Positions 1 through 64,000 of a stretch of DNA of 64,000 nt are shown in pieces. Position numbers and translations under genes: made by a program. How positions within the stretch are numbered: the first letter of the stretch is position 1; every line of letters begins with the position of its first letter. The stretch comes from Longimicrobiales bacterium (GTDB lineage Bacteria; Gemmatimonadota; Gemmatimonadetes; Longimicrobiales; Gaopeijiaceae), in the NCBI GenBank assembly GCA_965226625.1, contig CBDDDK010000001.1, forward strand, positions 36,910-100,909, given 5' to 3'. The notes under the pieces are model-generated. The model searched no databases and was not told the DNA's origin. It was given only the letters and a program-made list of their open reading frames with translations.

Positions 1-419
1 CCCACGCCGCGCATCTGGCCGGCCACGTAGGTGAACGAGACGAAGATCGCACATACGACGGCGACGATGCGCGCAGTCTGCGAATAGTACCGATCTCCCA
101 CGAAGTCCGGCACCGTAAACGCCCCGAACTTGCGTAGGTAGGGCGCGATCAGCAGCGCCAACAGTACGTAGCCTCCTGTCCAACCCATGAGATACACTGA
201 GCCGTCGTACCCCATGACGGAGATCAGGCCCGCCATCGAGATGAACGACGCGGCGCTCATCCAGTCGGCGGCGGTGGCCATACCGTTCGCGAGCGGAGAG
301 ACGCCCTTTCCCGCCACATAGAAGTCCTTCGTGGATCGGGCGCGGGACCAGACCGCGACACCGATATAGAGCGTGAACGACGACGCAACGAGCAGGAGGG
401 TCCATTGCTGAGTGGTCAC
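1..419 (-). CDS. Sodium:solute symporter (cation/acetate ActP / VC_2705-like), N-terminal part; gene continues past the window edge
   Basis: Not in the ORF track because it has a GTG start and is open at the window edge. Manual minus-strand translation from GTG at 419 gives [65 protein letters not shown]..., a typical SSF N-terminus. A GTGA overlap links it to the stop of the upstream small-subunit gene. Confidence 0.75.
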
Positions 420-745
420 TCGCCATCCCCCTCACCGACGTCGAACTTGGCGTCGAGCCTATTCATGAGCTTCACGTACAGGAAGATCAGGAGCACGAAT
501 ACGTAGATCGAACCCTGTTGCGCGAACCAGAAGCCGAGGGGGAAAGCGGTGCCGGGCACCGTGATCGAGTTCAGTGGCTCGGCCAGCAGAATGCCGAATC
601 CGTAGGACACGACGAACCAGACCACGAGGAGGATCCCGACGTAGCGGAGATTTCGCTTCCAGTATTCAGCGTGCCGGGCTCTGGTACGGGGATCCGCGAC
701 AGACGGACGCTCGGAGGCGTCTGACGATCCACTCAAGGGACTCAT
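416..745 (-). CDS. DUF4212-type small membrane subunit of a solute:sodium symporter
   Basis: Internal ATG of track ORF 416..910 (MSPLSGSS...). Two TM segments and the motif [28 protein letters not shown]...[25 protein letters not shown] overlap with the upstream gene and GTGA overlap with the downstream symporter. Confidence 0.8.
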
Positions 746-1488
746 GCGCCGGCTGGCAAGGCTTCTTCGACGCTGGCGACGAACGTCGATAGCGCATCCC
801 AGTACGATCGGCCCACAATCTCGGCTAGATCGTTGTGTCCCGCCTCCTCGACCCACAGCAACGAGCGCCGGTGCCCGGGCAGGGCCTCGAAGAGTCGCCG
901 CCCGTGCCACGGCGCGATCACTTCGTCCCGCTGCCCGTGTATGACCAACACGGGCGCGGTCACGTCATCCAGCTTCGCGAGGGTCTCGAACTGATCGACG
1001 GGCAGAAGCGGCGCGCGCGTGACGACCCGATACATCGACACGAACGAGCTCTCGATGATCAGCCCGCCGACCGGTACTCGGCTTGCGAGGTCAACCATCA
1101 CTCCACCCCCGAGCGAGCGCCCGTGTGCGACGATCGCCGCCGCCTCGAGGCCCACCTGCTCGCGTAGGTAGCGGTAGGCGGCGTCTGCGGCGGCATAGGT
1201 ACCGGGTTCGGTCGGCTTCCCCGTACTGAGGCCGTACCCCGGATAGTCGAAGGCGATGACCGATACCCCCAGTTGCGCGTATCGATCGGTGTAGCCGACG
1301 CCGTGCCCCAAGTCCTCCGCGTTTCCGTGAGCGAAGAGCACCGTGAGGGCGGCTCCGGGGGTCTCGTGGTGGAAGACCGCAATCTCGTCCCCGGCTTCGC
1401 TCTCGAGCCGAACCAGCCCCTGCGCGCGCTCATCGTAGGACGATGACGGAGGCAAGAAGATGAGATGGTCCACAAGACCCGCCATCAT
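742..1488 (-). CDS. Alpha/beta hydrolase (serine hydrolase, GxSxG)
   Basis: 248-aa ORF with nucleophile elbow GRSLGGG, the HG motif (LFAHGNAEDLG) and C-terminal VIHGQRDEVI...GHND. Its start overlaps the stop of the upstream symporter (ATGA). Confidence 0.75.
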   Translation of the reverse strand: MMAGLVDHLIFLPPSSSYDERAQGLVRLESEAGDEIAVFHHETPGAALTVLFAHGNAEDLGHGVGYTDRYAQLGVSVIAFDYPGYGLSTGKPTEPGTYAAADAAYRYLREQVGLEAAAIVAHGRSLGGGVMVDLASRVPVGGLIIESSFVSMYRVVTRAPLLPVDQFETLAKLDDVTAPVLVIHGQRDEVIAPWHGRRLFEALPGHRRSLLWVEEAGHNDLAEIVGRSYWDALSTFVASVEEALPAGA

Positions 1489-2987
1489 CAGCCGTCCTCC
1501 GTTCCGTAGACAAAGCGCTCCACCTCACCGTGGACACGTTGGATGGTTATTGCAGAGGGCGGCGTGGTGAAGACCGACACGTTCAGCGCGACAGCCGTGT
1601 TCACCAGAAGGCCCCAGAGTCCACCGTGCATCCCCAGGGGATGAGGCGACACCAGCAGAGTGACATACAATGTGACGAGCCCGGCCGCGATCCCCGAGAC
1701 CACTCCCGCACGGGTCAGCGTGCGCCCCCCCGGGAAACACACGCCCAGAATCGATGGCATCAGCTGAAGCGCTCCCGCTCCCGAAAGCGTGACGAGCACG
1801 ACGAGGTAGTCGCCCGTACCCACGGAAAGCAGGTAGCCGACCACCAACAGGCCGACTACGATCGCGCGCCCCACGTTGATGTAGTGGCCTTGACTCTCGT
1901 CCGGCCGGATGAAGCGCTGGTACACGTCGCGCGTGAGCACCGTCATGTTCGCGTGCAGAATCGAGTCGAGCGTCGACATCGCCGCGGCAGTAGCGCCCGC
2001 GAGGATCGCACCGGTCAGCCACGGATTCGTGTATGCGAAGAGCAGCTCCGGAAAGATCCGGTCCGCCTCCGCGCCCTCGAGTCCCGGCATGACGAGCGCA
2101 CCACCCAACCCCACCATGGCCGCCGGGATGTACAGCGACATCAGGTAGATCGGCGTCGTGGCGCCGAGCAGCTTGATCGTCTTCCCATCGACGGCGGTGT
2201 AGTACCTGATCATCATGTGCGGCTGGAAGACGATGCCGAACGACAGCGTGATCGTCATCCCGATCCACATGCCCGGGGTGAAGAAGCCCTGCGGCCCAGG
2301 GAGCGAGAGCAGGTCGGGACGTTGCTCCGAGACTGCTCGCCACAGCTCCAGAGGACCCCCGAAGAGCTCGTAGGACAGAACGAGCGCTCCGACCCAGACC
2401 GCGATATACATCCAGACGCCTTGCAGCACGTCGGTCCAGTAGACCGCCCTGAGCCCACCAGCCATCAAGTATATGGCCGCGACAATGAGCAGGATGAGCG
2501 TACCGGCTTCGAAGCTGATCCGCTCTCCGGACGCCACATTGATTATGTAGCCGAGCCCCTGCGCCTGGACCTGGATGTACAGGATCGTGAAGACCACCGA
2601 AACCACCGCGACCGTGACCCGCACGGCTTCGGACTCGTAGAAATCGGCGAGCATGTCGGCTGGCGTCATGTATCCGAACGCCTTGCCCAACGCCCAGATG
2701 CGCGTGCCGATCACGTAGGTGATCGCGCCTACCAGGATCGTCCACGTGCCCGCCGCCCAGAAGCCGACGCCATGCGTATAGAAGAAGCCGCCGGAGCCGA
2801 GAAACGCGAACGAGGAGTGGAAGGACGCGACGACAGTCAGATAGAGCACGACGAAGCCCGCCTTCCGCCCATAGAGCAGAAAGTCCTCCATGTCCCCGGT
2901 CATGCGACGGTTAGCGACGATACCGAGCACGATCGTCAGGACGAGGTATAGAACGATCAGCCCGGTCGCTACGACCCAGGCCTCCAT
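1488..2987 (-). CDS. Sodium:solute symporter family (SSF) transporter
   Basis: 499-aa polytopic ORF, about 13 hydrophobic segments, SSF-like sequence throughout. The overlapping ORFs 1525..2745(-) and 1530..2951(+) are Arg/Pro-rich GC artefacts. Confidence 0.85.
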   Translation of the reverse strand: MEAWVVATGLIVLYLVLTIVLGIVANRRMTGDMEDFLLYGRKAGFVVLYLTVVASFHSSFAFLGSGGFFYTHGVGFWAAGTWTILVGAITYVIGTRIWALGKAFGYMTPADMLADFYESEAVRVTVAVVSVVFTILYIQVQAQGLGYIINVASGERISFEAGTLILLIVAAIYLMAGGLRAVYWTDVLQGVWMYIAVWVGALVLSYELFGGPLELWRAVSEQRPDLLSLPGPQGFFTPGMWIGMTITLSFGIVFQPHMMIRYYTAVDGKTIKLLGATTPIYLMSLYIPAAMVGLGGALVMPGLEGAEADRIFPELLFAYTNPWLTGAILAGATAAAMSTLDSILHANMTVLTRDVYQRFIRPDESQGHYINVGRAIVVGLLVVGYLLSVGTGDYLVVLVTLSGAGALQLMPSILGVCFPGGRTLTRAGVVSGIAAGLVTLYVTLLVSPHPLGMHGGLWGLLVNTAVALNVSVFTTPPSAITIQRVHGEVERFVYGTEDG

Positions 2988-3026
2988 CAGCTGGATCCCG
3001 GGGCGGCCTTTTGCCCCACGCCGGGA

Positions 3027-3260
3027 CTAAACACCACGGCGGAATGCCCAGATGAGCACCAAGATCAATGCACAATACACCGCGAGCAGCGCGACGTAGA
3101 AGAAGGGCAGCCCGAAGATCCACGGGTCCGTGCGGTTCAGCACGGCGTGGGTCATGGGCGGCATCGCGAGCAGAAAGAGCGCCAGAAACGCGATCGTGGC
3201 GGTCCGGCCATCACGAGTACGGGGGAAGAAGTGGGACCTGCGCGGGGCGTTACCGTTCAT
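3027..3260 (-). CDS. Small two-TM membrane protein, DUF3311-like partner of an SSF transporter
   Basis: 77-aa ORF 40 nt upstream of the SSF gene on the same strand. Two hydrophobic helices (IAFLALFLLAMPP, FFYVALLAVYCALILVLIWAF). Confidence 0.55.
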   Translation of the reverse strand: MNGNAPRRSHFFPRTRDGRTATIAFLALFLLAMPPMTHAVLNRTDPWIFGLPFFYVALLAVYCALILVLIWAFRRGV

Positions 3261-3403
3261 GGCCGACGAAGATGGGCGCGGCGGCCTCGCCGCAGCAAGG
3301 GCGCCCCGCGGGGCCGGCGGTCACGGAGGTCGGCCAGGTCCGATCTACCCTCTCCACCTCAGCCGAGAGCGCCTCGAGGAGTCGGGGTCGCGATCGCGCG
3401 CGC

Positions 3404-4537
3404 TCAGTACGTCAAGTACGAGACATCGACCCAGCTCCGGTTCGGTAGGCGACGTGCCCTGGTGAGGTTGGAGCCCAGGATCGCACGCTCGAGGGCGCAC
3501 TTCGAGTACGAGATTATCGAGCCACCGGTGTAGACCTGCCCGCCGAGAGTCGCGTTCCCAGCCAAGACACCCCCAAAAATCCGGTTTCCATTGCCCTGGG
3601 TCTCGAACTCTCCCTGAACTATGATCACACCGTAGAAGGCGAACTGCCCGCGCAGACTCAGGTCGCCCGCCACGAGCAAGATGCCCTGCCCGCGTCCGTT
3701 GGCCTGGATATTGGCGTCGCCGTTCACGAAGATGATCGGGAAATAACTTTCGCAGGGAGTCCCTGGATCCTCGGGCTCACCCCAGTTCTCGACGTCAGCG
3801 GCGTTGCAAGCGCCGCCCAACAGGCTCGGGGCTATGTCCAGGTTCCCCGCCGGAGGGAACACGTCCGCCATCGCAATCAGGTCGTTCCAATCCACGCTCC
3901 CGAACTCGGTGAAGGTCTCGTCGGTTATGGAGGGGTCCTGTGTGACCGGGGGCGTGCCGTCAATCATCCCCTGGCCTTGCGTGCCCACAGTGGAGGTCAT
4001 GTCGGTCGCTATGCCCGGCATGTTCGCGGGCACGTTCGTGCACCCGGTCCATTCGGGTGGGTACACGTCCTGCCCCAACACCGCTGCGTTGCCCCGCACC
4101 GAGATGCTTCCGCGTGTGGTCAGCGCCGCGGGTGGGTCCAAGTCAGCCGAGCTCATATGCGCCATGAGACCCACGCGGTGCGTCGCGCCCGCTCGCAGAG
4201 GCCCCCCCAGGCTGACCACGCCGGTCATATCGACGTAGTAAAACAAAGGGGTCATCTTGGTGACGGTCGCGGACCACGTCCCCTCTGGGAGCGTGCCCGT
4301 GACCTCTGTGCTGCCCCAGAGCGGGAGCGCGTTGTAGGCCGCTCCGTTCCAGTTGGTCAGGAACTCGACGGCGCTCCGCTCGGTCATGTTGAACGCGACC
4401 GACGACTGCTCGGCGGACCACCCTACGCGGTATTCCTGCTGGGCCATGTAGATCGCTCCCGTGATCAGCACGGCCAAGATGACGAGCGCCATGACGGCCG
4501 TCGGAAGCGCAAAACCTCGCGAAGTGGATATGTTCAT
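3404..4537 (-). CDS. PilX-like type IV pilus minor pilin / pilus assembly protein
   Basis: N-terminus MNISTSRGFALPTAVMALVILAVLITGAIYMA resembles the PilX N-terminal hydrophobic segment. It is the last gene of the minor-pilin operon. Start chosen at ATG 4537; the track start 4573 is an alternative. Confidence 0.6.
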   Translation of the reverse strand: MNISTSRGFALPTAVMALVILAVLITGAIYMAQQEYRVGWSAEQSSVAFNMTERSAVEFLTNWNGAAYNALPLWGSTEVTGTLPEGTWSATVTKMTPLFYYVDMTGVVSLGGPLRAGATHRVGLMAHMSSADLDPPAALTTRGSISVRGNAAVLGQDVYPPEWTGCTNVPANMPGIATDMTSTVGTQGQGMIDGTPPVTQDPSITDETFTEFGSVDWNDLIAMADVFPPAGNLDIAPSLLGGACNAADVENWGEPEDPGTPCESYFPIIFVNGDANIQANGRGQGILLVAGDLSLRGQFAFYGVIIVQGEFETQGNGNRIFGGVLAGNATLGGQVYTGGSIISYSKCALERAILGSNLTRARRLPNRSWVDVSYLTY

Positions 4538-4580
4538 TCGCCACAAGCTCCTCTGTCCGGGATCAACTCGCACTTAGGCC

Positions 4581-5406
4581 TCAGTTCCTCGGGTGTATGT
4601 CCGAGACGAGAGAGTCCTGGATAACCCCTCCCGGCATCGCCGACGACGTGCGCAACACGATTCGTATTCTCTCCACCTGGGAAGGCACGATCGCCGCGGT
4701 CCCGAAGCCGTCCCAGTAGGTGAACGTCGGAGTGCCTTGCACACGCCGTAGCGGACCGACCAACGACGGGGACACCGTCCCACCGGAGCCCAACATCTCC
4801 CTCCCCAGGAACACCTGTCCGTCAACCAGAAAGAGGCCGTAGATGTAGTGGACGAAGGCTCGCACGGGAGCCCCGACGCTGATGGAATCCGGCGGAACTC
4901 CGACCGGCGTGTCCTCGATCTCTATGGATCTGGGCCGGATCCGTTCCGTTGCAGGACGTCGTACCGACGATGTCGCTGACTATCGCGAGCTTCCACACGT
5001 CGTCGGCGATCGTTTCCGGGAGGTTGGCCGCGAGCACGAAGATCGAGTCGTCCAGCACGAACGGATCCCCGACGTTTTGCACGGTCAGCCGAGGATCACT
5101 GCCGCTCAAGTCGACGTTGCAGACGAGGCCGAAGGTTCGGGGAGCGCGCACCTCGATGGAGTCAGAGCCCATATCGACCAGATCCCCCGTGGCGGGGCTG
5201 ATCTCCCGAAGCTCGCCGTAAATGATGCCCATCCCGGACCGGAGCGTCTGTTGCCCCCGAATCTTCGACGCGGCAGCGGTGAGGGTACGCTGGTTGCTGA
5301 TCAGGATATTGAGCGTTGCCATGATCACCAGGCTCCCGAGCACGGTCACGATCATGAGCTCCACCAGCGTAAAGCCGCGGGATCCGGTTGGGCGAGGGAC
5401 GGACAT
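4581..5406 (-). pseudogene. PilW-like minor pilin, apparently frameshifted
   Basis: Prepilin signature SRGFTLVELMIVTVLGSLVI follows ATG 5406. The plausible sequence in this frame ends near ...TSCNGTDPAQI (about 4930). It then continues in another frame (track ORF 4581..4865 and its upstream extension): ...IEIEDTPVGVPPDSISVGAPVRAFVHYIYGLFLVDGQVFLG... Confidence 0.6.
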
Positions 5407-5408
5407 AC

Positions 5409-5822
5409 TCAGAATCCCGGACTCGCGAAGGTGACGAACACGGTGTCGGCTACCACGTCCGAGAGCGCCGTCATCCCGGTGACCCCTCGCGGTCTCCCCA
5501 ACCCCACCGTCACGACCCTGAGAGTCCTGGAGCCTCCCGTGTTGGCGGTCACGGTCCACGTCACGTCGAACCTGCCGAATGTGCCGGAGCCTCCAACCAC
5601 GTTTGCGAACGGACCGGCCATAACCCCCTCGACAGCGCTCTGCCGCGCGACCGCCCGCTCGGTGGAGAGCTTCGAGAGCGTGATCTGGCGGACGACCCAA
5701 GTCGAGGTTCCAGCCATGCTCAAGATCCCGACGGACAGAATGACGACGGCGACGACAAGCTCGGCCAGTGAGAATCCAGACCGCTTGCGGGCGCGGATCG
5801 GGTCAGGTCCCGAGCTCACCAT
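5409..5822 (-). CDS. PilV-like type IV minor pilin
   Basis: 137 aa. The prepilin cleavage/methylation motif KRSGFSLAELVVAVVILSVGIL is followed by a small beta-rich domain. Sits within the minor-pilin operon. Confidence 0.65.
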   Translation of the reverse strand: MVSSGPDPIRARKRSGFSLAELVVAVVILSVGILSMAGTSTWVVRQITLSKLSTERAVARQSAVEGVMAGPFANVVGGSGTFGRFDVTWTVTANTGGSRTLRVVTVGLGRPRGVTGMTALSDVVADTVFVTFASPGF

Positions 5823-6268
5823 GTCACTTGACCCATCGGGAAGAGAACGACGGTCTGAGAGGCTTCGGCGGTCGCGAAAGTCAACTCGACCGGTTCGGCG
5901 AAGGAGTTACACCGGGACTCGGAGTACCCCCGCGCGATCATGCACAACTGCACCACGCCGCCGGCATCGGACTGAAGGTCGACGCCATCAGGAACGAACC
6001 GATAGGTCGTGATCGTATTGCCCCCCTGGACGATCCACGCGCTGTCGTTTTCGACGTCGATCATCAGCCTAGCCGTCGCTCCAAACTCGACCGCCTGGGC
6101 CCGTGTGCGCGCGTGCAGCGCTAGGAACGCTTGGCGGGCACCAGCTGCCGCGAGGACGCTGCGGGTCCTGGCTATCCTCGACGTCGTTGTCGAGAGCAGC
6201 ACGAAGCCGATCATGATCACGATAACGAGTTCTATGAGCGAGAACCCCTTGGACTGATAAAGCGTCAA
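5816..6268 (-). CDS. GspH/FimT-like minor (pseudo)pilin
   Basis: 150 aa with leader MTLYQSKG followed by FSLIELVIVIMIGFVLL. TTG start with a GAGG Shine-Dalgarno about 7 nt upstream. First gene of the operon. Confidence 0.65.
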   Translation of the reverse strand: MTLYQSKGFSLIELVIVIMIGFVLLSTTTSRIARTRSVLAAAGARQAFLALHARTRAQAVEFGATARLMIDVENDSAWIVQGGNTITTYRFVPDGVDLQSDAGGVVQLCMIARGYSESRCNSFAEPVELTFATAEASQTVVLFPMGQVTW

Positions 6269-6299
6269 CTGATTACCTCAGACTAAGGTGCTTCGTCGC

Positions 6300-6313
6300 G
6301 GGGGGGGGGGGGG
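6300..6313. repeat. G14 homopolymer (C14 on the pilin-coding strand), 32 nt upstream of the minor-pilin operon start
   Basis: Read directly: ...cttcgtcgc g gggggggggg ggg tcccgag... Confidence 0.95.
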
Positions 6314-6692
6314 TCCCGAGGGCCGCGTCAAGGATGGCGAGCCGCTATTTCAATACTTATCGGCGGCCGCTCCCCAAGTATAAGGATCAAGCACGGGATG
6401 GAGAGGCAGAAGACGAGCAAGCTGGCGAAGGGACTCGAACCCCAACCTGCTGATGGCAAAGCCGTACTTTTAAGGATCCTCAGACCGGTAGACTTCGCAT
6501 CCGTGAGCCATTTTGTCGCCGAGTACCGCCGGAACCTTGGCCGAGTCCGCCCGAGGTGGTCTGCTCGAGGAGCTCCCGGGCTATGTCGAGCAGACCCCAT
6601 TGCGGTGGAATCGCGGGATCATTGGGCTCTGTCGGGGTATTGGGTTGTCCGCGGTGAAACCCGCCGCCCACGCTCAGAGGTATCGGCCGATC

Positions 6693-9092
6693 ATGTCCAG
6701 CCCTTCGCTGACGAAGGAGTTTCCGTTCGGAACGCGCCTGAGCTTGGCGCACCTTATCGACTTCTGGGAGCGACAGGCGGGGGACCCGAGTTCCCTCCAT
6801 GCCCCCCTCGCCCGGATGATCGTCGAGAGGCTCGACGAGGCTCCCGAGCTGCGCCAGATCATTGACGAGCGCTCCGTGCTGGAGACGCACGCGGAGCTCA
6901 TCGACCTTCTGATGACCGCCATCGTCCCGGCCGGTCGGCGCGACGACTACTACGCCATGGCCGTCGACCCCTTCGGGACCGTCCCCTTCTACGAGTCGCC
7001 GGGATGGCGACGACTCGAGCTCGGTGACAGCGAACGCATCCACGAACACCTGAGCATCCCACCGGATCAACTGCTCTTCGGGAAGCTCATGTGGGCCTAC
7101 GAGTTTCTGCTCGAGGAGTGGGTCGGAGTCGAGGCGGATCTCCAACACGCGATCGTCATGACGGTACGCGATGAGGAGGTCGGTCTAGACAGGCACTTCT
7201 CGTTGGGTATTGATCCGCGGTTCGTAACGGTCCGGCTCGTGCGCGACATCGAAAAGCCGTCTCCGGATGTGATTGCACGCCTGCTGGCTGAGCCGACCAA
7301 CCTCGACCTGTGGACTGAGACTCTACCTCCGGACGCCTTCGAGTTCGATGGGATGACGGTGATCACCGCCGTGGACGTGACACCCCACGAGGTGGTTTCA
7401 CGACTCAAGAACGACCTCATCGAGAAGGGCTCGATAGCGTCGCCCGAACGGGTCGATCAGCTCCAGCATCGCATTCGCAACCTCCTGGGTCGCCCCGAGC
7501 TCAGCCTTGGCCTCATCGCTTTCGACCGGCGAGCGGACGTTGATTCCATCGAAGCTGCGAGGGCGGTCGGCAGGAGCCTGCTTCTCTGCGACGAGTGCGC
7601 GCCCACGTGCCCTAACCGGGCCAGTTCCCACTATGGTGCCGTCTTTCACGGTACCGACCCGGTCATCGTTCAGGATCTGAAGAAGTCGAAGGTGCGCACC
7701 GGATACGAACACCACCTTCGGAAGCATGGCCACCGTAGCCTGCTTCTCTATCCGCTTCACGTAGACGGTAAGGTGGTCGGCCTCATGGAACTCGCTTCCC
7801 CGAAGCCGGGAGACCTCAACGCCTTCAACGCTCGCAGACTGCTGGACGTCGTTCCGCTTTTCGCCACTACACTCAAGCGCAACCTTGACGAGCTCGAGGA
7901 CCGTGTGCAGGCTCTGATCAAGCGGAAGTACACGGCGATCCACTCGGCCGTCGAGTGGCGTTTCCGGGATGCCGCGCTGAGCTATCTGGAACGGAGTGAG
8001 CGCGGTGAGGTGAGCCCCGAACTCGAGCAGATCGTATTCAACGATGTGTATCCGCTCTACGGTCTGTCCGACATTCGCAGCTCGTCGCGGATACGCAACG
8101 AGGCCATTCGGGAAGACTTGAGAGAGCAGCTTCAACTGGCGCTGGACGTAATCAATGTGGCGGGGCAGATCCAACCGCTTCCCGCGCTCGAGGAAGTCGG
8201 GTACCTACTGACGCGGCATCTAGACCAGATCGAAGCGAACCTCCGGTCGGACGACGAATCGGGCGTCCTACACCTCCTCCGACAGGATGTAGAGCCGCTC
8301 TTCGCAGAACTCGAGACCTACGGGAGTGATGTGGCCGAGCGTGTTGCGGCCTATCGCGGGGCGCTGGACGACGACCTGAACATCGTCTACCGGCGGCGCA
8401 AGGATTTCGAGCTGAGCATGGCGGCCATGAACGACGCTACGTCCATGATCCTCGACGCGGAGGAGGAGCGAGCGCAGGCCATGTTCCCTCACTTCTTCGA
8501 GAAGTTCCGGACCGACGGTGTTGATCACAGCATCTACGTTGGCGCCGAGCTCCACGAGGACGCAATCTTCGATGAGCTCTATCTGCGCAACCTCCGGATC
8601 TGGCAGCTCATGACGGCGTGCCGGATCGAGTGGGAGCTCGCCGGGATAAAGGACGACCTGCCCGTGCCTCTCGAGGCGACCCACCTGGTGCTCGTCCAGC
8701 ATCAGCCGCTCTCGATCCGGTTCCGCATCGACGAAAAGCGCTTCGACGTAGACGGGGCGTACGACATCCGGTACGAGATCGTCAAGAAGAGGATCGACAA
8801 GGCGCTCGTCAGAGGGACAAAGGAGCGCGTAACCCAGCCGGGCCGGCTCGCCATCGTGTACTCCACGGCCAGCGAAGGAGCCGAGTACAGGCGGTACGTC
8901 GATTTCCTCCAGAACAAGGGCTACTTCGCCGCGGGGCTGGACGAGCTGGAACTCGAGGACCTGCCCGGCATCTCCGGACTCAAGGCGCTACGAGTCACCA
9001 TCGCGAGCGAAATTGCAAACGAGACCGGTGAGCCGGGCCAGCCGGCTCGACCATCGGCCAGGGACATCGCGATGGTTCTTGCCGCAGATTAG
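6693..9092 (+). CDS. Large GAF-domain-containing protein of unknown function
   Basis: About 800 aa. The central segment ...HGHRSLLLYPLHVDGKVVGLMELASPKPGDLNAFNARRLLDVVPLFATTL looks like the end of a GAF domain, flanked by long conserved-looking N- and C-terminal regions. ATG 6693 is preferred; the track start 6513 adds an Arg/Gly-rich leader. Confidence 0.6.
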   Translation: MSSPSLTKEFPFGTRLSLAHLIDFWERQAGDPSSLHAPLARMIVERLDEAPELRQIIDERSVLETHAELIDLLMTAIVPAGRRDDYYAMAVDPFGTVPFYESPGWRRLELGDSERIHEHLSIPPDQLLFGKLMWAYEFLLEEWVGVEADLQHAIVMTVRDEEVGLDRHFSLGIDPRFVTVRLVRDIEKPSPDVIARLLAEPTNLDLWTETLPPDAFEFDGMTVITAVDVTPHEVVSRLKNDLIEKGSIASPERVDQLQHRIRNLLGRPELSLGLIAFDRRADVDSIEAARAVGRSLLLCDECAPTCPNRASSHYGAVFHGTDPVIVQDLKKSKVRTGYEHHLRKHGHRSLLLYPLHVDGKVVGLMELASPKPGDLNAFNARRLLDVVPLFATTLKRNLDELEDRVQALIKRKYTAIHSAVEWRFRDAALSYLERSERGEVSPELEQIVFNDVYPLYGLSDIRSSSRIRNEAIREDLREQLQLALDVINVAGQIQPLPALEEVGYLLTRHLDQIEANLRSDDESGVLHLLRQDVEPLFAELETYGSDVAERVAAYRGALDDDLNIVYRRRKDFELSMAAMNDATSMILDAEEERAQAMFPHFFEKFRTDGVDHSIYVGAELHEDAIFDELYLRNLRIWQLMTACRIEWELAGIKDDLPVPLEATHLVLVQHQPLSIRFRIDEKRFDVDGAYDIRYEIVKKRIDKALVRGTKERVTQPGRLAIVYSTASEGAEYRRYVDFLQNKGYFAAGLDELELEDLPGISGLKALRVTIASEIANETGEPGQPARPSARDIAMVLAAD

Positions 9093-9279
9093 GCGAAGGA
9101 TCGTGCGGCAGTGATCAAGCCACCGAAGTTCGTGACGCAGTAGTATCCACGCCGTCCGTCGGTTGCCGAATCGGTAGGATCGGCCTCCTCGGGCTGGCTC
9201 CCGCCCGCAGCCCTTCAGTTTTTCGACCGTCCCACACGAGAGTTCTACCTCGTGGGCAGGTTGTAGTCCGTCCAGGCCG

Positions 9280-10422
9280 TCAACGCCCGCTGGGGTCTAC
9301 GACTTCCGCAGTCTTCGGATCGTTCCGGAACGGGTAGACCAACTGCCTGAGATACCCCTTCGGGAACCGCTCCTCCCCTAGCCCCATCGTCTTTGGCCAC
9401 TCGTCGCCGGGTAAGTGATAAGTGCCGAACAGCCTGTCGATGAGGGGGAAGTGGATGGCGAAGTTCTTGTCGTAGAGCTGGGGATCGTCGGAATGGTGCC
9501 AGTGGTGGTACTGCGGGGTGACCAACAGGTACTTGAGTGGTCCGAACGGGGTGCGGATGTTGGCATGGGCGGCGACGGCCTGCAGCGCGACAATCGCCAC
9601 ATACGCGTAGAACACCGGTACCGAGAAGCTCAGCACGTAGAGCGGGATGTAGGAGAACGCCCGCGTAACGAAGATGTCGACGAGGTGCAGTCGCGAGCCG
9701 GCGAGCCAGTCGACCGCACGAATCGAGTGGTGCACGGCGTGGAAGCGCCACAGGAGGCGGTTGGAATGGAAGGCTCGGTGAGCCACGTACTGGAAGATGT
9801 CGGCGACCAGCATGGCCAGGAACAGCTGCACGAGGAATGGCTAACTCGATACCGTCGACTGGGTTCCCGCCAGCCCCCAGCCCCCGAAGATCGACTCTGC
9901 CGGGGCTTTGACCGCCACAGCCGTGAACTGCACGAGCAAATGACCGACGGCAAAATACACGAGATCGGTTTTCCACTCGAGGTGGAACTTGGTCTGCTCG
10001 GCACGCTTGGGTAGAAAAAGTTCGAGCGGGATGAAGATCGCCGACAGAACCAGGATGTCGATCAACAGCCAGTCGAGGCTGATGGAGACGATGCTTTGGT
10101 TGAAGTCCTGGATCTCGACGGTGTTGCCGCCCAGAACGATGGCAAACGCGCTGATGACGACGCCGGCGAGCCCGAGCTTGGTCGTGCCGCTGAGGAGAAA
10201 GCTCGTGAGGGCAAAGCCGAAGGCGAGCACCAAGCCAGCGAGCAGCAACCAGCGCAGGACGTCTACGGAGTAGACAGCACGAAACTCTGGCGTCGTGAAG
10301 TACTCGGGAAAGTGGAAGCAGATCACCGCTCCCAATGAGATCAGCGCGAGGAAGATCGACAGATAGCCGCTGATCTTGCCCTCCCCTATGCGCAGCCTCT
10401 GAGGCTGAAGCCGCTCAGTCAT
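9280..10422 (-). pseudogene. Polytopic fatty-acid hydroxylase / sterol-desaturase-family protein with an in-frame TAG
   Basis: Track ORFs 9841..10677 (real start ATG 10422, MTERLQPQRL..., about 5 TM segments) and 9280..9831 are in the same frame, separated by TAG at 9841-9843 (...GTQSTVSS*PFLVQLFLAMLVADIFQYVAHRAFH). His boxes HRAFH, HAVHH and HHWHH lie in the downstream part. Confidence 0.6.
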
Positions 10423-11138
10423 CGTTGGAAGAAACGCACCACGAACTCGACCCGTGGAAAGAAGCGGAGGGCGTCGAGCAGGGGGTTCATCCAGCCGGTG
10501 GTCACGCAGAACCCGAGGCTGTGGTCGCGATGATGGCGCCGGTGGCGCTCGGGCATGAGGATGAGGCCGCTGCGTTGGAGCCAGCGCACGGCTACTGGCG
10601 GCTTCGGCGCATGCGCCCACTTGTGGAAGAGATTGGTCCCGAATGATCCCGTGGCCAGACCCAGGAGGCAGCAGCACCAGAACAGCGCGGCGGCGCCCCC
10701 CTGCAGAGGCGCCCCCAGCCAGTACGCCACCGCAAGCGGTGGTAGCATGAGTAGGAAGCTCACCGTGTCCTGCTCAATGAATTGATAGCGGGTGATGCGC
10801 TGCGGGTGCAGGTGGTGATCGCGGAAAGGTCGGATGACGAGCTGGCCGATAAGGGGCGCGTCCTCTTCAAAGAACGTGTCACAAAACCAATGCGCGGTGC
10901 CAGAGAGCAGGTCGGCGAAGACGTAACCGAGCAGGAAGGCAGGGAACACGAGCCAAGCGGAGGCACCCGCGGCGAGGGCGATCACGATGCGGGCGAGGAG
11001 GGTTAGGAGGAGCGCGCTCGATGCGGCAACCCCGGTGATCTTGAATGCCGTGAGCGCCGCAGGCTGAGGGGGCACCGTCCAGACCACCTTCGAGGACTCG
11101 AGTCGCTGGGTGGTCGTCGAAGACTCTCCTTCACTCAT
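10419..11138 (-). CDS. carF: CarF / PEDS1 (TMEM189)-family lipid desaturase (plasmanylethanolamine desaturase-like)
   Basis: Motifs IRPFRDHHLHPQRITRYQFIE, LFHKWAH, LMPERHRRHH and FCVTTGWMN match the family His-motifs as I recall them from human PEDS1. Start ATG 11138 (MSEGESS...). Its stop overlaps the start of the next gene (ATGA). Confidence 0.8.
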   Translation of the reverse strand: MSEGESSTTTQRLESSKVVWTVPPQPAALTAFKITGVAASSALLLTLLARIVIALAAGASAWLVFPAFLLGYVFADLLSGTAHWFCDTFFEEDAPLIGQLVIRPFRDHHLHPQRITRYQFIEQDTVSFLLMLPPLAVAYWLGAPLQGGAAALFWCCCLLGLATGSFGTNLFHKWAHAPKPPVAVRWLQRSGLILMPERHRRHHRDHSLGFCVTTGWMNPLLDALRFFPRVEFVVRFFQR

Positions 11139-11202
11139 GCACTCAACATGCGGCTCACATCCGCAGACCGCTAGCAGATCCTGCCGCCATAACACCTCAG
11201 TT

Positions 11203-12570
11203 CTAGAGCGACCGACCAAGCTCGAGCAACGTCTTCACACGGGCGCGCTCGACTTTTCCGTTCGCGTTGACCGGCAGCTCGTTCTCGACCCACCAGAGTC
11301 GAGGGCGCTTCGCGGCACTCAGCAGCTCGCGCAAAGATTCGTCGACGGCATCGAGGTCGAACTCGCCCTCTGCGGGCACAACACACGCACCGACCACTTC
11401 GCCCCACTCGGCGTCGCTTACCCCGACCACGCACGCGTCCGCGACGGCAGGATGCGCACGCAGCGCCTGCTCGACCTCGACCGCGTCGACCGTGACGCCG
11501 CCAGAGACGATGCGGTCGATCCGGCGGCCCGTAACCCACACGTCTCCCACATCGTCGACGTGACCGAGGTCACCTGTGTGGTACCAGCCGTCAGTGTCGG
11601 CAATGGCTTCATCAGAGCCGACATAGCCGATGGCTCGGGTTCTGCCGCGCACGAGGATCTCCCCCCGCTCGTCAATCTTCAGCTCCACACCCTCGAGCGG
11701 CTTGCCCAAGGCGCCCGGCTTCGACCGCACGTGAGCCGGGGGCGCAGTCGCCACCTGGGAGGTCATCTCAGTCATGCCGTATGTCAGAGAGATGGGCCAA
11801 CCCGCTTCGAGTGCCCTGGTCACCAGGTCGGCGGGCGCACGTGCTCCACCGATGAGCGCGCACCGAAACGAAGGCGGCGGTCCCTCGGCTCGATGGTCGA
11901 GAAGCCGAAGAAGCTGAGTGGGAACCAGCGACGCATGGGTGACGGCGCGAAGCAAGCCACCGGAAGGACGCTTATCGTTGGAAGGCAGCAGGCCGTCGAT
12001 GAGATGCGAAGTGACCGCGACGTCGAACGCGCCCGCAGCGAACACGGCAGCTCCGGTCATGAGCGCCCTCGCAACCAACGAGAGCCCCCCCACGTGAGCG
12101 ATCGAGAGTGAGGCCAGCCACACGTCGTCGGCACTCGAGCCGAGCCGATCGCCGACGGCCGTGGTGTTGGCACGCAGGTTGTCGAACGAGAGTGCCACAC
12201 CGCGCGGCATCCCGGCAGTCCCGGAGGTCCACAGGATGACCTGCGCTCCCGTTGCCACCCCCTCCAGGACCGTGCGCGCACCGTCGGTCTCCACACGGGT
12301 CAGCTTCGGGTTGAGCGGGGCGACCGTCGCACCGCACCGCCAAGTCGCCAACAGCGTGATGATCCCGTCCACATCGTTGCTCGCAACCGTGGGCCGTACG
12401 GCCTTCGCATCGACACCCTCGGCCGCCAGGGCTCGAGCGCGTTCGTCGACGGAGCGGTTCAACTCCTCGTAGGTCCACGAGCCTCCAGGCCACAGCAACG
12501 CGACCCGCGCTGGGTCCACCCTTGGCCCGCCATTCCCGGCGAGCGCCCACTCGAGCAGATCGACGACCAT
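11203..12570 (-). CDS. menE: O-succinylbenzoate-CoA ligase (AMP-dependent synthetase)
   Basis: 455 aa. AMP-binding motifs ILWTSGTAGMPRGV, YGMTE, GWYHTGD and NGKVER. Last gene of the men operon, with a one-nt TGATG overlap with menA. Confidence 0.8.
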   Translation of the reverse strand: MVVDLLEWALAGNGGPRVDPARVALLWPGGSWTYEELNRSVDERARALAAEGVDAKAVRPTVASNDVDGIITLLATWRCGATVAPLNPKLTRVETDGARTVLEGVATGAQVILWTSGTAGMPRGVALSFDNLRANTTAVGDRLGSSADDVWLASLSIAHVGGLSLVARALMTGAAVFAAGAFDVAVTSHLIDGLLPSNDKRPSGGLLRAVTHASLVPTQLLRLLDHRAEGPPPSFRCALIGGARAPADLVTRALEAGWPISLTYGMTEMTSQVATAPPAHVRSKPGALGKPLEGVELKIDERGEILVRGRTRAIGYVGSDEAIADTDGWYHTGDLGHVDDVGDVWVTGRRIDRIVSGGVTVDAVEVEQALRAHPAVADACVVGVSDAEWGEVVGACVVPAEGEFDLDAVDESLRELLSAAKRPRLWWVENELPVNANGKVERARVKTLLELGRSL

Positions 12571-13478
12571 CAGCCGACAGCGAGTCCGAGCCCGAGCAGT
12601 ACGCCGTAGACACCGACGACGCGGGCTGTCTCGCCCAGCGCCGGCAACAGTTCCACCGGGTCGGCATGCGTCAGGACGCGTCGCACGGGCGCGAGGCAGA
12701 GCGGAGCGACCAGCAGCGCGGCGAGCGAAGCCGCGGGCCAGCCGTACACGCGCCAGCCGACGACCGGAACGATGAACGCGACGAGCAGCATCATGAGGTA
12801 CTCGGCCTGCGAGCCGCGCGTGCCGAGCCGCACCGCGAGCGTGCGCTTGCCCGCTTTCGCGTCGGTCTCGATGTCACGCAGGTTGTTCGCCACTAGGATT
12901 GCGGTGTTCAGCGCGCCCAACGACGTACCCGCGAGAAGAACATCCGGCGGCCACGACAGGCCCTGTACGTAGTAGGTCCCGCTGACCGCGACGAGTCCGA
13001 AGAAGACGAAGACGAAGACATCGCCGAGCCCGTGGTACGCGAGCGGAATCGGTCCACCGGTGTACAGCACTGCGCACGCTAGTGAGGACAGTCCGATCCA
13101 CACGATCGGCCAGCCGCCCACCCAGACCAGGTACGTGCCGACGAGCATGGCCGCACCGAGCACGGTCCACATGCCGCGTTTCACGGTCTCCGGTGCGAGA
13201 ATTCCGGCCTGAGTGACCCTCGGCGGCCCGACACGATCCGTGGTATCCCCTCCGCGCACGAAATCATAATAGTCGTTCGCGAAGTTGGTCCCGACCTGGA
13301 TCAGAGTCGCGCCGACCAGCGCGGCGAACGCCGGAAAGGGGGCGAGCACACCGTCGTGAGTGGCCAAGGCAGTCCCGACCAGCACGGGGGCCAGCGCCGC
13401 TGTCAGGGTCTTCGGGCGAGCCGCCAGCAACCAGGCCTGCGCCCTGGTGACCTCGGGGACGGCTACCAGGGCAACCAC
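12570..13478 (-). CDS. menA: 1,4-dihydroxy-2-naphthoate polyprenyltransferase (UbiA family)
   Basis: 302-aa polytopic protein with UbiA-type motifs ([23 protein letters not shown]). Sits in men context. Confidence 0.85.
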
Positions 13479-14302
13479 GGATATTTCCGGAACTCAGGCT
13501 TTCGCTTCTCCAGGTATGCCCGCTGTCCTTCCTGTCCCTGCTCGGTCATGTAGAAGAGCAGCGTCGCGTTGCCGGCAAGCTCTTGAAGCCCAGCCTGGCC
13601 GTCGAGATCGGCGTTGAAGGCGCTCTTGAGCAGGCGAATCGCCAGCGGACTCTTCTCAAGAATCTCCTGCGCCCACGCCCAGCCCTCGTCCTCGAGCTGT
13701 TCGAGCGGCACCACCTTGTTCACCATGCCCATCTCGTGCGCCTCCGCAGCCGAGTACTGGTGGCAGAGATACCAGATCTCGCGGGCTCGTTTCTGGCCCA
13801 CCATGCGTGCGAGAAATGAGGAGCCGAAGCCCCCGTCGAACGAGCCGACGATTGGTCCGGTCTGGCCGAATACCGCGTTGTCCGCAGCCAGTGTCAGGTC
13901 GCATACGACGTGTAGCACGTGGCCTCCTCCGATCGCGTAGCCGGCAACGAGCGCGATCACCGGCTTAGGCATCGAGCGCATATAGCGCTGCAGCTCCAGC
14001 ACGTTGAGACGTGGCACTCCGCTCTTATCGACGTATCCGCCTTCCCCACGAACGCTCTGGTCGCCGCCTGCGCAGAACGCCCACTTGCCGTCCTTCGACG
14101 GCCCGTTGCCCGTCATCAGCACGACCCCAATGTGGGGGTCCTCGCCAGCGTCTCGAAACGCCTCCTGCATCTCGAGCAGCGTATCCGGGCGAAACGCATT
14201 GCGCACCTCTGGCCGGTTGAACGCGATGCGCGCAACACCGTCACACTTGTGGTAGGTGATGTCGTCGTACTGCTTGACCTCTTTCCAGTCGGGCTTGCTC
14301 AT
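13463..14302 (-). CDS. menB: 1,4-dihydroxy-2-naphthoyl-CoA synthase
   Basis: From ATG 14302: [39 protein letters not shown]...GGDQSVRG...[18 protein letters not shown]... Crotonase fold with the MenB C-terminus [19 protein letters not shown] overlap with the menD stop. Confidence 0.9.
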
Positions 14303-16080
14303 GGACGGCGTGGTGTCAGGGGTAAGGTGAACGCCTCGCGGACGGCGTCGGTCACCGCGTCGGAGACTTCCCGATGCCGCCGTACATTCGTCTCGCGGTC
14401 CGTCCGTACCCGCACGATACACGTGCGGCCCGATTCGAGCGCAACCGTGAGCGCCGTGTCGAGCTCGTCAATCTCTTCGTCGGAGAAGGCTATGTCGTAC
14501 ATCTCGGCGACGTGACGGAAGTCCAGGCCGTGAGGCGTAGCAAAGTACTTCGTAAACGCCGGCTCGTGCTCGGCGATTGGGAGCATGTGGAAGATCCCAC
14601 CCCCGTCGTTGTCGATCAGGACGAACACGACCGGCGCATCGGGCTCACGACTCCAGAGCAGGCCGTTCAGGTCGTGGAACAAGGCGACGTCACCAATCAC
14701 GCACACAGTCGGCTGCCCGGTCGCCGCTGCGACACCGAATGCTGTCGAGACGATTCCATCGATGCCGCTCGCTCCGCGGTTGCCGAAGACGCGCACGGTC
14801 TCGTCGCGAAGAACGCCGAATGCGTCGAGGTCGCGAATGGGCATCGAGCTCGATACGAAGAGGTTGGCTCCCTCGGGGACGGCGGCCAACACTGTCGCAA
14901 GCACGTCTCCCTCGTGCGGCTCGCCTCGCTCCGACTGGAGCGCTACCCGGACCGCCGACTCCGCCGACAACCACAGCTTACGCCACTCGTCACCGGCGCT
15001 GGCGCCTGCGCGCGCGGCCAACGCGGCAAGCGTATCGGCCGCATCGGCACGCACGTAGTCGGTCGCAGTGGCGCCGTGGTCCTTCCAGCGCCCTCCTCCG
15101 TCGATCACGATGTGCCGCACGCCGTCGTTGTGGAACAGCCAAGCCTGGAGCGCCGTGGAGGTGGGCGACGCACCCACGCGCAGCACAAGAGCTGGAGCGA
15201 GTGCCGCGTACACATCGGGGTCCCGCAAGAGCAGATCGTAGCCGTCGACAACGTGCGCCCCGCTCGACGGAGCAAATCGGGCCCCGGAAAGCGGGTCCGC
15301 CAAGAGAGGGAAGCCGGTCGCGGCTGCGAGGCGCAGCACGGCCTCACCGCTCTTCACCGGATCCGAACTCGGCCCGGCCACGATCACACCACGAGGTGTG
15401 TCCAACGCGCCGAGCAATGTGTCCAGTGCCTCGGAGGACGCCTGTCGCCGACCCGCTTCGACCTGCACGAACGCATCCCCACCAGACCTTCCAGCCTCCG
15501 CCAAAGAGTTCTTCTCGAGAAAGTCCCGATGCCCCTCGATCGGCTCGAACGGCCTATCGAGCGGGAAGTTCAGGTGCACGGGCCCCGGCGCGGCGCCCCT
15601 CGCGGCCGCGACCGCACGCACCGCGAGAGTACGGAGATGGCGTAGCGCGGCATCCTCCACGGAGGGCGGCGCGACCTCGAAGAAAGCCCTTGGGTACGGA
15701 CCGAACAGCCTCAGTTGGTCGATCGCCTGGTTCGCGTCCGAGTCGCGCAGGTGGTGCGGCCGATCTGCTGTGAGCACAAGCAGCGGCGCTTCGCTATGGG
15801 AGGCCTCGATTACTGCGGGAAAAGCGTTCGCCGTCGCGGTGCCCGAGGTCGTCACAAGCACGGCGGGCAGCCCCGAAGCCTTGCCGATGCCGAGCGCGAA
15901 GAAGGCGGCTGATCGCTCGTCGAGATGGACCCGCACGCTGAAGCGGTCGTCTGCGTCGAACGCCAGCACCAACGGCGTGGAACGCGAGCCCGGTGCTACC
16001 ACGACTTCGCGTACGCCCGCACGCGCCAACTCGTCACAGAAGGCACTAATCCAGAGGGTGGTGTCGGCGCCGCTACTCAT
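14299..16080 (-). CDS. menD: SEPHCHC synthase (2-succinyl-5-enolpyruvyl-6-hydroxy-3-cyclohexene-1-carboxylate synthase), ThDP enzyme
   Basis: From ATG 16080: [41 protein letters not shown]...[17 protein letters not shown]...[12 protein letters not shown]. The track ORF extends spuriously to 16401. Overlaps the menF end by 8 nt. Confidence 0.9.
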
Positions 16081-17491
16081 GACCGGTGCCGGGCACCTCC
16101 ACGGCGGACTCGGTGCCTCTGTTCCGACCCAACTCGGCTCCGGTCGACTCGAGCGCGCCGAGCATCGGCTCGAACTTGATGACGGTCTCCTCCCACTCGA
16201 GGGCGGGGACCGATCCCTCGACGATACCCGCCCCTGCGAAGAGACGCCAACCACGCCCTGCCGAGACGCCCGACCGGAGCGCTGGGGCGAAAATTCCGTT
16301 CCCCTCCGCGTCGAACCAACCGACGGGTCCCGAATACCACCCACGGTCGAACGCCTCCTGGTCTGCCAGAAGATCCATTGCGGCATCACGAGGCAGGCCA
16401 CACACCGCGGGGGTGGGGTGCAGAAGCCGAAGTAGGTCCAGGACCCCGACGGTCGCCGGCACGCTCGCGCGGATCTCGGTCTCGAGATGCTGGATGCGGG
16501 CCAACGTCAGCACATGGGGCTGTGGGTCGGCGCGGATCTGATGGCCAACCGTCTCGAGCCGCGCGATCATGTCATCCAGGGAGATGCGCTGTTCAACCCG
16601 GTCCTTTTCGCTCGCCAGGAGTTGAGTCGCCAATTCCGCCTGCTCGCGTGGAGTCGAACCACATCGGATCGAGCCGGCAACGGCGGTCGCGTGGAAGACC
16701 CCGTCCCTTAGCGTCGCGACGGTCTCCGGGGCCGCACCCACCAGCGCCGACTTCGGCTCCGGCTCGAACATGAAGACGTGGCTTCCGCGGTTGGAATCCC
16801 ATAGACGCGACACGACATCGACCGGATCGATCGCATCGTCGAGATCGACGTCCAGAGTACGCGCAAGCACGACCTTCGAGACACGCCCCTCGCGGATCGC
16901 GTCGAGCGATTCTTCGACCGCGCGCTTCCAATCGCCGCAGTCAGTCATGGTACGCCGGCCAGGCACCGAGCTCGGCGTGCGCGCCCGCGTATCCGTGAAC
17001 GTGGTCAGCTCGGCGCGTAGCGCCTCCGCGCGGTGACGGAGCCGCACAAGGACATCGCCCGACTCTTCATACGAGACGAACGCACGCGCGCGCAGCCAGG
17101 CATCGCCCGATCCGTCGCCCTCGAGCTCGAAGGCCGGCACCTGGAACAGCCAAGCTGGAAACGCCTGCCAGACCCCTTCCTGGCAGTGGTCTGCTCGAAA
17201 CGAAAAACCCCCATAGAAGCGGATCCGAGGTGCCCTCGCCGCCCCGGGCGGGAGAAGCGGGTCCGACGCGACCTCGTGCGCCAACGCGGCGACCAGCCCG
17301 TAGCGGTCCGTACCCGTCCGGGCATCGGGTCTGAGCTCGGCAACCACCCCCCGATGCGCCACCCACCGATCACCGCGCGCCCAAAACCCGCGGGCCTCTC
17401 CCGACGCGTGCTGGAGAAAGTGGTCAGGACGCAGATCCGGCGCGGGAATCGTCACGGTGGCGAGGCGACGGGCGCCAAGCGTTCGCTTCAA
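16073..17491 (-). CDS. menF: Isochorismate synthase
   Basis: 472 aa with chorismate-binding C-terminal motifs (LHPTPAVCGLPRD, RGWYSGPVGW, AGAGIVEGS). First gene of the men operon. Confidence 0.85.
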   Translation of the reverse strand: MKRTLGARRLATVTIPAPDLRPDHFLQHASGEARGFWARGDRWVAHRGVVAELRPDARTGTDRYGLVAALAHEVASDPLLPPGAARAPRIRFYGGFSFRADHCQEGVWQAFPAWLFQVPAFELEGDGSGDAWLRARAFVSYEESGDVLVRLRHRAEALRAELTTFTDTRARTPSSVPGRRTMTDCGDWKRAVEESLDAIREGRVSKVVLARTLDVDLDDAIDPVDVVSRLWDSNRGSHVFMFEPEPKSALVGAAPETVATLRDGVFHATAVAGSIRCGSTPREQAELATQLLASEKDRVEQRISLDDMIARLETVGHQIRADPQPHVLTLARIQHLETEIRASVPATVGVLDLLRLLHPTPAVCGLPRDAAMDLLADQEAFDRGWYSGPVGWFDAEGNGIFAPALRSGVSAGRGWRLFAGAGIVEGSVPALEWEETVIKFEPMLGALESTGAELGRNRGTESAVEVPGTGHE

Positions 17492-17523
17492 CGGGGCTCC
17501 AAGGCGAGCGGACTCAACAGTTT

Positions 17524-17561
17524 GTAGACTGAGCCCGTAATAGTAGACCTAGCCCGCAATA
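17524..17561 (-). promoter_or_regulatory. Tandem imperfect 19-bp direct repeat 33-70 nt upstream of menF
   Basis: gtagactgagcccgtaata / gtagacctagcccgcaata, 16 of 19 identical, head to tail, in the 149-nt intergenic region upstream of the men operon. Confidence 0.35.
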
Positions 17562-17639
17562 TAGGGGCGCGCCGGCCAGGATGAAGGCCGATCCACGATC
17601 CGAGCACGCCTGCGGTTGCCTCTTCCGGTAGTCCAGCTA

Positions 17640-18131
17640 CTAGAAAATCGGTTGCACGGCTTCGGTCACGATGAAGCCGAGCTCTTCGTCTATTGTGTTC
17701 TGGGAATAGTCGATCCAGAAGTCGATCGGGACGCCGAGTTGGGGGTCGTAGGTGACACGAATCTCGTGCGCGTCCTCAGCGAACGCTTCTAGCAGGACGG
17801 CGAAGAGCCCATCGACCGAGGGAAACCAACCCACGGCCGCAGCGTTGACCGGCCGGCCGTCGCCATAGAGCTGCGAGGCGACGGTCTCCCCATCGACCGT
17901 CACGCGCACCGGCCCTCGAGCGTCCTCCCCACAGAAGCATTGGCGCTGGATAGTGTACACGTATCGGAGGGGGCGCTGGGACCGCCACAACTCCTGGGCC
18001 TCTTCGAGCTCATCGACTGGACCCTTCGGGCCCAAGTCGGAACAAGCCGCCGACGCAGCGATCGCGGCTACAACGAGCACGGCCTGCCGGCACCTGGTGG
18101 CGAGGGGAAGCCTCGCGACACGCCTGCTCAC
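17640..18131 (-). CDS. Putative lipoprotein (small secreted domain, two Cys)
   Basis: A GTG start at 18131 gives VSRRVARLPLATRCRQAVLVVAAIAASAAC|SD (lipobox). GTGA overlap with the upstream gene's stop. The rest of the track ORF upstream of this is Arg-rich artefact. Confidence 0.55.
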   Translation of the reverse strand: MSRRVARLPLATRCRQAVLVVAAIAASAACSDLGPKGPVDELEEAQELWRSQRPLRYVYTIQRQCFCGEDARGPVRVTVDGETVASQLYGDGRPVNAAAVGWFPSVDGLFAVLLEAFAEDAHEIRVTYDPQLGVPIDFWIDYSQNTIDEELGFIVTEAVQPIF

Positions 18132-18535
18132 GAAGCCCTCTCGAATCTGTAGACGAACCCGTCGCAGCAGCCATCGCTCAAGATCAGCTCGTCCTGCGTC
18201 ACGCTCAGCCCCTGTGACGCGAATCCGAAGATCCCCTGGGCATATTCGATGGTCGTCGTCGCACCGCCGTCCGACGACTGAAGCTGGTACGTCGTGGCAC
18301 CCTCCAGAGCACGATTGCGGGTCAACTCGACCGAACCGGCCCCGAGGAACCGCAGGCTCATCGTCTCGCCAGTCGACGTGGGGGTCCGGGTCTCCCCGGC
18401 GATACCACCGCTCGATTCTACCCACGTCCAGTCGCCCTCCAACAATTCCTGCGTGGGCGGAGCGATCGGGTCATTGCAACCCATCGGGCCGGCCACCGCC
18501 AAGATGCCCAGCATCTTCCACACGGTGTTGCGCAC
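18128..18535 (-). CDS. Putative lipoprotein
   Basis: VRNTVWKMLGILAVAGPMGC|ND lipobox. The start is uncertain (GTG 18535 or ATG 18514). Co-directional with, and coupled to, the downstream lipoprotein gene. Confidence 0.5.
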   Translation of the reverse strand: MRNTVWKMLGILAVAGPMGCNDPIAPPTQELLEGDWTWVESSGGIAGETRTPTSTGETMSLRFLGAGSVELTRNRALEGATTYQLQSSDGGATTTIEYAQGIFGFASQGLSVTQDELILSDGCCDGFVYRFERAS

Positions 18536-18679
18536 GCCACCTCCCCTCGTGGTTTCCGTTGCCACCTTAGATAACGAATGAGCGGGCACGGAAGTGACAG
18601 CACGTCGATGTCCACACCCCCAGGCGCGCCACCACAGGGGTTTCGCCCGGCGCTACTCCTGGCCCATCTTGCTGGTACG

Positions 18680-20629
18680 ATGAGCAACGCTGATACCACG
18701 CCGCTGACACCGCGCCCCCTGTCCTGGCCTCCCCCTGGATTGGAAAAACTCCAGGGTCACCTGTGGAGGGCAATTCTTATCGCTTGGGCCGGTAGCGTCA
18801 TCCTCGTGCTCCCGCTCCTGTGGGCGCTTGCCGTGGAACAGCCGTTCTACAGCCTCGGGCCGCTCGAGGAAAATTGGCAGGTCGGTGTGGGTATCGCGAT
18901 GCTCGGTGGCATCATCATCCTCTTCGCGTTCGGCACATTCTTCGGCATCATGCGCGCCTCCGCCGAGGCGGCGGAAGACGGCTTCGGCACATTGACGATC
19001 CTGGAGGTCCTCACCGACAAAGGTCGAGACACGGGCTTCCTCATCCAAGGTAAGCGTCACTTCGGCCTGCTCGACGCGCGTCAGCGCTCGGCAGTGGTGA
19101 GCGCCCGCTTGCGCGGAGCGGGGCTCGTGCTCGCCGCCGCGCTCTGGTTCGTCGTGGGTTTTGGCCTCGCGGTGATGCTCTCGGCGCGAGGCTTCCTGAC
19201 CCCATCGGGAATCTGGCTCATGACCATGGGGCCGACCGGCTTCATGCTCGCGATCGGCTTGGCCGTGCTTGTGATGGTGTCCATCAAGGTTCACGAGGTG
19301 AAGACAGCATGGGACGCGCAAGAAGGCGTTGACGCGATTCATGCCGAAAAGGCCGCGTGGGTCGAGCGCCTCGACGAAGCTGGCGACACGGTCATACTCG
19401 GCGCCGGGCCCAAAGGCGAAGGAAACCGCTTCCGGCTCGGAGCGACGATCGTGGTGTTGCTTTTCCTCGGCGCTTTCGTGCCCACCATGACCGTGGCCGT
19501 GACCACGTCGATCGGACCGATACTGGCTCAGATCGCGGTGCCGGCTTTCCTCTCGGTGCAAGAGATGGCGGGTGGAGCGGAAGCCCTTCGGCGGTACGCG
19601 GCAGAGCCCGATCCCTCCATCGCTCCCTCGCAGGCAGGGGAGGCTCTGCAAAACATCGCCTTCGTGGGGGGTGGCACCCCCGAAGCGTGGGAACAGGCAC
19701 CCGAGAACCGGTATGAAGAAGGATGGTTCCCTGATCCCCTCGTGTTCCCCGACCCGTTCTCCGAAGGGATCGCGTTCGAGCTTATGAGCATCCCGCTCAG
19801 TGGGCGGTCACCCGGTGAGCAAGCCGCGATGCAGCAGGCGGCGCTGCACCCCGCACATGAGGAATTCCACCTGCTCGCCCGCGCCGAGCTGGTAGACGTG
19901 GTCAGCGGCCGGTGGATCGCGCCCTTCCCCGATTCACTGACCTTCCGCGACCTTCCGTGGCCGCGCTTCCAGGCGTTTCGCACTGCTGGCCTCGCGCAGG
20001 TGGCCAGGGCGTCGGTGGAGGCCAACGGCGGTCGACACGAGGACGCCGAGCATACCCTCGCGGAACTGATTTCAACCGGTTTCCTACTCATCGACCAGGG
20101 TCCGACGCTCATCGACAATCTGATGGGGGTTGTGTTGACCGATATGGGTGGCGACGCCCTGGAAGGGTACTTCCGGCGAATCGGCGACGACGCCAGAGCG
20201 GAAGCCCTGGTGTGGGCCCGTGAGGGCGCCTCCGCAGCCGCGAAGAGATCGCGCGCTGGCACGATACCGGAGGACGTCCACTCTCTGCTGCAAGGCGTGC
20301 CGGACCTGGTCACGAACGACGGAGCGTTACGGGGTCTCCGGTGGGAGTACTTTGCGACCTTCAACATGCTCGCGCCGTGCATCAACCTCCATAAAATGGT
20401 CTTCGGACCTGACGAAGCTTATAACGACTGGCGCGCAGATGCCCGAGATGCACTGGTCCGCGTCCGTGGAGAGCGGGACCTCTTCGACCTGGCCGAGCGC
20501 GGCGCGCTCGGGGCCGGTGGACAGGAGCTGCAGGGGTTTCTGCCGCGCTTCCTGCGACTCACGCTCGGAAGCCGCGGCGCACCAGGAAGCTGTGCGTCCT
20601 TGATCGCCTCCGTGCGGACGGAGAACTAG
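18680..20629 (+). CDS. Hypothetical membrane protein (about 6 N-terminal TM segments plus a large soluble C-terminal region)
   Basis: Long ORF with coherent composition, and no family recognised. Start placed at ATG 18680 (MSNADTTPL...) to avoid overlap with the divergent gene; the track start is 18578. Confidence 0.5.
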   Translation: MSNADTTPLTPRPLSWPPPGLEKLQGHLWRAILIAWAGSVILVLPLLWALAVEQPFYSLGPLEENWQVGVGIAMLGGIIILFAFGTFFGIMRASAEAAEDGFGTLTILEVLTDKGRDTGFLIQGKRHFGLLDARQRSAVVSARLRGAGLVLAAALWFVVGFGLAVMLSARGFLTPSGIWLMTMGPTGFMLAIGLAVLVMVSIKVHEVKTAWDAQEGVDAIHAEKAAWVERLDEAGDTVILGAGPKGEGNRFRLGATIVVLLFLGAFVPTMTVAVTTSIGPILAQIAVPAFLSVQEMAGGAEALRRYAAEPDPSIAPSQAGEALQNIAFVGGGTPEAWEQAPENRYEEGWFPDPLVFPDPFSEGIAFELMSIPLSGRSPGEQAAMQQAALHPAHEEFHLLARAELVDVVSGRWIAPFPDSLTFRDLPWPRFQAFRTAGLAQVARASVEANGGRHEDAEHTLAELISTGFLLIDQGPTLIDNLMGVVLTDMGGDALEGYFRRIGDDARAEALVWAREGASAAAKRSRAGTIPEDVHSLLQGVPDLVTNDGALRGLRWEYFATFNMLAPCINLHKMVFGPDEAYNDWRADARDALVRVRGERDLFDLAERGALGAGGQELQGFLPRFLRLTLGSRGAPGSCASLIASVRTEN

Positions 20630-20633
20630 AAGA

Positions 20634-21551
20634 GTGCGATTCGTCCCGATAGTCGCCGCCGCGCTGGGGATCGCCGCGTGTGGCGCGGAGGCGCCTCCTG
20701 AATCCCGGTCTTCCGGACCGTTGCCCCCCGGCCCGCCGGGTACCGACGTCTGGCTCGCGCTCCTGACGAGCACTCCAGAGGGCATGCCGAGTATCGGCAC
20801 GCCCGCGAACCTCACGGAACGCCCGGGCTACGACAACCAGCCATACTTTTTGCCCGACGGCTCGGGATTCTGGTTCACGGCGGTCGACGAGCACTCGGGT
20901 CAAGCAGACATCTGGCGCTACGACATCACCTCGGCCGCGGTCGCCCGAGTCACGCAATCGTCGCCGGAGAGTGAGTACTCGGCGACGCCGCTACCGGATG
21001 GCTCCGGAATTTCGGTCATCCGGGTCGAGGCCGACTCGACCCAGCGTGTGTGGCGCTTCGACGCCGACGGACGAAACGCTGAGGTTCTGATTCCGGACAT
21101 CGCCCCAGTCGGCTACCACGAATGGGCTGACGAGCGAACGGTTGTGATGTTCGTGCTCGGTGATCCCGCGACGCTCCAGATCTGGAACCAGAACCTGGGC
21201 CTGCTCTCGGTCGCTGCCCACGACGTAGGTCGCTCCATCCAGCCCATTCCTGGTTCGCATGACGTCAGCTACGTCCAGCGACACGCGGACGGCACTTCGT
21301 CGATCATGCGACTTCGTCCGGGCACAGGGGAGTCGGAACTACTCACCGCCACACTGGATGGTGGAGACTTCCACGCGTGGACGCCGGACGGCGTCCTACT
21401 CATGGGCCGGGGTTCTTCGCTGGTGGCTTGGAAACCGGGCTCGGGATCGGAATGGACGGAAGTCGCGAACTTCGCCGACATCGGAATGACGATCTCACGT
21501 CTCGCAGTGAGTCCGGATGGGGCTCACATCGCGATCGTCGCAGAGTTCTAG
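20634..21551 (+). CDS. TolB-like beta-propeller lipoprotein
   Basis: GTG start, signal MRFVPIVAAALGIAAC|G. Repeated PD40-like strands (YDNQPYFLPDGSGFWF, EYSATPLPDGSGISV, ISRLAVSPDGAHIAIV). Confidence 0.6.
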   Translation: MRFVPIVAAALGIAACGAEAPPESRSSGPLPPGPPGTDVWLALLTSTPEGMPSIGTPANLTERPGYDNQPYFLPDGSGFWFTAVDEHSGQADIWRYDITSAAVARVTQSSPESEYSATPLPDGSGISVIRVEADSTQRVWRFDADGRNAEVLIPDIAPVGYHEWADERTVVMFVLGDPATLQIWNQNLGLLSVAAHDVGRSIQPIPGSHDVSYVQRHADGTSSIMRLRPGTGESELLTATLDGGDFHAWTPDGVLLMGRGSSLVAWKPGSGSEWTEVANFADIGMTISRLAVSPDGAHIAIVAEF

Positions 21552-21627
21552 AAACGCGCATACACAGCCGGGCCGAGCCGTGCCGCCGCCGACCCGCTTT
21601 CGGCGCGCTGGTGGACTGCACCAATGG

Positions 21628-22453
21628 ATGGATGATGTGAGATTCCGCAGACCGATTCTAGTTGCGCTGGTGATCGCGTTTGTGGGCTGTGAGCAGTCGA
21701 CCGGCCCGGCACTGGACGCCGTCGACGACGCCTCGCTCGCCCAGTTGGCCGAGCATGTCTCCGAGGCGAACGACGTCCGGCTGCCTTCCCTTGGCGCACT
21801 GCTGCGCGCGTCCCGAGAGGCGATCCAAGCAATGGACGAGGGGAACACGGCCGCGGTCCGTCATTTCCACGCCGCGCGTGGGTTCGCGATGGCCGCAGAA
21901 GACTCGCTGGAAGCCGGGAACGACGACGCCGCCAAGCGGCTCTCCAACCGAAGCTACGGTCACGCGCTCCAGGGCATCTTGGCCGCACTCGGACCCGACG
22001 TGGCCGCTAGGGGCAGTGGCGGGCTCGGCCGCCGGACTGGCGCGCGTCCAGGGACGTATCCAGGGCCGTGACGTTTCCGAGCGCATCGACGCGCGGGTGG
22101 CGCGCATCGCGGACCTCATTGCGACGGCGGAGGCAAAGCTCGACGCGGGCGAAGCAGAGGCGGCACTGCGGCACGCGTTGGCGGGAGCGGAGGCCCTCCG
22201 ACACCTCTCGCCACGATACGTGGCCGGGCAGTGGATCCGTCACGCGACGCAGTCGTTGCGCGCCGGAATCCAGGCCGTGGGCGACGTACCCACTGACGAG
22301 GAGGCACGGGCGCTTCAGCGTGCTCGGCGGCTACTGAACGTTGCGAAGGACGAGTTGGAGGCCGGCCATCCCGGGCGCTCCGTCGAGGCCGCCGCGCGGT
22401 CAGTCCGGTTGTCGGCGGGAGTGATCAGGAGCCGCTCCACGGATTCCGGCTGA
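21628..22453 (+). pseudogene. Helical lipoprotein, apparently frameshifted
   Basis: MDDVRFRRPILVALVIAFVGC|EQS... reads well to ...ALQGILAALGPDVAA (about 22005), then turns Gly/Arg-rich. The +1 frame continues plausibly (AVAGSAAGLARVQGRIQGRDVSERIDARVARIADLIATAEAKLDAGEAEAALRHAL...) to 22453. Confidence 0.4.
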
Positions 22454-22536
22454 GCCCCGGGAGGTCTTCACACCAGGGGCCAAGGCAGGCTACTTGGTCA
22501 CCCACTCCTTCCACGTCGCCGCCGCGGATCCCACGG

Positions 22537-22836
22537 TCAGGTCATTCCCTCTGCGCACCAGGGCATGCGCAGGATCAGCGGCTCTTCGCAGGCGATCTCG
22601 AGCCAGCGATCGTCACCGTAGTAAGCCGTTTGCAGACCCAGCGCCTTGAAGCGTTTAGCGTCTCGATCGATGAGCCGCCCTTCGCCGAACTTCTGGAAGA
22701 AACGGCGGAGTTCCCCCTTGGATGGCGAGCGCTGCTTGAAATCCATGAAGTGCACGTTTACTCGGCGCTCCTTGAAGAATCGCTGCGCCTTGCGCACGTC
22801 GGCGTTTGTGTTCACACCGAAGATCTGGACGTCCAT
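22537..22836 (-). CDS. ArsC/Spx/YffB-family (glutaredoxin-fold) protein
   Basis: From ATG 22836: MDVQIFGVNTNADVRKAQRFFKERRVNVHFMDFKQRSPSKGELRRFFQKFG..., the family layout. The track ORF extends spuriously upstream. Confidence 0.7.
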   Translation of the reverse strand: MDVQIFGVNTNADVRKAQRFFKERRVNVHFMDFKQRSPSKGELRRFFQKFGEGRLIDRDAKRFKALGLQTAYYGDDRWLEIACEEPLILRMPWCAEGMT

Positions 22837-22987
22837 GACCGCCAAAATATCGCTCCGGTGGCACCGCAGAAACCGTGCTTCGCCACCGAAACCAGCGTGC
22901 ACTTCGCCAGTGCTCGGCGCGGACGCGCTACCCGAGCGCTGCCGATGTTCTTGATGATGCCAATGGTTACAAGAAGATTGTGGGGCC

Positions 22988-24001
22988 ATGGATCTACAGC
23001 TCGGCCTCTTCCCTGACGAAGCACCGCGGCTGGCGACGGCACCGGTCGCAGCCGTCAAGCACGCCGCCCGACAGTCTGAGATAGCGAACAAGCTGCCGGT
23101 CGAGTTGCGCCTAGGCACGTCGTCTTGGAGCTTTCCGGGTTGGGAGGGCATCGTCTATGACCGGCGAGTGTCCCAGCAGACGCTTTCCAGTCACGGCCTC
23201 ACGGCATACGCGCAGCACCCGCTCCTGCGCACCGTCGGTGTCGATCGAACGTTCTATCGCCCGATATCTTCCGACGCGTTCCGTGCCTACGCGAACGCGG
23301 TGCCGGCGGACTTCAGATTCCTTGTGAAGGCGGATCGGTTGCTCACCTCGCCAACCGACACGGAAGGATATGGCGTTCGAGGGCCCAACCCTCGTTTCCT
23401 GGACCCGCAGTACGCGGCGAACGAGGTGATCGGGCCGATGATCGATGGGCTCGGGAGCAAGGCGGGTCCCCTCCTCTTTCAATTCCCACCAATCCATCCC
23501 AACCTCGTCGGTGGACGCGACCCCTTCATAGAACGGCTGCACGGGTTCCTCGACGCGCTGCCGAAGGATCCCCTGTACGCGATCGAGCTGCGTACAGCGG
23601 CGTTTCTCACCGATTCGTATTCGGAGGCCTTGCGCGCCACCGGCGCGGCGCATTGCTATTCGGTGCACCCCGCGATGGCTTCGCTCGAGCGGCAACTGGA
23701 CTCGGTGCAGGCGTATCAACAACCGGTCCTCGTAATGCGCTGGATGTTGCACTCGGGCCTGCGCTACGAGGTCGCAAGAGAACGCTACGAACCCTTCGAC
23801 AAGATCGTCGATGAGGACGCGGAGACCCGAGAGCGTATCGCGATCGCCGCTCTGGACGCACTCATCGCCGAGAAAGGCGTGTTCGTGATCGCCAACAACA
23901 AAGCGGAGGGCTCGGCGCCACTCTCCATCTTCCGACTCGCGGAGCGCATCGCCGAGTGGGATGCCCGCGGCTCCGACCTCCCGGCTACGCGTGCGCCGTA
24001 G
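22988..24001 (+). CDS. DUF72 (YecE/UPF0759) family protein
   Basis: LRLGTSSWSFPGWEGIVYD..., FRFLVKADRLLT and LLFQFPP are characteristic DUF72 blocks. Confidence 0.8.
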   Translation: MDLQLGLFPDEAPRLATAPVAAVKHAARQSEIANKLPVELRLGTSSWSFPGWEGIVYDRRVSQQTLSSHGLTAYAQHPLLRTVGVDRTFYRPISSDAFRAYANAVPADFRFLVKADRLLTSPTDTEGYGVRGPNPRFLDPQYAANEVIGPMIDGLGSKAGPLLFQFPPIHPNLVGGRDPFIERLHGFLDALPKDPLYAIELRTAAFLTDSYSEALRATGAAHCYSVHPAMASLERQLDSVQAYQQPVLVMRWMLHSGLRYEVARERYEPFDKIVDEDAETRERIAIAALDALIAEKGVFVIANNKAEGSAPLSIFRLAERIAEWDARGSDLPATRAP

Positions 24002-24015
24002 CCCGCGCGTGGCGC

Positions 24016-24927
24016 CTACCTAGTCAGCCGCCGCTCGACTCCGGTCTCGAGATCTAGCACGTACAGTGCAGAAGTGGGCCACTCGCCCCGGACGAAGGCC
24101 AGCCAACGACCATCTGAGGAAGGTCTGGGAGCGAAGCCGTCCGTGAGCACCAGGCGTAGTGATCCCGTACTCGCGCGCGCGACCAGCAGAGAGTCGTTTC
24201 GGGTGAGGTAGATGTCGTCGCCGTTCGGCGCCCACGCGGGCAATGTGCCTGCCCCGACCCGCCCCCACCCCCCGGCGGTGGTCGCCAAATACACGTACTC
24301 GCCGTCCTCCATGGTGATCTGAACGGCCAGACGCGTCCCATCCGGAGACCACGCCGGACCATGGTGCTCCGTCCCGGGACCGTTTCCGACGGCCCGCACG
24401 TTCGAGCCGTCCGCGTCCATGATGTGAAGCCGGGGGGCACCGTCGGTCCGGTCGGAGATGAAAGCGAGGCTCTGACCGTCGGGGGAAAACGCCGGATCCG
24501 CATCTTCCGCCAGGTGGTCGGTGAGCCGCTCGACCTGCATGCCGTCGGGCCGCATTCTGTAAATCTCCGATTGGCCGTCGCGCGTGGAGCTGAACGCAAC
24601 CCAGAGCCCGTCCCTCGACCAGGTAGGCCAGAGGTCGGGTCCGTCCGACACACGCAAGCCCGAGCCTGGCTCGAGCGCCGAGCCCGTCGTATCCGGACCG
24701 AGCACGCCGTACAGCCGGTACCGGCCGCCCTGGTGCCACGCCGCTAGCAGCCGGTCCCCGCTCGGCGACCAAACCGCCTCCTGTATGAAGTCGACCTCTA
24801 GCTTCTCGGGCTCCGTCTGGGCGGGCCGCATTTCCGACTCCCCACCGCAGCCCGATGCCACGAGGCACACACACAGCACCAGGGGCCCAATCCAGCGAGG
24901 ACCAGCCACGTATGACGAACGACGCAT
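24016..24927 (-). CDS. PD40/TolB-like beta-propeller lipoprotein
   Basis: From ATG 24927: MRRSSYVAGPRWIGPLVLCVCLVASGC|GG. Repeated WSPDG/FSPDG/WSRDG propeller motifs. Confidence 0.7.
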   Translation of the reverse strand: MRRSSYVAGPRWIGPLVLCVCLVASGCGGESEMRPAQTEPEKLEVDFIQEAVWSPSGDRLLAAWHQGGRYRLYGVLGPDTTGSALEPGSGLRVSDGPDLWPTWSRDGLWVAFSSTRDGQSEIYRMRPDGMQVERLTDHLAEDADPAFSPDGQSLAFISDRTDGAPRLHIMDADGSNVRAVGNGPGTEHHGPAWSPDGTRLAVQITMEDGEYVYLATTAGGWGRVGAGTLPAWAPNGDDIYLTRNDSLLVARASTGSLRLVLTDGFAPRPSSDGRWLAFVRGEWPTSALYVLDLETGVERRLTR

Positions 24928-25161
24928 GGCATTCACTTTCCCCGGTCCTATCCGATACTGTGCGTGGAGACGCAAGTTCTGGCCCATGATCCTCTCGACC
25001 TGATCCTCGAAATACCCGCGACTCACGAGTCGGTCCCAGATCACCACCTATGGGTGGTCGTCCTCGGCTCAACTTGCGTCGGGGATTGCGACCGGCAAGA
25101 GTACATTTTGGCAAGGATCCGATTCCAACGACTAGGTTCATGTCTCTGGCTGGAGGACCAC

Positions 25162-25380
25162 ATGAAGAGACTCACAATCCTCACCCTCGCCCTACTCGCT
25201 GGTGGTGCTTGCGGAAGCGGTTCCGGCAACACGCAGGCCGCTGCTGATACGCTCACACGGGCCCAGAAGGACAACATCATCGGGAACCTACCGGTTCCTG
25301 GAGCGAGCGGCGTGAGAGGTGCTCTGTCAGCCGTGGAGCGAGCGAAGGCCCGTGCGGAGCAGCACGACACCATAAGTTGA
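25162..25380 (+). CDS. Small lipoprotein
   Basis: MKRLTILTLALLAGGAC|GSG. GGAGGA Shine-Dalgarno 5 nt upstream of ATG 25162. Confidence 0.5.
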   Translation: MKRLTILTLALLAGGACGSGSGNTQAAADTLTRAQKDNIIGNLPVPGASGVRGALSAVERAKARAEQHDTIS

Positions 25381-25459
25381 GCCCGACGGATGGTCGGCTG
25401 GGCGATCGGCTCGACGTGTTGTAGCTTGGTAGCCAATCCAGAATATCTACAACGTACGA

Positions 25460-26854
25460 ATGAAGCTTTCTCCCAAAGACACCGTCGGCCTGCTCCTCGT
25501 AGCCGGAACATTGGGCACGCTGTACCTCCACATCAGTCCGGACGGTCACGCCTCCAAGCACCCGAGTTCGGCCCGCGGCGGTGGAGGCTCCGTCACCACG
25601 GCGGTCGAGAGCAGCGCGGTGACGTTCGTGAACGTGAACGTACTACCTATGGATCGGGACCGCGTCCTCCGGAATCAGGTCGTGATCGTCGAGGGCGGCT
25701 TCGTTCAGAGTATCGGCCCAGCCGGGCAAATGAGACCCCCGCCCGGCGCGCTCATCGTCCCGGGCGACGGCAGCAGGTATCTGGTGCCCGGACTCACCGA
25801 CGCGCACGTACACTTGGAAGAGGACGCGGAGCAGTGGCTCAAGCTCTTCGTTGCGAACGGTGTCACGACGGTCTTCAATCTGGAGGGCGAGCCACGCCAC
25901 CTCGAGCTTCGTGACCGGATCCGCTCCGATGAGGTGTTGGGCCCGACGATGTACACGTCTGGTCCCTTCACCAACGAGCCGAGGATAGAAACGCCGCAGC
26001 AGGCCGAAGGGGAGGTGCGTGAGCAGGTCCGGCTCGGGTACGACTTCGTGAAGATTCACGGCAATCTCTCCGCAGACGCGTACCAGCGGCTCGTCGAGGT
26101 CGGCTCGGAGGAAGGGATTCCGATCGTCGGGCACGCCCCGCGGAACCTGTCGCTGCGCGAGGTGCTCGAGAGCGGTCAAGCGTCTATTGTGCACGCCGAA
26201 GAGCTGATCTATGCGAGGTTCCCTACCCTCGATCCGTCAGACCTGGAGCGCGTCGCATCCGAGATCGCGGCAGCGCGCATGTGGGTGACGCCTACGGTTT
26301 CGACCTTCGGCAACAACGAGACTCAGTGGGGCACGATCGCGGGACTCGGGACGAGACTCGCCTCCCGAGATGTGGACTACGTCCCTCGATCCCTGAGGGA
26401 CCGGTGGGCGGGCCCGAACGCCTATACGGACAAGGATTTCTCACAGCGCCCCCGGATCCGCGCGATGTTCGACTTCCACCAGCCGATGCTTCGCGCGCTC
26501 GGCCGCGCGGGCGTCCCGATGCTCGCAGGCACGGACGCTGGCAAGCCGGTCATGGTTCCGGGCTTCTCTCTTCATGACGAGATCGACGCGCTGGCCGCGG
26601 CCGGCCTGACGAGCTTCGACGCGCTCGAAGCCGCGACGAGCAACGCGGGGCGTTTTGTGCGTGAGTTCGTGGACGAGAATGCGAGCTTCGGCACCGTGAC
26701 GCGCGATGCGAGAGCAGACTTGATTCTGCTCGACGAGAACCCCTTGCTGGATCTCTCGCGACTTCGGCGGCCCGTGGGCGTGATGCTTCGCGGCCAATGG
26801 TACGACCGCGATGCGCTCGACCGGATGCTGGGAGAGGCGACCCGCGACCGCTAG
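25460..26854 (+). CDS. Amidohydrolase-family metallohydrolase (secreted or membrane-anchored)
   Basis: 464 aa. N-terminal hydrophobic anchor, then PGLTDAHVHL, VGHAPR and GTDAG metal-ligand blocks of the amidohydrolase superfamily. Confidence 0.75.
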   Translation: MKLSPKDTVGLLLVAGTLGTLYLHISPDGHASKHPSSARGGGGSVTTAVESSAVTFVNVNVLPMDRDRVLRNQVVIVEGGFVQSIGPAGQMRPPPGALIVPGDGSRYLVPGLTDAHVHLEEDAEQWLKLFVANGVTTVFNLEGEPRHLELRDRIRSDEVLGPTMYTSGPFTNEPRIETPQQAEGEVREQVRLGYDFVKIHGNLSADAYQRLVEVGSEEGIPIVGHAPRNLSLREVLESGQASIVHAEELIYARFPTLDPSDLERVASEIAAARMWVTPTVSTFGNNETQWGTIAGLGTRLASRDVDYVPRSLRDRWAGPNAYTDKDFSQRPRIRAMFDFHQPMLRALGRAGVPMLAGTDAGKPVMVPGFSLHDEIDALAAAGLTSFDALEAATSNAGRFVREFVDENASFGTVTRDARADLILLDENPLLDLSRLRRPVGVMLRGQWYDRDALDRMLGEATRDR

Positions 26855-27008
26855 GGCTGGTTACGCGCCTGGCTCGCCCCCAGACTCCGACTCGTCCGAG
26901 CGGCGCCCCGACGAGAGCAGCTTTTCTGTGCCGACTCGCCACGTCCGCGGATCGCAATAACTTGGTATGACTCGCCCAGCTTGAAACAATCCCCGTATAC
27001 GCCGAAAC

Positions 27009-28418
27009 ATGAGTGATTTTATCGAGCAGCCTCTGGCTCGGATCACCGAGGGGCTCCTGAAACGAGAGATTTCCAGCGCGGAGCTCGTGGATGAGGCCCT
27101 CTCACGACATGAGCGTCGGGGTACCGGACTACACGCCTACAAGCACCTGGACGCGCTGGCCGCAAAGAGTGCAGCGCGCCAAGCTGACGACCTACTCGCG
27201 AGCGGGTTGGGTGGACCGCTCTGCGGCATCCCGGTGTCCGTCAAGGACCTCTATGGGGTTGAGGGCATGCCGACCTTCGCGGGTACCACGCGCCGGCTGC
27301 CGGCTTCCTGGGAGACCGACGCGTGGCTGGTCTCCCAACTGCGCAAGCAGGGCGCCGTTTTCGTGGGCAAGACCCACACCGTCGAGCTCGCGTACGGCGC
27401 GGTAGGAATCAACCCACACTGGGGCACGCCCCGAAACCCGTGGGATGCCGAAGAAGCTCGCATTCCAGGAGGGTCGTCATGTGGAGCCGGCGTGAGCCTC
27501 TGGGAGGGCTCGGCTTTGGTCGCGCTCGGTAGCGACACAGGCGGCTCGATCCGCATCCCCGCGTCCATGACCGGGACGGTCGGCCACAAGCCTACGTACG
27601 ACCGTTGGTCGGTGGCCGGGGTCGTACCGCTGAGTGCGTCGTTCGACAGCGTCGGCGGGCTGACACGCACCGTAGAGGACAGCGTCTACCTCTTTGGCGC
27701 GATCGACCCCGCGTGGGGGGAAGCAAATGCACTGCTCCGACATCTCTCCGCGCTGTCCCCCGCTGACCTCCGCATTGCCGTGCCGAAATGCGACATCTGG
27801 GCCGACTGTCAGTCCGACATCGCCGACGTCCTGGAGCGTGCGCTCGATGACCTCGGCGCGCGCGGATGGGATCACCTGGTCGTAGACGGCTCGTTGCTCG
27901 ATCAAGCGCAGAGGCTGTACCTGACGGGTGGAATCGCCGGAGCGGAGTGTCGGGCCTTCCTGGAGCGAGACCTGCCGGGTTGGTTGGAGATCCTCCACCC
28001 GACGGTGGGCTCACGCCTAGCCGGTGCGCCCACGCACACCTCGGAGCGATACGCCGCATCCATAGCCGAGCGCGAGCAGCTGCTAGGCCGTGTGGAAACG
28101 CTCTTCGAGCGCGCCGATCTGCTCGTGCTGCCCACCGTGATCATCACACCCCCGCTCGTCTCGGATGTGCACGACCTCGATCGGTACGTAGAGACGAACA
28201 TCGCGGCGCTCCGCGCCACATGCCCTATCAACATGCTCGGCCTGTGTGCGGTGACACTTCCCGTGGGGCTCGACCAGGCCAATATGCCGGTGGGTTTGCA
28301 GTTGCTCGCACCAGCAGGTCAGGACGAGATGCTGCTGGGAGCCGCGCTCGCGGTCGAACGAGCGCTCGGGACGGCTGAGAGCCGGCTCGGACGGCCGCCC
28401 TACCTGGGCGTAGGCTGA
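27009..28418 (+). CDS. Amidase (amidase-signature family)
   Basis: 469 aa with GIPVSVKDL, GGSSCGAGVS and GSDTGGSIRIPAS (Ser-cisSer-Lys signature). Confidence 0.85.
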   Translation: MSDFIEQPLARITEGLLKREISSAELVDEALSRHERRGTGLHAYKHLDALAAKSAARQADDLLASGLGGPLCGIPVSVKDLYGVEGMPTFAGTTRRLPASWETDAWLVSQLRKQGAVFVGKTHTVELAYGAVGINPHWGTPRNPWDAEEARIPGGSSCGAGVSLWEGSALVALGSDTGGSIRIPASMTGTVGHKPTYDRWSVAGVVPLSASFDSVGGLTRTVEDSVYLFGAIDPAWGEANALLRHLSALSPADLRIAVPKCDIWADCQSDIADVLERALDDLGARGWDHLVVDGSLLDQAQRLYLTGGIAGAECRAFLERDLPGWLEILHPTVGSRLAGAPTHTSERYAASIAEREQLLGRVETLFERADLLVLPTVIITPPLVSDVHDLDRYVETNIAALRATCPINMLGLCAVTLPVGLDQANMPVGLQLLAPAGQDEMLLGAALAVERALGTAESRLGRPPYLGVG

Positions 28419-28509
28419 CGCGCTCTGCTTGCTAGCCCAGGATCGGGCTCTTGGGTATCGTTGTAGGCTTTAGTAAAACCGTCTGGGGACAGGGGAACAC
28501 GCCCGTCTG

Positions 28510-29460
28510 ATGTCGACCACACACTCCAATTCGAACGAGTGGGCCTTGATCCTCGGAGGCTCGAGCGGATTCGGCCTTGCCACGGCGCACAAGCTCTCTC
28601 GGCACGGCTCCAACGTCTGTGTCGTGCATCGCGATCGCCGGGGCGCGATGAAGCGCATAGAGCCGGAATTCGACGCGATACGCGGAAGGGGCGTCTCGCT
28701 GCTCACGTTCAACGCGGACGCGCTGAACGCGGAAAAACGCGACGAGATCCTGGACGCCCTCGCGGAGTCACTCGGAGCCGCTGGCAAGGTATGCGTGATG
28801 TTACACTCGATCGCCTTCGGCAACCTCAAGCTGATAGGCCCGGAAGGCGCTTCCGACAACGATGCGCGGGAGCGGTTGGCTGCCGCGATGCACGTCGACC
28901 CCCGGCAGCTGGCAGAGGCCGTCGACAGACTTTTCGAGCAGGGGGTGTATGGCCTGCAAGGCGTTAGCACCGCACCGCAATACTCCGCCGATGCGCTCCT
29001 CGAGGAGGAAGACATGGCGCGCACCATCCACTCGATGGGCACGAGCTTGCTCGGCTGGACTCAACGGCTCCGCGAGCGCGGCATGTTCGCTGACGACGCG
29101 CGCGTGTTTGGACTCACCAGCGAGGGCAACGCCGTTGCGTGGAAGGGGTATGCGGCAGTCGCCGCCGCCAAAGTCGCGCTGGAGTCCGTGTCCCGATCCA
29201 TCGCAGTAGAAATGGCACACTTCGGGATACGGTCGAACATCATCCAGGCGGGCGTCACGGATACGCCGGCGCTGCGCATGATCCCCGGGAGTGGGCATCT
29301 GAAAGCGCAGGCCGTGACGCGGAACCCATTCGGCAGACTCACCACACCCGAGGATGTCGCCAACGTGATCTATCTCCTGTCTCAGCCCGAGGCCGCGTGG
29401 ATCAATGGCGAGATCATTCGCGTAGATGGCGGCGAAGCGATTTCGGGGCTGTCACGATGA
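28510..29460 (+). CDS. SDR-family reductase, enoyl-ACP-reductase-like (Y-x6-K), with an internal insertion
   Basis: LILGGSSGFGLATAHKL dinucleotide motif. KGYAAVAAAKVALES has FabI/FabL-like Tyr-x6-Lys spacing. An insertion of about 50 aa (GPEGASDNDARERLAAAMHVDPRQLAEAVDRLFEQGVYGL...) is present. First gene of the coupled operon. Confidence 0.65.
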   Translation: MSTTHSNSNEWALILGGSSGFGLATAHKLSRHGSNVCVVHRDRRGAMKRIEPEFDAIRGRGVSLLTFNADALNAEKRDEILDALAESLGAAGKVCVMLHSIAFGNLKLIGPEGASDNDARERLAAAMHVDPRQLAEAVDRLFEQGVYGLQGVSTAPQYSADALLEEEDMARTIHSMGTSLLGWTQRLRERGMFADDARVFGLTSEGNAVAWKGYAAVAAAKVALESVSRSIAVEMAHFGIRSNIIQAGVTDTPALRMIPGSGHLKAQAVTRNPFGRLTTPEDVANVIYLLSQPEAAWINGEIIRVDGGEAISGLSR

Positions 29461-30452
29461 GCATGTACCTGCATGGGCTCGGGCACTTCCACCCCGAGAA
29501 CGAGATCACCAACGAGTTCCTCACCAGTCTGGACATCGGTTCCAACGCCCAGTGGATCGAGGAGCGCGTCGGCATCGAATCGCGCCGCACCGTGATGTCG
29601 CTCGACTACATCAAGGAGACGCTGAACCGCGACTTCACACAGGCCGCTGAGGCGTCCGAGTACACGCACGCCGAGACTGGCGGGCTTGCCTCAGAGATGG
29701 CGCTCCAGCGTGCGGGGCTCCAGGCGAGCGACATGGGCATGGTCATCGCCGGAAGCTGCAAGCCCGACTTCATGTCTCCTTCCGACGCATGCACGATTGC
29801 GGGACGGCTCGGCATCGAAGCGCCGTCGTTCGACATCAATTCGGCATGCACGAGCTTCCATGTCGCGCTCTATACACTCGCCATGATGAAGCCCGAAGCG
29901 CTTCCAGAGTTCGTGCTCGTGGTGACGCCGGAGACGGTGACGTGCTCGGTCGACTACTCGGACCGCACCGGAGCGGTGCTCTGGGGAGACGGCACGACAG
30001 CGGCGATTATCTCGACCAAGGTACCTTCCCTCATCCAGATCCTCGGCAACTCGATCGAATCGAGTCCGGCGGGGTGGGACAAGGTCACCATCGCTTCCAA
30101 CGAGCATTTCCGACAGGATGGCCGGACCGTCCAGATGTTCGCCATCAAAAAGACCGTACGCGTTCTCAAGCGGCTGCAGCAGGAGTTTGCCGATCCCGGC
30201 CGGCGTCTGCACTTCGTGGGGCACCAGGCCAACCTGAGGATGCTCGACGCCGTATGTCAGCGGTGCGAGATCACCGAGGACCTCCACCACAGCAGCGTAG
30301 TGAACTTCGGCAATACGGGCGCGGCCGGCGCCCCGGGCGTGGTCTCGATGCGCTGGGACGAGTGGCAACCAGGCGACGACGTCGCCTTGGTTGGTGTCGG
30401 TGCGGGTCTCACCTGGTCGGGACACCTCTACCGGTTCGGGGAGGCTTCGTGA
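29457..30452 (+). CDS. 3-oxoacyl-ACP synthase III (KAS III, FabH-like)
   Basis: MSMYLHGLGHF... with Cys/His/Asn triad contexts NSACTSFHVAL, FVGHQANLRM and NFGNTGAAG. ATGA overlap with the upstream stop. Confidence 0.8.
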   Translation: MSMYLHGLGHFHPENEITNEFLTSLDIGSNAQWIEERVGIESRRTVMSLDYIKETLNRDFTQAAEASEYTHAETGGLASEMALQRAGLQASDMGMVIAGSCKPDFMSPSDACTIAGRLGIEAPSFDINSACTSFHVALYTLAMMKPEALPEFVLVVTPETVTCSVDYSDRTGAVLWGDGTTAAIISTKVPSLIQILGNSIESSPAGWDKVTIASNEHFRQDGRTVQMFAIKKTVRVLKRLQQEFADPGRRLHFVGHQANLRMLDAVCQRCEITEDLHHSSVVNFGNTGAAGAPGVVSMRWDEWQPGDDVALVGVGAGLTWSGHLYRFGEAS

Positions 30453-31042
30453 CCTACGAGGACTTTCTGGCTCGGCCAAATCTCACGCAGGAGGAGGTTC
30501 TGGCCATGTCCTACGGACGTCTGATCGACGACCCGCCCGAGGACTTCAAGACCCGCCTCCCCGCCCCCCCTATGCTCATGGTCGACCGCGTGGTCGAGAT
30601 GACCGAAAACGGGCGCACAGGTAGTATCGTGGGCGAGAAAGACATCCGCCTGGACGATTGGTTCTTCCAATGTCACTTCACCGCCGACCCCGTGCAGCCC
30701 GGCTGCCTCGGAGTCGACGGGGTATGGCAGCTCATCGGCCTCTATTGCGCGTGGCGGGGAGCGATGGGTACAGGACGCGCGCTCGGCGCCGGCGAGATCG
30801 ACTTCTTCGGGCAGATCCGCCCACACGACAAACTCGTGCGCTACGAAATCGACATCCTCCGCTACCAGGCCCTACCCAAATCCGGCTCCGCGGTCGCCAT
30901 CGGCGACGCCCGGGTGATCGTGGACGGCGAGGAGATCTACACGATCAAGCGCGCCAAGGTCGGTGCCTTTCTCGACATCGACTATGCCGACTATCCGTAC
31001 CCGAGCGCGCGATCGCGCGGCGGCAAGATGGAAGCGGAATGA
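30449..31042 (+). CDS. fabA: FabA-type 3-hydroxyacyl-ACP dehydratase / trans-2,cis-3-enoyl isomerase
   Basis: GTG start (GTGA overlap). LPAPPMLMVDRV...WFFQCHFTADPVQPGCLGVDGVWQL contains the FabA His and Asp active-site contexts. Confidence 0.75.
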   Translation: MTYEDFLARPNLTQEEVLAMSYGRLIDDPPEDFKTRLPAPPMLMVDRVVEMTENGRTGSIVGEKDIRLDDWFFQCHFTADPVQPGCLGVDGVWQLIGLYCAWRGAMGTGRALGAGEIDFFGQIRPHDKLVRYEIDILRYQALPKSGSAVAIGDARVIVDGEEIYTIKRAKVGAFLDIDYADYPYPSARSRGGKMEAE

Positions 31043-31515
31043 GCGACGCTTGCGCAGGGGTGGTACTCACGCCCAAAGAGGTGTTCGAGCTGCTTCCCCA
31101 GAAAGACCCGTTCCTCTTCGTGGACGAAGTCCTGGAAGTCTCCGACGAGCACATCGTCGCCTGCTTCACGTTCCGACATGATCACGACTTCTACCGTGGC
31201 CACTTTCCGGGCCGCCCGGTAACCCCTGGTGTGATCCTGCTGGAGAGCCTCGCTCAGGTCGGCGTCGTCGGACTCGGCCTGTACCAGATCGCGCGCGATC
31301 AGGGGCGCGACGCAGTGCTCGACGCGTTAGCGCTCTTCACCGACGCCAACGTCGAGTTCACCGGTCTCGTGAGTCCCGGGGACCGCGTGACCATCCGCGC
31401 AGACAAGGTCTTTTTCCGGCGCGGCAAGATCCGCTCGGAAGCCGAGATGACGCTCGAAGACGGCGCCGTCGTTTGCTCAGGAACAATCTCGGGCATGGGA
31501 GTCCCCCGGCGGTGA
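31039..31515 (+). CDS. fabZ: FabZ-type 3-hydroxyacyl-ACP dehydratase
   Basis: ATGA overlap. LPQKDPFLFVDEV...YRGHFPGRPVTPGVILLESLAQVG hot-dog motif. Confidence 0.75.
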   Translation: MSDACAGVVLTPKEVFELLPQKDPFLFVDEVLEVSDEHIVACFTFRHDHDFYRGHFPGRPVTPGVILLESLAQVGVVGLGLYQIARDQGRDAVLDALALFTDANVEFTGLVSPGDRVTIRADKVFFRRGKIRSEAEMTLEDGAVVCSGTISGMGVPRR

Positions 31516-32789
31516 ATCGACGCGTGGTCATCACAGGCCTGGGCGTCGTCGCCCCGAACGGCAATGGACTCGAGGCCTACGAAGCCGCGCTGCGTGCGGG
31601 CGTTTCGGGGATCCGTCACATTCCCATTCTGGAGGAGCTGAAGTTTGGCTGCACGGCCGCTGGTGTGCCTCAGGAAACGGACGCGATCGCCGACGCGTAC
31701 TTCGACGAGGACGAGCTGCTCGCAATGAACTCCAGCCACCGCTTCGGCTGCATCGCGGCGGTGGATGCTTGGACTGACGCCGGATTCGCGCGCCCCGACC
31801 GCGAAGACGATCACGTCTACTGGGAGGCCGGCGCGGTGATCGGCACCGGCGTCGGCGGGCTAGACACCGCGGGCGAGAAGCTCGTCCCCATGACGGATGC
31901 CGCCAAGGTGCGCCGCCTCGGCAGCACGATCGTCGAGCAGATCATGGGCAGTGGAGTCTCGGCCCGCATTTCAGGCTTGCTGGCGCTCGGCAACCAGGTC
32001 ACGTCCAACTCGAGCGCGTGCAGCACGGGCGCCGAGGCAATCGTGGACGGGTACCAACGCATCCAGAACGGTCTCGCGGACCGCATGTTGTGCGGCGGTA
32101 GCGAAGGGGCGAGCCGCTACATCTGGGCGGGCTTCGACGCGATGCGCGTGCTCTCCCGAAAATTCAACGACGAGCCAGAGAAGGCTTCTCGACCGCTATC
32201 CGCCTCCGCCGCCGGGTTCGTGCCGGGCAGCGGTGCCGGAGTCGTCCACCTCGAGAGCCTCGACAGCGCCCAGGCACGAGGTGCGAGGATCTACGCCGAA
32301 GTGCTGGGCGGCTCGATTAACTGCGGCGGACACCGTCAGGGCGGGAGCATGACGGCACCTAACCCCACGAGCGTACGGCGCTGCATCCGCCAGGCGGTCG
32401 CGGCTGCGGGTATCGAGTCTGACGAGATCGACGCCATTAACGGCCACCTCACGGCCACCGGGGCCGACCCAAACGAGGTCGAGTCCTGGGCAGCCGCGCT
32501 CGAACGCACGCCGGAGAACTTGCCGCTCATCTGCTCGACGAAATCCATGATCGGGCACGGCCTGGGAGCCGCCGGAGCGATGGAATCAGTGGCATGCATC
32601 CTCATGCTGCGGGGTGGCTTCGTGCACCCGTCGATCAACTGCGAGGATGTGCACCCCGAGATCGAGCCGTACGCCGCCTCGATCCCCCACGAGGTCGCGG
32701 AAACGCCCGACTTGCGCACAATCATCAAGGCCGGCTTCGGCTTCGGCGACGTGAACGTATGCGTGGTCTTCCGTAAGTGGTGCGACTAA
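31512..32789 (+). CDS. 3-oxoacyl-ACP synthase I/II (FabB/FabF-type KAS)
   Basis: GTG start at 31512 (GTGA overlap) gives VNRRVVITGLGVVAPNG. Cys-His-His contexts SSACSTGAEAI, NGHLTATGAD and KSMIGHGLGAAG. Confidence 0.85.
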   Translation: MNRRVVITGLGVVAPNGNGLEAYEAALRAGVSGIRHIPILEELKFGCTAAGVPQETDAIADAYFDEDELLAMNSSHRFGCIAAVDAWTDAGFARPDREDDHVYWEAGAVIGTGVGGLDTAGEKLVPMTDAAKVRRLGSTIVEQIMGSGVSARISGLLALGNQVTSNSSACSTGAEAIVDGYQRIQNGLADRMLCGGSEGASRYIWAGFDAMRVLSRKFNDEPEKASRPLSASAAGFVPGSGAGVVHLESLDSAQARGARIYAEVLGGSINCGGHRQGGSMTAPNPTSVRRCIRQAVAAAGIESDEIDAINGHLTATGADPNEVESWAAALERTPENLPLICSTKSMIGHGLGAAGAMESVACILMLRGGFVHPSINCEDVHPEIEPYAASIPHEVAETPDLRTIIKAGFGFGDVNVCVVFRKWCD

Positions 32790-32838
32790 CCTTAGTCTTT
32801 ACGTCCGCAATATCGAACCGATAGGAGCTACCACGCCC

Positions 32839-33084
32839 ATGGATCAGAGTGAGATCCGCGCCAAGATTCTTCAAATCATCAGCATCTATGCCAAAAACAA
32901 GGATGCCGTAGTGTCGGCAACGGACGAGACGAACATCCTTCAGGACCTGAAGGTGAACTCGGCGCGGCTGGTAGACGTCATCCTCGACTTGGAAGATGCC
33001 TTCGACATCGAGGTCGACGACGAAGACGCCGACAACGTCAACACTATCGGAGACGCCATCTCCCTCATCGCTGCCAAGATCTGA
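32839..33084 (+). CDS. Acyl carrier protein
   Basis: 81-aa acidic protein. LQDLKVNSARLVDVILDLEDAFDIEV carries the phosphopantetheine Ser in helix-II context. Confidence 0.85.
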   Translation: MDQSEIRAKILQIISIYAKNKDAVVSATDETNILQDLKVNSARLVDVILDLEDAFDIEVDDEDADNVNTIGDAISLIAAKI

Positions 33085-33092
33085 CCCTCAAG

Positions 33093-33848
33093 ATGAGTCT
33101 GCCTGCCGCAACGCGCTTCAACCTCTTCGTGCAACGCGAAGTCGGCCGGCTTCTGTCCGTCGTTTGGATTCCGGCGTCTGCCTTCATCCTAAGCGTCATC
33201 ATGCGCTATCGCGTTCGAGACGTCAGGGACCTGCGCCGGCGGTTCCGCACACTCGTTAGGGCAACCGACAAGCCAATCCTGATCTGCCCCAACCATCTCA
33301 CCATGGCCGATTCGGCGTTGGTGACATGGGCACTGGGCGGGTCGTGGTGGTATCTGTTCCACTACCGCTGGGTGCCGTGGAACCTGCCCGAGTACCACAA
33401 CTTCGCTTCGGTGTGGCTCAGCCGAATGGCCGCGTGGGCGACCAAGTGCATCCCGATTGTGCGCGGAGGTGAGCGCGCACAGGTCGCGAAGGTGCTCAAG
33501 CGCATCCAGCACGTCGTTTCGCGCGGTGAGACGGCGATCATCTTCGCGGAGAGTGGTCGCAGCCGGACCGGCCGCATCCAGATGGAGACGATCGCACACG
33601 GTATGGGCAGGATCGTGAATTCCATCCCCGACTGCCACGCGCTATGCGTGTACCTGCGTGGCGACCGGCAGGATAGGTGGTCGACGATCCCGAAGCGGGG
33701 CGATTCGTTCTACGTGGATTTCGAGGTGTTCCGCCCCGAGTCCGACAACTCCGGCATCCGCCGCTCGCGTGACTTCGCGATGCAGATCGCAGACCGCCTG
33801 GTGCAGCTGGAGGAGAAGTACTTCGCGCGACAGCGGGCGACCGCCTAG
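33093..33848 (+). CDS. Lysophospholipid acyltransferase (LPLAT/PlsC-family) acyltransferase
   Basis: HX4D motif PNHLTMAD, block III FAESGRSRTG, and an N-terminal membrane helix. Starts 8 nt after the ACP stop. Confidence 0.75.
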   Translation: MSLPAATRFNLFVQREVGRLLSVVWIPASAFILSVIMRYRVRDVRDLRRRFRTLVRATDKPILICPNHLTMADSALVTWALGGSWWYLFHYRWVPWNLPEYHNFASVWLSRMAAWATKCIPIVRGGERAQVAKVLKRIQHVVSRGETAIIFAESGRSRTGRIQMETIAHGMGRIVNSIPDCHALCVYLRGDRQDRWSTIPKRGDSFYVDFEVFRPESDNSGIRRSRDFAMQIADRLVQLEEKYFARQRATA

Positions 33849-34109
33849 CGGCCCACCGGCGAATCGAGCTAGGTGCAGGCCCTCGCCCCAAGGCCCACAA
33901 TGAAGCCTCCTAATCCCAACGAGTTGGGCTACCCGATGTGGACATATCACATTGTCAATGGTCGATCAACAGATATACGGGAAGATTGGGTTTCGGCGGT
34001 TGCCGTCCGACGCCAACCCGCGGAATAATGCCGGTATGAACCAGGGAATCGGACCCGCGACAAAGTCGGGTAGGAAGGCAGAACGCACGTCGGCGGCGAG
34101 TCCGCCTTG

Positions 34110-35303
34110 ATGTGGCCGTGCAAGGGCCTCGACTTCAGTTGGGAAGACTGGTTCTTCGCGCTCGAGTCTTCGCTCGCCCCGCCTCGCCGCCAGACCGTGG
34201 GTGCCCGGGTCGAGCGGATCTGGTCCGAAGGGGGTGACGCGATCGCCTGCCTCAACGTGCGCTCCGCATTCGACCTCTTCCTGCGATCGATGCAATGGGA
34301 CGCGGGCGACGAGATCATCTTCTCTGCCGTCACGGTACCCGACATGCCGGTGGTCGCACGGTACCATGGTCTGCGCACTGTGCCGTTGGACATCGACCCG
34401 ATCACGACCGTGTGGGACGTCGCTGAGCTCGAGGCACTGATCGGTCCGCGTACGCGGGCCGTCGTGCTCACGCATCTCTACGGAGCTCGACTCGACGTCG
34501 AGCCCACCGTCGAAGTCGCTCGGCGTCGGGAGATCATGGTGATCGAGGACTGCGCAGAGGCGTACGCTGGCCCGGCTTGGACCGGGCACGCCGAAGCGGA
34601 CCTCAACCTCTTTTCCTTTGGCCCCTTGAAGACGGCGACCGCGGTCGGAGGAGGCCTGGTGCGCGTGCGCGATGCCGGGCTACGGAAGCGAATGCGCTCG
34701 ATCATGAAGGGCGATCCGGTACAACCCACGCGCGAGCACCTCTGGCGGCTGATCATCTATGGCGCGCTAAGAGCCTCCACCAACCCTCACCTCTTCGGCA
34801 TGTACATCGCGGTCCTGAGAGCACTGGGGGTCGACCACCAGGAGCTCATCCACAGGCTCACACGTAGCGTCAGCGGCGAGGATCTGCTCACCAGAATTCG
34901 CCGGCAGCCGTGCGCAGCCTTGCTGGCCCTTCTCGAGCGCCGCCTATACGAGGGGGACGCCGCAATCTCGCGGCGGACCGAGTTGGGCCGTACGCTCTTC
35001 GAAGCCTTGGGACCGGAAGTTGATCTACCGACACGGGAGGTCGATACCCATAGCTATTGGTTGGTGCCGGTTCTGACATCCGAACCCGAGGGGCTCGCTC
35101 GCGAGCTCCGCAGCGAAGGCTTTTATCCGATGTCAGGGCGACTAGCGGTGGTTAGGGACAGCCGCGCTCCGGATACCGCTTCGCCCGGTGCGCAACGGCT
35201 CGTTACAGGGAGTGTGTACCTCCCCTTCGATCCCCAGATGCCAGGGCAAGAGCTGAAGCGCCTGGGTGGAATCGTGACCGCAGTTGCGCAGAACACCCCG
35301 TGA
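34110..35303 (+). CDS. DegT/DnrJ/EryC1/StrS-family PLP-dependent aminotransferase
   Basis: GDEIIFSAVTVPDM, VVLTHLYGARLDV, VIEDCAEAYAG and LFSFGPLKTATAVGGG (PLP Lys context). The track start TTG 34107 is immediately followed by ATG 34110. Confidence 0.7.
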   Translation: MWPCKGLDFSWEDWFFALESSLAPPRRQTVGARVERIWSEGGDAIACLNVRSAFDLFLRSMQWDAGDEIIFSAVTVPDMPVVARYHGLRTVPLDIDPITTVWDVAELEALIGPRTRAVVLTHLYGARLDVEPTVEVARRREIMVIEDCAEAYAGPAWTGHAEADLNLFSFGPLKTATAVGGGLVRVRDAGLRKRMRSIMKGDPVQPTREHLWRLIIYGALRASTNPHLFGMYIAVLRALGVDHQELIHRLTRSVSGEDLLTRIRRQPCAALLALLERRLYEGDAAISRRTELGRTLFEALGPEVDLPTREVDTHSYWLVPVLTSEPEGLARELRSEGFYPMSGRLAVVRDSRAPDTASPGAQRLVTGSVYLPFDPQMPGQELKRLGGIVTAVAQNTP

Positions 35304-35447
35304 CGACATTTCCGTGGTGAGATCGACGTTTCGAGCGCCACGGCCGTTGACGGAACGCCGAGCGAGCGGAGGCGGGCGTGACCCAAGGCTCACACGACTG
35401 GCTCGGGGACCTACGCATGCGGTGGACTCAGAGCCCGTCCCGATACC

Positions 35448-36134
35448 ATGACCGCTGAAGACGTCGAACGCTTCGAGGAGATCGGTCGGGGCCTCGACGA
35501 GCTCGTCCACATCGCGTGGCAGAAGCGGGCATTCGATATAGTGTTGTCCTTGCTGCTGATCGTAATCTTCTCGCCGATGATCGTGTTGATCCTGCTGACG
35601 ATCACGGCGGACGGGCTGCTCGTCCCGGGGCACCGAGGGCCCCTCTTTCTGACCGAGGACCGTGGCTCGGAGGGCGAGATCTTCCACCTGCCCAAGTTTC
35701 GGATCATCCGCATGGATGCCTTCTGGAGAATCCGCAAGACGCAGAAGCACCAGCACATCAAGCCCATCGAATCCGACCCGGACAACGTCACGAGAGCTGG
35801 CGCCATTCTGAAGCGGTTCTACCTCGATAAGTTGCCGCAGCTGTTCTCTATCCTGAAGGGCGACATGAGCTTCGTCGGCCCACGCCCCTGGCCACTCGAG
35901 CCGTATTACGAGGAACTCGAGAAAGGGATCTTCAGAAAGCGACTGATACGCCCAGGGCTCACGGGGCTCGTGCAAGCCAACAAGGGCGTCACAGGCGGCC
36001 CCGACGAGTGGGCCCTGGACTTCACGTATATCGGCTTCATGCACGCCGAGCGAAACGGATGGGCGAAGCTCGCCTTCGACCTGCGGGTGCTGACACGCTC
36101 TACGAAGACGGTGTCCGAGGGGAAAGGGTTGTAG
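35448..36134 (+). CDS. Polyprenyl-phosphate sugar-1-phosphate transferase (Bac_transf, small PglC/EpsL/WbaP C-terminal type)
   Basis: QKRAFDIVLSLLLIVIFSPMIVLILL re-entrant helix, LPKFRIIRMDA, and DKLPQLFSILKGDMSFVGPRPWPLE. Confidence 0.8.
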   Translation: MTAEDVERFEEIGRGLDELVHIAWQKRAFDIVLSLLLIVIFSPMIVLILLTITADGLLVPGHRGPLFLTEDRGSEGEIFHLPKFRIIRMDAFWRIRKTQKHQHIKPIESDPDNVTRAGAILKRFYLDKLPQLFSILKGDMSFVGPRPWPLEPYYEELEKGIFRKRLIRPGLTGLVQANKGVTGGPDEWALDFTYIGFMHAERNGWAKLAFDLRVLTRSTKTVSEGKGL

Positions 36135-36256
36135 TCCGCTCACCCCCTTCCCTGTCTTCCCTCGTACTAATCCGTCCACTATTTTCGCGTCCCTGAGTGC
36201 CGAGACTCTGACCGTCTAGCGCAGATCTAGAGCGCGTAGACGAAGGAGAGAGGTCT

Positions 36257-38862
36257 ATGCGCGACACATCTAGGGTGAACGCAGATGGAACGCTACGCTC
36301 CGTGCGGTCTCGGGCGGCTGGGACGACGCGGGCGCTGCTTACGATCATCGCCCTCGTCGCCTGCTCGCCACCCTCGATGCTCGCACAGACCGCTGACCAA
36401 GGGGAGGTCGTGGCCGCAGGCGAGCGCTATCGCGCTGGAGCATTCCATCGGTGGATCCTAGGCCGACACTACCGCGATGTGTGGACCCAGACCATCCGGG
36501 TGGAGCCACTCGACCTGTCGTCGTTCGCAGGGGGACTCGAGCCGCTCCGCACCGGCGGAGGGCGACAGACGAGATCCTTGAGGTTCGCGGGCGCGGACGG
36601 TAGGGAGTACGCCTTCCGCTCCGTCGACAAAGACCCCTCGGCCGTCCTCGACCCACTTCTTCGCGGGACGGTCGTCAACGAGCTCGTTCAGGACGGAATC
36701 AGCGCGGCCCACCCCTACGGCGCGCTGGTCGCGGCGCCGCTCCTGGAAGCCGCGGGAATCCTGCACGTGGAGCCCCAGCTCAGGATCATGCCGGATGATC
36801 CCGCGCTCGGGGAGTTCAGGGAGGAGTTCGCCGGCGTACTGGGACTCATCGAAGAACGCCCGGACGAGAACGAGGGAGACCGAACATCCTTCGCTGGGAC
36901 TGCCCGCGTGATCGCCAGCGAGACATTGACCGAGCGCCTCGATCGGGGCCCGCGTGACCTGGTAGACAGTGAAGCGTTTCTCACTGCACGACTCGTCGAT
37001 GTCTTTCTCGGCGACTGGGATAGGCACCGGGGACAGTGGCGGTGGGCGACCTACAGCGAGACGGAGCCGAGGACATGGCTGCCCGTGCCGACCGATCGTG
37101 ATCAGGCTTTCTCGAAGTTCGACGGCGCTGCAACCCGAATCGTGAGCTTGTACATGCCGCAGTTCGTTCGCTTCGAGGAAAGCTACCCGGACATCACGCG
37201 ATTGCACTGGAATGGGCGGGCCTTGGACCGGTGGTTCTTGTCCGGGCTCGAACGACCGGTGTGGGACTCAGTGGGGACCGCACTGCAGGCGCGACTCACT
37301 GACGACGTGATCGAAGAAGCCGTCGGGCAGCTGCCGTCCGAGATCCACGCCCTCGGCGGTGAGGAGCTCGCCCGCACGCTGAGAGTGAGGAGGGACCACC
37401 TCGACGAAGCTTGGCACGAGTTCTACCGACTGCTCGCCGGCAAGGTCGACATCCACGCCACCAGCGCCGACGAGGTGCTCGTGGTTGATCGCTCGGAGTC
37501 GGGTCGCGTCGGTGTGACGATCACCGCGCCCGATCACTTGGAAGCACCATATTTTCAGCGTCGCTTCGACGCGACGGAAACGGACGAGATCAGGATCCAC
37601 TTGGAGGGCGGCGATGACCAGGTAGTAGTGAGGGGCGGTGCCCGGTCGGATATCGCGGTCCGGATCGTCAGTGGAGCAGGAGACGACCGCTACGAATTCG
37701 CTTCGGACGGGCAGCGAGTACGACTCTACGATTACGAGGGCGACAACCAGGTGTCGGGCAGCGGATCCCAGCCGATCGACGACAAGGAGTTCGACGAGTA
37801 GGTCTGGAGCGAAGAGGACCGTGATCAACCCCGCGATTGGGGCAGCAGTACGCAGCCGATCTTCTGGTCTACGTATTCGTCCGATCTCGGACCCTTCCTG
37901 GGGGGTGGTGCCCACTTGGAGCGCTACGCTTCCGAAAGCCACCGTACGCATCGGCGTTCGACCTCCGAGGCGGGTACACGCCGACCCTCGGTAAAGGACG
38001 GGCTGAGATCGAGGGACACCTGAACCAGGAGAACTCCGCGGTCTTCTGGACGTTGGGGGGCCGTATCTCACGGCTGGACGTCCTCCACTATTTCGGGCTT
38101 GGGAATATGGCGTCTCCCGGTGCACAATCGTACCACAAGGTCGACCAGACAGCAGCCTCTCTCGCGCTCGGGCTCGGCGTCTCGCCAAGCCCCCGATTCG
38201 TGTTCTCGGGTGGCCTAGAGCTCGAGCGGATCAGCACAGACGACAACGCCGGGCGCTTCTTCAGCACTTTGGGCTCGATCTACGGCGACGGCCGATTTAT
38301 ACAGCTCGCAGCTACTGCTAGCCTCGTGCTGGACCCGCTCATCGATTCCGAGACCACCGGTAACCGTATCCGTGTCTCGCTCACCGGCACGGCCTTCCCG
38401 GAACTCCTGGACGTCGAGCGAAAGTTCGGCAGGGCCGGCGCCGAAGTATCCACTGTGTTGGCGCCCTCTCTCGACCCCTGGATTTCGCTCGCACTGCGGG
38501 CGGGTGGTGAGCGGGTCTGGGGTCGATTTCCCTGGTATGAAGCGGCCTTCCTCGGAGGTACGTCGACGATCCGCGGATGGGCCGACCAGCGCTTCGCCGG
38601 AGATGCGGCCGCCTTCGGAAGCACTGAGATCCGTCTCCGGATGTGGCGGCCTAGGGTCGTCGTGCCTGTGGGGATCGGTGTCTTCGGCTTAGCGGACGCG
38701 GGGCGCGTATGGCTTGATGGGGCCTCACCCGGAGGATGGCATACCAGCCTTGGCGGAGGTCTCTGGTTTCAACCGGTGAGTCAGCCCTACTTGGTTCGCG
38801 CAGGAATCGGAGTTAGTGACGAGTCCACGAAGTTCTTCATCATTCTCGGGCTGCCGTATTAG
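36257..38862 (+). pseudogene. Large secreted protein with a C-terminal Omp85/surface-antigen-like beta-barrel; in-frame TAG plus a frameshift
   Basis: Signal ...LLTIIALVACSPPSMLAQ. The frame stays plausibly coding across TAG 37799-37801 (..DDKEFDE*VWSEEDRDQPRDWGSSTQPIFWSTYSSDLGPFLGGGAHLERY). It must then shift at about 37928 to join ..(G)FRKPPYASAFDLRGGYTPTLG... (track ORF 37837..38862), which ends in ...GLPY. Confidence 0.55.
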
Positions 38863-38908
38863 GCAGCGACTCAGCGCACTCACACATCTGGCGTACTACC
38901 ACGGTACG

Positions 38909-39346
38909 CTAGGCAGAGCGCTCGAAGGCGACCGAATCGACGAGGTGCACTCCGTTCGCGAGCGTCTTGTGAACCGGACAGCGCCGCGCCACCTGCGTAA
39001 GTCGGGCTCGCTGGGCGTCGTCGAACGTGCCACGGATAGTGACCTGCGACTTGATGCGCTCAATCCATCCGTCGGCGCGTTCGTCACAGTCCGTACAATC
39101 GTCGGCGTGGACCCGGTCGAAGTCGAGCCTTACATCAACTTCGGGAAGGGTGATTCCTTTGTGGTTCGCATAGAGCCGGAGCGTGATGACGATGCACGCG
39201 GCGAGGCTGCCGAGCAGGATCTCGTAAGGCGTCGGCCCCAGGTCGCTCCCCCCGGCGCCGAGCGGTTCGTCTGAGCGCCAAGTGAACTGGCGAGCCTGCA
39301 GGGTGACCTCCGTCCCCTCTCGGAGTACTGCGGTTACGAACGCCAT
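38909..39346 (-). CDS. OsmC/Ohr-family peroxiredoxin-like protein
   Basis: 145 aa. DEPLGAGGSDLGPTPYEILLGSLAACIVITL and RCPVHKTL are OsmC-family motifs. Confidence 0.8.
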   Translation of the reverse strand: MAFVTAVLREGTEVTLQARQFTWRSDEPLGAGGSDLGPTPYEILLGSLAACIVITLRLYANHKGITLPEVDVRLDFDRVHADDCTDCDERADGWIERIKSQVTIRGTFDDAQRARLTQVARRCPVHKTLANGVHLVDSVAFERSA

Positions 39347-39483
39347 TTGCTTCTCCCTGTTGCGGGGACGATTCTCTTGTCACAGCCGGGACAGCACAAG
39401 GTACGGGGTGGTCAGGGAGCCCTGAAAGGCGGAGAGGGTGAGTGTGACCCATGGAGAAGAAACCTCGCTAGAAGGCACCTGAA

Positions 39484-39930
39484 ATGACTCTGCGGATGAT
39501 TCGAAACACCCGACCAGACCGCGTCGCGGCCGGGATTCGCATCGGCCTGGGAGTCCTGTTCGTGATGACCGGCGTGATGAAGCTGGCAGTCCCCGTCCTG
39601 GGAACAGCGTTCGCAGGGCAATTGGCTGCGGCGAACATCCCGTTGCAGGACGTGCAACGCTGGATAGTACCCTTCGTGGAGGTCGGGGTGGGCGGCGCGC
39701 TTCTGGTCGGGTTCTACACGCGAATCGCCACGATACTCGTTCTGAACATCATGGTGGTGGCAACCTACGTGCACCTGATGGTCAACGACCCTTCGCTGTT
39801 CCCGCTTCAACCCGAAGAGCCGATCATCCCAGCCGTGGTCATTGTCTTCTCCGCCTACACGCTTGTGCGCGGAGGCGGTTCCAAGAGCTTCGACCTGAGG
39901 GCATCGGAGGAGGTGCCAGTTTCGAGCTAG
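39484..39930 (+). CDS. DoxX-family membrane protein
   Basis: 148 aa with four TM segments. [34 protein letters not shown]. Confidence 0.75.
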
Positions 39931-40070
39931 CTCGGTCTCTGAGGCCCCATCTTCTTCATGCCAGACGCGAGCGTCGCGGGGGGGATCCCGAGGGGCTACG
40001 CCGCCCCTCGAGGTCCAGCGTTCAAGATGAAACCACACCCAGACTGGCTAAGCGCGTGACCATAAGGACC

Positions 40071-41039
40071 ATGAAAGCAGCAGTCATTCGTGAGCCGGGA
40101 GCCCCCGAGGTACTGAGGATCGAGCAGATCCCCGTTCCGCGGCCGGTAGCCGGGTGGGTCCTCATCCGCGTGAAGGCGTTCGGTCTCAATCGCTCCGAGC
40201 TCTTCACCCGACAGGGATACTCACCCGGAGTCGAGTTTCCACGCGTGCTCGGTATCGAGGCGGTGGGCACCGTCGAGGAGCCCCCGGGTGCGGAGTTCTC
40301 ACCGGGGCAAACAGTGGCAACAGCCATGGGCGGCATGGGTCGGGCGTTCGACGGTGGCTACGCCGAGTACACGTGTGTGCCGGTCCGCCAAGTGGTGGCG
40401 CTCGACACCACCCTCGATTGGCAAATCCTAGGTGCCTTGCCCGAGATGATTCAAACCGCCTGGGGTTCGCTTAACAGCTCGCTCAAGCTGGAGAGCGGGC
40501 AATCATTGCTGATCCGGGGCGGGACTACATCGGTTGGCCTGGCCGCCGCGCCGCTCGCCAAAAAACAGGGCGCCACCGTGGCCGCCACGACGCGCAGAGT
40601 CGATCGCGAAGCCCTGCTTAAGGACAACGGTGCGGATCACGTCTTTATCGACGGCGGTGAGATCGCGAGAGATGTCCGCCGCGTGTTTCCTTCGGGCGTC
40701 GACAAGGTGCTCGAGCTCGTTGGGACCACCACGCTCCTCGACTCGCTCCAGTGCGCCGCACGCTTCGGTTCGGTGTGCATGACCGGCATCGTCGGCAACG
40801 CCTGGGAGCTCGATCGATTCACTCCAATGGGCGCGATACCGTCGACGGTCAGCCTCACGACGTACGCCGGCGAGGCCACCGATTTCGTAGAAACGCCGCT
40901 GCAGATGGTGGTAGACGAGGTAGAAGAGGGACGCATCTCGCCCAAGATCGGGCGTGTACTCACACTGGACGCCATCGTCGAAGCGCACCGCTGCATGGAG
41001 GACAACGCCGCAGGTGGCAAGATCGTCGTACTCACCTGA
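40071..41039 (+). CDS. Zinc-type alcohol dehydrogenase / NADPH:quinone oxidoreductase (MDR superfamily)
   Basis: [25 protein letters not shown]...[10 protein letters not shown]...[25 protein letters not shown]...GKIVVLT. The track start GTG 40056 is an alternative. Confidence 0.8.
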
Positions 41040-41119
41040 CCTCATATCCGGTCGCAACTCTTCAGCGGTATAGGCGCCGCGACCACAGGGAGTTCGACAA
41101 GGAAGGTCAAGAAACAGTT

Positions 41120-41860
41120 TCAGCCAAGTCGAATCACATCGTCGCGCGCAAACAGCGGGCCAACTCTCAAGTTCAGCGAAAGTGCGGTGTAGAGACTCGG
41201 CGGGACACCGATATCGGCCAGATAGAGCTCCCCAACCGCATCGCGTGCGGCCTCCGTAGCCAGGCCGGTCTTGGGAAGAGCCAAGGTCATGGTGGCGGCC
41301 GCCCGGATCGCGGGCTCGTATGTCTCCCCTGTGTTCGGATCCATCCCGGAAGGTACGTCGAGAGACAGAATCGGGGCGTTCTGCCGGTTGGCCCAACGAA
41401 TGAGTGTTGCGGCGCCGCCACGAGGGGCTCCCGCGAGACTGTACCCAATGATGCCCTCGATGATCAGATCGACAACGGGTCCGTCGCACAGCTCTTCCGG
41501 GCCTCCATGAGGAACCCCCATGGCTTCGAGGACGCCGAGCTGATTGCTCGGGACGGAAGAAAGAGCGGCTCGATCAGCGGATAGGAGGACCCTCACATCA
41601 GCACCCCAGTTGTGCAGACGGCGGGCGGCCACCAGAGCCCCACCGCCGTTTCCCCCTGTACCGGCCAAGACGACTGTTCGCATACCCCGAGGATCACCGT
41701 CGAAGAAGCGGTCACGGGCGAGGTGGGCAAGGTTGCGGCCGGCGTTCTCCATCATCTGCGGCAGCGAGATCCCGTAGTCCTCGATCATCGCTCGATCCAC
41801 TTCAGCCATCTGGTTCGTCGTCACGAACGGATGGAGGTCGCACGCCACACCCCTCCCCAC
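41120..41860 (-). CDS. NAD(P)H-hydrate epimerase (YjeF N-terminal domain)
   Basis: LMENAGRNLAHLA...VVLAGTGGNGGGALVAARRLHNWGADVRVLL...DLIIEGIIGYSL...LDVPSGMD. Confidence 0.75.
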   Translation of the reverse strand: MGRGVACDLHPFVTTNQMAEVDRAMIEDYGISLPQMMENAGRNLAHLARDRFFDGDPRGMRTVVLAGTGGNGGGALVAARRLHNWGADVRVLLSADRAALSSVPSNQLGVLEAMGVPHGGPEELCDGPVVDLIIEGIIGYSLAGAPRGGAATLIRWANRQNAPILSLDVPSGMDPNTGETYEPAIRAAATMTLALPKTGLATEAARDAVGELYLADIGVPPSLYTALSLNLRVGPLFARDDVIRLG

Positions 41861-41861
41861 C

Positions 41862-43301
41862 CTACAGTGCCTCTGAACGAATGACCGTCAGCTTCCTGAT
41901 CTGCATGTCCTCCATCGTATAGGGGATCCCCCCGACGCCCATGCCTGACTCCCTCAGGCCCGCGAACGGCATCCAATCCACGCGGAAAGCGGGGTGATCG
42001 TTCACCATCACCGCAGAGGCGTCGAGCCGGCGGGAAGCCCGAAGAGCAGTATCGAGATCCTTCGTGAACACCGACGCCTGGAAGGCGTAGGGAAGCGAGT
42101 TCGATCGGGAGATCGCGTCATCGATGTCGTCGTACGGGTACACGCACACGACCGGACCGAAGATTTCCGAGGTCGAGACCCTAGCGTCGCCGGGCGGCTC
42201 GTACAGCACGGTGGGCGCGTAACACGTTTCCGAGGCGGGTCCGCCACCGGCGAGAAGCTCACCACCCCGATCGACCGCTTCCTTCACCCACTCTGCCACG
42301 CGCGAGACTTCGGCTGGACGGATCAGGGGGCCTACCTCGGTGTCCGGACGGGTCGGATCTCCGACCTCGAGAGCCGTCGCCGCTTCGGCAAGGCGCTCGG
42401 CCAAATCGTGAGAGATACTCCGGTGGGCGAACACACGCTGAACCGAAACGCAGACCTGGCCCGCGTGGTAGAATCCACCCTTGCTGATCAGGGGGAGAGC
42501 GCGCTCGAGGTCCGCGTCCTCCGCCACCAGGACAGGTGCCGCACCACCGTGTTCCAGGGCACAGCGGGTGCCAGGCGCGAGCTTGGAGCGCAACATCCAA
42601 CCCACACGAGCGCTGCCGATGAAGCTGAAGAAGCCCACCCTTCGGTCAGTGGCCAGGGATCCGGCGACGTCCAGATCGGTGGTCACGAGGCCCTGGCACC
42701 ATTCCTCCGGGAGACCCGCCTCGCGGAGAATTCCCACGAAGCGCATCCCCGACAGGGGCGTTGCCTCGGCCGGTTTGACGATGCATGGACACCCGGTCGC
42801 GACGGCCGGCCCTACCTGGTGGACGATCAGGTTCAACGGATGGTTGAAGGCGCTGAACGCGACCACGACGCCAATGGGCTCATGGCGGGTGAACGCCAAT
42901 CGATTCGCCGACGCGGCGTTGAGTCCCATCGGGACTTCCTCGCCGTGCTGCGTGCGCAGGAACTCTACACACTCGTGCACACCATCGACCGCCCGATCCA
43001 CCTCGACCCGCGAATCGACGAGCGGCTTTCCGCCCTCCCGGGCGGCTTCGACCGCTAGCTTCTCTCGTCGCTCGTGCATGATAGCGGCAGCGCGCCTCAG
43101 AATCTCGATCCGGCGGGCCGGGCTGAGCCAACCGTCCCGGTCGCGGAAGAGTCGGTAGGCCGTGTCCAGTGCCTTTTCCACGACCTGCGGTCCCCCGCGC
43201 TCCACGGTGGCGATCAGACTGCGATCGTAGGGCGCACGAACGTCCATAGGCGCACTCTCCGGCGCCGCGCCCGGAACCATGAGTGGGAAATACTCAGGCA
43301 T
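41862..43301 (-). CDS. NAD(P)-dependent aldehyde dehydrogenase
   Basis: 479 aa. FNHPLNLIVHQVGPAVATGCPCIVKPAE, ALEHGGAAP and GFYHAGQVCVSVQRV (catalytic Cys), EEIFGPV-like SEIFGPV. Confidence 0.85.
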   Translation of the reverse strand: MPEYFPLMVPGAAPESAPMDVRAPYDRSLIATVERGGPQVVEKALDTAYRLFRDRDGWLSPARRIEILRRAAAIMHERREKLAVEAAREGGKPLVDSRVEVDRAVDGVHECVEFLRTQHGEEVPMGLNAASANRLAFTRHEPIGVVVAFSAFNHPLNLIVHQVGPAVATGCPCIVKPAEATPLSGMRFVGILREAGLPEEWCQGLVTTDLDVAGSLATDRRVGFFSFIGSARVGWMLRSKLAPGTRCALEHGGAAPVLVAEDADLERALPLISKGGFYHAGQVCVSVQRVFAHRSISHDLAERLAEAATALEVGDPTRPDTEVGPLIRPAEVSRVAEWVKEAVDRGGELLAGGGPASETCYAPTVLYEPPGDARVSTSEIFGPVVCVYPYDDIDDAISRSNSLPYAFQASVFTKDLDTALRASRRLDASAVMVNDHPAFRVDWMPFAGLRESGMGVGGIPYTMEDMQIRKLTVIRSEAL

Positions 43302-43337
43302 ACTCGTATCTCCTGTCGTTCGGTCTCACCCGGGGTC

Positions 43338-44972
43338 CTATATGGGACAGATCAGATCTCCCAGCTTCTCCGTCAGTTTCATATTCTCCGAGTAATCCAC
43401 AGGACAGTCGATGATCACTACGGTGTCGTCGGCGATGGCCTGCTTCAGCGTCGGCACCAACTCGTCGGCGCTCTCGACCCGATAGCCCTTGGCGCCGAAG
43501 CTCTCCGCGAACATCACAAAGTCGGGATTGTCGAAGGCGATGTGGCTGGGTCGTCCGAAGTGCCGCTGTTGGTGCCAATGGATCAGACCGTACTCGCTGT
43601 CGTTCCAGATGAGAATGATGATCGGAGTCCCGATACGGAGCGCAGTCTCGATCTCCTGGCAATTCATGAGGAACCCGGCGTCGCCGGTGATCGTTACCGC
43701 CGTGCACTCGGGACGGGCCAGCTTCGCTGCGATGGCTCCTGGCACGCCGATTCCCATCGAGGCGAAGCCGTTCGAGATGATGCACGTGTTGGGCCGCTCA
43801 GCCTCGTAGAGCCGGGCGGTCCACATCTTGTGGGCCCCCACGTCGCTGATGACGATATCGTCCGGGGCGAGTACCTGACGGAGGTCCCAGAGGATGCGCT
43901 GTGGCACCATCGGAAACGCCGGATTCTCCGCGTGCTCGGAGTGCTCCTGGAGCACCAGGTCGCGCAGCGCTCCTAGCTTGGGGTTGTCCTGGGGCCGCGC
44001 CGCTTCACCGATCCGCCGCAGTGATTCACCGATGTCGCCGATGACTCCGGCCGCCAGCACGTAGTGCTCGTCCACCTCGGCGGGCGTCCCATCTATATGT
44101 AGGATTTGCGCGTGTTTCTCGGGATGCCACAGGTAGGGGTGATACTCGACCATGTCGTAGCCTACGCAGATGATCACGTCTGCACGGTCCAATCCGCAGC
44201 TCACGTAGTCGTGGGCCTGCAATCCCACGGTACCGAGGCTGAAGGGGTGTGAGAACGGTATCGCTCCCTTCGCCATGAAGGTGGTCGCGACGGGTATCCG
44301 GAGCCTCTCCGCAAACGCCTGGAGCTGAGCCGTGCCTCCGGAGCGGATGACACCGTTGCCCGCCATGATGATCGGGTGCTCCGCGCTCGAGATTATCTCA
44401 GCGGCCTGCGCGATCTTCGCTTCAGAAGCCTCGGGGGTGGGGGCCGCCTGCACCTTGAGCGGCTCCTTCCCTTCTACGTCGGAGCCGGCAACATTCTCGG
44501 GAAATGCGATGAAGCTGACGCCCGGTTTCTCCGCGATCGCCTGTTTGAACGCCTTGCGAACCACCTCCGGAATGGTCTCCGGGTCCATGATCCGTGTACT
44601 GTACTGGGATATGGGAGCGAAGAGGGTGACCAGGTCAAGGTACTGGTGACTCTCCTTGTGCATGCGCGTCGTGGCCGCTTGGGCCGCGATCGCCACGAGA
44701 GGCGCCCGGTCCATGTTCGCGTCCGCTACGCCGGTCATCAGGTTCGTGGCGCCCGGACCGAGGGTCGACAGGCACACCCCCGCTCTGCCCGTGAGTCGTC
44801 CGTACACGTCGGCCATGAACGCCGCGCCCTGCTCATGGCGCGTGGTGATGAAGCGGATCGGGCTGTCGAGCAAGACATCCATCGTATCGATGTTCTCCTC
44901 GCCCGGGATGCCGAAGATGTATTCTACGTCTTCGTTCTCGAGGCATCGGACGAGAAGCTCAGCAGCTTTCAT
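43338..44972 (-). CDS. Acetolactate synthase-type ThDP enzyme (catabolic AlsS-like large subunit)
   Basis: 544 aa. MKAAELLVRCLENEDVEYIFGIPGEENIDTMD...RHEQGAAFMADVYGRLTGRAGVCLSTLGPGATNL...GDAGFLMNCQEIETA. Confidence 0.8.
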   Translation of the reverse strand: MKAAELLVRCLENEDVEYIFGIPGEENIDTMDVLLDSPIRFITTRHEQGAAFMADVYGRLTGRAGVCLSTLGPGATNLMTGVADANMDRAPLVAIAAQAATTRMHKESHQYLDLVTLFAPISQYSTRIMDPETIPEVVRKAFKQAIAEKPGVSFIAFPENVAGSDVEGKEPLKVQAAPTPEASEAKIAQAAEIISSAEHPIIMAGNGVIRSGGTAQLQAFAERLRIPVATTFMAKGAIPFSHPFSLGTVGLQAHDYVSCGLDRADVIICVGYDMVEYHPYLWHPEKHAQILHIDGTPAEVDEHYVLAAGVIGDIGESLRRIGEAARPQDNPKLGALRDLVLQEHSEHAENPAFPMVPQRILWDLRQVLAPDDIVISDVGAHKMWTARLYEAERPNTCIISNGFASMGIGVPGAIAAKLARPECTAVTITGDAGFLMNCQEIETALRIGTPIIILIWNDSEYGLIHWHQQRHFGRPSHIAFDNPDFVMFAESFGAKGYRVESADELVPTLKQAIADDTVVIIDCPVDYSENMKLTEKLGDLICPI

Positions 44973-45168
44973 GTGTCGCTCCCCTTGCTCTGTACTCGCA
45001 GTCCACGGACTACAACCGCCGAATCACGAGGAGACGTACCCGCAGAGTCTTGTGAACCGGACGTTGGGCGCTGACGGAATGATAGACGTGCAGAGCGTGG
45101 AAGGCACTGCAGGAACGTGTGTAGGAGAACGTTATGATCCAGGGGCGCGTGCCCCGAAGGGGGACCAG

Positions 45169-45594
45169 ATGATCCGAGTTGCTCTCGATTTCGCCCGTAC
45201 GATGCTCCGCTTCCCTGCCGGCTGGCTCGTGTGGATCGCTGCACTCATGCTCGTCAACGGCGCGTTGCCGATTGTGTTCCTCCCGGCGCCGGAGGCCGTC
45301 GTCACGCTCGCGACCTTCATGTTGGCTGCGATGCTGCAGATGGCGCTCTTCGGTCGACTCGGTTTCGTCCGTCTCCTCGGGATCGGCCACGTCCCATGGT
45401 TGGCACTGGTCCCATGGGCCTGGCTGCGTAGCGGAGCCCTGCCCCTCGCTTCTCCGATGCGCATCTGGCTGATCGTCCTCGTCCTGCTCAACACCGGTTC
45501 ACTCGTCATCGACGCGGCCGACGTCGTACGCTACCTACGCGGAGAGCGGGAGCCTGTCTTGACGCTAGATGAAGGCCCCGACCTCATACCATGA
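45169..45594 (+). CDS. Hypothetical small membrane protein (4 TM)
   Basis: Internal ATG of track ORF 44656..45594: MIRVALDFARTMLRFPAGWLVWIAALMLVNGALPIVFL... No family recognised. Confidence 0.4.
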   Translation: MIRVALDFARTMLRFPAGWLVWIAALMLVNGALPIVFLPAPEAVVTLATFMLAAMLQMALFGRLGFVRLLGIGHVPWLALVPWAWLRSGALPLASPMRIWLIVLVLLNTGSLVIDAADVVRYLRGEREPVLTLDEGPDLIP

Positions 45595-46479
45595 ATTCGA
45601 GGACGAGAACGAGAATTCCCACGCACCCGAATACGACTCCCAGTCCCTTTTCCATGGTGTGTGCTGGGAGGTACTTCCCCACTCGGCTTCCGATAGTGCT
45701 CCCGATCAAGACCCCCGGGATGCTCCACCCGACTACTTGCCAAACCGGTTGTGCCGAGAGCGCGTGAATCCCAGCGCCCACGGCTGCCACGATCGCGAGC
45801 GTAAAGACGCTGGTGGCGATGGCGACGCGCGGTGGTATTCGGCAGCGCACCACGAGCTGAGTTGTAGAGATCTCAGGTAGGCCGGCGCTGATCATTCCGG
45901 TGAGCACGCCGCCCACCGCTGCCATCAGCACACCAGGCACCCTCCAACACGTAGGGTACTCGTACACCGAACCGTCCCGCGCTCGGATCACCGTCGTCCC
46001 CTTAGCCGACGACTTCCGGTCGATCAAGGGCACTGCCCTGTCTCCAGCCGCCGACTCTTGCGGGAGCGGACGAGAATCAAGAACGCGCTCAGAACGAGCA
46101 GGCCGATTCCGAAGACCCCCTTGAGGACTCGGTCCGACACCATGTCGGCGTCTACCGCACCCAGCACCACCGCGGGCACGCTCCCCAGCAGAAGCCACCG
46201 CGCCGTCGCGTAGTCCACGAGCTTCACTTTCACGTAGGAGCGAAGGCCGTTACCCATCCCGAATACTTCAGTCAGGAGACCCGCCCCCACCGCCTGCACA
46301 GGTGTGAGACCTACGACGAGCATGAAGAATGGGCTAAAGAAAAGTGCCCCGGAAACCCCCGAACCGATCGCCACGGTCGAGAAGGCGATGGACGCCGGAA
46401 AGACCCACCATAGCTGCGAGAACGTATGCACGGGTTTTGTCCTTTCGCTGCCGTGTAATGAATTGCCGTGTTCGTTCAC
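45584..46479 (-). pseudogene. TauE/SafE (DUF81) sulfite-exporter-family membrane protein, apparently frameshifted
   Basis: The N-terminal half is in ORF 46024..46479 (..IGSGVSGALFFSPFFMLVVGLTPVQAVGAGLLTEVFGMGNGL..). The C-terminal half is in another frame, in ORF 45584..46198 (..GVLMAAVGGVLTGMISAGLPEISTTQLVVRCRIPPRVAIATSVF..). The frames switch around 46030-46060. Confidence 0.6.
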
Positions 46480-46561
46480 TCACTGGCAAGTGACATAGTC
46501 CGGTCGATGGTCTGGCTGGATTCTCTGACCCTAAAGAACATACATGACGAGGACATAAAAA

Positions 46562-47008
46562 ATGAGCACGAGAGAACTGAAGTGGGGCGCATACGGCGGT
46601 GTCGCGGGCGGTTTGATCTTCGGAGGGATGATGGGCGTGATGGGCATGCTTACGATGATCGGAAGCATGGTCGGCCAACCCACGGCCGCAGTCGGTTTCG
46701 TTGTGCACATGGTGAACAGTACGATCATCGGAGCAGCATTCGCGATCGTACTCGGCCGGTTCGTGCGCGGCACGGCGAGCGGGCTGGACGCCGGCCTGGC
46801 GTACGGTGGAGTCTGGTGGATTCTGGGACCCCTCACTCTGATACCGCTCTTCATGGGTATGGGCTTCGGCGTGAACTGGAATGCCACCGCTGCTGCGGCC
46901 ATGCTGCCCAGCTTGGTCGGTCACTTGATGTACGGCAGCGTGCTCGGCGTGACTTACATCTGGCTCCGTCAACACGATGCGAGCCCGGTGCTAGCTACCG
47001 CGGAGTGA
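46562..47008 (+). CDS. Hypothetical Gly-rich membrane protein (4 TM)
   Basis: 148-aa coherent hydrophobic ORF (GGVAGGLIFGGMMGVMGMLTMIGSMVG...). Family not recognised. Confidence 0.45.
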   Translation: MSTRELKWGAYGGVAGGLIFGGMMGVMGMLTMIGSMVGQPTAAVGFVVHMVNSTIIGAAFAIVLGRFVRGTASGLDAGLAYGGVWWILGPLTLIPLFMGMGFGVNWNATAAAAMLPSLVGHLMYGSVLGVTYIWLRQHDASPVLATAE

Positions 47009-47089
47009 ATCAAACGCGCGGACGGCGGATGCGTCGGGGAGGGGGCGCGTGAACGGGCGCCGGCTCCCCGACGCGGACGGCAGTGTGCG

Positions 47090-47350
47090 CTAAGGCGCGC
47101 CGCCCTCGTCGCGGGCGCGCGACACATGGTCCATGATCGATCCCTCGAGCCGCAGCGCCGTCTCCTGGCTCATTGAATCGGTGCTCAACACCTCTCGCCC
47201 GATACGACCTATCAAGGCGAGCTCCTCGGCATGCTGTCGGCACGGATCGCAGGACCGGAGATGTAGACGCGTCATCAGCCGCGTGGGCCAGCTAGCGTAC
47301 GCCAGTTCGTCGCTCGCGATGAGATAGATGATGTCTCGACAGTTCTTCAT
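47090..47350 (-). CDS. Putative anti-sigma factor (zf-HC2)
   Basis: 86 aa directly downstream of the ECF sigma gene. H-x3-C-x2-C motif HLRSCDPC. Confidence 0.6.
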   Translation of the reverse strand: MKNCRDIIYLIASDELAYASWPTRLMTRLHLRSCDPCRQHAEELALIGRIGREVLSTDSMSQETALRLEGSIMDHVSRARDEGGAP

Positions 47351-47360
47351 GCCCTTCCCC

Positions 47361-47954
47361 TCAAGCGTTGGTCTTCAGGCACTCGCGTAGCCGCGTTCGA
47401 GCCCGATGCAACAGCACTCCTAGGTTAGTGCGCGTGACACCGAGAATCTTACACGTCTCTTCGCTGCCGAGCTCCTCGACCTCACGGAGCACAAAGGCCA
47501 TTCTCTGTTTGCCCGGGACGGTCTCCAGGCACCCCTTGATCTCCCGTCGCACTTCGGACGCATAGACGCCTGAGTCCACAGGGGGTGGGGGTCGGACCCA
47601 GCCGCCATCCGCGTTGAACTCCTGCTCGAACACGTCATCGATGTCCTCCGTCGCCTCTTCCCGGCCGGCTTTCCGTCTCGCCTCCGCAATCTTCCGGTAA
47701 AGGATTCCGAACAGCCAGGTCCGCACTCGCGAGCGCCCCTCGAACCGGTGTGCCGTTTCCAGAAAGGTGAGGAACGTCGATTGTACCACATCCTCGGCGA
47801 TTTGCCCCTCCAGCCCAGCTCCTCCCGCGGCACGGAGCATCTGCGGTAGATAGACATGCACGACTTCCTGAACGGCTTCAGGGTCACGCTCGCGGATCGC
47901 GGCAGCGAGACCCGGAGGATCCCTATCTCCGGTGCTGAGGTCGTACCGCCCCAT
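47361..47954 (-). CDS. ECF-type RNA polymerase sigma-70 factor
   Basis: Region 2 (EDVVQSTFLTFLETAHRFEGRSRVRTWLFGILYRKI) and region 4 HTH (ELGSEETCKILGVTRTNLGVLLHRARTRLRECL). Confidence 0.85.
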   Translation of the reverse strand: MGRYDLSTGDRDPPGLAAAIRERDPEAVQEVVHVYLPQMLRAAGGAGLEGQIAEDVVQSTFLTFLETAHRFEGRSRVRTWLFGILYRKIAEARRKAGREEATEDIDDVFEQEFNADGGWVRPPPPVDSGVYASEVRREIKGCLETVPGKQRMAFVLREVEELGSEETCKILGVTRTNLGVLLHRARTRLRECLKTNA

Positions 47955-48331
47955 TGCGTCAGAGAGTTGGAGTGCGAGGGGCGAGCAACGTAGTCAATCG
48001 CAACCTTCGTGCATCACTAGCAGGCGACGGAAAGTATCGAGCTTCGCGTTTCTGACCACACGGCGAGAAGGAGTCCATCTGCGCTACTTCGGTTACGGGG
48101 GTTCGGGAATCATAATCCGGGATTACGTGCGCGAATACGTCGAGGGGGCGTTGATATTGGACATCATCGACGGTGGCAAGAACGAGCATCTGAGAGGCTT
48201 GTCCGGCCTGAGAAGGTAGACCAATACCTATTCGAGGCGGTGCAGAAGATCCTGGAGGGCTTTCCTCCACAGGCATAGGCAACCTGAGCGACACACCTCC
48301 CGCAAGACTAAGATAGATTCTGGATGGCACA

Positions 48332-49311
48332 CGTAAAGAGCGTCTCGACGCCCACGCGCCCCAACCACCGCCGCACGAGCTTCGCGGTGAACTCCGGTCC
48401 GTTGTCCGACCTCAGATACTCGGGAGGCCCGTGTCGGACGAACAGATCGGCCAGCACCTCGAGCACGTCGTGGGCTCGGATCTTGCGAGCCACCACAATC
48501 GCCAGGCACTCCCTCGTGTGCTCGTCCAGCACTGTCAGCAGCTTCAGCGCACGCCCGTCGTGCGTCCTCGAGGCCACGAAATCGTACGACCAGACGTGGC
48601 CCCGATACAGCGGCCTCAGCCGGATGCACGATCCGTCGTTGAGCCACAGCCGACCTCGCTTCGGCTGCCGCTGCGGCACCTTCAGCCCCTCCTGCCTCCA
48701 GATCCGCTCCACCCGCTTGTGGTTCACCCCCCAGCCCTCGATGCGGAGCATGTCCGTGACGCGTCGGTAGCCGTAGCGGCCGAATCGACTCGCGAGTCGC
48801 ACGATATCACCTCGGAGCGCCCCCTCGTCACTCGCCACTTTCCTCACCCGGCGCTGGGTCGTGCGTGGCTGTCCGAGCACCCGGCACGCTCTCCTCTCCG
48901 ACGCCCCGAGCTGCTGACGTACACGCACCACACAACGTCGTCGGCGCTCGGGGCTCAGAAGTTTCCCTTGGCCGCTTCCTCCAGAATCAGCTTGTCCAGT
49001 GTCAAGTCCGCCACTGCTCGCTTCAGGCGCCCGTTCTCGCGCTCGAGCTCCTTCAGGCGCCGTGCCTGGCTCACCTTCATCCCGCCGTACTCCCGCCTCC
49101 ACCGGTAGTACGTCTGCTCGGTGATGCCGAGCTCCCGGCTCATCAGCTTCACGGATTTGCCGCGGGCCAGACCCACCTCTGCCTCCCGCAGTGCAGTGAT
49201 GATCTGCTCCGGAGTGTGTCGCTTCCTTCCCATCCTGACCTCCTCGTTGAAAAGCTTCAGACCAGGTCGATCCTAACATTGCACCTGGTCTCGTTTCAGG
49301 GGGTCAGGTCA
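48332..49311 (-). mobile_element. IS3-family (IS407-group-like) insertion sequence, 3-prime truncated
   Basis: The terminal sequence on the minus strand, TGACCTGACCCCCTGAAACG, ends at 49311. orfA is intact. The orfB (rve) frame reads ...YRGHVWSYDFV...LTVLDEHTRECL...SDNGPEFT...RWLGRVGVETLF and then loses homology at about 48331, before the expected EPGSPWENGY block. Confidence 0.75.
48955..49233 (-). CDS. IS3-family transposase OrfA (HTH)
   Basis: MGRKRHTPEQIITALREAEVGLARGKSVKLMSRELGITEQTYYRWRREYGGMKVSQARRLKELERENGRLKRAVADLTLDK. Confidence 0.8.
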   Translation of the reverse strand: MGRKRHTPEQIITALREAEVGLARGKSVKLMSRELGITEQTYYRWRREYGGMKVSQARRLKELERENGRLKRAVADLTLDKLILEEAAKGNF

Positions 49312-49503
49312 GCGGAAGCCGGCTCGAGATGCTTGACGGGTCACGCGCCCGAACCTGCGCGGCCACAACTGTCCGACGACCGTCTACCGCATCAAAGGGT
49401 AGCTAGATAGCACGTACCGACACGCCGATTGTCGGTATATTGCATGATCTTCTGTTGGCACGATTAACGATAGTCGTTAAGTTAATTCAAGGAGATTATT
49501 GCG

Positions 49504-49800
49504 ATGATCGTTTCGTTCAAAAACAAAGCCACCCAGCAGATCGCCGACGCGGAGAACACGAAGCCCGCTCGCAAAGTGCTGCCGCTTGAACTGCACGACA
49601 TCGCTCGCCGGAAGATCGACATCCTCGACTTCGCGCCCTCGCTCGGTTCGCTGGCGAAGGTGCCAGGTAATAGACTTGAAAAGCTAGTCGGGGACCGTGA
49701 CGGGCAGCACAGCATTAGGATCAACGATCAATACCGGATCTGCTTCCGCTGGACGGACGCCGGTCCCATTGAAGTGGAGGTTACCGACTACCACGATTGA
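49504..49800 (+). CDS. higB: HigB-type toxin (RelE/ParE superfamily, plasmid maintenance killer protein)
   Basis: MIVSFKNKATQQI...LDFAPSLGSLAKVPGNRLEKLVGDRDGQHSIRINDQYRICFRWTDAGPIEVEVTDYH matches the HigB family layout. Confidence 0.8.
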   Translation: MIVSFKNKATQQIADAENTKPARKVLPLELHDIARRKIDILDFAPSLGSLAKVPGNRLEKLVGDRDGQHSIRINDQYRICFRWTDAGPIEVEVTDYHD

Positions 49801-49836
49801 GGACGCAGAGAAGGCCACCACAAAAAGGAGACAAAC

Positions 49837-50142
49837 ATGACTTGGGTGCGGAAGACCCGCCCAACACATCCCGGTGTGATCCTCCTAGAGGATTTCATGA
49901 AGCCGCTAGGGATGAAGCAGACCGTGCTCGCCAAAGCGATCGGAGTGTCCACGGTTCGGGTGAACGAGCTCGTGAAGGGCAAGAGGCGCATCACGACGGA
50001 CACGGCCGTGCGGCTAGGCAAGTTGTTCGACATCGAGCCCGAGTTCTGGCTGAACGGCCAGCAGGCTCACGACCTTTGGGATACGCGCCGGAATCGGAAG
50101 GTGCAGCGCGCGCTCGAGAAGATCACGACAGTCGCCCTGTAG
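49837..50142 (+). CDS. higA: HigA-type antitoxin (XRE HTH)
   Basis: HPGVILLEDFMKPLGMKQTVLAKAIGVSTVRVNELVKGKRRITTDTAVRLGKLFDIEPEFWLNGQ. Lies 37 nt downstream of higB. Confidence 0.8.
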   Translation: MTWVRKTRPTHPGVILLEDFMKPLGMKQTVLAKAIGVSTVRVNELVKGKRRITTDTAVRLGKLFDIEPEFWLNGQQAHDLWDTRRNRKVQRALEKITTVAL

Positions 50143-50824
50143 CTACTCCGGGTTTCTGATCTCTATCTTTACGATGCGGTGAGACGGCCAGTGCGCCCAC
50201 CCGGCATCACCCTGTTTCTCGATGGCGCCCTGCTTGGCGACTCCCCACGCCTGACTACCGATGTCGCTGCCAGCGATCGGCTCGACTGGGAAGCTGTGCG
50301 CTGTCGCTGGCCCGAATCATCGAGGACACGGCCCCAGCGGTGGATGGCCCGAACGGTCTGGGCGGAAAGTGCTCACGAGCCGCAGGACACTTCACGCCGC
50401 TAACGTCGCAGCCGCAGCGGAGCGCGACCGGGCTCATGGGGCCACCTCCTCGCACTCGGCGGCAACTGTATGCCGCTCAGCCTAGGCGACGAGCCTGTCC
50501 GCGCTTGCCCTGACCGCCACGACGATCCAGTACTGACGGTCGTTCATGAACATGACTGCCGATGGGTCCTCCGCAGCGTGCTCGGCCGCAAGGATCAGCG
50601 CGGGGGCGAAAGTGGACGATCTGGGGGCGCGGTTGAGCGGCAATTGCGCGGTTCGAGCGCCCTGGCGGGACGGCACAATCGCGGCACAGTCGGCTGAGGG
50701 TTCAATCATCATGCGGGTCCTAGGTGGGCCGCGGGATGTGAAGTCCCCTGCGTTTTGCGGTTTGCCCTGCCAGGGCGTCGTCGGACGACCTGACGAAGCC
50801 TTCCGCGACTGCAGCAACCGCTTC

Positions 50825-51517
50825 TTAGGCGGATCCGCCGCGACGGTGGCCTTCGTTCGACGCAGTCAACTCCATTGCGATGGTCTCATGGGCTCCCTCC
50901 ACGGCAAGCTCCAGTGGAGTACGCCCTTCGTCGTCGGTTGCTGTGAGGTCCGCACCCTGCTCGACTAGGGCGCGGACCGCGTCCAGGTCTCCGCGACGGA
51001 CGGCACCGAACATGTTTCGAGTGGCCTTCGCTGCACGACGAAGACTGCCGTCCGCCTGCCGCTCGGCCTCTGCAAGCGCCCGTGCGTTCCGGCGTGCTCC
51101 AGCCGCCGCACGACGCGCTTCAAGCTCGGTCTGTGACCTAGCGCCGAGATTCGACGTACCATACGGCGCGAAGTCGTTGGAGGTATGGCCCAGTATCTAA
51201 TCAGCCAGATCGTCCGCTGGAACTCCAGGCCGAGCGGAGTATGCTCGAAAAAGCCAGATGACGGGTGAAACGCTGCCTCCACCCCACCCAGTGACAGATT
51301 CTTCGGCGAGTGTCAACAGGCGAATGACGGCAGCCAAGTCATCGCCTGAAAGACCACGCGCCGCTTCGGTCCAATCTTCACGCCACGCCCGAGTGATGGA
51401 GCCAGTCGCAAGCGAAGGTGAACCCTCAAACAGGCGGCGCAGCATCTTCAGCGGGTCGGAATCTCTGGCAGCCTGAAGTAGGTCGGGCAGTGCATCTTCC
51501 ACCGTCACATTCATCAT
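50825..51517 (-). pseudogene. Hypothetical protein continuing in-frame through a TAG into a coiled-coil plus ankyrin-repeat C-terminus
   Basis: Track ORFs 51197..51541 and 50825..51013 share a frame. TAG at 51197-51199 sits in ...RPGVPADDLAD*ILGHTSNDFAPYGTSNLGARSQTELEARRAAAG...RNMFGAVRRGDLDAVRALVEQGADLTATDDEGRTPLELAVEGAHE (ankyrin consensus). There is no ATG between the TAG and MFGAV. Confidence 0.45.
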
Positions 51518-51556
51518 TGGGTACCGCCTCGAAAGTGCCAAGCGTCGATCGCACCG

Positions 51557-51598
51557 CCTAACGTCTCGCGATTCTGCTGCGCGGCTAATGTGGTGACC
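51557..51598 (-). promoter_or_regulatory. Conserved 42-nt promoter-like element, copy A
   Basis: Minus strand: GGTCACCACATTAGCCGCGCAGCAGAATCGCGAGACGTTAGG, 40 nt upstream of ATG 51517. Near-identical copies are at 52252-52294 and 61100-61141. Confidence 0.4.
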
Positions 51599-51687
51599 GC
51601 AAGCGTAGCGCGCGAGCGGGATGCCACGCGTGCCAGTAGCAATCGCTGGTTAGAGAGCCCGCGCCCCTCGATCCCGGCCGAAAGCGA

Positions 51688-52188
51688 TTACAGCGTTTCC
51701 CGCCACTCTGCGTCGGGCATACGAGGGGCAGGTTGTTGCTCCCCGACATTGGACGGATTGATGTCGGCAGAGACGAAGTTCTCGGGGGGTACCGGAGAGC
51801 CGTGCAGCCGACGCAGCATCGCGAGCTGGCCTGAGTGGGTCATCGCGTCGGACAACGGCCCCTGAAGGAGGCGCTCGGGGGTAACGTCGGAGAGCGGGTC
51901 GTCGTTCTCAAGGTGATCGACGAGGTCACCTAGCATCGCATGGAATCGTCCCACCTCCTCCTCAAGGGTCTTGAGCGGCTCGGGACGGTGGCGTCCCCCA
52001 CGAAAGAACGTGCGTGCGTGGCCGAGGACGCTGGTCATGTGTCGAACCAACTCCTTGGGCGTTCGGACATTGTTCCCAGCGTCGAAGTCAGCGAAATCGC
52101 CCGGTGCGTCCCTCAGTGCCTTCTGCGTACGATAAGCCAGCGCCGCTAGAAAGTGGCGGAGCATTCCCCCTTTTTCGTCGCCAGGCAT
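51688..52188 (-). CDS. DinB-superfamily (DinB_2-like) four-helix-bundle protein
   Basis: 166 aa. HFLAALAYRTQKAL, ELVRHMTSVLGH and LSDAMTHSGQLAMLRRL give the spaced His pattern typical of DinB-like proteins. Confidence 0.6.
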   Translation of the reverse strand: MPGDEKGGMLRHFLAALAYRTQKALRDAPGDFADFDAGNNVRTPKELVRHMTSVLGHARTFFRGGRHRPEPLKTLEEEVGRFHAMLGDLVDHLENDDPLSDVTPERLLQGPLSDAMTHSGQLAMLRRLHGSPVPPENFVSADINPSNVGEQQPAPRMPDAEWRETL

Positions 52189-52251
52189 TACTCCCCCTCA
52201 CTAGGTCAGGAGTGGTGAAAATCGAAGCATGGGAAGCTAAGGTGACAGGGC

Positions 52252-52294
52252 TCTCTAACGTCTCGCGATTCTACTGCGCGGCCAATCTGGTCAC
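52252..52294 (-). promoter_or_regulatory. Conserved 42-nt promoter-like element, copy B
   Basis: Minus strand: GGTGACCAGATTGGCCGCGCAGTAGAATCGCGAGACGTTAGAG, 64 nt upstream of the DinB-like start. Contains GTGACC-N16-TAGAAT. Confidence 0.4.
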
Positions 52295-52626
52295 CGAGCG
52301 CGGCACGCGCGAGCCACCAGCTCCACTCGCGACTACATGTTCATGGTCACGCCGGATCAAGGAGATGCGATGCCTATCCGAGCTACGCGTTGATTCTAGG
52401 GTGCGATACAATATCTTAGCCAAGACTAACTTAGGTACGCGTAAATCTTTAATTAGTCTGCACTATTTGCATCGTAGCGTAGATAGCGAGCTGGACATGG
52501 CCGACGACACAACGCTCTCGCGGTCCCATGAGGACTACCTCAAGGTCATCTACGACCTCCAGGCTCGGTTCGGTGTCGCGCAGACCAACGCTATCGCCAA
52601 AGTGCTGAACCTCACGCCCCCATCTG

Positions 52627-53974
52627 TGTACCGGTTCCGGTTTCCTGGACAAGTCGGCGGCCTAATCATGCCGCCTTCAGGGTGAGCTCCTGACGGACCT
52701 GGGCCGGGGTCCGATACCCGTGCCGCTCCAGGAGCCACCCGCGGTTGTAGCGTTCGATGAACGCATCGATCTCCTGCCTGGCCTCCTCGAGGCTCTCGAA
52801 GTCGTGGAGGTACAGGCACTCTTCCTTCAGCGTCCGCATGAAGCGTTCCGCGACGCCGTTGCACTCCGGCTCTCCTACGTACGAGGCCGTCGAGCGGATC
52901 CCGAGCCAGGCCAGCTCTCCTTGGAACTGATGGGCGGTGTACTGAGGGCCCCAGTCGTGCCGTAGGCCGAGCCCCAGAGCGATCTTGGGCGCGTAGCCGT
53001 CCATGTGGGTTCGTACACCCTGGCGGATCGGCTCGAGCGCTGCCCACCGATCGCCCTTCTTCGCCACGTGCCAGCCCACCACGTCTGTGACGCAGTGATC
53101 CACCGCCACGAAGAACCAGCACCACCCATCCTCCTTCGTGTAGAACCGCGTCGCGTCCGTACCCCACAGCTCGTTCGGCACATCCGTCGTGATCCGGCCG
53201 CTGTGGCTCCGGTCCCCACGCGGGTGCTTTCCGCGCCGTACGGGGGCCAGCAGCCCATTCTCCCGCATCAGCCGCAGCACGCGGTTCTTGCCCACACCGA
53301 TCCCCTTGGCTCTCAGACGGGCCCGGACCTTCCGATGGCCTTCGCCCAGGAAGTCGCTCTCCTTCAGCACCTGTCGGATCTCCTCCACCAACTCCTCGTC
53401 GCTCAGCTTCGTCTTCGGTCCTCGCTTCTTCAGCCCTGCCGGCCCGTCGCTCTCTTCTCGATCTCGGGCCGCGTAGACCGTCGAGCGCCCCACCCGCCAG
53501 ACCTCGCAGATCATCGTCAGAGGGTAGAGCCGCCCTGTCCCCGGACTCACCCGCGTCCGCGCTTCAAGAGCTTCTCCAGCTCGTCCCCGTACCCCCTTTT
53601 TTCCAAGAGTTCTCTCGCAAGCTCCAGTCGCATCGTCAACTCTCCCAGCTTCGCCCGGGTCCGGGTCAGCTCCCGTTCTCCAGGGTCTCGGCCCCGGCGT
53701 CTCAGTCCCTGCTGACCGGTCTCCAGGAACACCCGCCGCCATTCCTCCAGCTCCGGCGGTGAGACCTGTACCTCGCGGCTGACCTCCACCAGGTCCTCAC
53801 CCCGTAGCAGGCGCAGCACCACCTCCGTTTTCTGCTGGGCACTCCACCGCTCGGGTACCTTCTCACGACCTTCGGTCGCCTTGTTCTCCCTCGGCTTCTG
53901 GGCCATCACGTCCCTTTCTCTCTGGACCCGCTGTCTTTGCCAATCTACTGTCCAGAGAAATCGGGGGCGCTAAA
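52627..53974 (-). mobile_element. IS3-family insertion sequence (1348 bp), copy 1
   Basis: Appears sequence-identical to 61843-63190 in inverted orientation (encoded proteins identical; ends compared by eye). Ends TTTAGCGCCCCCGATTTCTCTGGACAG...CTTGTCCAGGAAACCGGAACCGGTACA form imperfect IRs. Flanked by a 3-bp direct repeat CTG (52624-52626 and 53975-53977). Confidence 0.85.
52666..53909 (-). CDS. IS3-family transposase OrfA/OrfAB (HTH plus DDE rve core)
   Basis: orfA is 53547-53909. The orfB frame (-1) runs down to 52666 with HSGRITTDVPNELWGTDATRF..FFVAVDHCVTDVVGW..HDWGPQY..ECNGVAERFMRTLKEE. An A6G run (53596-53601 on plus as T6) in the overlap is a candidate -1 slippery site. Confidence 0.85.
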
Positions 53975-54058
53975 CTGTGAGCCAAATGGTTACAAGGCTT
54001 TGGAGTGAACCCCCGAGGGTGGACAGTGGGGGTTGGCTGGATTGACCGGTTGAGGGTT

Positions 54059-54854
54059 TCAGGCTGCATACACACTCTCGAATTCCTCAGGCGGCCTGTA
54101 GCCGAGGGAGGAGTGCAAGCGTCTTCGATTGTATACCTCCTCAAGGAAGTGGGGGAGTCGGTTGGTTAGGTCATCAATCGTGCTGTAGTCGTTTGCGAAG
54201 ATCTCCTCGTGCTTCAGAGTTTTGAAGAAGCTCTCGACGTGCGCGTTGTCATAGGGGATTTCCCCGCCGGGACATCGATCCTCGGATACCGTGGGCGGCG
54301 AGGCGTGAGCCGTAGGCTCGAGACGCATACTGGACCCCGCGATCGGAGTGGTGAACCAGGCCAGCCCGCGGCTGCCGAAGATCGAGTGCGGCGTCGAGTG
54401 CGGCTAGGCAAAGACGCGTGTCCAGGAGATGGCTGATGGCATAGCCGATGACTCTGCGCGACCACGCGTCGAGCACGACGGCGAGGAAGACGAATCCGGT
54501 GGTGAGCCGGATGTAGGTGAGATCTGCCACCCAGAGCTCGTCGGGCCCCTCAGGAGTGATCGACGATCTCAGGTTCGGGTAGATGGGCTGCTTGTGATCG
54601 CTGTTCGTCGTAGCGAGCCATGCGCGTACCCGGTGGGGCGTGAGCGCATGCTCACGCATGACACGCGCGACTCGCTTGTGATTAATCACCAGGCCACGTC
54701 TCCGGAGCTCGTGCGTGACCCGTCGGTATCCGTAGGCGGGGAACTCGGCCAGGATGTCTTCGATCCGAACGCGCAGATCCGTATCGGCCTTCTCCCTGGC
54801 TGCCCGGTGGCCCGCATGCGGTCTCTTGTAGAAGGTGCTCCTCGCCATGTTCAT
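54059..54854 (-). pseudogene. IS3-family OrfB (rve integrase core) with a frameshift in a C4 run
   Basis: ...HHSDRGVQYASRAYGSRLAAHGIRGSMSRRGNPL* (ORF 54249..54854) continues in another frame as (I)PYDNAHVESFFKTLKHEEIF...LGYRPPEEFE (ORF 54059..54328). The junction GGAAATCCCCTATGAC sits at about 54255-54270. Confidence 0.7.
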
Positions 54855-55243
54855 GAGGCTACATCCCCGTCGGATGGGGACGCCCCTGGACCGGAGATGA
54901 TCGACGGCAGCGCGCCTTGCTGCGAGGGTCGTATCAACGCCCTTTTTTTCATGACGTCGAGCTCCATCGTCAGCTGACCGATCTTGCGCTCAAGCGCCGC
55001 AATCTTTGCCCCGTACTCGACAACCTCCTCCTGGAGGTGGATCTCCCTTGTGAGATCCCCTGCTTCGTACTTCTTGATCCAGACCATCAGCAGGGAGTGG
55101 GGGACCTCGTGTCGTGTCGCAATCGACCTCGCGCTGCCTTCTCCGTCCAGATAGGCTTGGACGAGCTGGATCTTGAACTCTGTGCTGTACCTCCTGTGGC
55201 GTCGAACCGTCATTGATCCTCCCGGGTGATTACGGAAGGTCAA
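54851..55243 (-). CDS. IS3-family transposase OrfA (HTH)
   Basis: RRHRRYSTEFKIQLVQAYLDGEGSARSIATRHEVPHSLLMVWIKKYEAG plus a leucine-zipper-like segment. ATGA overlap with the orfB start. Confidence 0.8.
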   Translation of the reverse strand: MTFRNHPGGSMTVRRHRRYSTEFKIQLVQAYLDGEGSARSIATRHEVPHSLLMVWIKKYEAGDLTREIHLQEEVVEYGAKIAALERKIGQLTMELDVMKKRALIRPSQQGALPSIISGPGASPSDGDVAS

Positions 55244-55823
55244 TCCATCGCCCTCTCTGTGTCTACTTTTAGGGGTTCACTCCAGCTTGCTGAACTGAGA
55301 TTGGTCGACCATACGCGGAATCGCGGGGTGCGCCTGACGAAGTCCGGACGCAAAGCGGCGTTACAGGTGCTTCGATGTCACCGCATCATCGAGACGTACC
55401 TGATCGAAAAGCTCGGGTACGAGTGGGACAGCGTCCACGTCGAGGCGGACCGCCTCGAGCACGCTCCGTCGGATGAGCTCGTGGAGGCTATGGCGCGTGC
55501 CGTGGGGAATCCGCGATACGATCCTCACGGCGCGCCGATTCCCACCTCGGCGGGGGATCTGGAACAGCCCGACGTCGTTCTGATGACGGAGCTTTCGGTT
55601 GGTGCTGCTGGCGAGCTTCGGATGGTGGGCGATCACGACGCGAAGCGTCTGCGGTTTCTGGCTTCGCTCGGGCTGAAGCCGGGAATGCGCTTCAAGGTGT
55701 TGGCGCGCCAGCCGTTTCAGGGCCCCCTCACGCTGCGGGTCGAAGGTACGGACCAACGCGAGCAGGTGGTCGGGTTCGAGTTAGCCAACTCGCTCGCGTG
55801 TACGACACTGGAGGAGTAGCGCC

Positions 55824-56828
55824 ATGAGAGGTCGACGTACGATGACTCGTCGCGAACTGTTGACGGGGAGTGCCCTCGGAGTTGCTGGGGCGGCCGCCAC
55901 CGCGAAGGTCGTGGGTGCCGGGGAAAAGCTGGCGCAGCTCGAGCCACCGCATGATCCCGACAGTGCCGGCACGGTTGGCGCCGTCACCGATGTCTCGTTG
56001 GATCCGGTGGCATTTCTCGAAGAGTTCGATTTCGGACAGGTGTCCACCCTTCCGGGCGGCCAAACGTTGTGCAGGTTCGAGATCCGCGCGGTCAATCGCG
56101 AGATCGAGATTGCGCCGGGTGTCTTCTTTCCGGCGTGGACGTATAACGGACAAGTGCCGGGGCCGACTCTCCGAGCCACGGAGGGAGATCTGGTCCGCGT
56201 GCGGTTTCACAACCGGAGCCCGCACCCGCACACGATTCATTTTCACGGCATTCACCCGGCGAATATGGATGGCGTGTTCGAAGTGGTTCAGCCCGGTGAG
56301 ACCTTCGTGTACGAGTGCGTCGCCAGGCCGTTCGGACTGCATCTGTACCACTGTCATACGATTCCCATTCGCAAGCACATCGCCAAGGGGTTGTACTGGA
56401 CCTTCATCATCGATCCGAAGGATGGGCGTCCGCCGGCGCGTGAGATGGTGATGGTGATGAATGGGTTCGACACGAATTTTGACGGCGAAAACGAGGTGTA
56501 TGCCGTCAACACGGTGGCGTTCGCCTATCAACGGAATCCCATCGTAGTCCAAAAGGGTGAGTTGCAGCGCGTTTATCTCGTGAACACGCTGGAGTTCGAT
56601 CCGGTCAATTCGCTTCACCTGCACGGGCAGCTGTTCCATGTGTACCGGACCGGCACGAGTCTGCAGCCGGCTGACTACACGGACACGATCATGATGTGCC
56701 AGGGTGAGCGGCACGTGCTGGAGTTTACGTTCGACGAGCCCGGACTATTCATGTTCCACGCTCACCAATCTGAATTCACCGAGCTGGGGTGGATGGGTCT
56801 GTTCAACGTCGTTGACGTGCTCGCATGA
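55824..56828 (+). CDS. Tat-secreted two-domain multicopper oxidase (NirK/SLAC-like cupredoxin protein)
   Basis: Twin-arginine signal MRGRRTMTRRELLTGSALGVAGAAATA. Copper-ligand blocks HPHTIHFHGIH, HLYHCHTIPIRKH, SLHLHG and FMFHAHQSEF. Confidence 0.8.
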   Translation: MRGRRTMTRRELLTGSALGVAGAAATAKVVGAGEKLAQLEPPHDPDSAGTVGAVTDVSLDPVAFLEEFDFGQVSTLPGGQTLCRFEIRAVNREIEIAPGVFFPAWTYNGQVPGPTLRATEGDLVRVRFHNRSPHPHTIHFHGIHPANMDGVFEVVQPGETFVYECVARPFGLHLYHCHTIPIRKHIAKGLYWTFIIDPKDGRPPAREMVMVMNGFDTNFDGENEVYAVNTVAFAYQRNPIVVQKGELQRVYLVNTLEFDPVNSLHLHGQLFHVYRTGTSLQPADYTDTIMMCQGERHVLEFTFDEPGLFMFHAHQSEFTELGWMGLFNVVDVLA

Positions 56829-57988
56829 CGGGCTCCAAAGCTGCGTTAGTCGGTTGGGGGCTCCTGCCCATCGTGCTGCTGACGGTCGTGGCCGTCATAA
56901 TGACCAAAATCCGTCTGCTGGAGGTTCTCCGGACCGCCCCGCCGGTGGAAGAGATCGCCTTTGAGCGAGTGAGCCTGGCGCCGGGCGAGATCACGCTTCA
57001 AGTCGCGAATGCGGGCCCTGATCCTGTGACGATCGCGCAGCTGACCGTCGACAACGCGTTCTGAAATTTTTCGATTGTCCCTTCGGCAATGATCCCACGC
57101 CTAGGGAGGGCCACGATCACGATTCCCTACCCATGGGTTGAGGAGGAGGCTTACGAGGTCGCATTACTCAGCTCGACCGGCGTGACGTTCTCCTACGAGA
57201 TTCCGGTTGCGATGGTCACCCCGAGTCCCGGACCGGCTTTCTTTGGAATCTTTGCCGTCATCGGTGCTCTGGTCGGCGTCATCCCCGTAGCGCTCGGTCT
57301 TCTGTGGCTTCCGTTTGTGCGGCACCTAGAACAGAAATGGATTCATTTTGCCCTCGCGCTGACCGCCGGGCTGTTGGTCTTCCTTGGCATCGATGCTTTG
57401 GAAGGGACCCTGGAGGCCGCCGCCCAGGTCGGCAGTGCGTACTAGGGGACGCTGGTTGCGCTCATGGGTGTGGTGGGAACCATGCTGTTCCTGCAAGTCC
57501 TGACGCGACGTCGGCTCCACAAGGAAGGCGCCCCAGGTCGTATGGCAGTGGCATTCTTGGTGGCCGTCGGCATCGGGCTTCACAACCTCGGAGAAGGGCT
57601 GGCGATCGGAGCGGCGTATGCGCTGGGCGAGGCTAACCTCAGCGCGTTTCTCATCGTCGGGTTCATGCTGCACAACACCACTGAGGGCCTGGCGATCATC
57701 TCGCCCATCGCCAAGGACCGTCCCACTCTGCGAGCGCTGATGAGTTTGGGGTTGGTCGCCGGCGTGCCAACGATTGCGGGGGCCTGGTTGGGTGGCATGG
57801 CCTACTCGCCATTGTGGGCCACGCTGTTCCTGAGCATTGGCGTCGGCGCGATCGTGCAGGTCGTGGTCGCGTTATACAAGATGGTGGCGCGCCAAAGCCC
57901 CGAGACAGTATGGACGCCGTTAACGGCCGGCGGCCTGATGGCCGGTCTCGTCGTCATGTACACCACGGGGCTGTTCATCGCTTTGTGA
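56825..57988 (+). pseudogene. ZIP-family metal transporter with an N-terminal extension; two in-frame stops
   Basis: Track ORFs 56825..57064, 57089..57445 and 57464..57988 are all in one frame. TGA 57062-57064 (..LTVDNAF*NFSIVPSAMIPRLGRATITIPYPWVEEE..) and TAG 57443-57445 (..AAAQVGSAY*GTLVALMGVVG..) interrupt it. The ZIP core motifs HNLGEGLAIG and LHNTTEGLAI lie in the last part. ATGA overlap with the oxidase stop. Confidence 0.65.
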
Positions 57989-58028
57989 TGCGCCAGCGGC
58001 ACCCCAACAGAGTGCGGGTTCAGCCCGG

Positions 58029-58214
58029 ATGTGCATGAATACCAACACTCACGTTCAATTGATGGACACCACGCTGCAGGACGGCGAGCAGACCCGCAAC
58101 GTGTCGTTCTCCACGTCAGAAAAGGTCAGTATCGCCAAGGCGTTGCCCTGGAAGCGGCTGCTCAGCTCCAAAGCAAGATGGCCCGCGTCGTCGACCTGGC
58201 GTCGCGCGAGTTAG
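58029..58214 (+). pseudogene. Remnant of a citramalate/isopropylmalate/homocitrate synthase (HMGL-like) gene, N-terminal ~35 codons only
   Basis: VQLMDTTLQDGEQTRNVSFSTSEKVSIAKAL matches the family N-terminal DTTLRDGEQ block, and homology is then lost. Confidence 0.4.
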
Positions 58215-58273
58215 GTCGTTAGCCCCCTCCATTGCCGACCCGCATCCCGCGCCGCAGGCGCAGTCACAAGCCC

Positions 58274-58345
58274 CTACAGCAACACCAACGGCAGCCCCAC
58301 CGCGAACAGCCCGCTCACTATGCTCGGGTTCACAAAGCCCATCGA
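58274..58345 (-). repeat. Repeat copy 1: 5-prime stub resembling a BatA_N (aerotolerance-regulator N-terminal) gene start
   Basis: The minus strand encodes MGFVNPSIVSGLFAVGLPLVLL*. About 80 percent identical over about 72 nt to 59729-59801. Confidence 0.5.
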
Positions 58346-58500
58346 GTGAGAAGGGGAGGACCGGCTCTGGGGGTGTGCGACAAAGTGTGCGAGGTCAGAT
58401 ACACGAGTCCCGTGACCGGCCAATCGCACCGATCACGGGAATCGTGGAAACTCGCGGGCTCTCTACCGGAAACCGTGAATCTCAGACCCCTCTGTACGCG

Positions 58501-58541
58501 CTTGTAAGGCAGGTGCTCTAACCAAGCTGAGCTAAGCGCCC
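58501..58541 (-). pseudogene. tRNA-Val(UAC) 5-prime half (truncated after the anticodon loop)
   Basis: Minus strand: GGGCGCT TA GCTC AGCTTGGTTA GAGC A CCTGC CTTACAA G. This gives the acceptor 5-prime strand, a complete D-arm, the 5-prime anticodon stem and the loop with TAC. The following bases (AGCGC...) do not pair, and no T-arm follows. Confidence 0.6.
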
Positions 58542-58544
58542 TGA

Positions 58545-59545
58545 GGTGTTTCTTCCTGTCGCTGCACCATTCCTAGCGCAATCCTCAGCCACCAGAATGT
58601 CGTGACCAGTACGGACCAGGAAATCGTGTGTCAGCTCTTGTACCGCTCGGTCGTCCCCTACCAGCAGCGCGGGTTTTGCTGTGCTGAAGCGGACGCCCCA
58701 CTCCGTCGTCGAACGTGGCCTCTGGCTCCGCCTCCGTTCGCGGGAAGTAGACCTCGAATGTGGTGCCCTCGCCCTCCTGGCTACGGACTCGGACGTAGCC
58801 ACCGCTCTGCTTGACGATGCCGTATACCGTAGCCAGACCGAGTCCCGTATCGCGTCCCCCCTCCTTAGGTGGTGAAGAAGGGCTGAAAGATCCGAGAGCG
58901 GGTTACCTCGTCCATTCCCGTTCCCGTATCGCGGGTCGCCAGCAGCACGTGTGGACCGACGTTGGCGCCGCCATTCTCCAGGGCGAAGTCCTCGGTCAGC
59001 TCAGCGTTGAGCACCTCGATGGTGAGCTTCCCGCCGTCGGGCATCGCTTCACGGGCGTTGATTGCCGGGTTCAAGATCACCTGCTCGACCTGGTGTCGAT
59101 CGACTCTGACTTTGCCCAGTCGCGTCGCCAGATTCGCGGTCAGGGTGATATTCTCGGGAATCAGGCGGCTCACCACTCCCTCGACGCCGGATACGATATC
59201 GCGCAGGTCCAGCACCTCGGCTTTCAGGATGCCCCGGAACCTGCTCTCACTCCGCTGTAGCACCTCCTTCTGCCATTTTCGCACACTCGGGTCCCGCATC
59301 GTGCTCACGAACCCCGCCTTCCCGTAGAACGCACAAATTCCAATCACGAGCACGACGATCACACCACGCATCCACCATTCGACCGGCTCGGGAGCCAGCA
59401 AAGATTCCTCAAAGCTCGGCGCGCCGAACAGCAAAGCGTCCACGGCGGAGTCGGAAATCCAGAAGAGAACCGCCAGCCCGACACCGAACAACCACCCTAG
59501 GTTGGCGAGAACGCGCCGACGGATCTCCGCCGCCTTAGCCATCAA
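58545..59545 (-). pseudogene. Decayed hybrid sensor histidine kinase (TM region, HATPase_c, partial receiver)
   Basis: ORF 58865..59545 has 2 TM segments, no recognisable H-box, then ..[56 protein letters not shown]. After a shift at about 58866 it continues [43 protein letters not shown]. After another shift (about 58690) comes the receiver start [32 protein letters not shown], which is cut off at the tRNA fragment. Confidence 0.6.
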
Positions 59546-59728
59546 CTGCTACCTTCCTTCAGCGGATGCCTCGGTTGGTGCCTTATCCAATGTAGCTGCT
59601 CCGCTATCTCTTCAGAAGCATTGGCTCCCGCCCGAATCTTCTCCCGGTCGAGCTTCGATTTCAGATTGGGGGCGTACACATGAAGGCATGCGCTCAAGAC
59701 GTGGCGTAGGTCGGCAGAGCGCGAGATC

Positions 59729-59801
59729 CTACAGCAACACCAGCGGCAGCCCCAGCGCAAACAGCACGCTCACCGATCATCACGTTCACGAAGCCCATCG
59801 A
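59729..59801 (-). repeat. Repeat copy 2 of the BatA_N-like stub (itself frameshifted)
   Basis: MGFVNVMI then, after a +1 shift, VSVLFALGLPLVLL*. Homology to copy 1 ends at the same TAG. Confidence 0.5.
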
Positions 59802-59853
59802 ACGGGAGGCGTGCTTTTCAACGTCGGTGAGGCGGAGGAGGAAGCCGACACCT

Positions 59854-61044
59854 CTACCGCATGAAGATGCTCTTCGGTATGAACCCGGTGACCACTTGGG
59901 TCAGATCGACGACCTCGCTGACGCGGAAGTCGACAGCGACGCTGGCAAGCGAGAGTGCCTTTGCCGCGGAGAGCCCCTTCTCGGTCACCAGGAAGTCGAC
60001 GACCTCCCATGTGGCATGTCGCGTGGCGCGGTCAAGATCGAGGTCGATTCCCATGATGAGGTAGTGCGTGTCGTTCTCGGCACGCGGTCCCGAGATGCTC
60101 ACGTCCTTGTGGACGACGAAGCGGAACGTGGCTGTCAGCGACTGCTCGATCGCAGTGCCGCTCACCTCCCCGTCCCCCTGTGCTCCGTGCGGATCGCCCA
60201 CGTAGAAGAGCGCTCCGGGATGAAAGACCGGCAGGTAGACTGTCGTTCCGGCGGTGAGGTCCTTGACGTCGAGATTGCCGCCGAAGGCTCCTGGCGGACG
60301 GGAGCTCTGCACACCCGGGACGGACACGCCGGGCTCGCCCACCACAGGATCGGGCGCGACCGCGACGATCCCCATGAACGGCGCGAGCGGCACCTGGATA
60401 TCCGGCGAGAAGAACGCGACCTCCCGCCCATCGACCTCGCCGGTCCGAATCACGTGTCGTCCCTGAGCGATGTCGAGCTCCGGGTCGTCGTCATCGAAGC
60501 CGGGATAGTCCTGCGAGAACACCCCACCCCTGGCACTCGTGTTGTTGATGTCCCAGGGCACACGCGTCTGGATGTCCAGAATCTGCACTTCCAGCATGTC
60601 GCCGGGCTCGGCGCCCTCGACGTAGACGGGGCCCGTGATGACGTGCCCGCTGCGCCCCTCTCGTGGACGCCCGTCTCTCGAGGCCCAGAAGTCCAGGACG
60701 TCCTGCAGGATCTCGTCGCGTGGAATGCCGAGTCCGGTGAGGTAGGCGACGGGCTCCTCGCGCTGGGTCGCCCCCGCGTGCGTCACCGTGTTGATGCGAA
60801 CCGTTTGGCCGGACTGGATGGTCACAACGGGTTCTTTGTCGATCGGGTACCAGCCCCAGCTCACGGTCTCCGGTCGCGAAGGCACGAAGTGGTCGGCCTC
60901 GACGGCTTGGTCCTGCTGCGCAGCGTCTCCGGGAGCGACGCACGCCGCGGTCGCGAGCACGAGCACAATCGCCACGCTCAGAGCCGAAACCTCGCCCCAG
61001 AACAAGCTGCCCTCCCGCCAAACGGTGAGATCGGACTGACTCAT
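59854..61044 (-). CDS. Acetamidase/formamidase-family amidohydrolase, secreted
   Basis: ATG 61044 has a GGAGGA Shine-Dalgarno. Signal ..ALSVAIVLVLATAAC. Family blocks GPVYVEGAEPGDMLEV, GGNLDVKDLTAGTTVYLPV and FYVGDPHGAQGDGEVSGTAIE. The antisense ORF 59827..61104 is an artefact. Confidence 0.85.
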   Translation of the reverse strand: MSQSDLTVWREGSLFWGEVSALSVAIVLVLATAACVAPGDAAQQDQAVEADHFVPSRPETVSWGWYPIDKEPVVTIQSGQTVRINTVTHAGATQREEPVAYLTGLGIPRDEILQDVLDFWASRDGRPREGRSGHVITGPVYVEGAEPGDMLEVQILDIQTRVPWDINNTSARGGVFSQDYPGFDDDDPELDIAQGRHVIRTGEVDGREVAFFSPDIQVPLAPFMGIVAVAPDPVVGEPGVSVPGVQSSRPPGAFGGNLDVKDLTAGTTVYLPVFHPGALFYVGDPHGAQGDGEVSGTAIEQSLTATFRFVVHKDVSISGPRAENDTHYLIMGIDLDLDRATRHATWEVVDFLVTEKGLSAAKALSLASVAVDFRVSEVVDLTQVVTGFIPKSIFMR

Positions 61045-61099
61045 CTCGGTAGTCCTCCTAGGCGAAGGCGGAAGTCGAACCGCCAAGTCCGGGGCGCGG

Positions 61100-61141
61100 C
61101 CTAACGTCTCGCGACTCTAATATGAGGCCAGCATGGTGACC
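61100..61141 (-). promoter_or_regulatory. Conserved 42-nt promoter-like element, copy C
   Basis: Minus strand: GGTCACCATGCTGGCCTCATATTAGAGTCGCGAGACGTTAGG, 56 nt upstream of the formamidase ATG. Confidence 0.4.
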
Positions 61142-61842
61142 CGAGGCGCAAGCCGCAAGACGAGTGCTCCGGGCCGCTACGGCTCCGAGCACGGAGATTA
61201 GCAGCGCGGTGAACTCGAGTGGCGGTCGGTAGTTGGACACCCGACGATCGCCATGCCTGCTAAGACCTGCCTTTCTGAGGAAGGTCCGCTCGCCGACCCA
61301 GGTCGAGCCGTGCCGCGCTTGCTGCGAACTACGTAACCCCACGTATATAGCTGTCGCCTCTTGGCATGTACTGTGGGTGAGACGACCCACTCGGACGGTC
61401 CGGAAAGATGGGAGCTATGAGAAAAAGACGCCGCACCGCCACAGGTCCTGCACACTCGGTTGCCATTGCACTCATCTGCATCTTCGGTGGTCCTCCGACC
61501 GAGATGGTAGCACAGGAGCCACTGCCGCAGGGTGCTCGGGTAAGGGTGACGGCCCCCGACTGCGAGCTTCGCGGGCAAGCGAAAACATATCAGGCGTTCC
61601 GTGGTGACATGCTCGTCTTTCTCACGACCGAATGTCCACTGGTTTCCGTCACGAGGCTGGATGTGCACCGGGGACAAAAAAGGCGCTTAGCGAAGGGCGC
61701 CTTGCTCGGGGGTCTTGGGGGTATAGCCGCGGGAGTGTTCCTTGGCGCTGCGTGGTACGACTTCTGCGTGGATTGGTCTTGCAACCAGGTTGGGTTTGCA
61801 GCGCTGGGGGTTCTCCTTGGTGGCGCTGCCGGTACGCTCCTC

Positions 61843-63190
61843 TTTAGCGCCCCCGATTTCTCTGGACAGTAGATTGGCAAAGACAGCGGGTCCAGAGAGA
61901 AAGGGACGTGATGGCCCAGAAGCCGAGGGAGAACAAGGCGACCGAAGGTCGTGAGAAGGTACCCGAGCGGTGGAGTGCCCAGCAGAAAACGGAGGTGGTG
62001 CTGCGCCTGCTACGGGGTGAGGACCTGGTGGAGGTCAGCCGCGAGGTACAGGTCTCACCGCCGGAGCTGGAGGAATGGCGGCGGGTGTTCCTGGAGACCG
62101 GTCAGCAGGGACTGAGACGCCGGGGCCGAGACCCTGGAGAACGGGAGCTGACCCGGACCCGGGCGAAGCTGGGAGAGTTGACGATGCGACTGGAGCTTGC
62201 GAGAGAACTCTTGGAAAAAAGGGGGTACGGGGACGAGCTGGAGAAGCTCTTGAAGCGCGGACGCGGGTGAGTCCGGGGACAGGGCGGCTCTACCCTCTGA
62301 CGATGATCTGCGAGGTCTGGCGGGTGGGGCGCTCGACGGTCTACGCGGCCCGAGATCGAGAAGAGAGCGACGGGCCGGCAGGGCTGAAGAAGCGAGGACC
62401 GAAGACGAAGCTGAGCGACGAGGAGTTGGTGGAGGAGATCCGACAGGTGCTGAAGGAGAGCGACTTCCTGGGCGAAGGCCATCGGAAGGTCCGGGCCCGT
62501 CTGAGAGCCAAGGGGATCGGTGTGGGCAAGAACCGCGTGCTGCGGCTGATGCGGGAGAATGGGCTGCTGGCCCCCGTACGGCGCGGAAAGCACCCGCGTG
62601 GGGACCGGAGCCACAGCGGCCGGATCACGACGGATGTGCCGAACGAGCTGTGGGGTACGGACGCGACGCGGTTCTACACGAAGGAGGATGGGTGGTGCTG
62701 GTTCTTCGTGGCGGTGGATCACTGCGTCACAGACGTGGTGGGCTGGCACGTGGCGAAGAAGGGCGATCGGTGGGCAGCGCTCGAGCCGATCCGCCAGGGT
62801 GTACGAACCCACATGGACGGCTACGCGCCCAAGATCGCTCTGGGGCTCGGCCTACGGCACGACTGGGGCCCTCAGTACACCGCCCATCAGTTCCAAGGAG
62901 AGCTGGCCTGGCTCGGGATCCGCTCGACGGCCTCGTACGTAGGAGAGCCGGAGTGCAACGGCGTCGCGGAACGCTTCATGCGGACGCTGAAGGAAGAGTG
63001 CCTGTACCTCCACGACTTCGAGAGCCTCGAGGAGGCCAGGCAGGAGATCGATGCGTTCATCGAACGCTACAACCGCGGGTGGCTCCTGGAGCGGCACGGG
63101 TATCGGACCCCGGCCCAGGTCCGTCAGGAGCTCACCCTGAAGGCGGCATGATTAGGCCGCCGACTTGTCCAGGAAACCGGAACCGGTACA
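61843..63190 (+). mobile_element. IS3-family insertion sequence (1348 bp), copy 2
   Basis: Appears identical to the 52627-53974 copy (encoded proteins identical; ends compared by eye), in opposite orientation. Flanked by a 4-bp direct repeat CCTC (61839-61842 and 63191-63194). Confidence 0.85.
61908..63151 (+). CDS. IS3-family transposase OrfA/OrfAB
   Basis: orfA is 61908-62270. The orfB frame is -1 relative to orfA. GAAAAAAG at 62214-62221 lies in the overlap. The proteins are identical to copy 1. Confidence 0.85.
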
Positions 63191-63485
63191 CCTCGGGGCT
63201 GGAGTCGGTGCCTTGATAACGTCCGACCGCTGGGAGGAGGTCCCCCTCGAGGGACTGGTGGTGAGCCTCGCCCCACAGCGTGACGGTCGGCCTGCGCTCG
63301 GGTTCTCGGTCGGGTTCTAAGCCGATCGAATCAGTCTCGATATGCCCCGGGGGTGGCTCGGTCGCCATATTCGTACGAAGCACTAGGTCTTCCTGCCCGC
63401 AGAGGGTACATGCGCTCGTTCTCTCAAGCCGTCTCTCCCACCCGGATCGCCACGGCCTTGGGGATCGCGGCGCTGCTCGCTTCCA

Positions 63486-64000
63486 GTGGGTAAAGCGTTC
63501 AAGGATGCGTTCAACGACGAGTTGATCGACAGCATCTCGCTTCACCTCTCGCGGGCGTGGGCCGACTTCGACACGGACCACTTCGAGCGGCTCGCCAAGG
63601 ACGGTCTGGGCGAGCTCGAGCTCAAGGCTCGTGCGGCTCACATCGGCGGAGCGCTGCTCGCCACCCTACCCACGGACTTCGAGGTCGCTGCGACCATCAT
63701 CGAGCACAGCCTCGATCCCGACGTCGAGGCGGCGATTTCTGCGGACGGCATGGACGGTAGAGGCATCCGCGGCTGGGCCATCATGCCGCTCGGGTGGTTC
63801 GTCGCCGAGCGGGGCATCTCGACCCCGGAACGAGGCCTCCGGACCCTCAGCGCTCTCACAAAGCGCTTCACCTCCGAGGACCCGATCCGACGGTTCATCG
63901 TCGAACATCCGGAGCTGGCCCTCGCGACCCTGACCGAGTGGGTGAAAGATGAGAACCACCACGTCCGTCGTCTCGTGTCGGAAGGAACGCGCCCCCGACT
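63486..64000 (+). CDS. DNA alkylation repair protein (AlkD-like HEAT-repeat family), N-terminal part; runs off the window
   Basis: Not in the ORF track because it has no stop in the window. Manual translation from GTG 63486: (M)GKAFKDAFNDELIDSISLHLSRAWADFDTDHFERLAKDGLGELELKARAAHIGGALLATLP...GIRGWAIMPLGWFVAERG...LTKRFTSEDPIRRFIVEHPELALATLTEWVKDENHHVRRLVSEGTRPR. Confidence 0.75.
   Translation, partial: MGKAFKDAFNDELIDSISLHLSRAWADFDTDHFERLAKDGLGELELKARAAHIGGALLATLPTDFEVAATIIEHSLDPDVEAAISADGMDGRGIRGWAIMPLGWFVAERGISTPERGLRTLSALTKRFTSEDPIRRFIVEHPELALATLTEWVKDENHHVRRLVSEGTRPR

Follow-up and report, generated by a model that had tools for sequence, protein, structure and literature searches.

Two neighboring genes on the reverse strand of this Longimicrobiales bacterium contig raise a double question: what a homologue of the plasmalogen desaturases is doing in front of a member of the fatty acid hydroxylase superfamily, and whether the second gene, which is interrupted by an in-frame amber codon, still encodes an enzyme. 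The two genes are called A and B below. Taken together, the evidence makes it probable that they constitute a coupled two-gene lipid module and that gene B is present here as a recent pseudogene allele, generated by an amber codon at Trp194. The window is the whole stretch of DNA analyzed, 64,000 nucleotides long; within it, gene A and its junction with gene B comprise the following features.

10419..11138, reverse strand: gene A, from ATG at 11138 to TGA at 10421-10419, 239 amino acids, apparently intact.
10785..10787, reverse strand: codon for Tyr118 in gene A, which aligns with the ninth histidine specific to PEDS1 (mouse H131, CarF H113).
10707..10713, reverse strand: polymorphic 3-nt indel (GGC/CGC) that keeps the frame, within a loop of gene A rich in Gly and Ala.
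10419..10422, reverse strand: ATGA overlap of the gene A stop and the gene B start, read directly; translational coupling.

By sequence, gene A is a membrane di-iron desaturase of family PF10520 (Lipid_desat; the PEDS1/CarF/FAD4 superfamily). It scores 150.9 bits against the Pfam profile, for which the cut-off is 26.4, and the match spans the whole domain, with gene A residues 72-236 aligned to profile positions 1-166 of 175. The motifs listed in an earlier sequence-only reading (IRPFRDHHLHPQRITRYQFIE, FHKWAH, ERHRRHH and FCVTTGWMN) were all found on reading. Gene A was also aligned with rodent and primate PEDS1, the rodent residue numbering being checked against PMC8960569. The eight universal histidines (H83, H108, H109, H172, H176, H199, H202 and H203) are in register with those of rodent PEDS1, and D87 and F105 are the equivalents in this alignment of mouse D100 and F118. 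In mouse PEDS1, H96, H121, H122, H187, H191, H215, H218 and H219 are essential, as are D100 and F118 (PMC8960569).

A ninth histidine (mouse H131, CarF H113) is conserved in all homologues with PEDS1 activity (PMC8960569; PMC9131029), and at this position gene A departs from them: where PEDS1 reads ITRHDFIE, gene A reads ITRYQFIE. Among 80 related loci, the column is occupied by histidine in 35, aspartate in 25 and tyrosine in 16. On the NCBIfam CarF model (NF045946), gene A scores 144 bits, compared with 183-187 for His-type bacterial homologues and approximately 233 for animal PEDS1. The 500-bit cut-off of that model was dropped as a test of membership; it is uninformative because genuine animal PEDS1 (233 bits) fall short of it too, and it marks only myxobacterial CarF. 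The histidine count that the sequence-only reading had called for thus yields all eight universal positions and not the ninth. [quoted passage not shown]

Gene B continues directly from gene A and can be read in a single frame apart from one codon.

9280-10422, reverse strand: gene B, 380 codons in one frame, interrupted once, by the TAG at 9843-9841.
9841..10422, reverse strand: 5' part of gene B, codons 1-193 and the premature TAG that follows them; encodes a five-helix N-terminal membrane domain specific to the family.
9280..9840, reverse strand: 3' part of gene B, codons 195-380, still in frame; encodes the FA_hydroxylase catalytic domain, including every His box.
9841..9843, reverse strand: premature amber codon, gene B codon 194, from TGG (Trp).
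9766-9780, reverse strand: His box HRAFH, codons 215-219 of gene B.
9727-9741, reverse strand: His box HAVHH, codons 228-232 of gene B.
9493-9507, reverse strand: His box HHWHH, codons 306-310 of gene B.
10253..10260, reverse strand: site of an IS256-family insertion in the relative L001 (GTCCTGCG), gene B codons 55-57, with an 8-bp target duplication.

Gene B matches PF04116 (FA_hydroxylase) over residues 201-334 with 99.7 bits, against a cut-off of 31. The histidine motifs proposed for the two genes are thereby upheld by formal HMM searches, PF10520 for gene A and PF04116 for gene B. The histidines of the catalytic domain are H215/H219, H228/H231/H232, H286 and H306-H310, and the boxes HX3H, HX2HH and HX2HH are invariant across 50 orthologues. 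The N-terminal domain, approximately 190 residues in length, has invariant residues of its own: D117, W118, E134, H147, E149, W150 and D153. An AlphaFold model of an intact orthologue, P0001 (approximately 87% identity to gene B; pLDDT 81.6), is a single compact bundle (pTM 0.79) with N-terminal helices at residues 16-37, 53-78, 82-98, 116-136 and 150-170, and with further helices at 185-193 and 196-220, the last bearing His box 1. A Foldseek search of this model against the PDB gave no match with an E value below 0.8, so there is no structural lead for the N-terminal domain; searching PDB sequences with a profile of each family turned up no solved structure related to either.

The two-gene module suggested by the ATGA overlap, which is present at 10422-10419 as had been claimed, is real and conserved, since the A-B order recurs across several phyla. 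Gene A followed by gene B, the stop of one overlapping or almost touching the start of the other, is found in Gemmatimonadota, Verrucomicrobiota and SAR86/Gammaproteobacteria loci, and eight of the other loci (L084, L085, L090, L107, L124, L165, L166 and L167) have a zero-gap or 4-nt-overlap arrangement. By habitat and lineage, the pair occurs in marine Gemmatimonadota, SAR86, Verrucomicrobiota and soil lineages. Where a gene A relative is present, a gene B relative is adjacent in 57 of 71 assessable metagenomic loci (not corrected for relatedness), and these adjacent pairs are either convergent or co-directional; the co-directional genes overlap by up to 27 nt (in L137, a deletion remnant) or are separated by up to 174 nt. 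Three further complete-genome-scale contigs (L165, L166 and L167) also carry the pair in unrelated neighborhoods, and the genes flanking it vary among these and L082. Viewed from gene B, the association is looser: of the 81 loci searched, made up of 80 from the genome collection and L001, only 6 have gene A upstream, and gene B is mostly found in genomes or loci that lack gene A, being widespread alone in Bacteroidota and other phyla. Among the neighbors of gene B in the 80 genome loci, gene A alone is common across phyla, and the others reflect genus-level synteny only. A literature search found no mention of the A-B pairing.

Several other candidate associations were set aside. An apparent "cluster 2" partner of gene B is a spurious antisense ORF over gene A. 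The pair had been described as immediately downstream of menE, which is correct for the closest relatives (L082, L084, L085 and L091) but not for the Longimicrobiales genome L002 or elsewhere; the position looks lineage-specific and incidental, and a menaquinone link of the module was rejected. A promoter and terminator scan of positions 8900-11500 gave nothing above chance. At the far end of the window, a 358-aa ORF led only to a multi-copy transposase on another contig.

The in-frame TAG in gene B was confirmed by reading at 9843-9841, although it lies 21 codons ahead of the first His box (codon 194 versus H215) and not 10 as first counted. It differs from the Trp194 codon TGG by one G-to-A transition. 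All His boxes are downstream of it, and truncation at this point takes away the catalytic domain. An independent assembly, L082 (3.8 Mb), has the same TAG. Across 18 kb it matches the window at 99.92% identity, but its IS elements are not the same; its gene calls give the identical 193-aa and 183-aa fragments of gene B. The codon also occurs in contigs of runs X1, X2 and X3 (three samples, two studies), the read evidence for alleles being low-depth (approximately 4x) Logan contigs, not raw reads. Allele state was read from X1, X2, X3 and X6; the contigs of X8, X9, X10 and X16 are too fragmentary at the site. The X6 contig has TGG at codon 194, is otherwise identical and spans the IS site without an insertion. 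In the closest relative, L001, codon 194 is likewise TGG, and blastn and junction sequences show the IS256-type insertion, with a PF00872 transposase called between A and B. This insertion is a second, independent knockout allele of gene B. The TAG allele is thus real and segregates naturally beside intact and IS-disrupted alleles.

The remaining sequence of gene B is undamaged: there are no frameshifts, and its closest relatives are 98% identical. The 3-nt insertion in gene A is present in X2, X3 and L082 and absent from the window, X1 and X6, which places the TAG allele on two haplotype backgrounds in several samples. With this distribution the allele is not strongly deleterious, which would also fit residual function. 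The coexistence of the TGG allele in the population points to a recent mutation. Gene A may still work by itself in this genome. An apparent gene A frameshift in L001 was considered as a third lesion and dropped, as it consists of single-base changes in G-runs on a 4.5x contig and is a probable read error.

Orthologues bear on what the codon means. The search found 4296 homologues of gene B, and those listed are almost all single ORFs of approximately 380 aa; the 80 genome loci align colinearly with gene B over residues 1 to approximately 380. Column 194 holds L in 27, Q in 10, W in 6, I in 3 and M in 2 of 48 metagenomic homologues, with tryptophan in close orthologues and leucine, glutamine, isoleucine or methionine farther away, and no aligned orthologue has a stop there. 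The check proposed with the sequence-only reading, whether orthologues encode one fused ORF and which residue replaces the stop, has this outcome: those listed or aligned do, and the residue is W, L, Q, I or M. Programmed recoding would be expected to leave a stop kept in orthologues or a reassigned codon, and gene B displays neither. TAG is a normal stop in this organism, closing 21 of the 50 ORFs in the window, menE among them.

Three other accounts of the codon can be weighed against these observations. It may be that the halves still make a split enzyme, in which translation ends at TAG 9843-9841 and resumes at GTG 9831 (or at the ATG of codon 204), and the fragments assemble in the membrane. 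The TAG does fall in a predicted loop, between helices 185-193 and 196-220; the GTG is only 9 nt past it, and the 183-aa ORF that public gene calls begin there (codon 198) holds the whole Pfam domain; and the allele persists across several samples. However, that start lies inside helix 196-220 of the P0001 model, as the observation that the downstream ORF begins within a helix had implied, and cuts the first residues off the helix of His box 1. Moreover, no Shine-Dalgarno-like sequence precedes GTG 9831, no natural split at this site occurs in any of the thousands of listed or aligned homologues, and the unambiguous IS knockout in the sister strain L001 argues that gene B is dispensable. We regard a functional split enzyme as quite unlikely. 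Still less probable is read-through or suppression, with UAG decoded by a near-cognate tRNA or an unlinked suppressor tRNA often enough for full-length protein to reach a useful amount. Column 194 tolerates W, L, Q, I and M, so insertion of Gln, Trp or Tyr would probably be harmless; a read-through product would probably be active because Gln is natural at this column in 10 homologues; and gene B has no damage other than the TAG. Against this, a strong suppressor would be costly, given the number of ORFs that TAG terminates, including that of the neighboring menE; the window contains no tRNA gene; the TGG allele coexists in the population; and, since no orthologue has a stop at column 194, nothing points to a programmed event. 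Dependence on read-through, one of the two outcomes offered for the second partner, is not supported.

A sequencing or assembly error, which would mean that the TAG is absent from the DNA of the organism, is the least credible account. The source resembles a metagenome-assembled genome, the public runs are shallow (approximately 4x), and the low-coverage relative contig L001 has homopolymer indels in gene A suggestive of read errors. The TAG, on the other hand, is a base substitution and not a homopolymer indel, and the identical substitution is shared by two independent assemblies and recurs in contigs of three other samples, by which an error is effectively refuted. The other outcome that had been offered, inactivation of the second partner, is supported by the change of TGG to TAG at a Trp/Leu/Gln column and by listed and aligned orthologues that are each one ORF. 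Since the TAG is real, relatives have TGG, orthologues are single ORFs and TAG is a routine stop, gene B is best read as a recent pseudogene allele. The mutation is ordinary gene decay, and in an IS-rich genome selection on gene B may be relaxed, or may favor its loss.

As for the function of the intact pair, A and B would form a self-contained, translationally coupled module of two histidine-box di-iron membrane enzymes. Gene A would be a PEDS1/FAD4-superfamily desaturase of the type that works on an intact-lipid chain near its linkage, and gene B an OlsE-like enzyme of hydroxylase type whose N-terminal five-helix domain is specific to its family. Most likely they act in sequence on one membrane lipid, a suggestion for which gene linkage is the sole basis, and we infer that this substrate is a membrane lipid but not necessarily an ether lipid.

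The sequence-only reading had gone further and proposed aerobic ether-lipid remodelling, with A a true plasmanylethanolamine desaturase and B an AGMO-like enzyme acting at the same C1' of 1-O-alkyl lipids. Gene A does belong to the only family known for aerobic vinyl-ether bond formation, with the eight universal histidines and the D100/F118 equivalents kept, and in some modules the gene B, 80% identical to the one described here, is accompanied by a PEDS1-like gene A with nine histidines (ITRHGFFELNGNNC). A tyrosine could stand in for the ninth histidine, because the mouse H131A variant retains approximately 7% activity and H131 does not coordinate iron (PMC8960569). The His-box spacing of gene B (HX3H, 9 residues, HX2HH ... 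H, 20 residues, HX2HH) equals that of human AGMO (PMC7911779), and is probably common to the whole superfamily. However, Tyr118 replaces the PEDS1-specific histidine, and homologues that lack it (plant FAD4, Bradyrhizobium) do not replace CarF (PMC9131029). Gene A also scores below both the His-type bacterial homologues and animal PEDS1 on the CarF model. Among the scanned window ORFs and four other module neighborhoods, no AGPS-, FAR-, GNPAT- or ElbD-type gene was seen. Gene B is widespread without gene A, and its only curated match is OlsE. The full aerobic pathway is found in only 73 GTDB genomes, mostly Myxococcota (PMC13012113). Ether-lipid remodelling is thus not established for this pair, and we consider it unlikely.

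A bolder form of the idea would make A-B an undescribed, widespread bacterial lipid-tailoring module and, at most, a non-myxobacterial aerobic route to vinyl- or alkyl-ether lipids, with desaturation and hydroxylation at the same C1'; the chance that it is right appears small. In such a module, A would act on the product or the substrate of the OlsE/AGMO-like B, and if the ether-lipid route were true, the B knockouts in the population would be natural experiments that shift the lipid product.

With the preferred reading, a coupled lipid module whose second gene has recently decayed here, there is nothing unusual about the amber codon: it is a nonsense allele that arose recently in an uncultured bacterium rich in IS elements. 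Gene B should be annotated as a pseudogene, not as two separate genes or a recoding event. The main result is the association: PF10520 proteins outside Myxococcota are tightly linked to one uncharacterized FA-hydroxylase subfamily, itself very common in marine and soil bacteria. We know of no function for bacterial PF10520 proteins outside Myxococcota, and the single non-myxobacterial homologue without the ninth histidine to have been assayed did not behave as a PEDS1. The linkage offers lipid biochemists a concrete two-gene unit for co-expression, and natural B-null, B-intact and A-only variants exist for comparison.

PEDS1 (TMEM189) of animals and CarF of Myxococcus xanthus are plasmanylethanolamine delta-1' desaturases. 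Like gene A they belong to PF10520, animal PEDS1 being 29-31% identical over the whole domain. Gene A differs from them in Tyr118, in its shorter N- and C-termini, in the lack of ether-lipid synthesis genes among the nearby ORFs scanned and in its coupling to a hydroxylase-family gene, no such coupling having been found described for carF. Plant FAD4 is the plastid delta-3-trans desaturase of sn-2 16:0 in phosphatidylglycerol. FAD4, compared here by description, and the bacterial PF10520 clade that includes the non-complementing Bradyrhizobium homologue have eight histidines and no ninth, as does gene A (PMC9131029), and gene A resembles this bacterial clade in lying in a region without recognizable plasmalogen genes. 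The plant enzymes usually have arginine at the ninth-His column (PMC9131029), whereas gene A has tyrosine and its sister clades aspartate or histidine.

For gene B, the only curated family matched is OlsE (NCBIfam NF052566), at 134 bits with a cut-off of 475. OlsE is the ornithine-lipid C4 head-group hydroxylase of Rhizobium tropici. All 49 gene B orthologues tested match the model (best E 8.6e-44; first member 143 bits), and gene B, which neither aligns full-length nor reaches 475 bits, does not qualify as an OlsE equivalog. The two share the FA_hydroxylase His boxes, but only the catalytic half aligns (gene B residues 191-368 to model positions 110-286), and the N-terminal domain of gene B, approximately 190 residues with five helices, is longer and different.

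Animal alkylglycerol monooxygenase (AGMO, TMEM195) belongs, like gene B, to the FA_hydroxylase superfamily. Its specific essential residues are Q162, D233, N235, Y236, W243 and D244. Counted from published positions, D318, N320, F321 and D329 in gene B occupy the offsets of AGMO D233, N235, Y236 and D244, and we take them to represent a motif found throughout the superfamily. In AGMO the catalytic domain comes first, with four more helices after it; in gene B it lies at the C-terminus. The nine histidines of human AGMO (132, 136, 145, 148, 149, 201, 221, 224 and 225; PMC7911779) are matched, by published positions only, by residues 215, 219, 228, 231, 232, 286, 306, 309 and 310 of gene B.

The pair consists of gene A, a lipid desaturase gene (Pfam PF10520, Lipid_desat, 150.9 bits), and gene B, which belongs to the fatty-acid hydroxylase family (Pfam PF04116, FA_hydroxylase, 99.7 bits). 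The layout of the pair and of the neighbouring features is as follows.

11138 (ATG) to 10421-10419 (TGA), minus strand: gene A, 239 aa
10422-10419, minus strand: ATGA common to the gene A stop and the gene B start, a 4-nt overlap
10422 (ATG) to 9282-9280 (TGA), minus strand: gene B, 380 codons in a single frame with one interruption
9843-9841, minus strand: in-frame TAG of gene B, codon 194
11203-17491, minus strand: menaquinone (men) operon, with menF-like chorismate-binding, menD (TPP enzyme), menB (ECH), menA (UbiA) and menE (AMP-binding) genes
52666-53742, 54249-54854 and 62075-63151: rve/IS3-type transposase genes

The PF04116 match covers residues 201-334 of gene B, wholly 3' of the TAG, and the His boxes occupy codons 215-219, 228-232 and 306-310. 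The 183-aa ORF reported by ORF finders and public gene calls begins at codon 198 of gene B, a GTG at 9831. The sequence-only reading had correctly described two overlapping genes with their family motifs and the in-frame TAG, but the first His box lies 21 codons beyond that stop, not 10.

The TAG is a true G-to-A transition that converts Trp194 to amber, and it is still polymorphic in the natural population, since it is shared by a second assembly and by contigs from three sequencing runs while another run and the closest relative have TGG. The second assembly, L082, is a 3.83 Mb contig from the same species and is 99.92% identical to the window over 18 kb; it differs by an additional IS1595 element and by a 3-nt insertion within gene A, yet has the same TAG, and its gene calls split gene B into the same 193-aa and 183-aa fragments. 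Window-identical Logan contigs with the TAG come from three samples in two studies (public runs X1, X2 and X3), so that a check on whether the stop is real, as had been proposed, comes out in its favour. Contigs of a further run, X6, have C at plus-strand position 9842, giving TGG, are otherwise identical to the window and cross the remainder of gene B without interruption. The sister strain L001, closest of the other relatives (99.7-99.8% identical), likewise has TGG at codon 194. The bacterium is uncultured, and its nearest genomes by gene B are Longimicrobiales and Gemmatimonadota MAGs, with 86% and 83% amino-acid identity.

Gene A also varies. At 10707-10713, samples differ by an in-frame 3-nt indel (GGC/CGC) in a Gly/Ala-rich loop, and since either form of it can accompany either gene B allele (TAG or TGG), recombination or recurrent slippage is suggested. 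In L001, single-base differences in G-runs produce an apparent frameshift in gene A (~4200-4230, equivalent to window 10701-10713), which is probably a read error and not a lesion, given that contig coverage is only 4.5x.

The orthologues listed or aligned, which had been named as a further check, encode gene B as one ORF of about 380 aa. A protein search returned 4296 homologues; among the matches listed, almost all have lengths of 370-390 aa and span the full query, and 80 genome loci of many phyla align to residues ~1-380. The nearest relatives have Trp at column 194 and more distant ones Leu, Gln, Ile or Met; no stop occurs there among the aligned orthologues. In the AlphaFold model of an intact orthologue (~87% identity, pLDDT 81.6, pTM 0.79), the protein is one compact helical bundle that starts with five N-terminal helices; residue 194 lies in a short loop and is followed by helix 196-220, which bears His box 1. 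Because the five helices precede residue 194 and the first His box follows it, the truncated product would consist of the membrane domain at the N-terminus, with every catalytic residue lost.

Nothing points to TAG reassignment or programmed recoding here. A third-position GC filter leaves 50 window ORFs, whose stop is TAG in 21 cases, TGA in 24 and TAA in 5; menE, directly upstream of the pair, also terminates in TAG, and no tRNA genes were found in the window. As a stop-codon anomaly, the TAG is ordinary. Gene B had been described as either inactivated or dependent on read-through, and of these two readings inactivation is the correct one. A two-piece enzyme formed through re-initiation at GTG 9831 seems unlikely, and low-level read-through yielding active protein very unlikely; the sole point in favour of either is that gene B is otherwise free of further decay, for which a recent mutation accounts equally well.

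Inactivation of gene B has occurred more than once. Codons 55-57 of gene B in L001 are the insertion site of an IS256-family element (PF00872 transposase), with an 8-bp direct duplication, GTCCTGCG (window 10253-10260), on either side of it, and this is a second knockout, independent of the TAG. Such a set of alleles, two different lesions and one intact copy among near-identical strains, marks gene B as dispensable or in the course of being lost. The genome is IS-rich: one of the three window transposase genes is a fragment, and the 358-aa transposase has an identical copy on another contig of the same assembly. The IS1595 element of L082 is located at window ~4240-4251 and is absent from the window, and further IS elements are seen in L001 and in the loci L164 and L167.

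L001, 4666-6116 and 8785-10055: IS256-type and further rve-type elements

Two gene B relatives have abnormal C-termini. P0042 (366 aa) diverges completely past HHWHHSDNPE, and the L167 gene (6720-7823) has an 8-residue deletion in helix 3 and a different tail, with transposase genes downstream of it; these are possibly more IS-related damage in related genomes.

Gene A is upstream of gene B in only 6 of 81 loci (80 from the genome collection plus L001), namely the sister strain, a Longimicrobiales MAG, two Verrucomicrobiota MAG loci, a gammaproteobacterial MAG and a SAR86 MAG. Gene B stands alone at many Bacteroidota, Planctomycetota and other loci, and across the 81 no neighbour other than gene A is kept across phyla. 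Seen from gene A, 71 metagenomic loci have flanks long enough to assess, and 57 of them show a B homologue directly next to it, so A depends on B, or on its product, far more than B does on A. The genes are mostly co-directional, spaced from 27 nt of overlap, in the deletion remnant L137, to 174 nt of intergenic sequence, and are convergent in more distant soil lineages. The 4-nt overlap recurs in three more genome-scale contigs whose surrounding genes are quite unlike; in one of these (L165, 10001-11841), the pair follows a PF00487 fatty-acid desaturase gene. The module travels as a unit, and the earlier proposal of a two-gene module now has stronger support, from the 57 of 71 loci and the cross-phylum pairs, than could have been known from one sequence. 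Other decayed forms exist: in L137 (4001-4839), gene A residues 25-213 are fused straight to gene B residues 278-380 in an apparent deletion remnant, and L088 and L089 (4001-4660) have a gene A with Tyr at the ninth-His column discussed below, 72% identical, with no gene B within 0.9-1.8 kb downstream.

Directly upstream, the compact men operon, whose genes overlap at start and stop codons, is separated from gene A by 64 nt. This arrangement is common only to the closest relatives and is best read as incidental, which leaves the significance attached to the menE neighbourhood unsupported. On the other side, an 859-aa protein whose sole domain match, to GAF, is weak (6513-9092, plus strand) is convergent with gene B; a scan of the 187-nt gap between its stop (9092) and that of gene B (9280) found no terminator-like structure. 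Farther away, a plus-strand cluster at 29139-36134 (a KAS III-like gene, beta-ketoacyl synthase, PlsC-type acyltransferase, DegT-family aminotransferase and Bac_transf sugar transferase) may encode a lipid- or glycolipid-related pathway; at 29139-31042 two long ORFs overlap in different frames.

The pair is thus a conserved, translationally coupled set of di-iron His-box membrane enzymes, in which gene B segregates as a nonsense allele, an IS allele and an intact one. Both enzymes probably tailor the same membrane lipid, with hydroxylation by B and linkage-proximal desaturation by A; the B step is probably lost in this genome, and A would be orphaned or acting alone. Comparisons with the PDB gave no lead, by sequence for either family or by fold for gene B.

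The only curated match of gene B is OlsE, an ornithine-lipid head-group hydroxylase (134 bits against a cut-off of 475), to which the catalytic half alone aligns, and 49 of 49 orthologues tested are likewise OlsE-only. The N-terminal 190 residues have invariant residues of their own and matched no Pfam family. OlsE homologues are reported as widespread in Proteobacteria and Bacteroidetes, and hydroxylation of other aminolipids has been proposed for them (PMC11631085, PMC12971839); this would fit the distribution of gene B but does not amount to evidence of orthology. The His spacing is that published for human alkylglycerol monooxygenase (PMC7911779) and is regarded as a superfamily trait.

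Gene A is 29-31% identical to animal PEDS1, the plasmanylethanolamine desaturase. In the retrieved animal set, a rodent representative was verified against the numbering of the mutagenesis study and has H96, D100, F118, H121, H122, H131, H187, H191, H215, H218 and H219 exactly as published (PMC8960569). A count of conserved His residues, suggested earlier, finds all eight universally essential ones in gene A, along with the Asp and Phe (H83, D87, F105, H108, H109, H172, H176, H199, H202 and H203); at the position of the ninth, H131, it has Tyr118. The ninth His is present in every homologue that complements carF, from animals, myxobacteria and Leptospira, and absent from those that do not, three from Arabidopsis including the plant homologue FAD4 and one from Bradyrhizobium (PMC9131029). 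H131 is not an iron ligand, and mouse H131A retains ~7% activity (PMC8960569). Across 80 related loci, this column is His in 35, Asp in 25 and Tyr in 16, and modules of all three types have a B partner, some with a gene B 80% identical to that of the window. Scores against the NCBIfam CarF model are 144 bits for gene A, 183-187 for His-type bacterial relatives and ~233 for animal PEDS1, the 500-bit cut-off being uninformative because all of them fall below it.

Four loci (L107, L124, L128 and L165; proteins P0194, P0206 and P0233) pair a gene B 80% identical to that of the window with a gene A that is far more divergent, at 44-47% identity. This gene A includes the ninth His together with a PEDS1-like ITRHGFFELNGNNC motif, while its final ~20 residues hardly differ from those of the window gene A, which gives it the look of a mosaic or recombinant gene.

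The window ORFs scanned and the surroundings of four other modules yielded no AGPS-, FAR- or GNPAT-like gene, and a recent survey reports the full aerobic plasmalogen gene set from no more than 73 GTDB genomes, of which 61 belong to Myxococcota (PMC13012113). The names plasmalogen desaturase and ether-lipid module are not supported. The linkage to gene B is a modest but new and testable lead to the function of bacterial PF10520 desaturases. Gene A itself is a probably active member of the PEDS1/FAD4 superfamily that lacks a defining feature of the PEDS1 subgroup, the ninth His.

Follow-up and report, generated by a model that had tools for sequence, protein, structure and literature searches.

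The locus described here raises the question of what is made by a compact set of FAS-II genes with its own acyl carrier protein (ACP) and acyltransferase, and whether the aminotransferase and sugar transferase genes that follow belong to the same pathway. The sequence analysed (the window) is a stretch of 64,000 nucleotides from a Longimicrobiales (Gemmatimonadota) bacterium; it matches a public contig of 3.83 Mb at 99.9% identity.

Gene content and organization

Nine open reading frames were confirmed, all on the + strand, and the gene boundaries are the same in the public gene calls on the 99.9%-identical contig. The initial annotation described seven same-strand FAS-II-like genes, co-transcribed in appearance, with a private ACP and an LPLAT-type acyltransferase; all of its reading frames, overlaps and domains hold. 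The features of the region are as follows.

28419..28509, + strand: upstream intergenic region with a conserved, promoter-like block (putative promoter; no Rfam match)
28510..29460, + strand: FabL-like enoyl-ACP reductase-type SDR, 316 aa (adh_short_C2, Enoyl_reductase, FabL 3oic)
29457..30452, + strand: KAS III (FabH-like), 331 aa (ACP_syn_III and ACP_syn_III_C)
30449..31042, + strand: FabA-type 3-hydroxyacyl-ACP dehydratase/isomerase, 197 aa (NF003509)
31039..31515, + strand: FabZ-like dehydratase, 158 aa (FabA-domain Pfam match, His/Glu motif)
31512..32789, + strand: elongating KAS I/II, 425 aa (ketoacyl-synt N- and C-terminal domains)
32839..33084, + strand: private ACP, 81 aa (PP-binding domain)
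33093..33848, + strand: cassette-specific LPLAT (GPAT/AGPAT-like acyltransferase), 251 aa (PF01553, HX4D)
33849..34109, no strand: intergenic region, 261 nt (missing in relative L001)
34110..35303, + strand: DegT/DnrJ/EryC1-family PLP aminotransferase, 397 aa (PF01041), a lineage-specific neighbour
35448..36134, + strand: small monotopic phosphoglycosyl transferase (PGT, Bac_transf), 228 aa (PF02397), with an altered catalytic dyad
36257..38862, + strand: disrupted gene for a ~868-aa protein with a weak C-terminal Omp85/ShlB-like barrel, outside the cassette

Adjacent genes overlap by 4 nt at 29457, 30449, 31039 and 31512. The KAS and ACP genes are separated by 49 nt, the ACP and LPLAT genes by 8 nt, the LPLAT and DegT genes by 261 nt, and the DegT and PGT genes by 144 nt. 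The arrangement of the seven-gene locus is far beyond chance, and its gene order is repeated in ~90 independent loci. A tblastn search of the full 64-kb window found no homologue of FabD, FabG or phosphopantetheinyl transferase (PPTase), in agreement with the earlier report that FabD and FabG are missing. The DegT start is called as ATG at 34110, and the open reading frame list holds TTG at 34107 as an alternative.

A block of the form TTGCTAGCC...CTTGGGTATCGTTGT precedes the SDR gene within 28419..28509. In 10 Gemmatimonadota loci whose upstream genes differ, the element TTcCTAG-N15-CTTnGGTATccTTGT is near-invariant in the sequence 5' of the SDR gene. The upstream intergenic region matches no Rfam family, and the conserved block probably serves as the cassette's own promoter.

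The cassette genes differ from the public contig only at synonymous positions, and their dN/dS values (0.08–0.32, mostly ≤0.2) indicate strong purifying selection. The gene for the 868-aa protein is intact as a single open reading frame in the public contig. In the window copy, TGG has become TAG at 37800 and one nucleotide is lost near 37927, which splits the frame; the protein has only weak ShlB/Omp85 matches.

Assignment of the cassette proteins

Profile searches with Pfam and NCBIfam placed each protein in its FAS-II family, and only FabA exceeds a housekeeping equivalog cut-off. The catalytic motifs given in the initial annotation for KAS III, FabA, KAS I/II and the LPLAT (HX4D) were recovered, either directly in the sequence or in alignments to PDB structures.

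The first protein is an SDR that matches adh_short_C2 (E 5e-39) and Enoyl_reductase in Pfam. Its top NCBIfam model is FabL, at 119 bits and under the cut-off of 328. The top PDB sequence match is Bacillus subtilis FabL (3oic), and Y214-x6-K221 of the SDR aligns to the Y-x6-K of that structure. This motif is an enoyl-reductase signature (review PMC9260719). No Y-x3-K is found in the SDR, which by sequence matches FabL, FabI and dienoyl-CoA reductase best. These matches support an SDR of the enoyl-reductase type, as had been proposed, and the insertion reported with it is also present (~60 aa, about aa 104–165; the model shows it as a pair of helices lying between beta-4 and alpha-4). A fold search does not separate enoyl-reductase-type from ketoreductase-type SDRs. 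The SDR is 56–61% identical across phyla, and the family is abundant in metagenomes (>7,600 proteins at E<1e-30). The reductase slot is filled by the SDR in 16 loci and by an acyl-CoA dehydrogenase (ACAD) in 27, with both found in none. The closest match of the cassette ACAD is acryloyl-CoA reductase, a reductive ACAD. This mutual exclusion in one slot favours an enoyl-reductase role and disfavours a polyene product.

The KAS III protein carries both Pfam domains but scores 185 bits in NCBIfam, under the cut-off of 249; its Cys/His/Asn residues align to FabH structures. FabA matches NF003509 at 201 bits, over the cut-off of 124, and is ~50% identical over its full length to the FabA structures of E. 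coli and others. It retains the His (CHF) and Asp (GVD), and the motif is present in 42 related loci. The FabZ-like protein has a FabA-domain Pfam match (E 2e-16), an NCBIfam FabZ score of 83 bits (cut-off 113), and a His/Glu motif reading HFPG...LLES. Weak ApeP-like and ApeI-like matches are attached to it in the public annotation. The KAS I/II protein falls under both equivalog cut-offs (fabF, 300 bits against 494; FabB, 252 against 630). It is equidistant from FabF (200 bits) and FabB (188–191 bits) structures, to which its Cys/His/His triad aligns.

The private ACP is sub-cut-off for every ACP model in NCBIfam, with at most 52 bits against 66–70. Its site reads VNSARLVD in place of the canonical DSL; of 45 cassette ACPs, drawn from several phyla, 44 have VNS(A/S)RLVD there instead of DSL. 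In the cassettes from two other phyla (Syntrophales and Leptospiraceae), the proteins other than FabA are likewise sub-cut-off, save for one FabD that passes.

The LPLAT matches PF01553 at 43.5 bits (threshold 23). Its HX4D motif reads NHLTMAD, and its block III is of the EGGRSRTGR, phosphate-binding type. The best NCBIfam match is Aas, an acyl-ACP-dependent acyltransferase. A PDB sequence search with the LPLAT returned no relative. A fold search with its AF2 model (pLDDT 81) gave human GPAT1 as the sole significant match, a weak one (TM 0.48), and no PlsC structure at a significant E-value. The family is small, with 345 representatives among 1.84 billion. In all contexts examined except one (L065), the LPLAT is positioned after KAS and ACP, and the farthest relatives (27–30% identity) remain inside the cassette.

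Distribution of the cassette

Wherever a Gemmatimonadota locus extends far enough on its flanks, the seven genes are found together as a conserved cassette (ACP 21/21, KAS 19/19, FabZ 19/19, FabA 19/19, KAS III 17/17, SDR 17/17). Conservation in other phyla is nearly as complete (ACP 55/56, KAS 51/52, FabZ 50/50, FabA 43/46), and a PPTase is present in 45–49 of 51. The PPTase is the next gene after the LPLAT in most loci. Fuller cassettes occur in Syntrophales, Spirochaetes, Desulfobacula, Binatia and Oligoflexia. These gain FabD, a FabG-like reductase and an Sfp-sized PPTase (200–260 aa), and the full parts list is FabD, enoyl reductase, FabA, FabG, FabZ, KAS, ACP, LPLAT and PPTase. One distant locus has a minimal cassette of enoyl reductase-FabA-KAS-ACP-LPLAT-PPTase. 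The distribution is patchy over unrelated phyla, with inter-phylum identity of 56–66%. The cassette looks horizontally spread, passed from one bacterial phylum to another. Across the loci examined, genes for export, glycosylation or tailoring are not conserved alongside it.

The downstream DegT and PGT genes

The presence of a DegT-family aminotransferase and a small PGT downstream on the + strand was confirmed (PF01041 and PF02397). The structure most similar to DegT is perosamine synthetase (93 bits). DegT retains the Schiff-base Lys, and all NCBIfam equivalogs are far under cut-off. The PGT resembles the catalytic domain of WbaP and PglC. It differs from the public contig at a single residue, E128K, and reads LDKLPQL where the closest relatives have LDELPQL; the catalytic Asp-Glu dyad is therefore altered in the window. 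No 4,6-dehydratase, flippase, glycosyltransferase or other sugar-pathway gene lies beside DegT and PGT.

Downstream neighbours were counted over 64 loci with enough downstream sequence (for DegT, 18 from Gemmatimonadota and 46 from other phyla). DegT follows the LPLAT in 2/18 Gemmatimonadota loci and 0/46 others, and the PGT does so in 2/15 and 0/29. Both genes are missing from the remaining 16 Gemmatimonadota loci and from all 46 others, as well as from a relative that shares 90% LPLAT identity with the window. Cassettes that have no DegT carry orthologues of the window LPLAT. Placement of the PGT is variable. It may lie beside DegT, near transposase fragments, or, as in the L003/L092 lineage, split from DegT by an unrelated Sortilin/BNR gene, and it is interrupted in L003 and L093. 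These comparisons suggest that DegT and PGT joined later, as neighbours specific to the lineage, and are dispensable for cassette function.

Co-occurrence of these genes with the fab set thus fails across loci at large, but stands for DegT within the window's own sub-clade, to which the LPLAT-DegT adjacency is limited. All nine close DegT relatives in metagenomes lie directly 3' of this LPLAT, inside that sub-clade, and DegT dN/dS there is 0.14–0.32, indicating purifying selection. Given this tight adjacency and selection, DegT may have a local functional link to the cassette. In one relative (L001) the LPLAT-DegT gap is ~20 nt and DegT and PGT overlap by 4 nt. The 261-nt intergenic region is unique in the window and among the loci. 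It contains a single promoter-like match (34000–34029), not above chance, and a search for a terminator-like site within it found none.

Possible function

The seven genes are best explained, with a probability of roughly 0.55, as an accessory, horizontally spread FAS-II cassette that would make oxygen-independent unsaturated fatty acids for glycerolipids. Oxygen-independent synthesis of cis-unsaturated fatty acids is defined by two activities, FabA (dehydratase/isomerase) and an elongating KAS, and the cassette centres on both. By homology, KAS III would begin chains and the cassette KAS would extend them on the private, divergent ACP. The 3-hydroxyacyl intermediates would be dehydrated by FabZ or FabA, and the enoyl intermediate reduced by the FabL-like SDR. 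At mid-chain, FabA would convert the trans-2 intermediate to cis-3, so that the double bond would be kept. The finished acyl-ACP would pass to the GPAT/AGPAT-like acyltransferase, which would transfer the acyl chain to glycerol-3-phosphate or a lysophospholipid and so bring it into membrane lipid. Product chain and acyl acceptor are thus predicted from homology. The Longimicrobiales version lacks FabD and FabG, and the window's sub-clade also lacks the PPTase; such a cassette would therefore have to draw on another fab locus in the genome for these activities. Since FabD and FabG are missing and the scores are sub-cut-off, a separate canonical fab/acpP locus is presumed in the same genome.

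A different product was favoured by the initial annotation. There the LPLAT, supplied by the private FAS, replaces a PglC/D/E-like acetyltransferase and acts as N-acyltransferase on a DegT-made amino sugar, which the PGT mounts on polyprenyl phosphate to give a long-chain acylated amino-glycolipid. The same-strand DegT and PGT, their packing against the LPLAT in L001, the nine metagenomic relatives and a constrained DegT with its catalytic Lys would all fit. However, the neighbour counts, the unstable and broken PGT, its altered dyad, the LPLAT's orthology to DegT-free cassettes, its phosphate-binding-type block III and the missing sugar-pathway genes make this decidedly improbable. Still harder to sustain is the suggestion that the SDR is a ketoreductase and that the module, without an enoyl reductase, yields a polyene-like chain in the manner of aryl-polyene clusters. 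The fold search and weak KR-domain and ApeI/ApeP-like Pfam matches leave room for it, but it is contradicted by the Y-x6-K motif and best matches of the SDR, by the separate FabG-like ketoreductase beside the SDR in fuller cassettes, and by the ACAD that takes the SDR's place. The cassette also lacks aryl-starter, methyltransferase, LolA/MMPL and glycosyltransferase genes.

Of the earlier suggestions, the one closest to the evidence is an anaerobic module for unsaturated fatty acids whose neighbours are unrelated, although the module looks accessory and not housekeeping. A primary operon fabL-fabH-fabA-fabZ-fabF-acpP-plsC, with FabD, FabG and AcpS encoded elsewhere, would account for a gene set that is near-complete here and complete in other phyla, for its very high conservation and purifying selection, for the promoter-like block and for the abundance of the SDR family. 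It is nevertheless unlikely, because ACP, KAS, KAS III, FabZ and SDR score well under cut-offs that housekeeping enzymes normally pass, as do the Syntrophales and Leptospiraceae copies. The ACP without DSL, a PPTase that is Sfp-sized and not AcpS-sized, a tiny LPLAT family apart from the bulk of PlsC, the patchy spread, and an equivalent Coxiella operon that coexists with an ancestral FAS argue in the same direction. The accessory unsaturated-fatty-acid reading has a difficulty of its own, as it is not obvious why an ordinary route of this kind would need an ACP, a PPTase and an acyltransferase to itself.

Comparison with known systems

Pfa-type 'secondary lipid' synthases combine KS, MAT, ACP, KR, FabA-like DH, ER, an Sfp-type PPTase and AGPAT. 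The full-cassette parts match this set. The cassette could thus be a dissociated type II counterpart that sends a polyunsaturated or unusual chain straight into a distinct membrane lipid, apart from the monounsaturated pool. That ACP, PPTase and acyltransferase are all private speaks for such a separate channel, and the ApeI/ApeP-like matches of the FabZ-like protein and the unexplained SDR insertion are compatible with it. However, the cassette has a single elongating KS and no chain-length factor to pair with it, its FabA is closely related to E. coli FabA over the full length, genes for export, glycosylation or tailoring do not travel with it, and the Coxiella literature expects monounsaturated fatty acids. 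This counterpart therefore seems rather doubtful.

In Coxiella burnetii, CBU_0038-0034 encode FabH-FabA-FabZ-FabB-ACP, an operon gained en bloc from a deltaproteobacterium or spirochaete, and Spirochaeta africana has the same gene order (PMC5423948; bioRxiv 10.64898/2026.05.14.724635). The operon coexists with an ancestral FAS and has been interpreted, on the basis of homology only, as a second FAS that makes unsaturated fatty acids (PMC5423948; bioRxiv 10.64898/2026.05.14.724635). The window cassette shares the FabH-FabA-FabZ-FabB-ACP order with Coxiella burnetii, and this shared order, together with the donor phyla and the best hits in the literature, suggests that the two may be orthologous.

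Gene organization and sequence variation

Nine open reading frames lie on the same strand of the window, as listed below. The exact LPLAT sequence is also found on a public contig (ENA ERZ28763718 ctg125574, 3.83 Mb), whose gene calls give identical boundaries for all nine genes.

Genes of the cassette and its downstream neighbours
28510–33848, plus strand: the cassette, seven genes in the order SDR, KAS III, FabA, FabZ-like, KAS I/II, ACP, LPLAT
28510–29460, plus strand: SDR, a FabL-like reductase
29457–30452, plus strand: KAS III
33093–33848, plus strand: LPLAT, the acyltransferase of the cassette
34110–35303, plus strand: DegT, an aminotransferase
35448–36134, plus strand: PGT, a small phosphoglycosyl transferase

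The initial annotation described a seven-gene operon resembling a type II FAS, followed by DegT and PGT. This layout is real, as judged from the open reading frames, Pfam and NCBIfam matches and catalytic residues. The 4-nt overlaps it placed at 29457, 30449, 31039 and 31512 are all present, and the short gaps it mentioned are found on either side of the ACP gene (49 nt and 8 nt). With the start of DegT called at the ATG at 34110, 261 nt separate LPLAT from DegT, and a further 144 nt separate DegT from PGT. Compared with the related locus L001, these two gaps contain extra unique inserts of 258 nt and 144 nt. The inserts, at 33849–34109 and 35304–35447, are not repeats, and promoter and terminator scans across the locus, both inserts included, gave no signal above chance. 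Neither FabD nor FabG was found by tblastn of the 64-kb window, as the initial annotation had also reported, and this implies another fab locus in the genome. The same search found no homologue of a phosphopantetheinyl transferase (PPTase).

A promoter-like block, TTcCTAG-N15-CTTnGGTATccTTGT, lies directly upstream of the SDR gene (28430–28470) and is conserved in Gemmatimonadota despite differing upstream genes. It also precedes the SDR gene in loci L002, L003, L006–L016 and L021 of relatives. The TAnnnTTG part of the block recalls the −7 element of the Bacteroidetes type. In one sub-group the block is followed by a conserved leader of ~100 nt, which is absent from L013 and is matched by no family in Rfam.

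Positions 23093–43848 of the window are 99.89% identical to the public contig, with 22 substitutions and one indel over 20.7 kb. Two of these 23 differences fall in the 5.3-kb cassette and both are synonymous; six, including a nonsense mutation and a frameshift, fall in the 2.6-kb OMP-like gene further downstream. In comparisons with three relatives, dN/dS of the cassette genes ranges from 0.08 to 0.32 and is mostly ≤0.2. The best homologues of LPLAT and SDR come from MAGs annotated as Longimicrobiales, Palauibacterales or Gemmatimonadota.

Core proteins of the cassette

Profile-HMM searches, which the initial annotation had proposed for each protein, agree with its assignments, and the families of all nine proteins are upheld by Pfam and NCBIfam. 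FabA passes the equivalog model NF003509 (201 bits, cut-off 124) and scores 172 bits with the older model TIGR01749, under its cut-off of 238. It aligns end to end with the structures of FabA from E. coli, P. aeruginosa and others (E 1e-41 to 1e-43), and its His/Asp pair (FFQCHF...PGCLGVDG) aligns with that of the E. coli enzyme (FFGCHF...PGCLGLDA). From this homology, FabA is predicted to act as an isomerase on trans-2-decenoyl-ACP. The FabZ-like protein belongs to the hot-dog family and has a His/Glu site (HFPG...LLES).

The Cys/His/Asn triad of KAS III and the Cys/His/His residues of KAS I/II are both intact, as originally described. The scores of these proteins lie below the equivalog cut-offs, with 300 bits for KAS against the fabF model (cut-off 494) and 185 bits for KAS III against the fabH model (cut-off 249). 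KAS III also carries an N-terminal insertion of ~18 residues (aa ~48–66) relative to solved FabH structures, and the Syntrophales copy does likewise. The ACP reaches 52 bits against cut-offs of 66–70, and in three phyla the cassette ACPs fall under every NCBIfam ACP cut-off. In 44 of 45 cassette ACPs the canonical DSL site is replaced by VNS(A/S)RLVD, which reads VNSA in the window. Copies from Syntrophales and Leptospiraceae show the same sub-cut-off pattern. The profile expected of a housekeeping FAS operon, with equivalog cut-offs passed and a DSL site in the ACP, is not seen here.

Distribution and gene order

A scan of one genome per species yielded 80 loci encoding an LPLAT relative, which were compared by tblastn and ORF clustering. 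At Gemmatimonadota loci with enough flanking sequence, the order SDR-KAS III-FabA-FabZ-KAS-ACP-LPLAT is invariant (ACP 21/21, KAS 19/19, FabZ 19/19, FabA 19/19, KAS III 17/17, SDR 17/17). The 3' neighbour of LPLAT is usually a PPTase of the ACPS superfamily (~200–260 aa), which was recognized from Pfam and public annotation at 15 of 18 Gemmatimonadota loci.

Fuller cassettes, with an added FabD-like malonyl transferase and a FabG-like ketoreductase (KR), occur in Syntrophales, Spirochaetes/Leptospiraceae, Desulfobacula, Oligoflexia and Binatia. Two orders are typical, the second with an acyl-CoA dehydrogenase (ACAD).

Typical gene orders of fuller cassettes
Order 1: FabD-SDR-FabA-FabG-FabZ-KAS-ACP-LPLAT-PPTase
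Order 2: FabD-ACAD-KAS III-FabA-FabG-FabZ-KAS-ACP-LPLAT-PPTase

Identity across phyla is 59–66% for KAS and 56–61% for SDR, and the most distant LPLATs that could be placed (27–30% identity) are also within a cassette. One of these distant relatives is encoded at locus L098, in a minimal version (5912–10339) consisting of an SDR of the enoyl reductase (ER) type, FabA, KAS, ACP, LPLAT and PPTase, without FabZ, KAS III, FabD or FabG. This points to these six genes as the part of the cassette that cannot be reduced further.

Among the matches listed, the homologues of cassette proteins that bear names are MAG proteins with generic names only. Starting from a 'Syntrophus aciditrophicus' MAG, a search for homologues, together with cluster look-ups, again yielded only MAG-derived proteins with generic names. 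The cassette is conserved and portable, and represents a widespread form, for the most part undescribed, of a system of known kind.

The reductase position

The SDR matches the adh_short_C2 and Enoyl_reductase families of Pfam. Its Tyr-x6-Lys motif, noticed in the initial annotation, is Y214-x6-K221 and aligns with the motif of B. subtilis FabL. Y-x6-K is the signature of FabI and FabL, and Y-x3-K that of classical SDRs (PMC9260719). No Y-x3-K is present in the SDR, which by sequence is closest to FabL, Thermus FabI and dienoyl-CoA reductase. Its score with the FabL model is 119 bits, below the equivalog cut-off of 328. By sequence, the SDR is a divergent relative of FabL with an insertion of ~60 aa, and not a FabL orthologue. 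Structural modelling had been proposed earlier as a means of telling ER from KR. The AF2 model (pLDDT 73.5) places the insertion (aa 104–165) as two helices between beta-4 and alpha-4, but a fold search with this model returned generic SDR matches only, which do not separate the two activities.

Outside Gemmatimonadota, the position of the SDR gene is occupied by this SDR at 16 loci, by a three-domain ACAD at 27 loci, by both at none and by neither at two. The ACAD, of 399 aa, occurs among loci L023–L079 (Syntrophales-type; for example L039, 4355–5554), and among the NCBIfam models it is best matched by AcrC, a reductive acryloyl-CoA reductase. It may act as an enoyl-ACP reductase, or as a back-tracking acyl-ACP dehydrogenase working with FabA. 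Since both enzyme types act on the C2–C3 bond, the displacement of one by the other supports enoyl reduction as the predicted role of the SDR. Fuller cassettes carry a separate FabG-like reductase beside the SDR, which argues that the SDR is not the ketoreductase.

The acyltransferase

The LPLAT matches PF01553 with 43.5 bits (gathering threshold 23). The HX4D motif attributed to it by the initial annotation reads NHLTMAD and is invariant in 30 homologues. The family consensus retains NHLTMxD and an EGGRSRTGR block, which we liken to block III of the GPATs and PlsB, presumably the part that binds glycerol phosphate. Against the PlsC (AGPAT) subfamily model TIGR00530 the protein scores 21 bits, where membership requires 103, and in NCBIfam it is matched best by Aas, an acyl-ACP-dependent acyltransferase. 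No sequence relative was found in the PDB. The sole significant fold neighbour of the AF2 model (pLDDT 81) is human GPAT1, a weak match (E 4e-5, TM 0.48) that carries no information on the acceptor. A single-sequence HMMER/phmmer search of 1.84 billion representatives returned 345 relatives at E ≤ 1e-3 and 96 at E ≤ 1e-30. As judged from these comparisons, the LPLAT forms a separate, small and sharply bounded clade. Its donor would be acyl-ACP, and its acceptor glycerol 3-phosphate or a lysophospholipid.

Downstream aminotransferase and phosphoglycosyl transferase

The initial annotation had linked DegT and PGT to the LPLAT in a candidate pathway for an acylated aminoglycolipid, and had proposed that their co-occurrence be examined across genomes. 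DegT is found 3' of LPLAT at 2 of 18 Gemmatimonadota loci and at none of 46 loci of other phyla; the corresponding figures for PGT are 2 of 15 and 0 of 29. In a relative with a 90%-identical LPLAT, a minus-strand SnoaL-like gene and a Sortilin/BNR gene occur instead of the two. When DegT is taken as the starting point, its nine close relatives in JGI metagenomes (77–96% identity) all lie directly after a cassette LPLAT, so that the adjacency is stable, but limited to one sub-clade. The pair is not co-conserved with the cassette, and what stands is the adjacency of DegT within its sub-clade.

The nearest match of DegT is a perosamine synthetase, and the catalytic Lys is kept. In comparison with three relatives, dN/dS is 0.14–0.32 for DegT and 0.27–0.28 for PGT. 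DegT might still have a local function in the sub-clade, although the probability is small. The surroundings of PGT are variable. In L001 it shares a 4-nt overlap with DegT and transposase fragments come after it, while in the L003/L092 lineage a Sortilin/BNR gene of 1051 aa lies between DegT and PGT. The reading frame of PGT is interrupted in L003 (by an internal stop) and in L093, and an internal stop or a split alignment is found in the L003/L092 lineage. L001 and the public contig read LDELPQL at what we take, from the PglC literature, to be the site of the catalytic Asp-Glu dyad of monotopic PGTs. The window reads LDKLPQL (E128K; codon 128, window position 35829), the sole amino-acid difference from the public contig, so that the dyad is not intact. 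The PGT appears to be decaying, unless E128K and the interruptions are assembly errors. No dehydratase, left-handed beta-helix acetyltransferase, flippase or glycosyltransferase was found near DegT and PGT. A conserved unit of aminotransferase, N-acyltransferase and PGT with a 4,6-dehydratase, by which a diNAcBac-type pathway would be recognized, is not present.

Beyond PGT, positions 36257–38862 correspond to a single ORF of 868 aa in the public contig. It has a weak C-terminal barrel resembling ShlB/Omp85 and a lipoprotein-like signal, and otherwise no Pfam domain. The ORF is split in the window by a TGG-to-TAG change at 37800 and a 1-nt deletion at ~37927. In L001, two transposase fragments precede its counterpart.

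Other features of the window

Further regions were also noted.

Further regions of the window
52626–53974 and 61843–63191: two IS3-family copies of 1349 nt (rve integrase core and HTH, 376-aa ORF), 100% identical and inverted
12570–16506, minus strand: menaquinone-pathway-like genes, namely a UbiA-family prenyltransferase, a MenB-type ECH_1 protein (239 bits) and a 735-aa ThDP enzyme

The IS3-family copies flank 7.9 kb, an arrangement that resembles a composite transposon. The menaquinone-pathway-like genes are unrelated to the cassette.

Interpretation

The reading that we favour, with a probability of roughly 55%, is that the cassette serves as an accessory FAS of type II in which FabA and an elongating KAS make cis-unsaturated chains for glycerolipids without oxygen. 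The chains would be built by these two enzymes on the private ACP, and the GPAT/AGPAT-like enzyme of the cassette would pass them into glycerolipids. The Gemmatimonadota cassette would use the FabD and FabG of its host, and in the sub-clade of the window the PPTase of the host as well. The private ACP, PPTase and acyltransferase would make sense for a module that has to function in a foreign host once transferred.

An alternative is that these genes are the primary housekeeping FAS. Scores under the cut-offs, an unusual ACP, a PPTase of Sfp size, a patchy occurrence and the precedent of Coxiella burnetii (described below) speak against it, and we regard it as unlikely. We give similarly little weight to the idea of a type II analogue of the Pfa-like secondary-lipid synthases, making a special chain. 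Its parts list resembles that of the Pfa-type enzymes, whereas its proteins are discrete. A more elaborate form of this idea, which we also consider doubtful, is a phylum-hopping Pfa-like system of type II that had so far gone unrecognized, and more than a FabA/FabB pathway for unsaturated fatty acids that has spread. Its private ACP, Sfp-type PPTase, ER and GPAT-like LPLAT exclusive to the cassette would make up a closed channel that installs a distinct chain in a specific membrane lipid, the ER being either the FabL-like SDR with its lid-like insertion or a reductive acyl-CoA dehydrogenase. The Longimicrobiales sub-clade would then have been rewired by loss of the PPTase and gain of DegT, which could give an amino-modified lipid.

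The aminoglycolipid pathway inferred in the initial annotation seems quite improbable. The synteny, the missing dehydratase and the altered dyad and interruptions of PGT leave it unsupported. Synteny from the LPLAT side (80 loci) and from the DegT side (9 loci) led to its rejection for the cassette in general, and it keeps a low probability for the one clade. There is no evidence here for a new acylated amino-glycolipid. Very remote indeed is the other earlier alternative, in which the SDR is a ketoreductase and the product a polyene-like chain; it is contradicted by the Y-x6-K motif, the separate FabG of fuller cassettes and the alternation of SDR with ACAD, and was rejected on these grounds.

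FabA and FabB have long been regarded as restricted to alpha- and gamma-proteobacteria. The cassette extends bona fide FabA to Gemmatimonadota, Syntrophales, Spirochaetes, Desulfobacula, Binatia, Oligoflexia and probably Acidobacteriota. It reaches them as a self-sufficient set that brings along its carrier protein, the activating enzyme, a reductase and a lipid acyltransferase. If the accessory FAS reading is true, it would account for oxygen-independent unsaturated fatty acid synthesis in many uncultured lineages and would give a context for the acquired second FAS of Coxiella burnetii. Three enzymes deserve attention, namely the ER-like SDR with its insertion, the ACAD apparently occupying the ER position and the small GPAT-like family exclusive to the cassette.

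Comparison with known systems

Like the PglC/PglD/PglE and EpsL/M/N systems, the window carries an acyltransferase gene that has a DegT-family aminotransferase and a small monotopic PGT as neighbours. It differs in having no left-handed beta-helix acetyltransferase and no 4,6-dehydratase, and DegT and PGT are not conserved together with the cassette. B. subtilis FabL is the top PDB and NCBIfam match of the SDR and shares with it Y-x6-K, an upstream Ser and the Rossmann Gly motif. Identity between the two is ~22%, however, the SDR has its beta-4/alpha-4 insertion, and its ER activity is predicted. The likeness to the FabA–FabB pair of E. coli lies in a full-length FabA homologue (~50% identity) that has the His/Asp site and is accompanied by an elongating KAS. 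The fabA and fabB genes of E. coli are dispersed and are served by the housekeeping AcpP, FabI and PlsB/PlsC, whereas the cassette is one operon with a private ACP, ER, LPLAT and usually PPTase.

The acpXL-fabZXL-fabF2XL-fabF1XL-lpxXL cluster of Rhizobium has a private ACP, its own dehydratase and KAS enzymes and a dedicated acyltransferase of the LpxL family, which places a very-long-chain hydroxy fatty acid onto lipid A. It follows the same logic as the cassette, but is not known to include FabA, ER or KAS III. Pfa-type synthases of PUFAs and secondary lipids have a dedicated carrier, the Sfp-type PPTase PfaE, a FabA-like dehydratase and an ER, with an AGPAT domain in myxobacteria. They are type I multidomain megasynthases with tandem ACPs and a KS/CLF pair. 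The cassette shares this parts list and the direct hand-off to a glycerolipid acyltransferase, but is made up of separate type II proteins and has only one KS. The clusters in a comparative-genomics paper on ladderanes are different from the cassette. No description of the full cassette, and no biochemical characterization, was found in the literature.

The core of the cassette has already been noticed in Coxiella burnetii, by homology only. Homologues of FabA and of FabB were stated in 2009 to be encoded only in alpha- and gamma-proteobacteria (PMC2700279). CBU_0038–0034 of Coxiella encode FabH, FabA, FabZ, FabB and ACP (Moses et al. 2017, PMC5423948). According to that paper, a deltaproteobacterium or a spirochaete was the source of these genes, which were taken up as one block; Spirochaeta africana shows an identical arrangement (consecutive accessions AFG38316–38318), and transposon hits in CBU_0035 and CBU_0038 lowered intracellular growth (PMC5423948). 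A 2026 preprint places the operon in a larger lipid gene cluster, interpreted as equipping Coxiella with a second FAS, for unsaturated fatty acids, in addition to the ancestral one, and finds the nearest relatives of Coxiella FabA in spirochaetes and Thermodesulfobacteriota (10.64898/2026.05.14.724635). Neither of these two reports (PMC5423948 and the preprint) mentions an ER-type SDR, the cassette LPLAT, a PPTase or the alternation of SDR and ACAD. The Coxiella operon, whose function is assigned by homology, differs from the window copy, which is found in Gemmatimonadota and lacks FabD, FabG and PPTase. The two are alike, as compared by gene order and phyla, in their core gene order and in that the donor or best-match phyla of the Coxiella genes are phyla that carry the cassette. 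The order KAS III-FabA-FabZ-KAS-ACP is found both in the window and at the Spirochaeta/Alkalispirochaeta loci L057, L060, L061 and L069.
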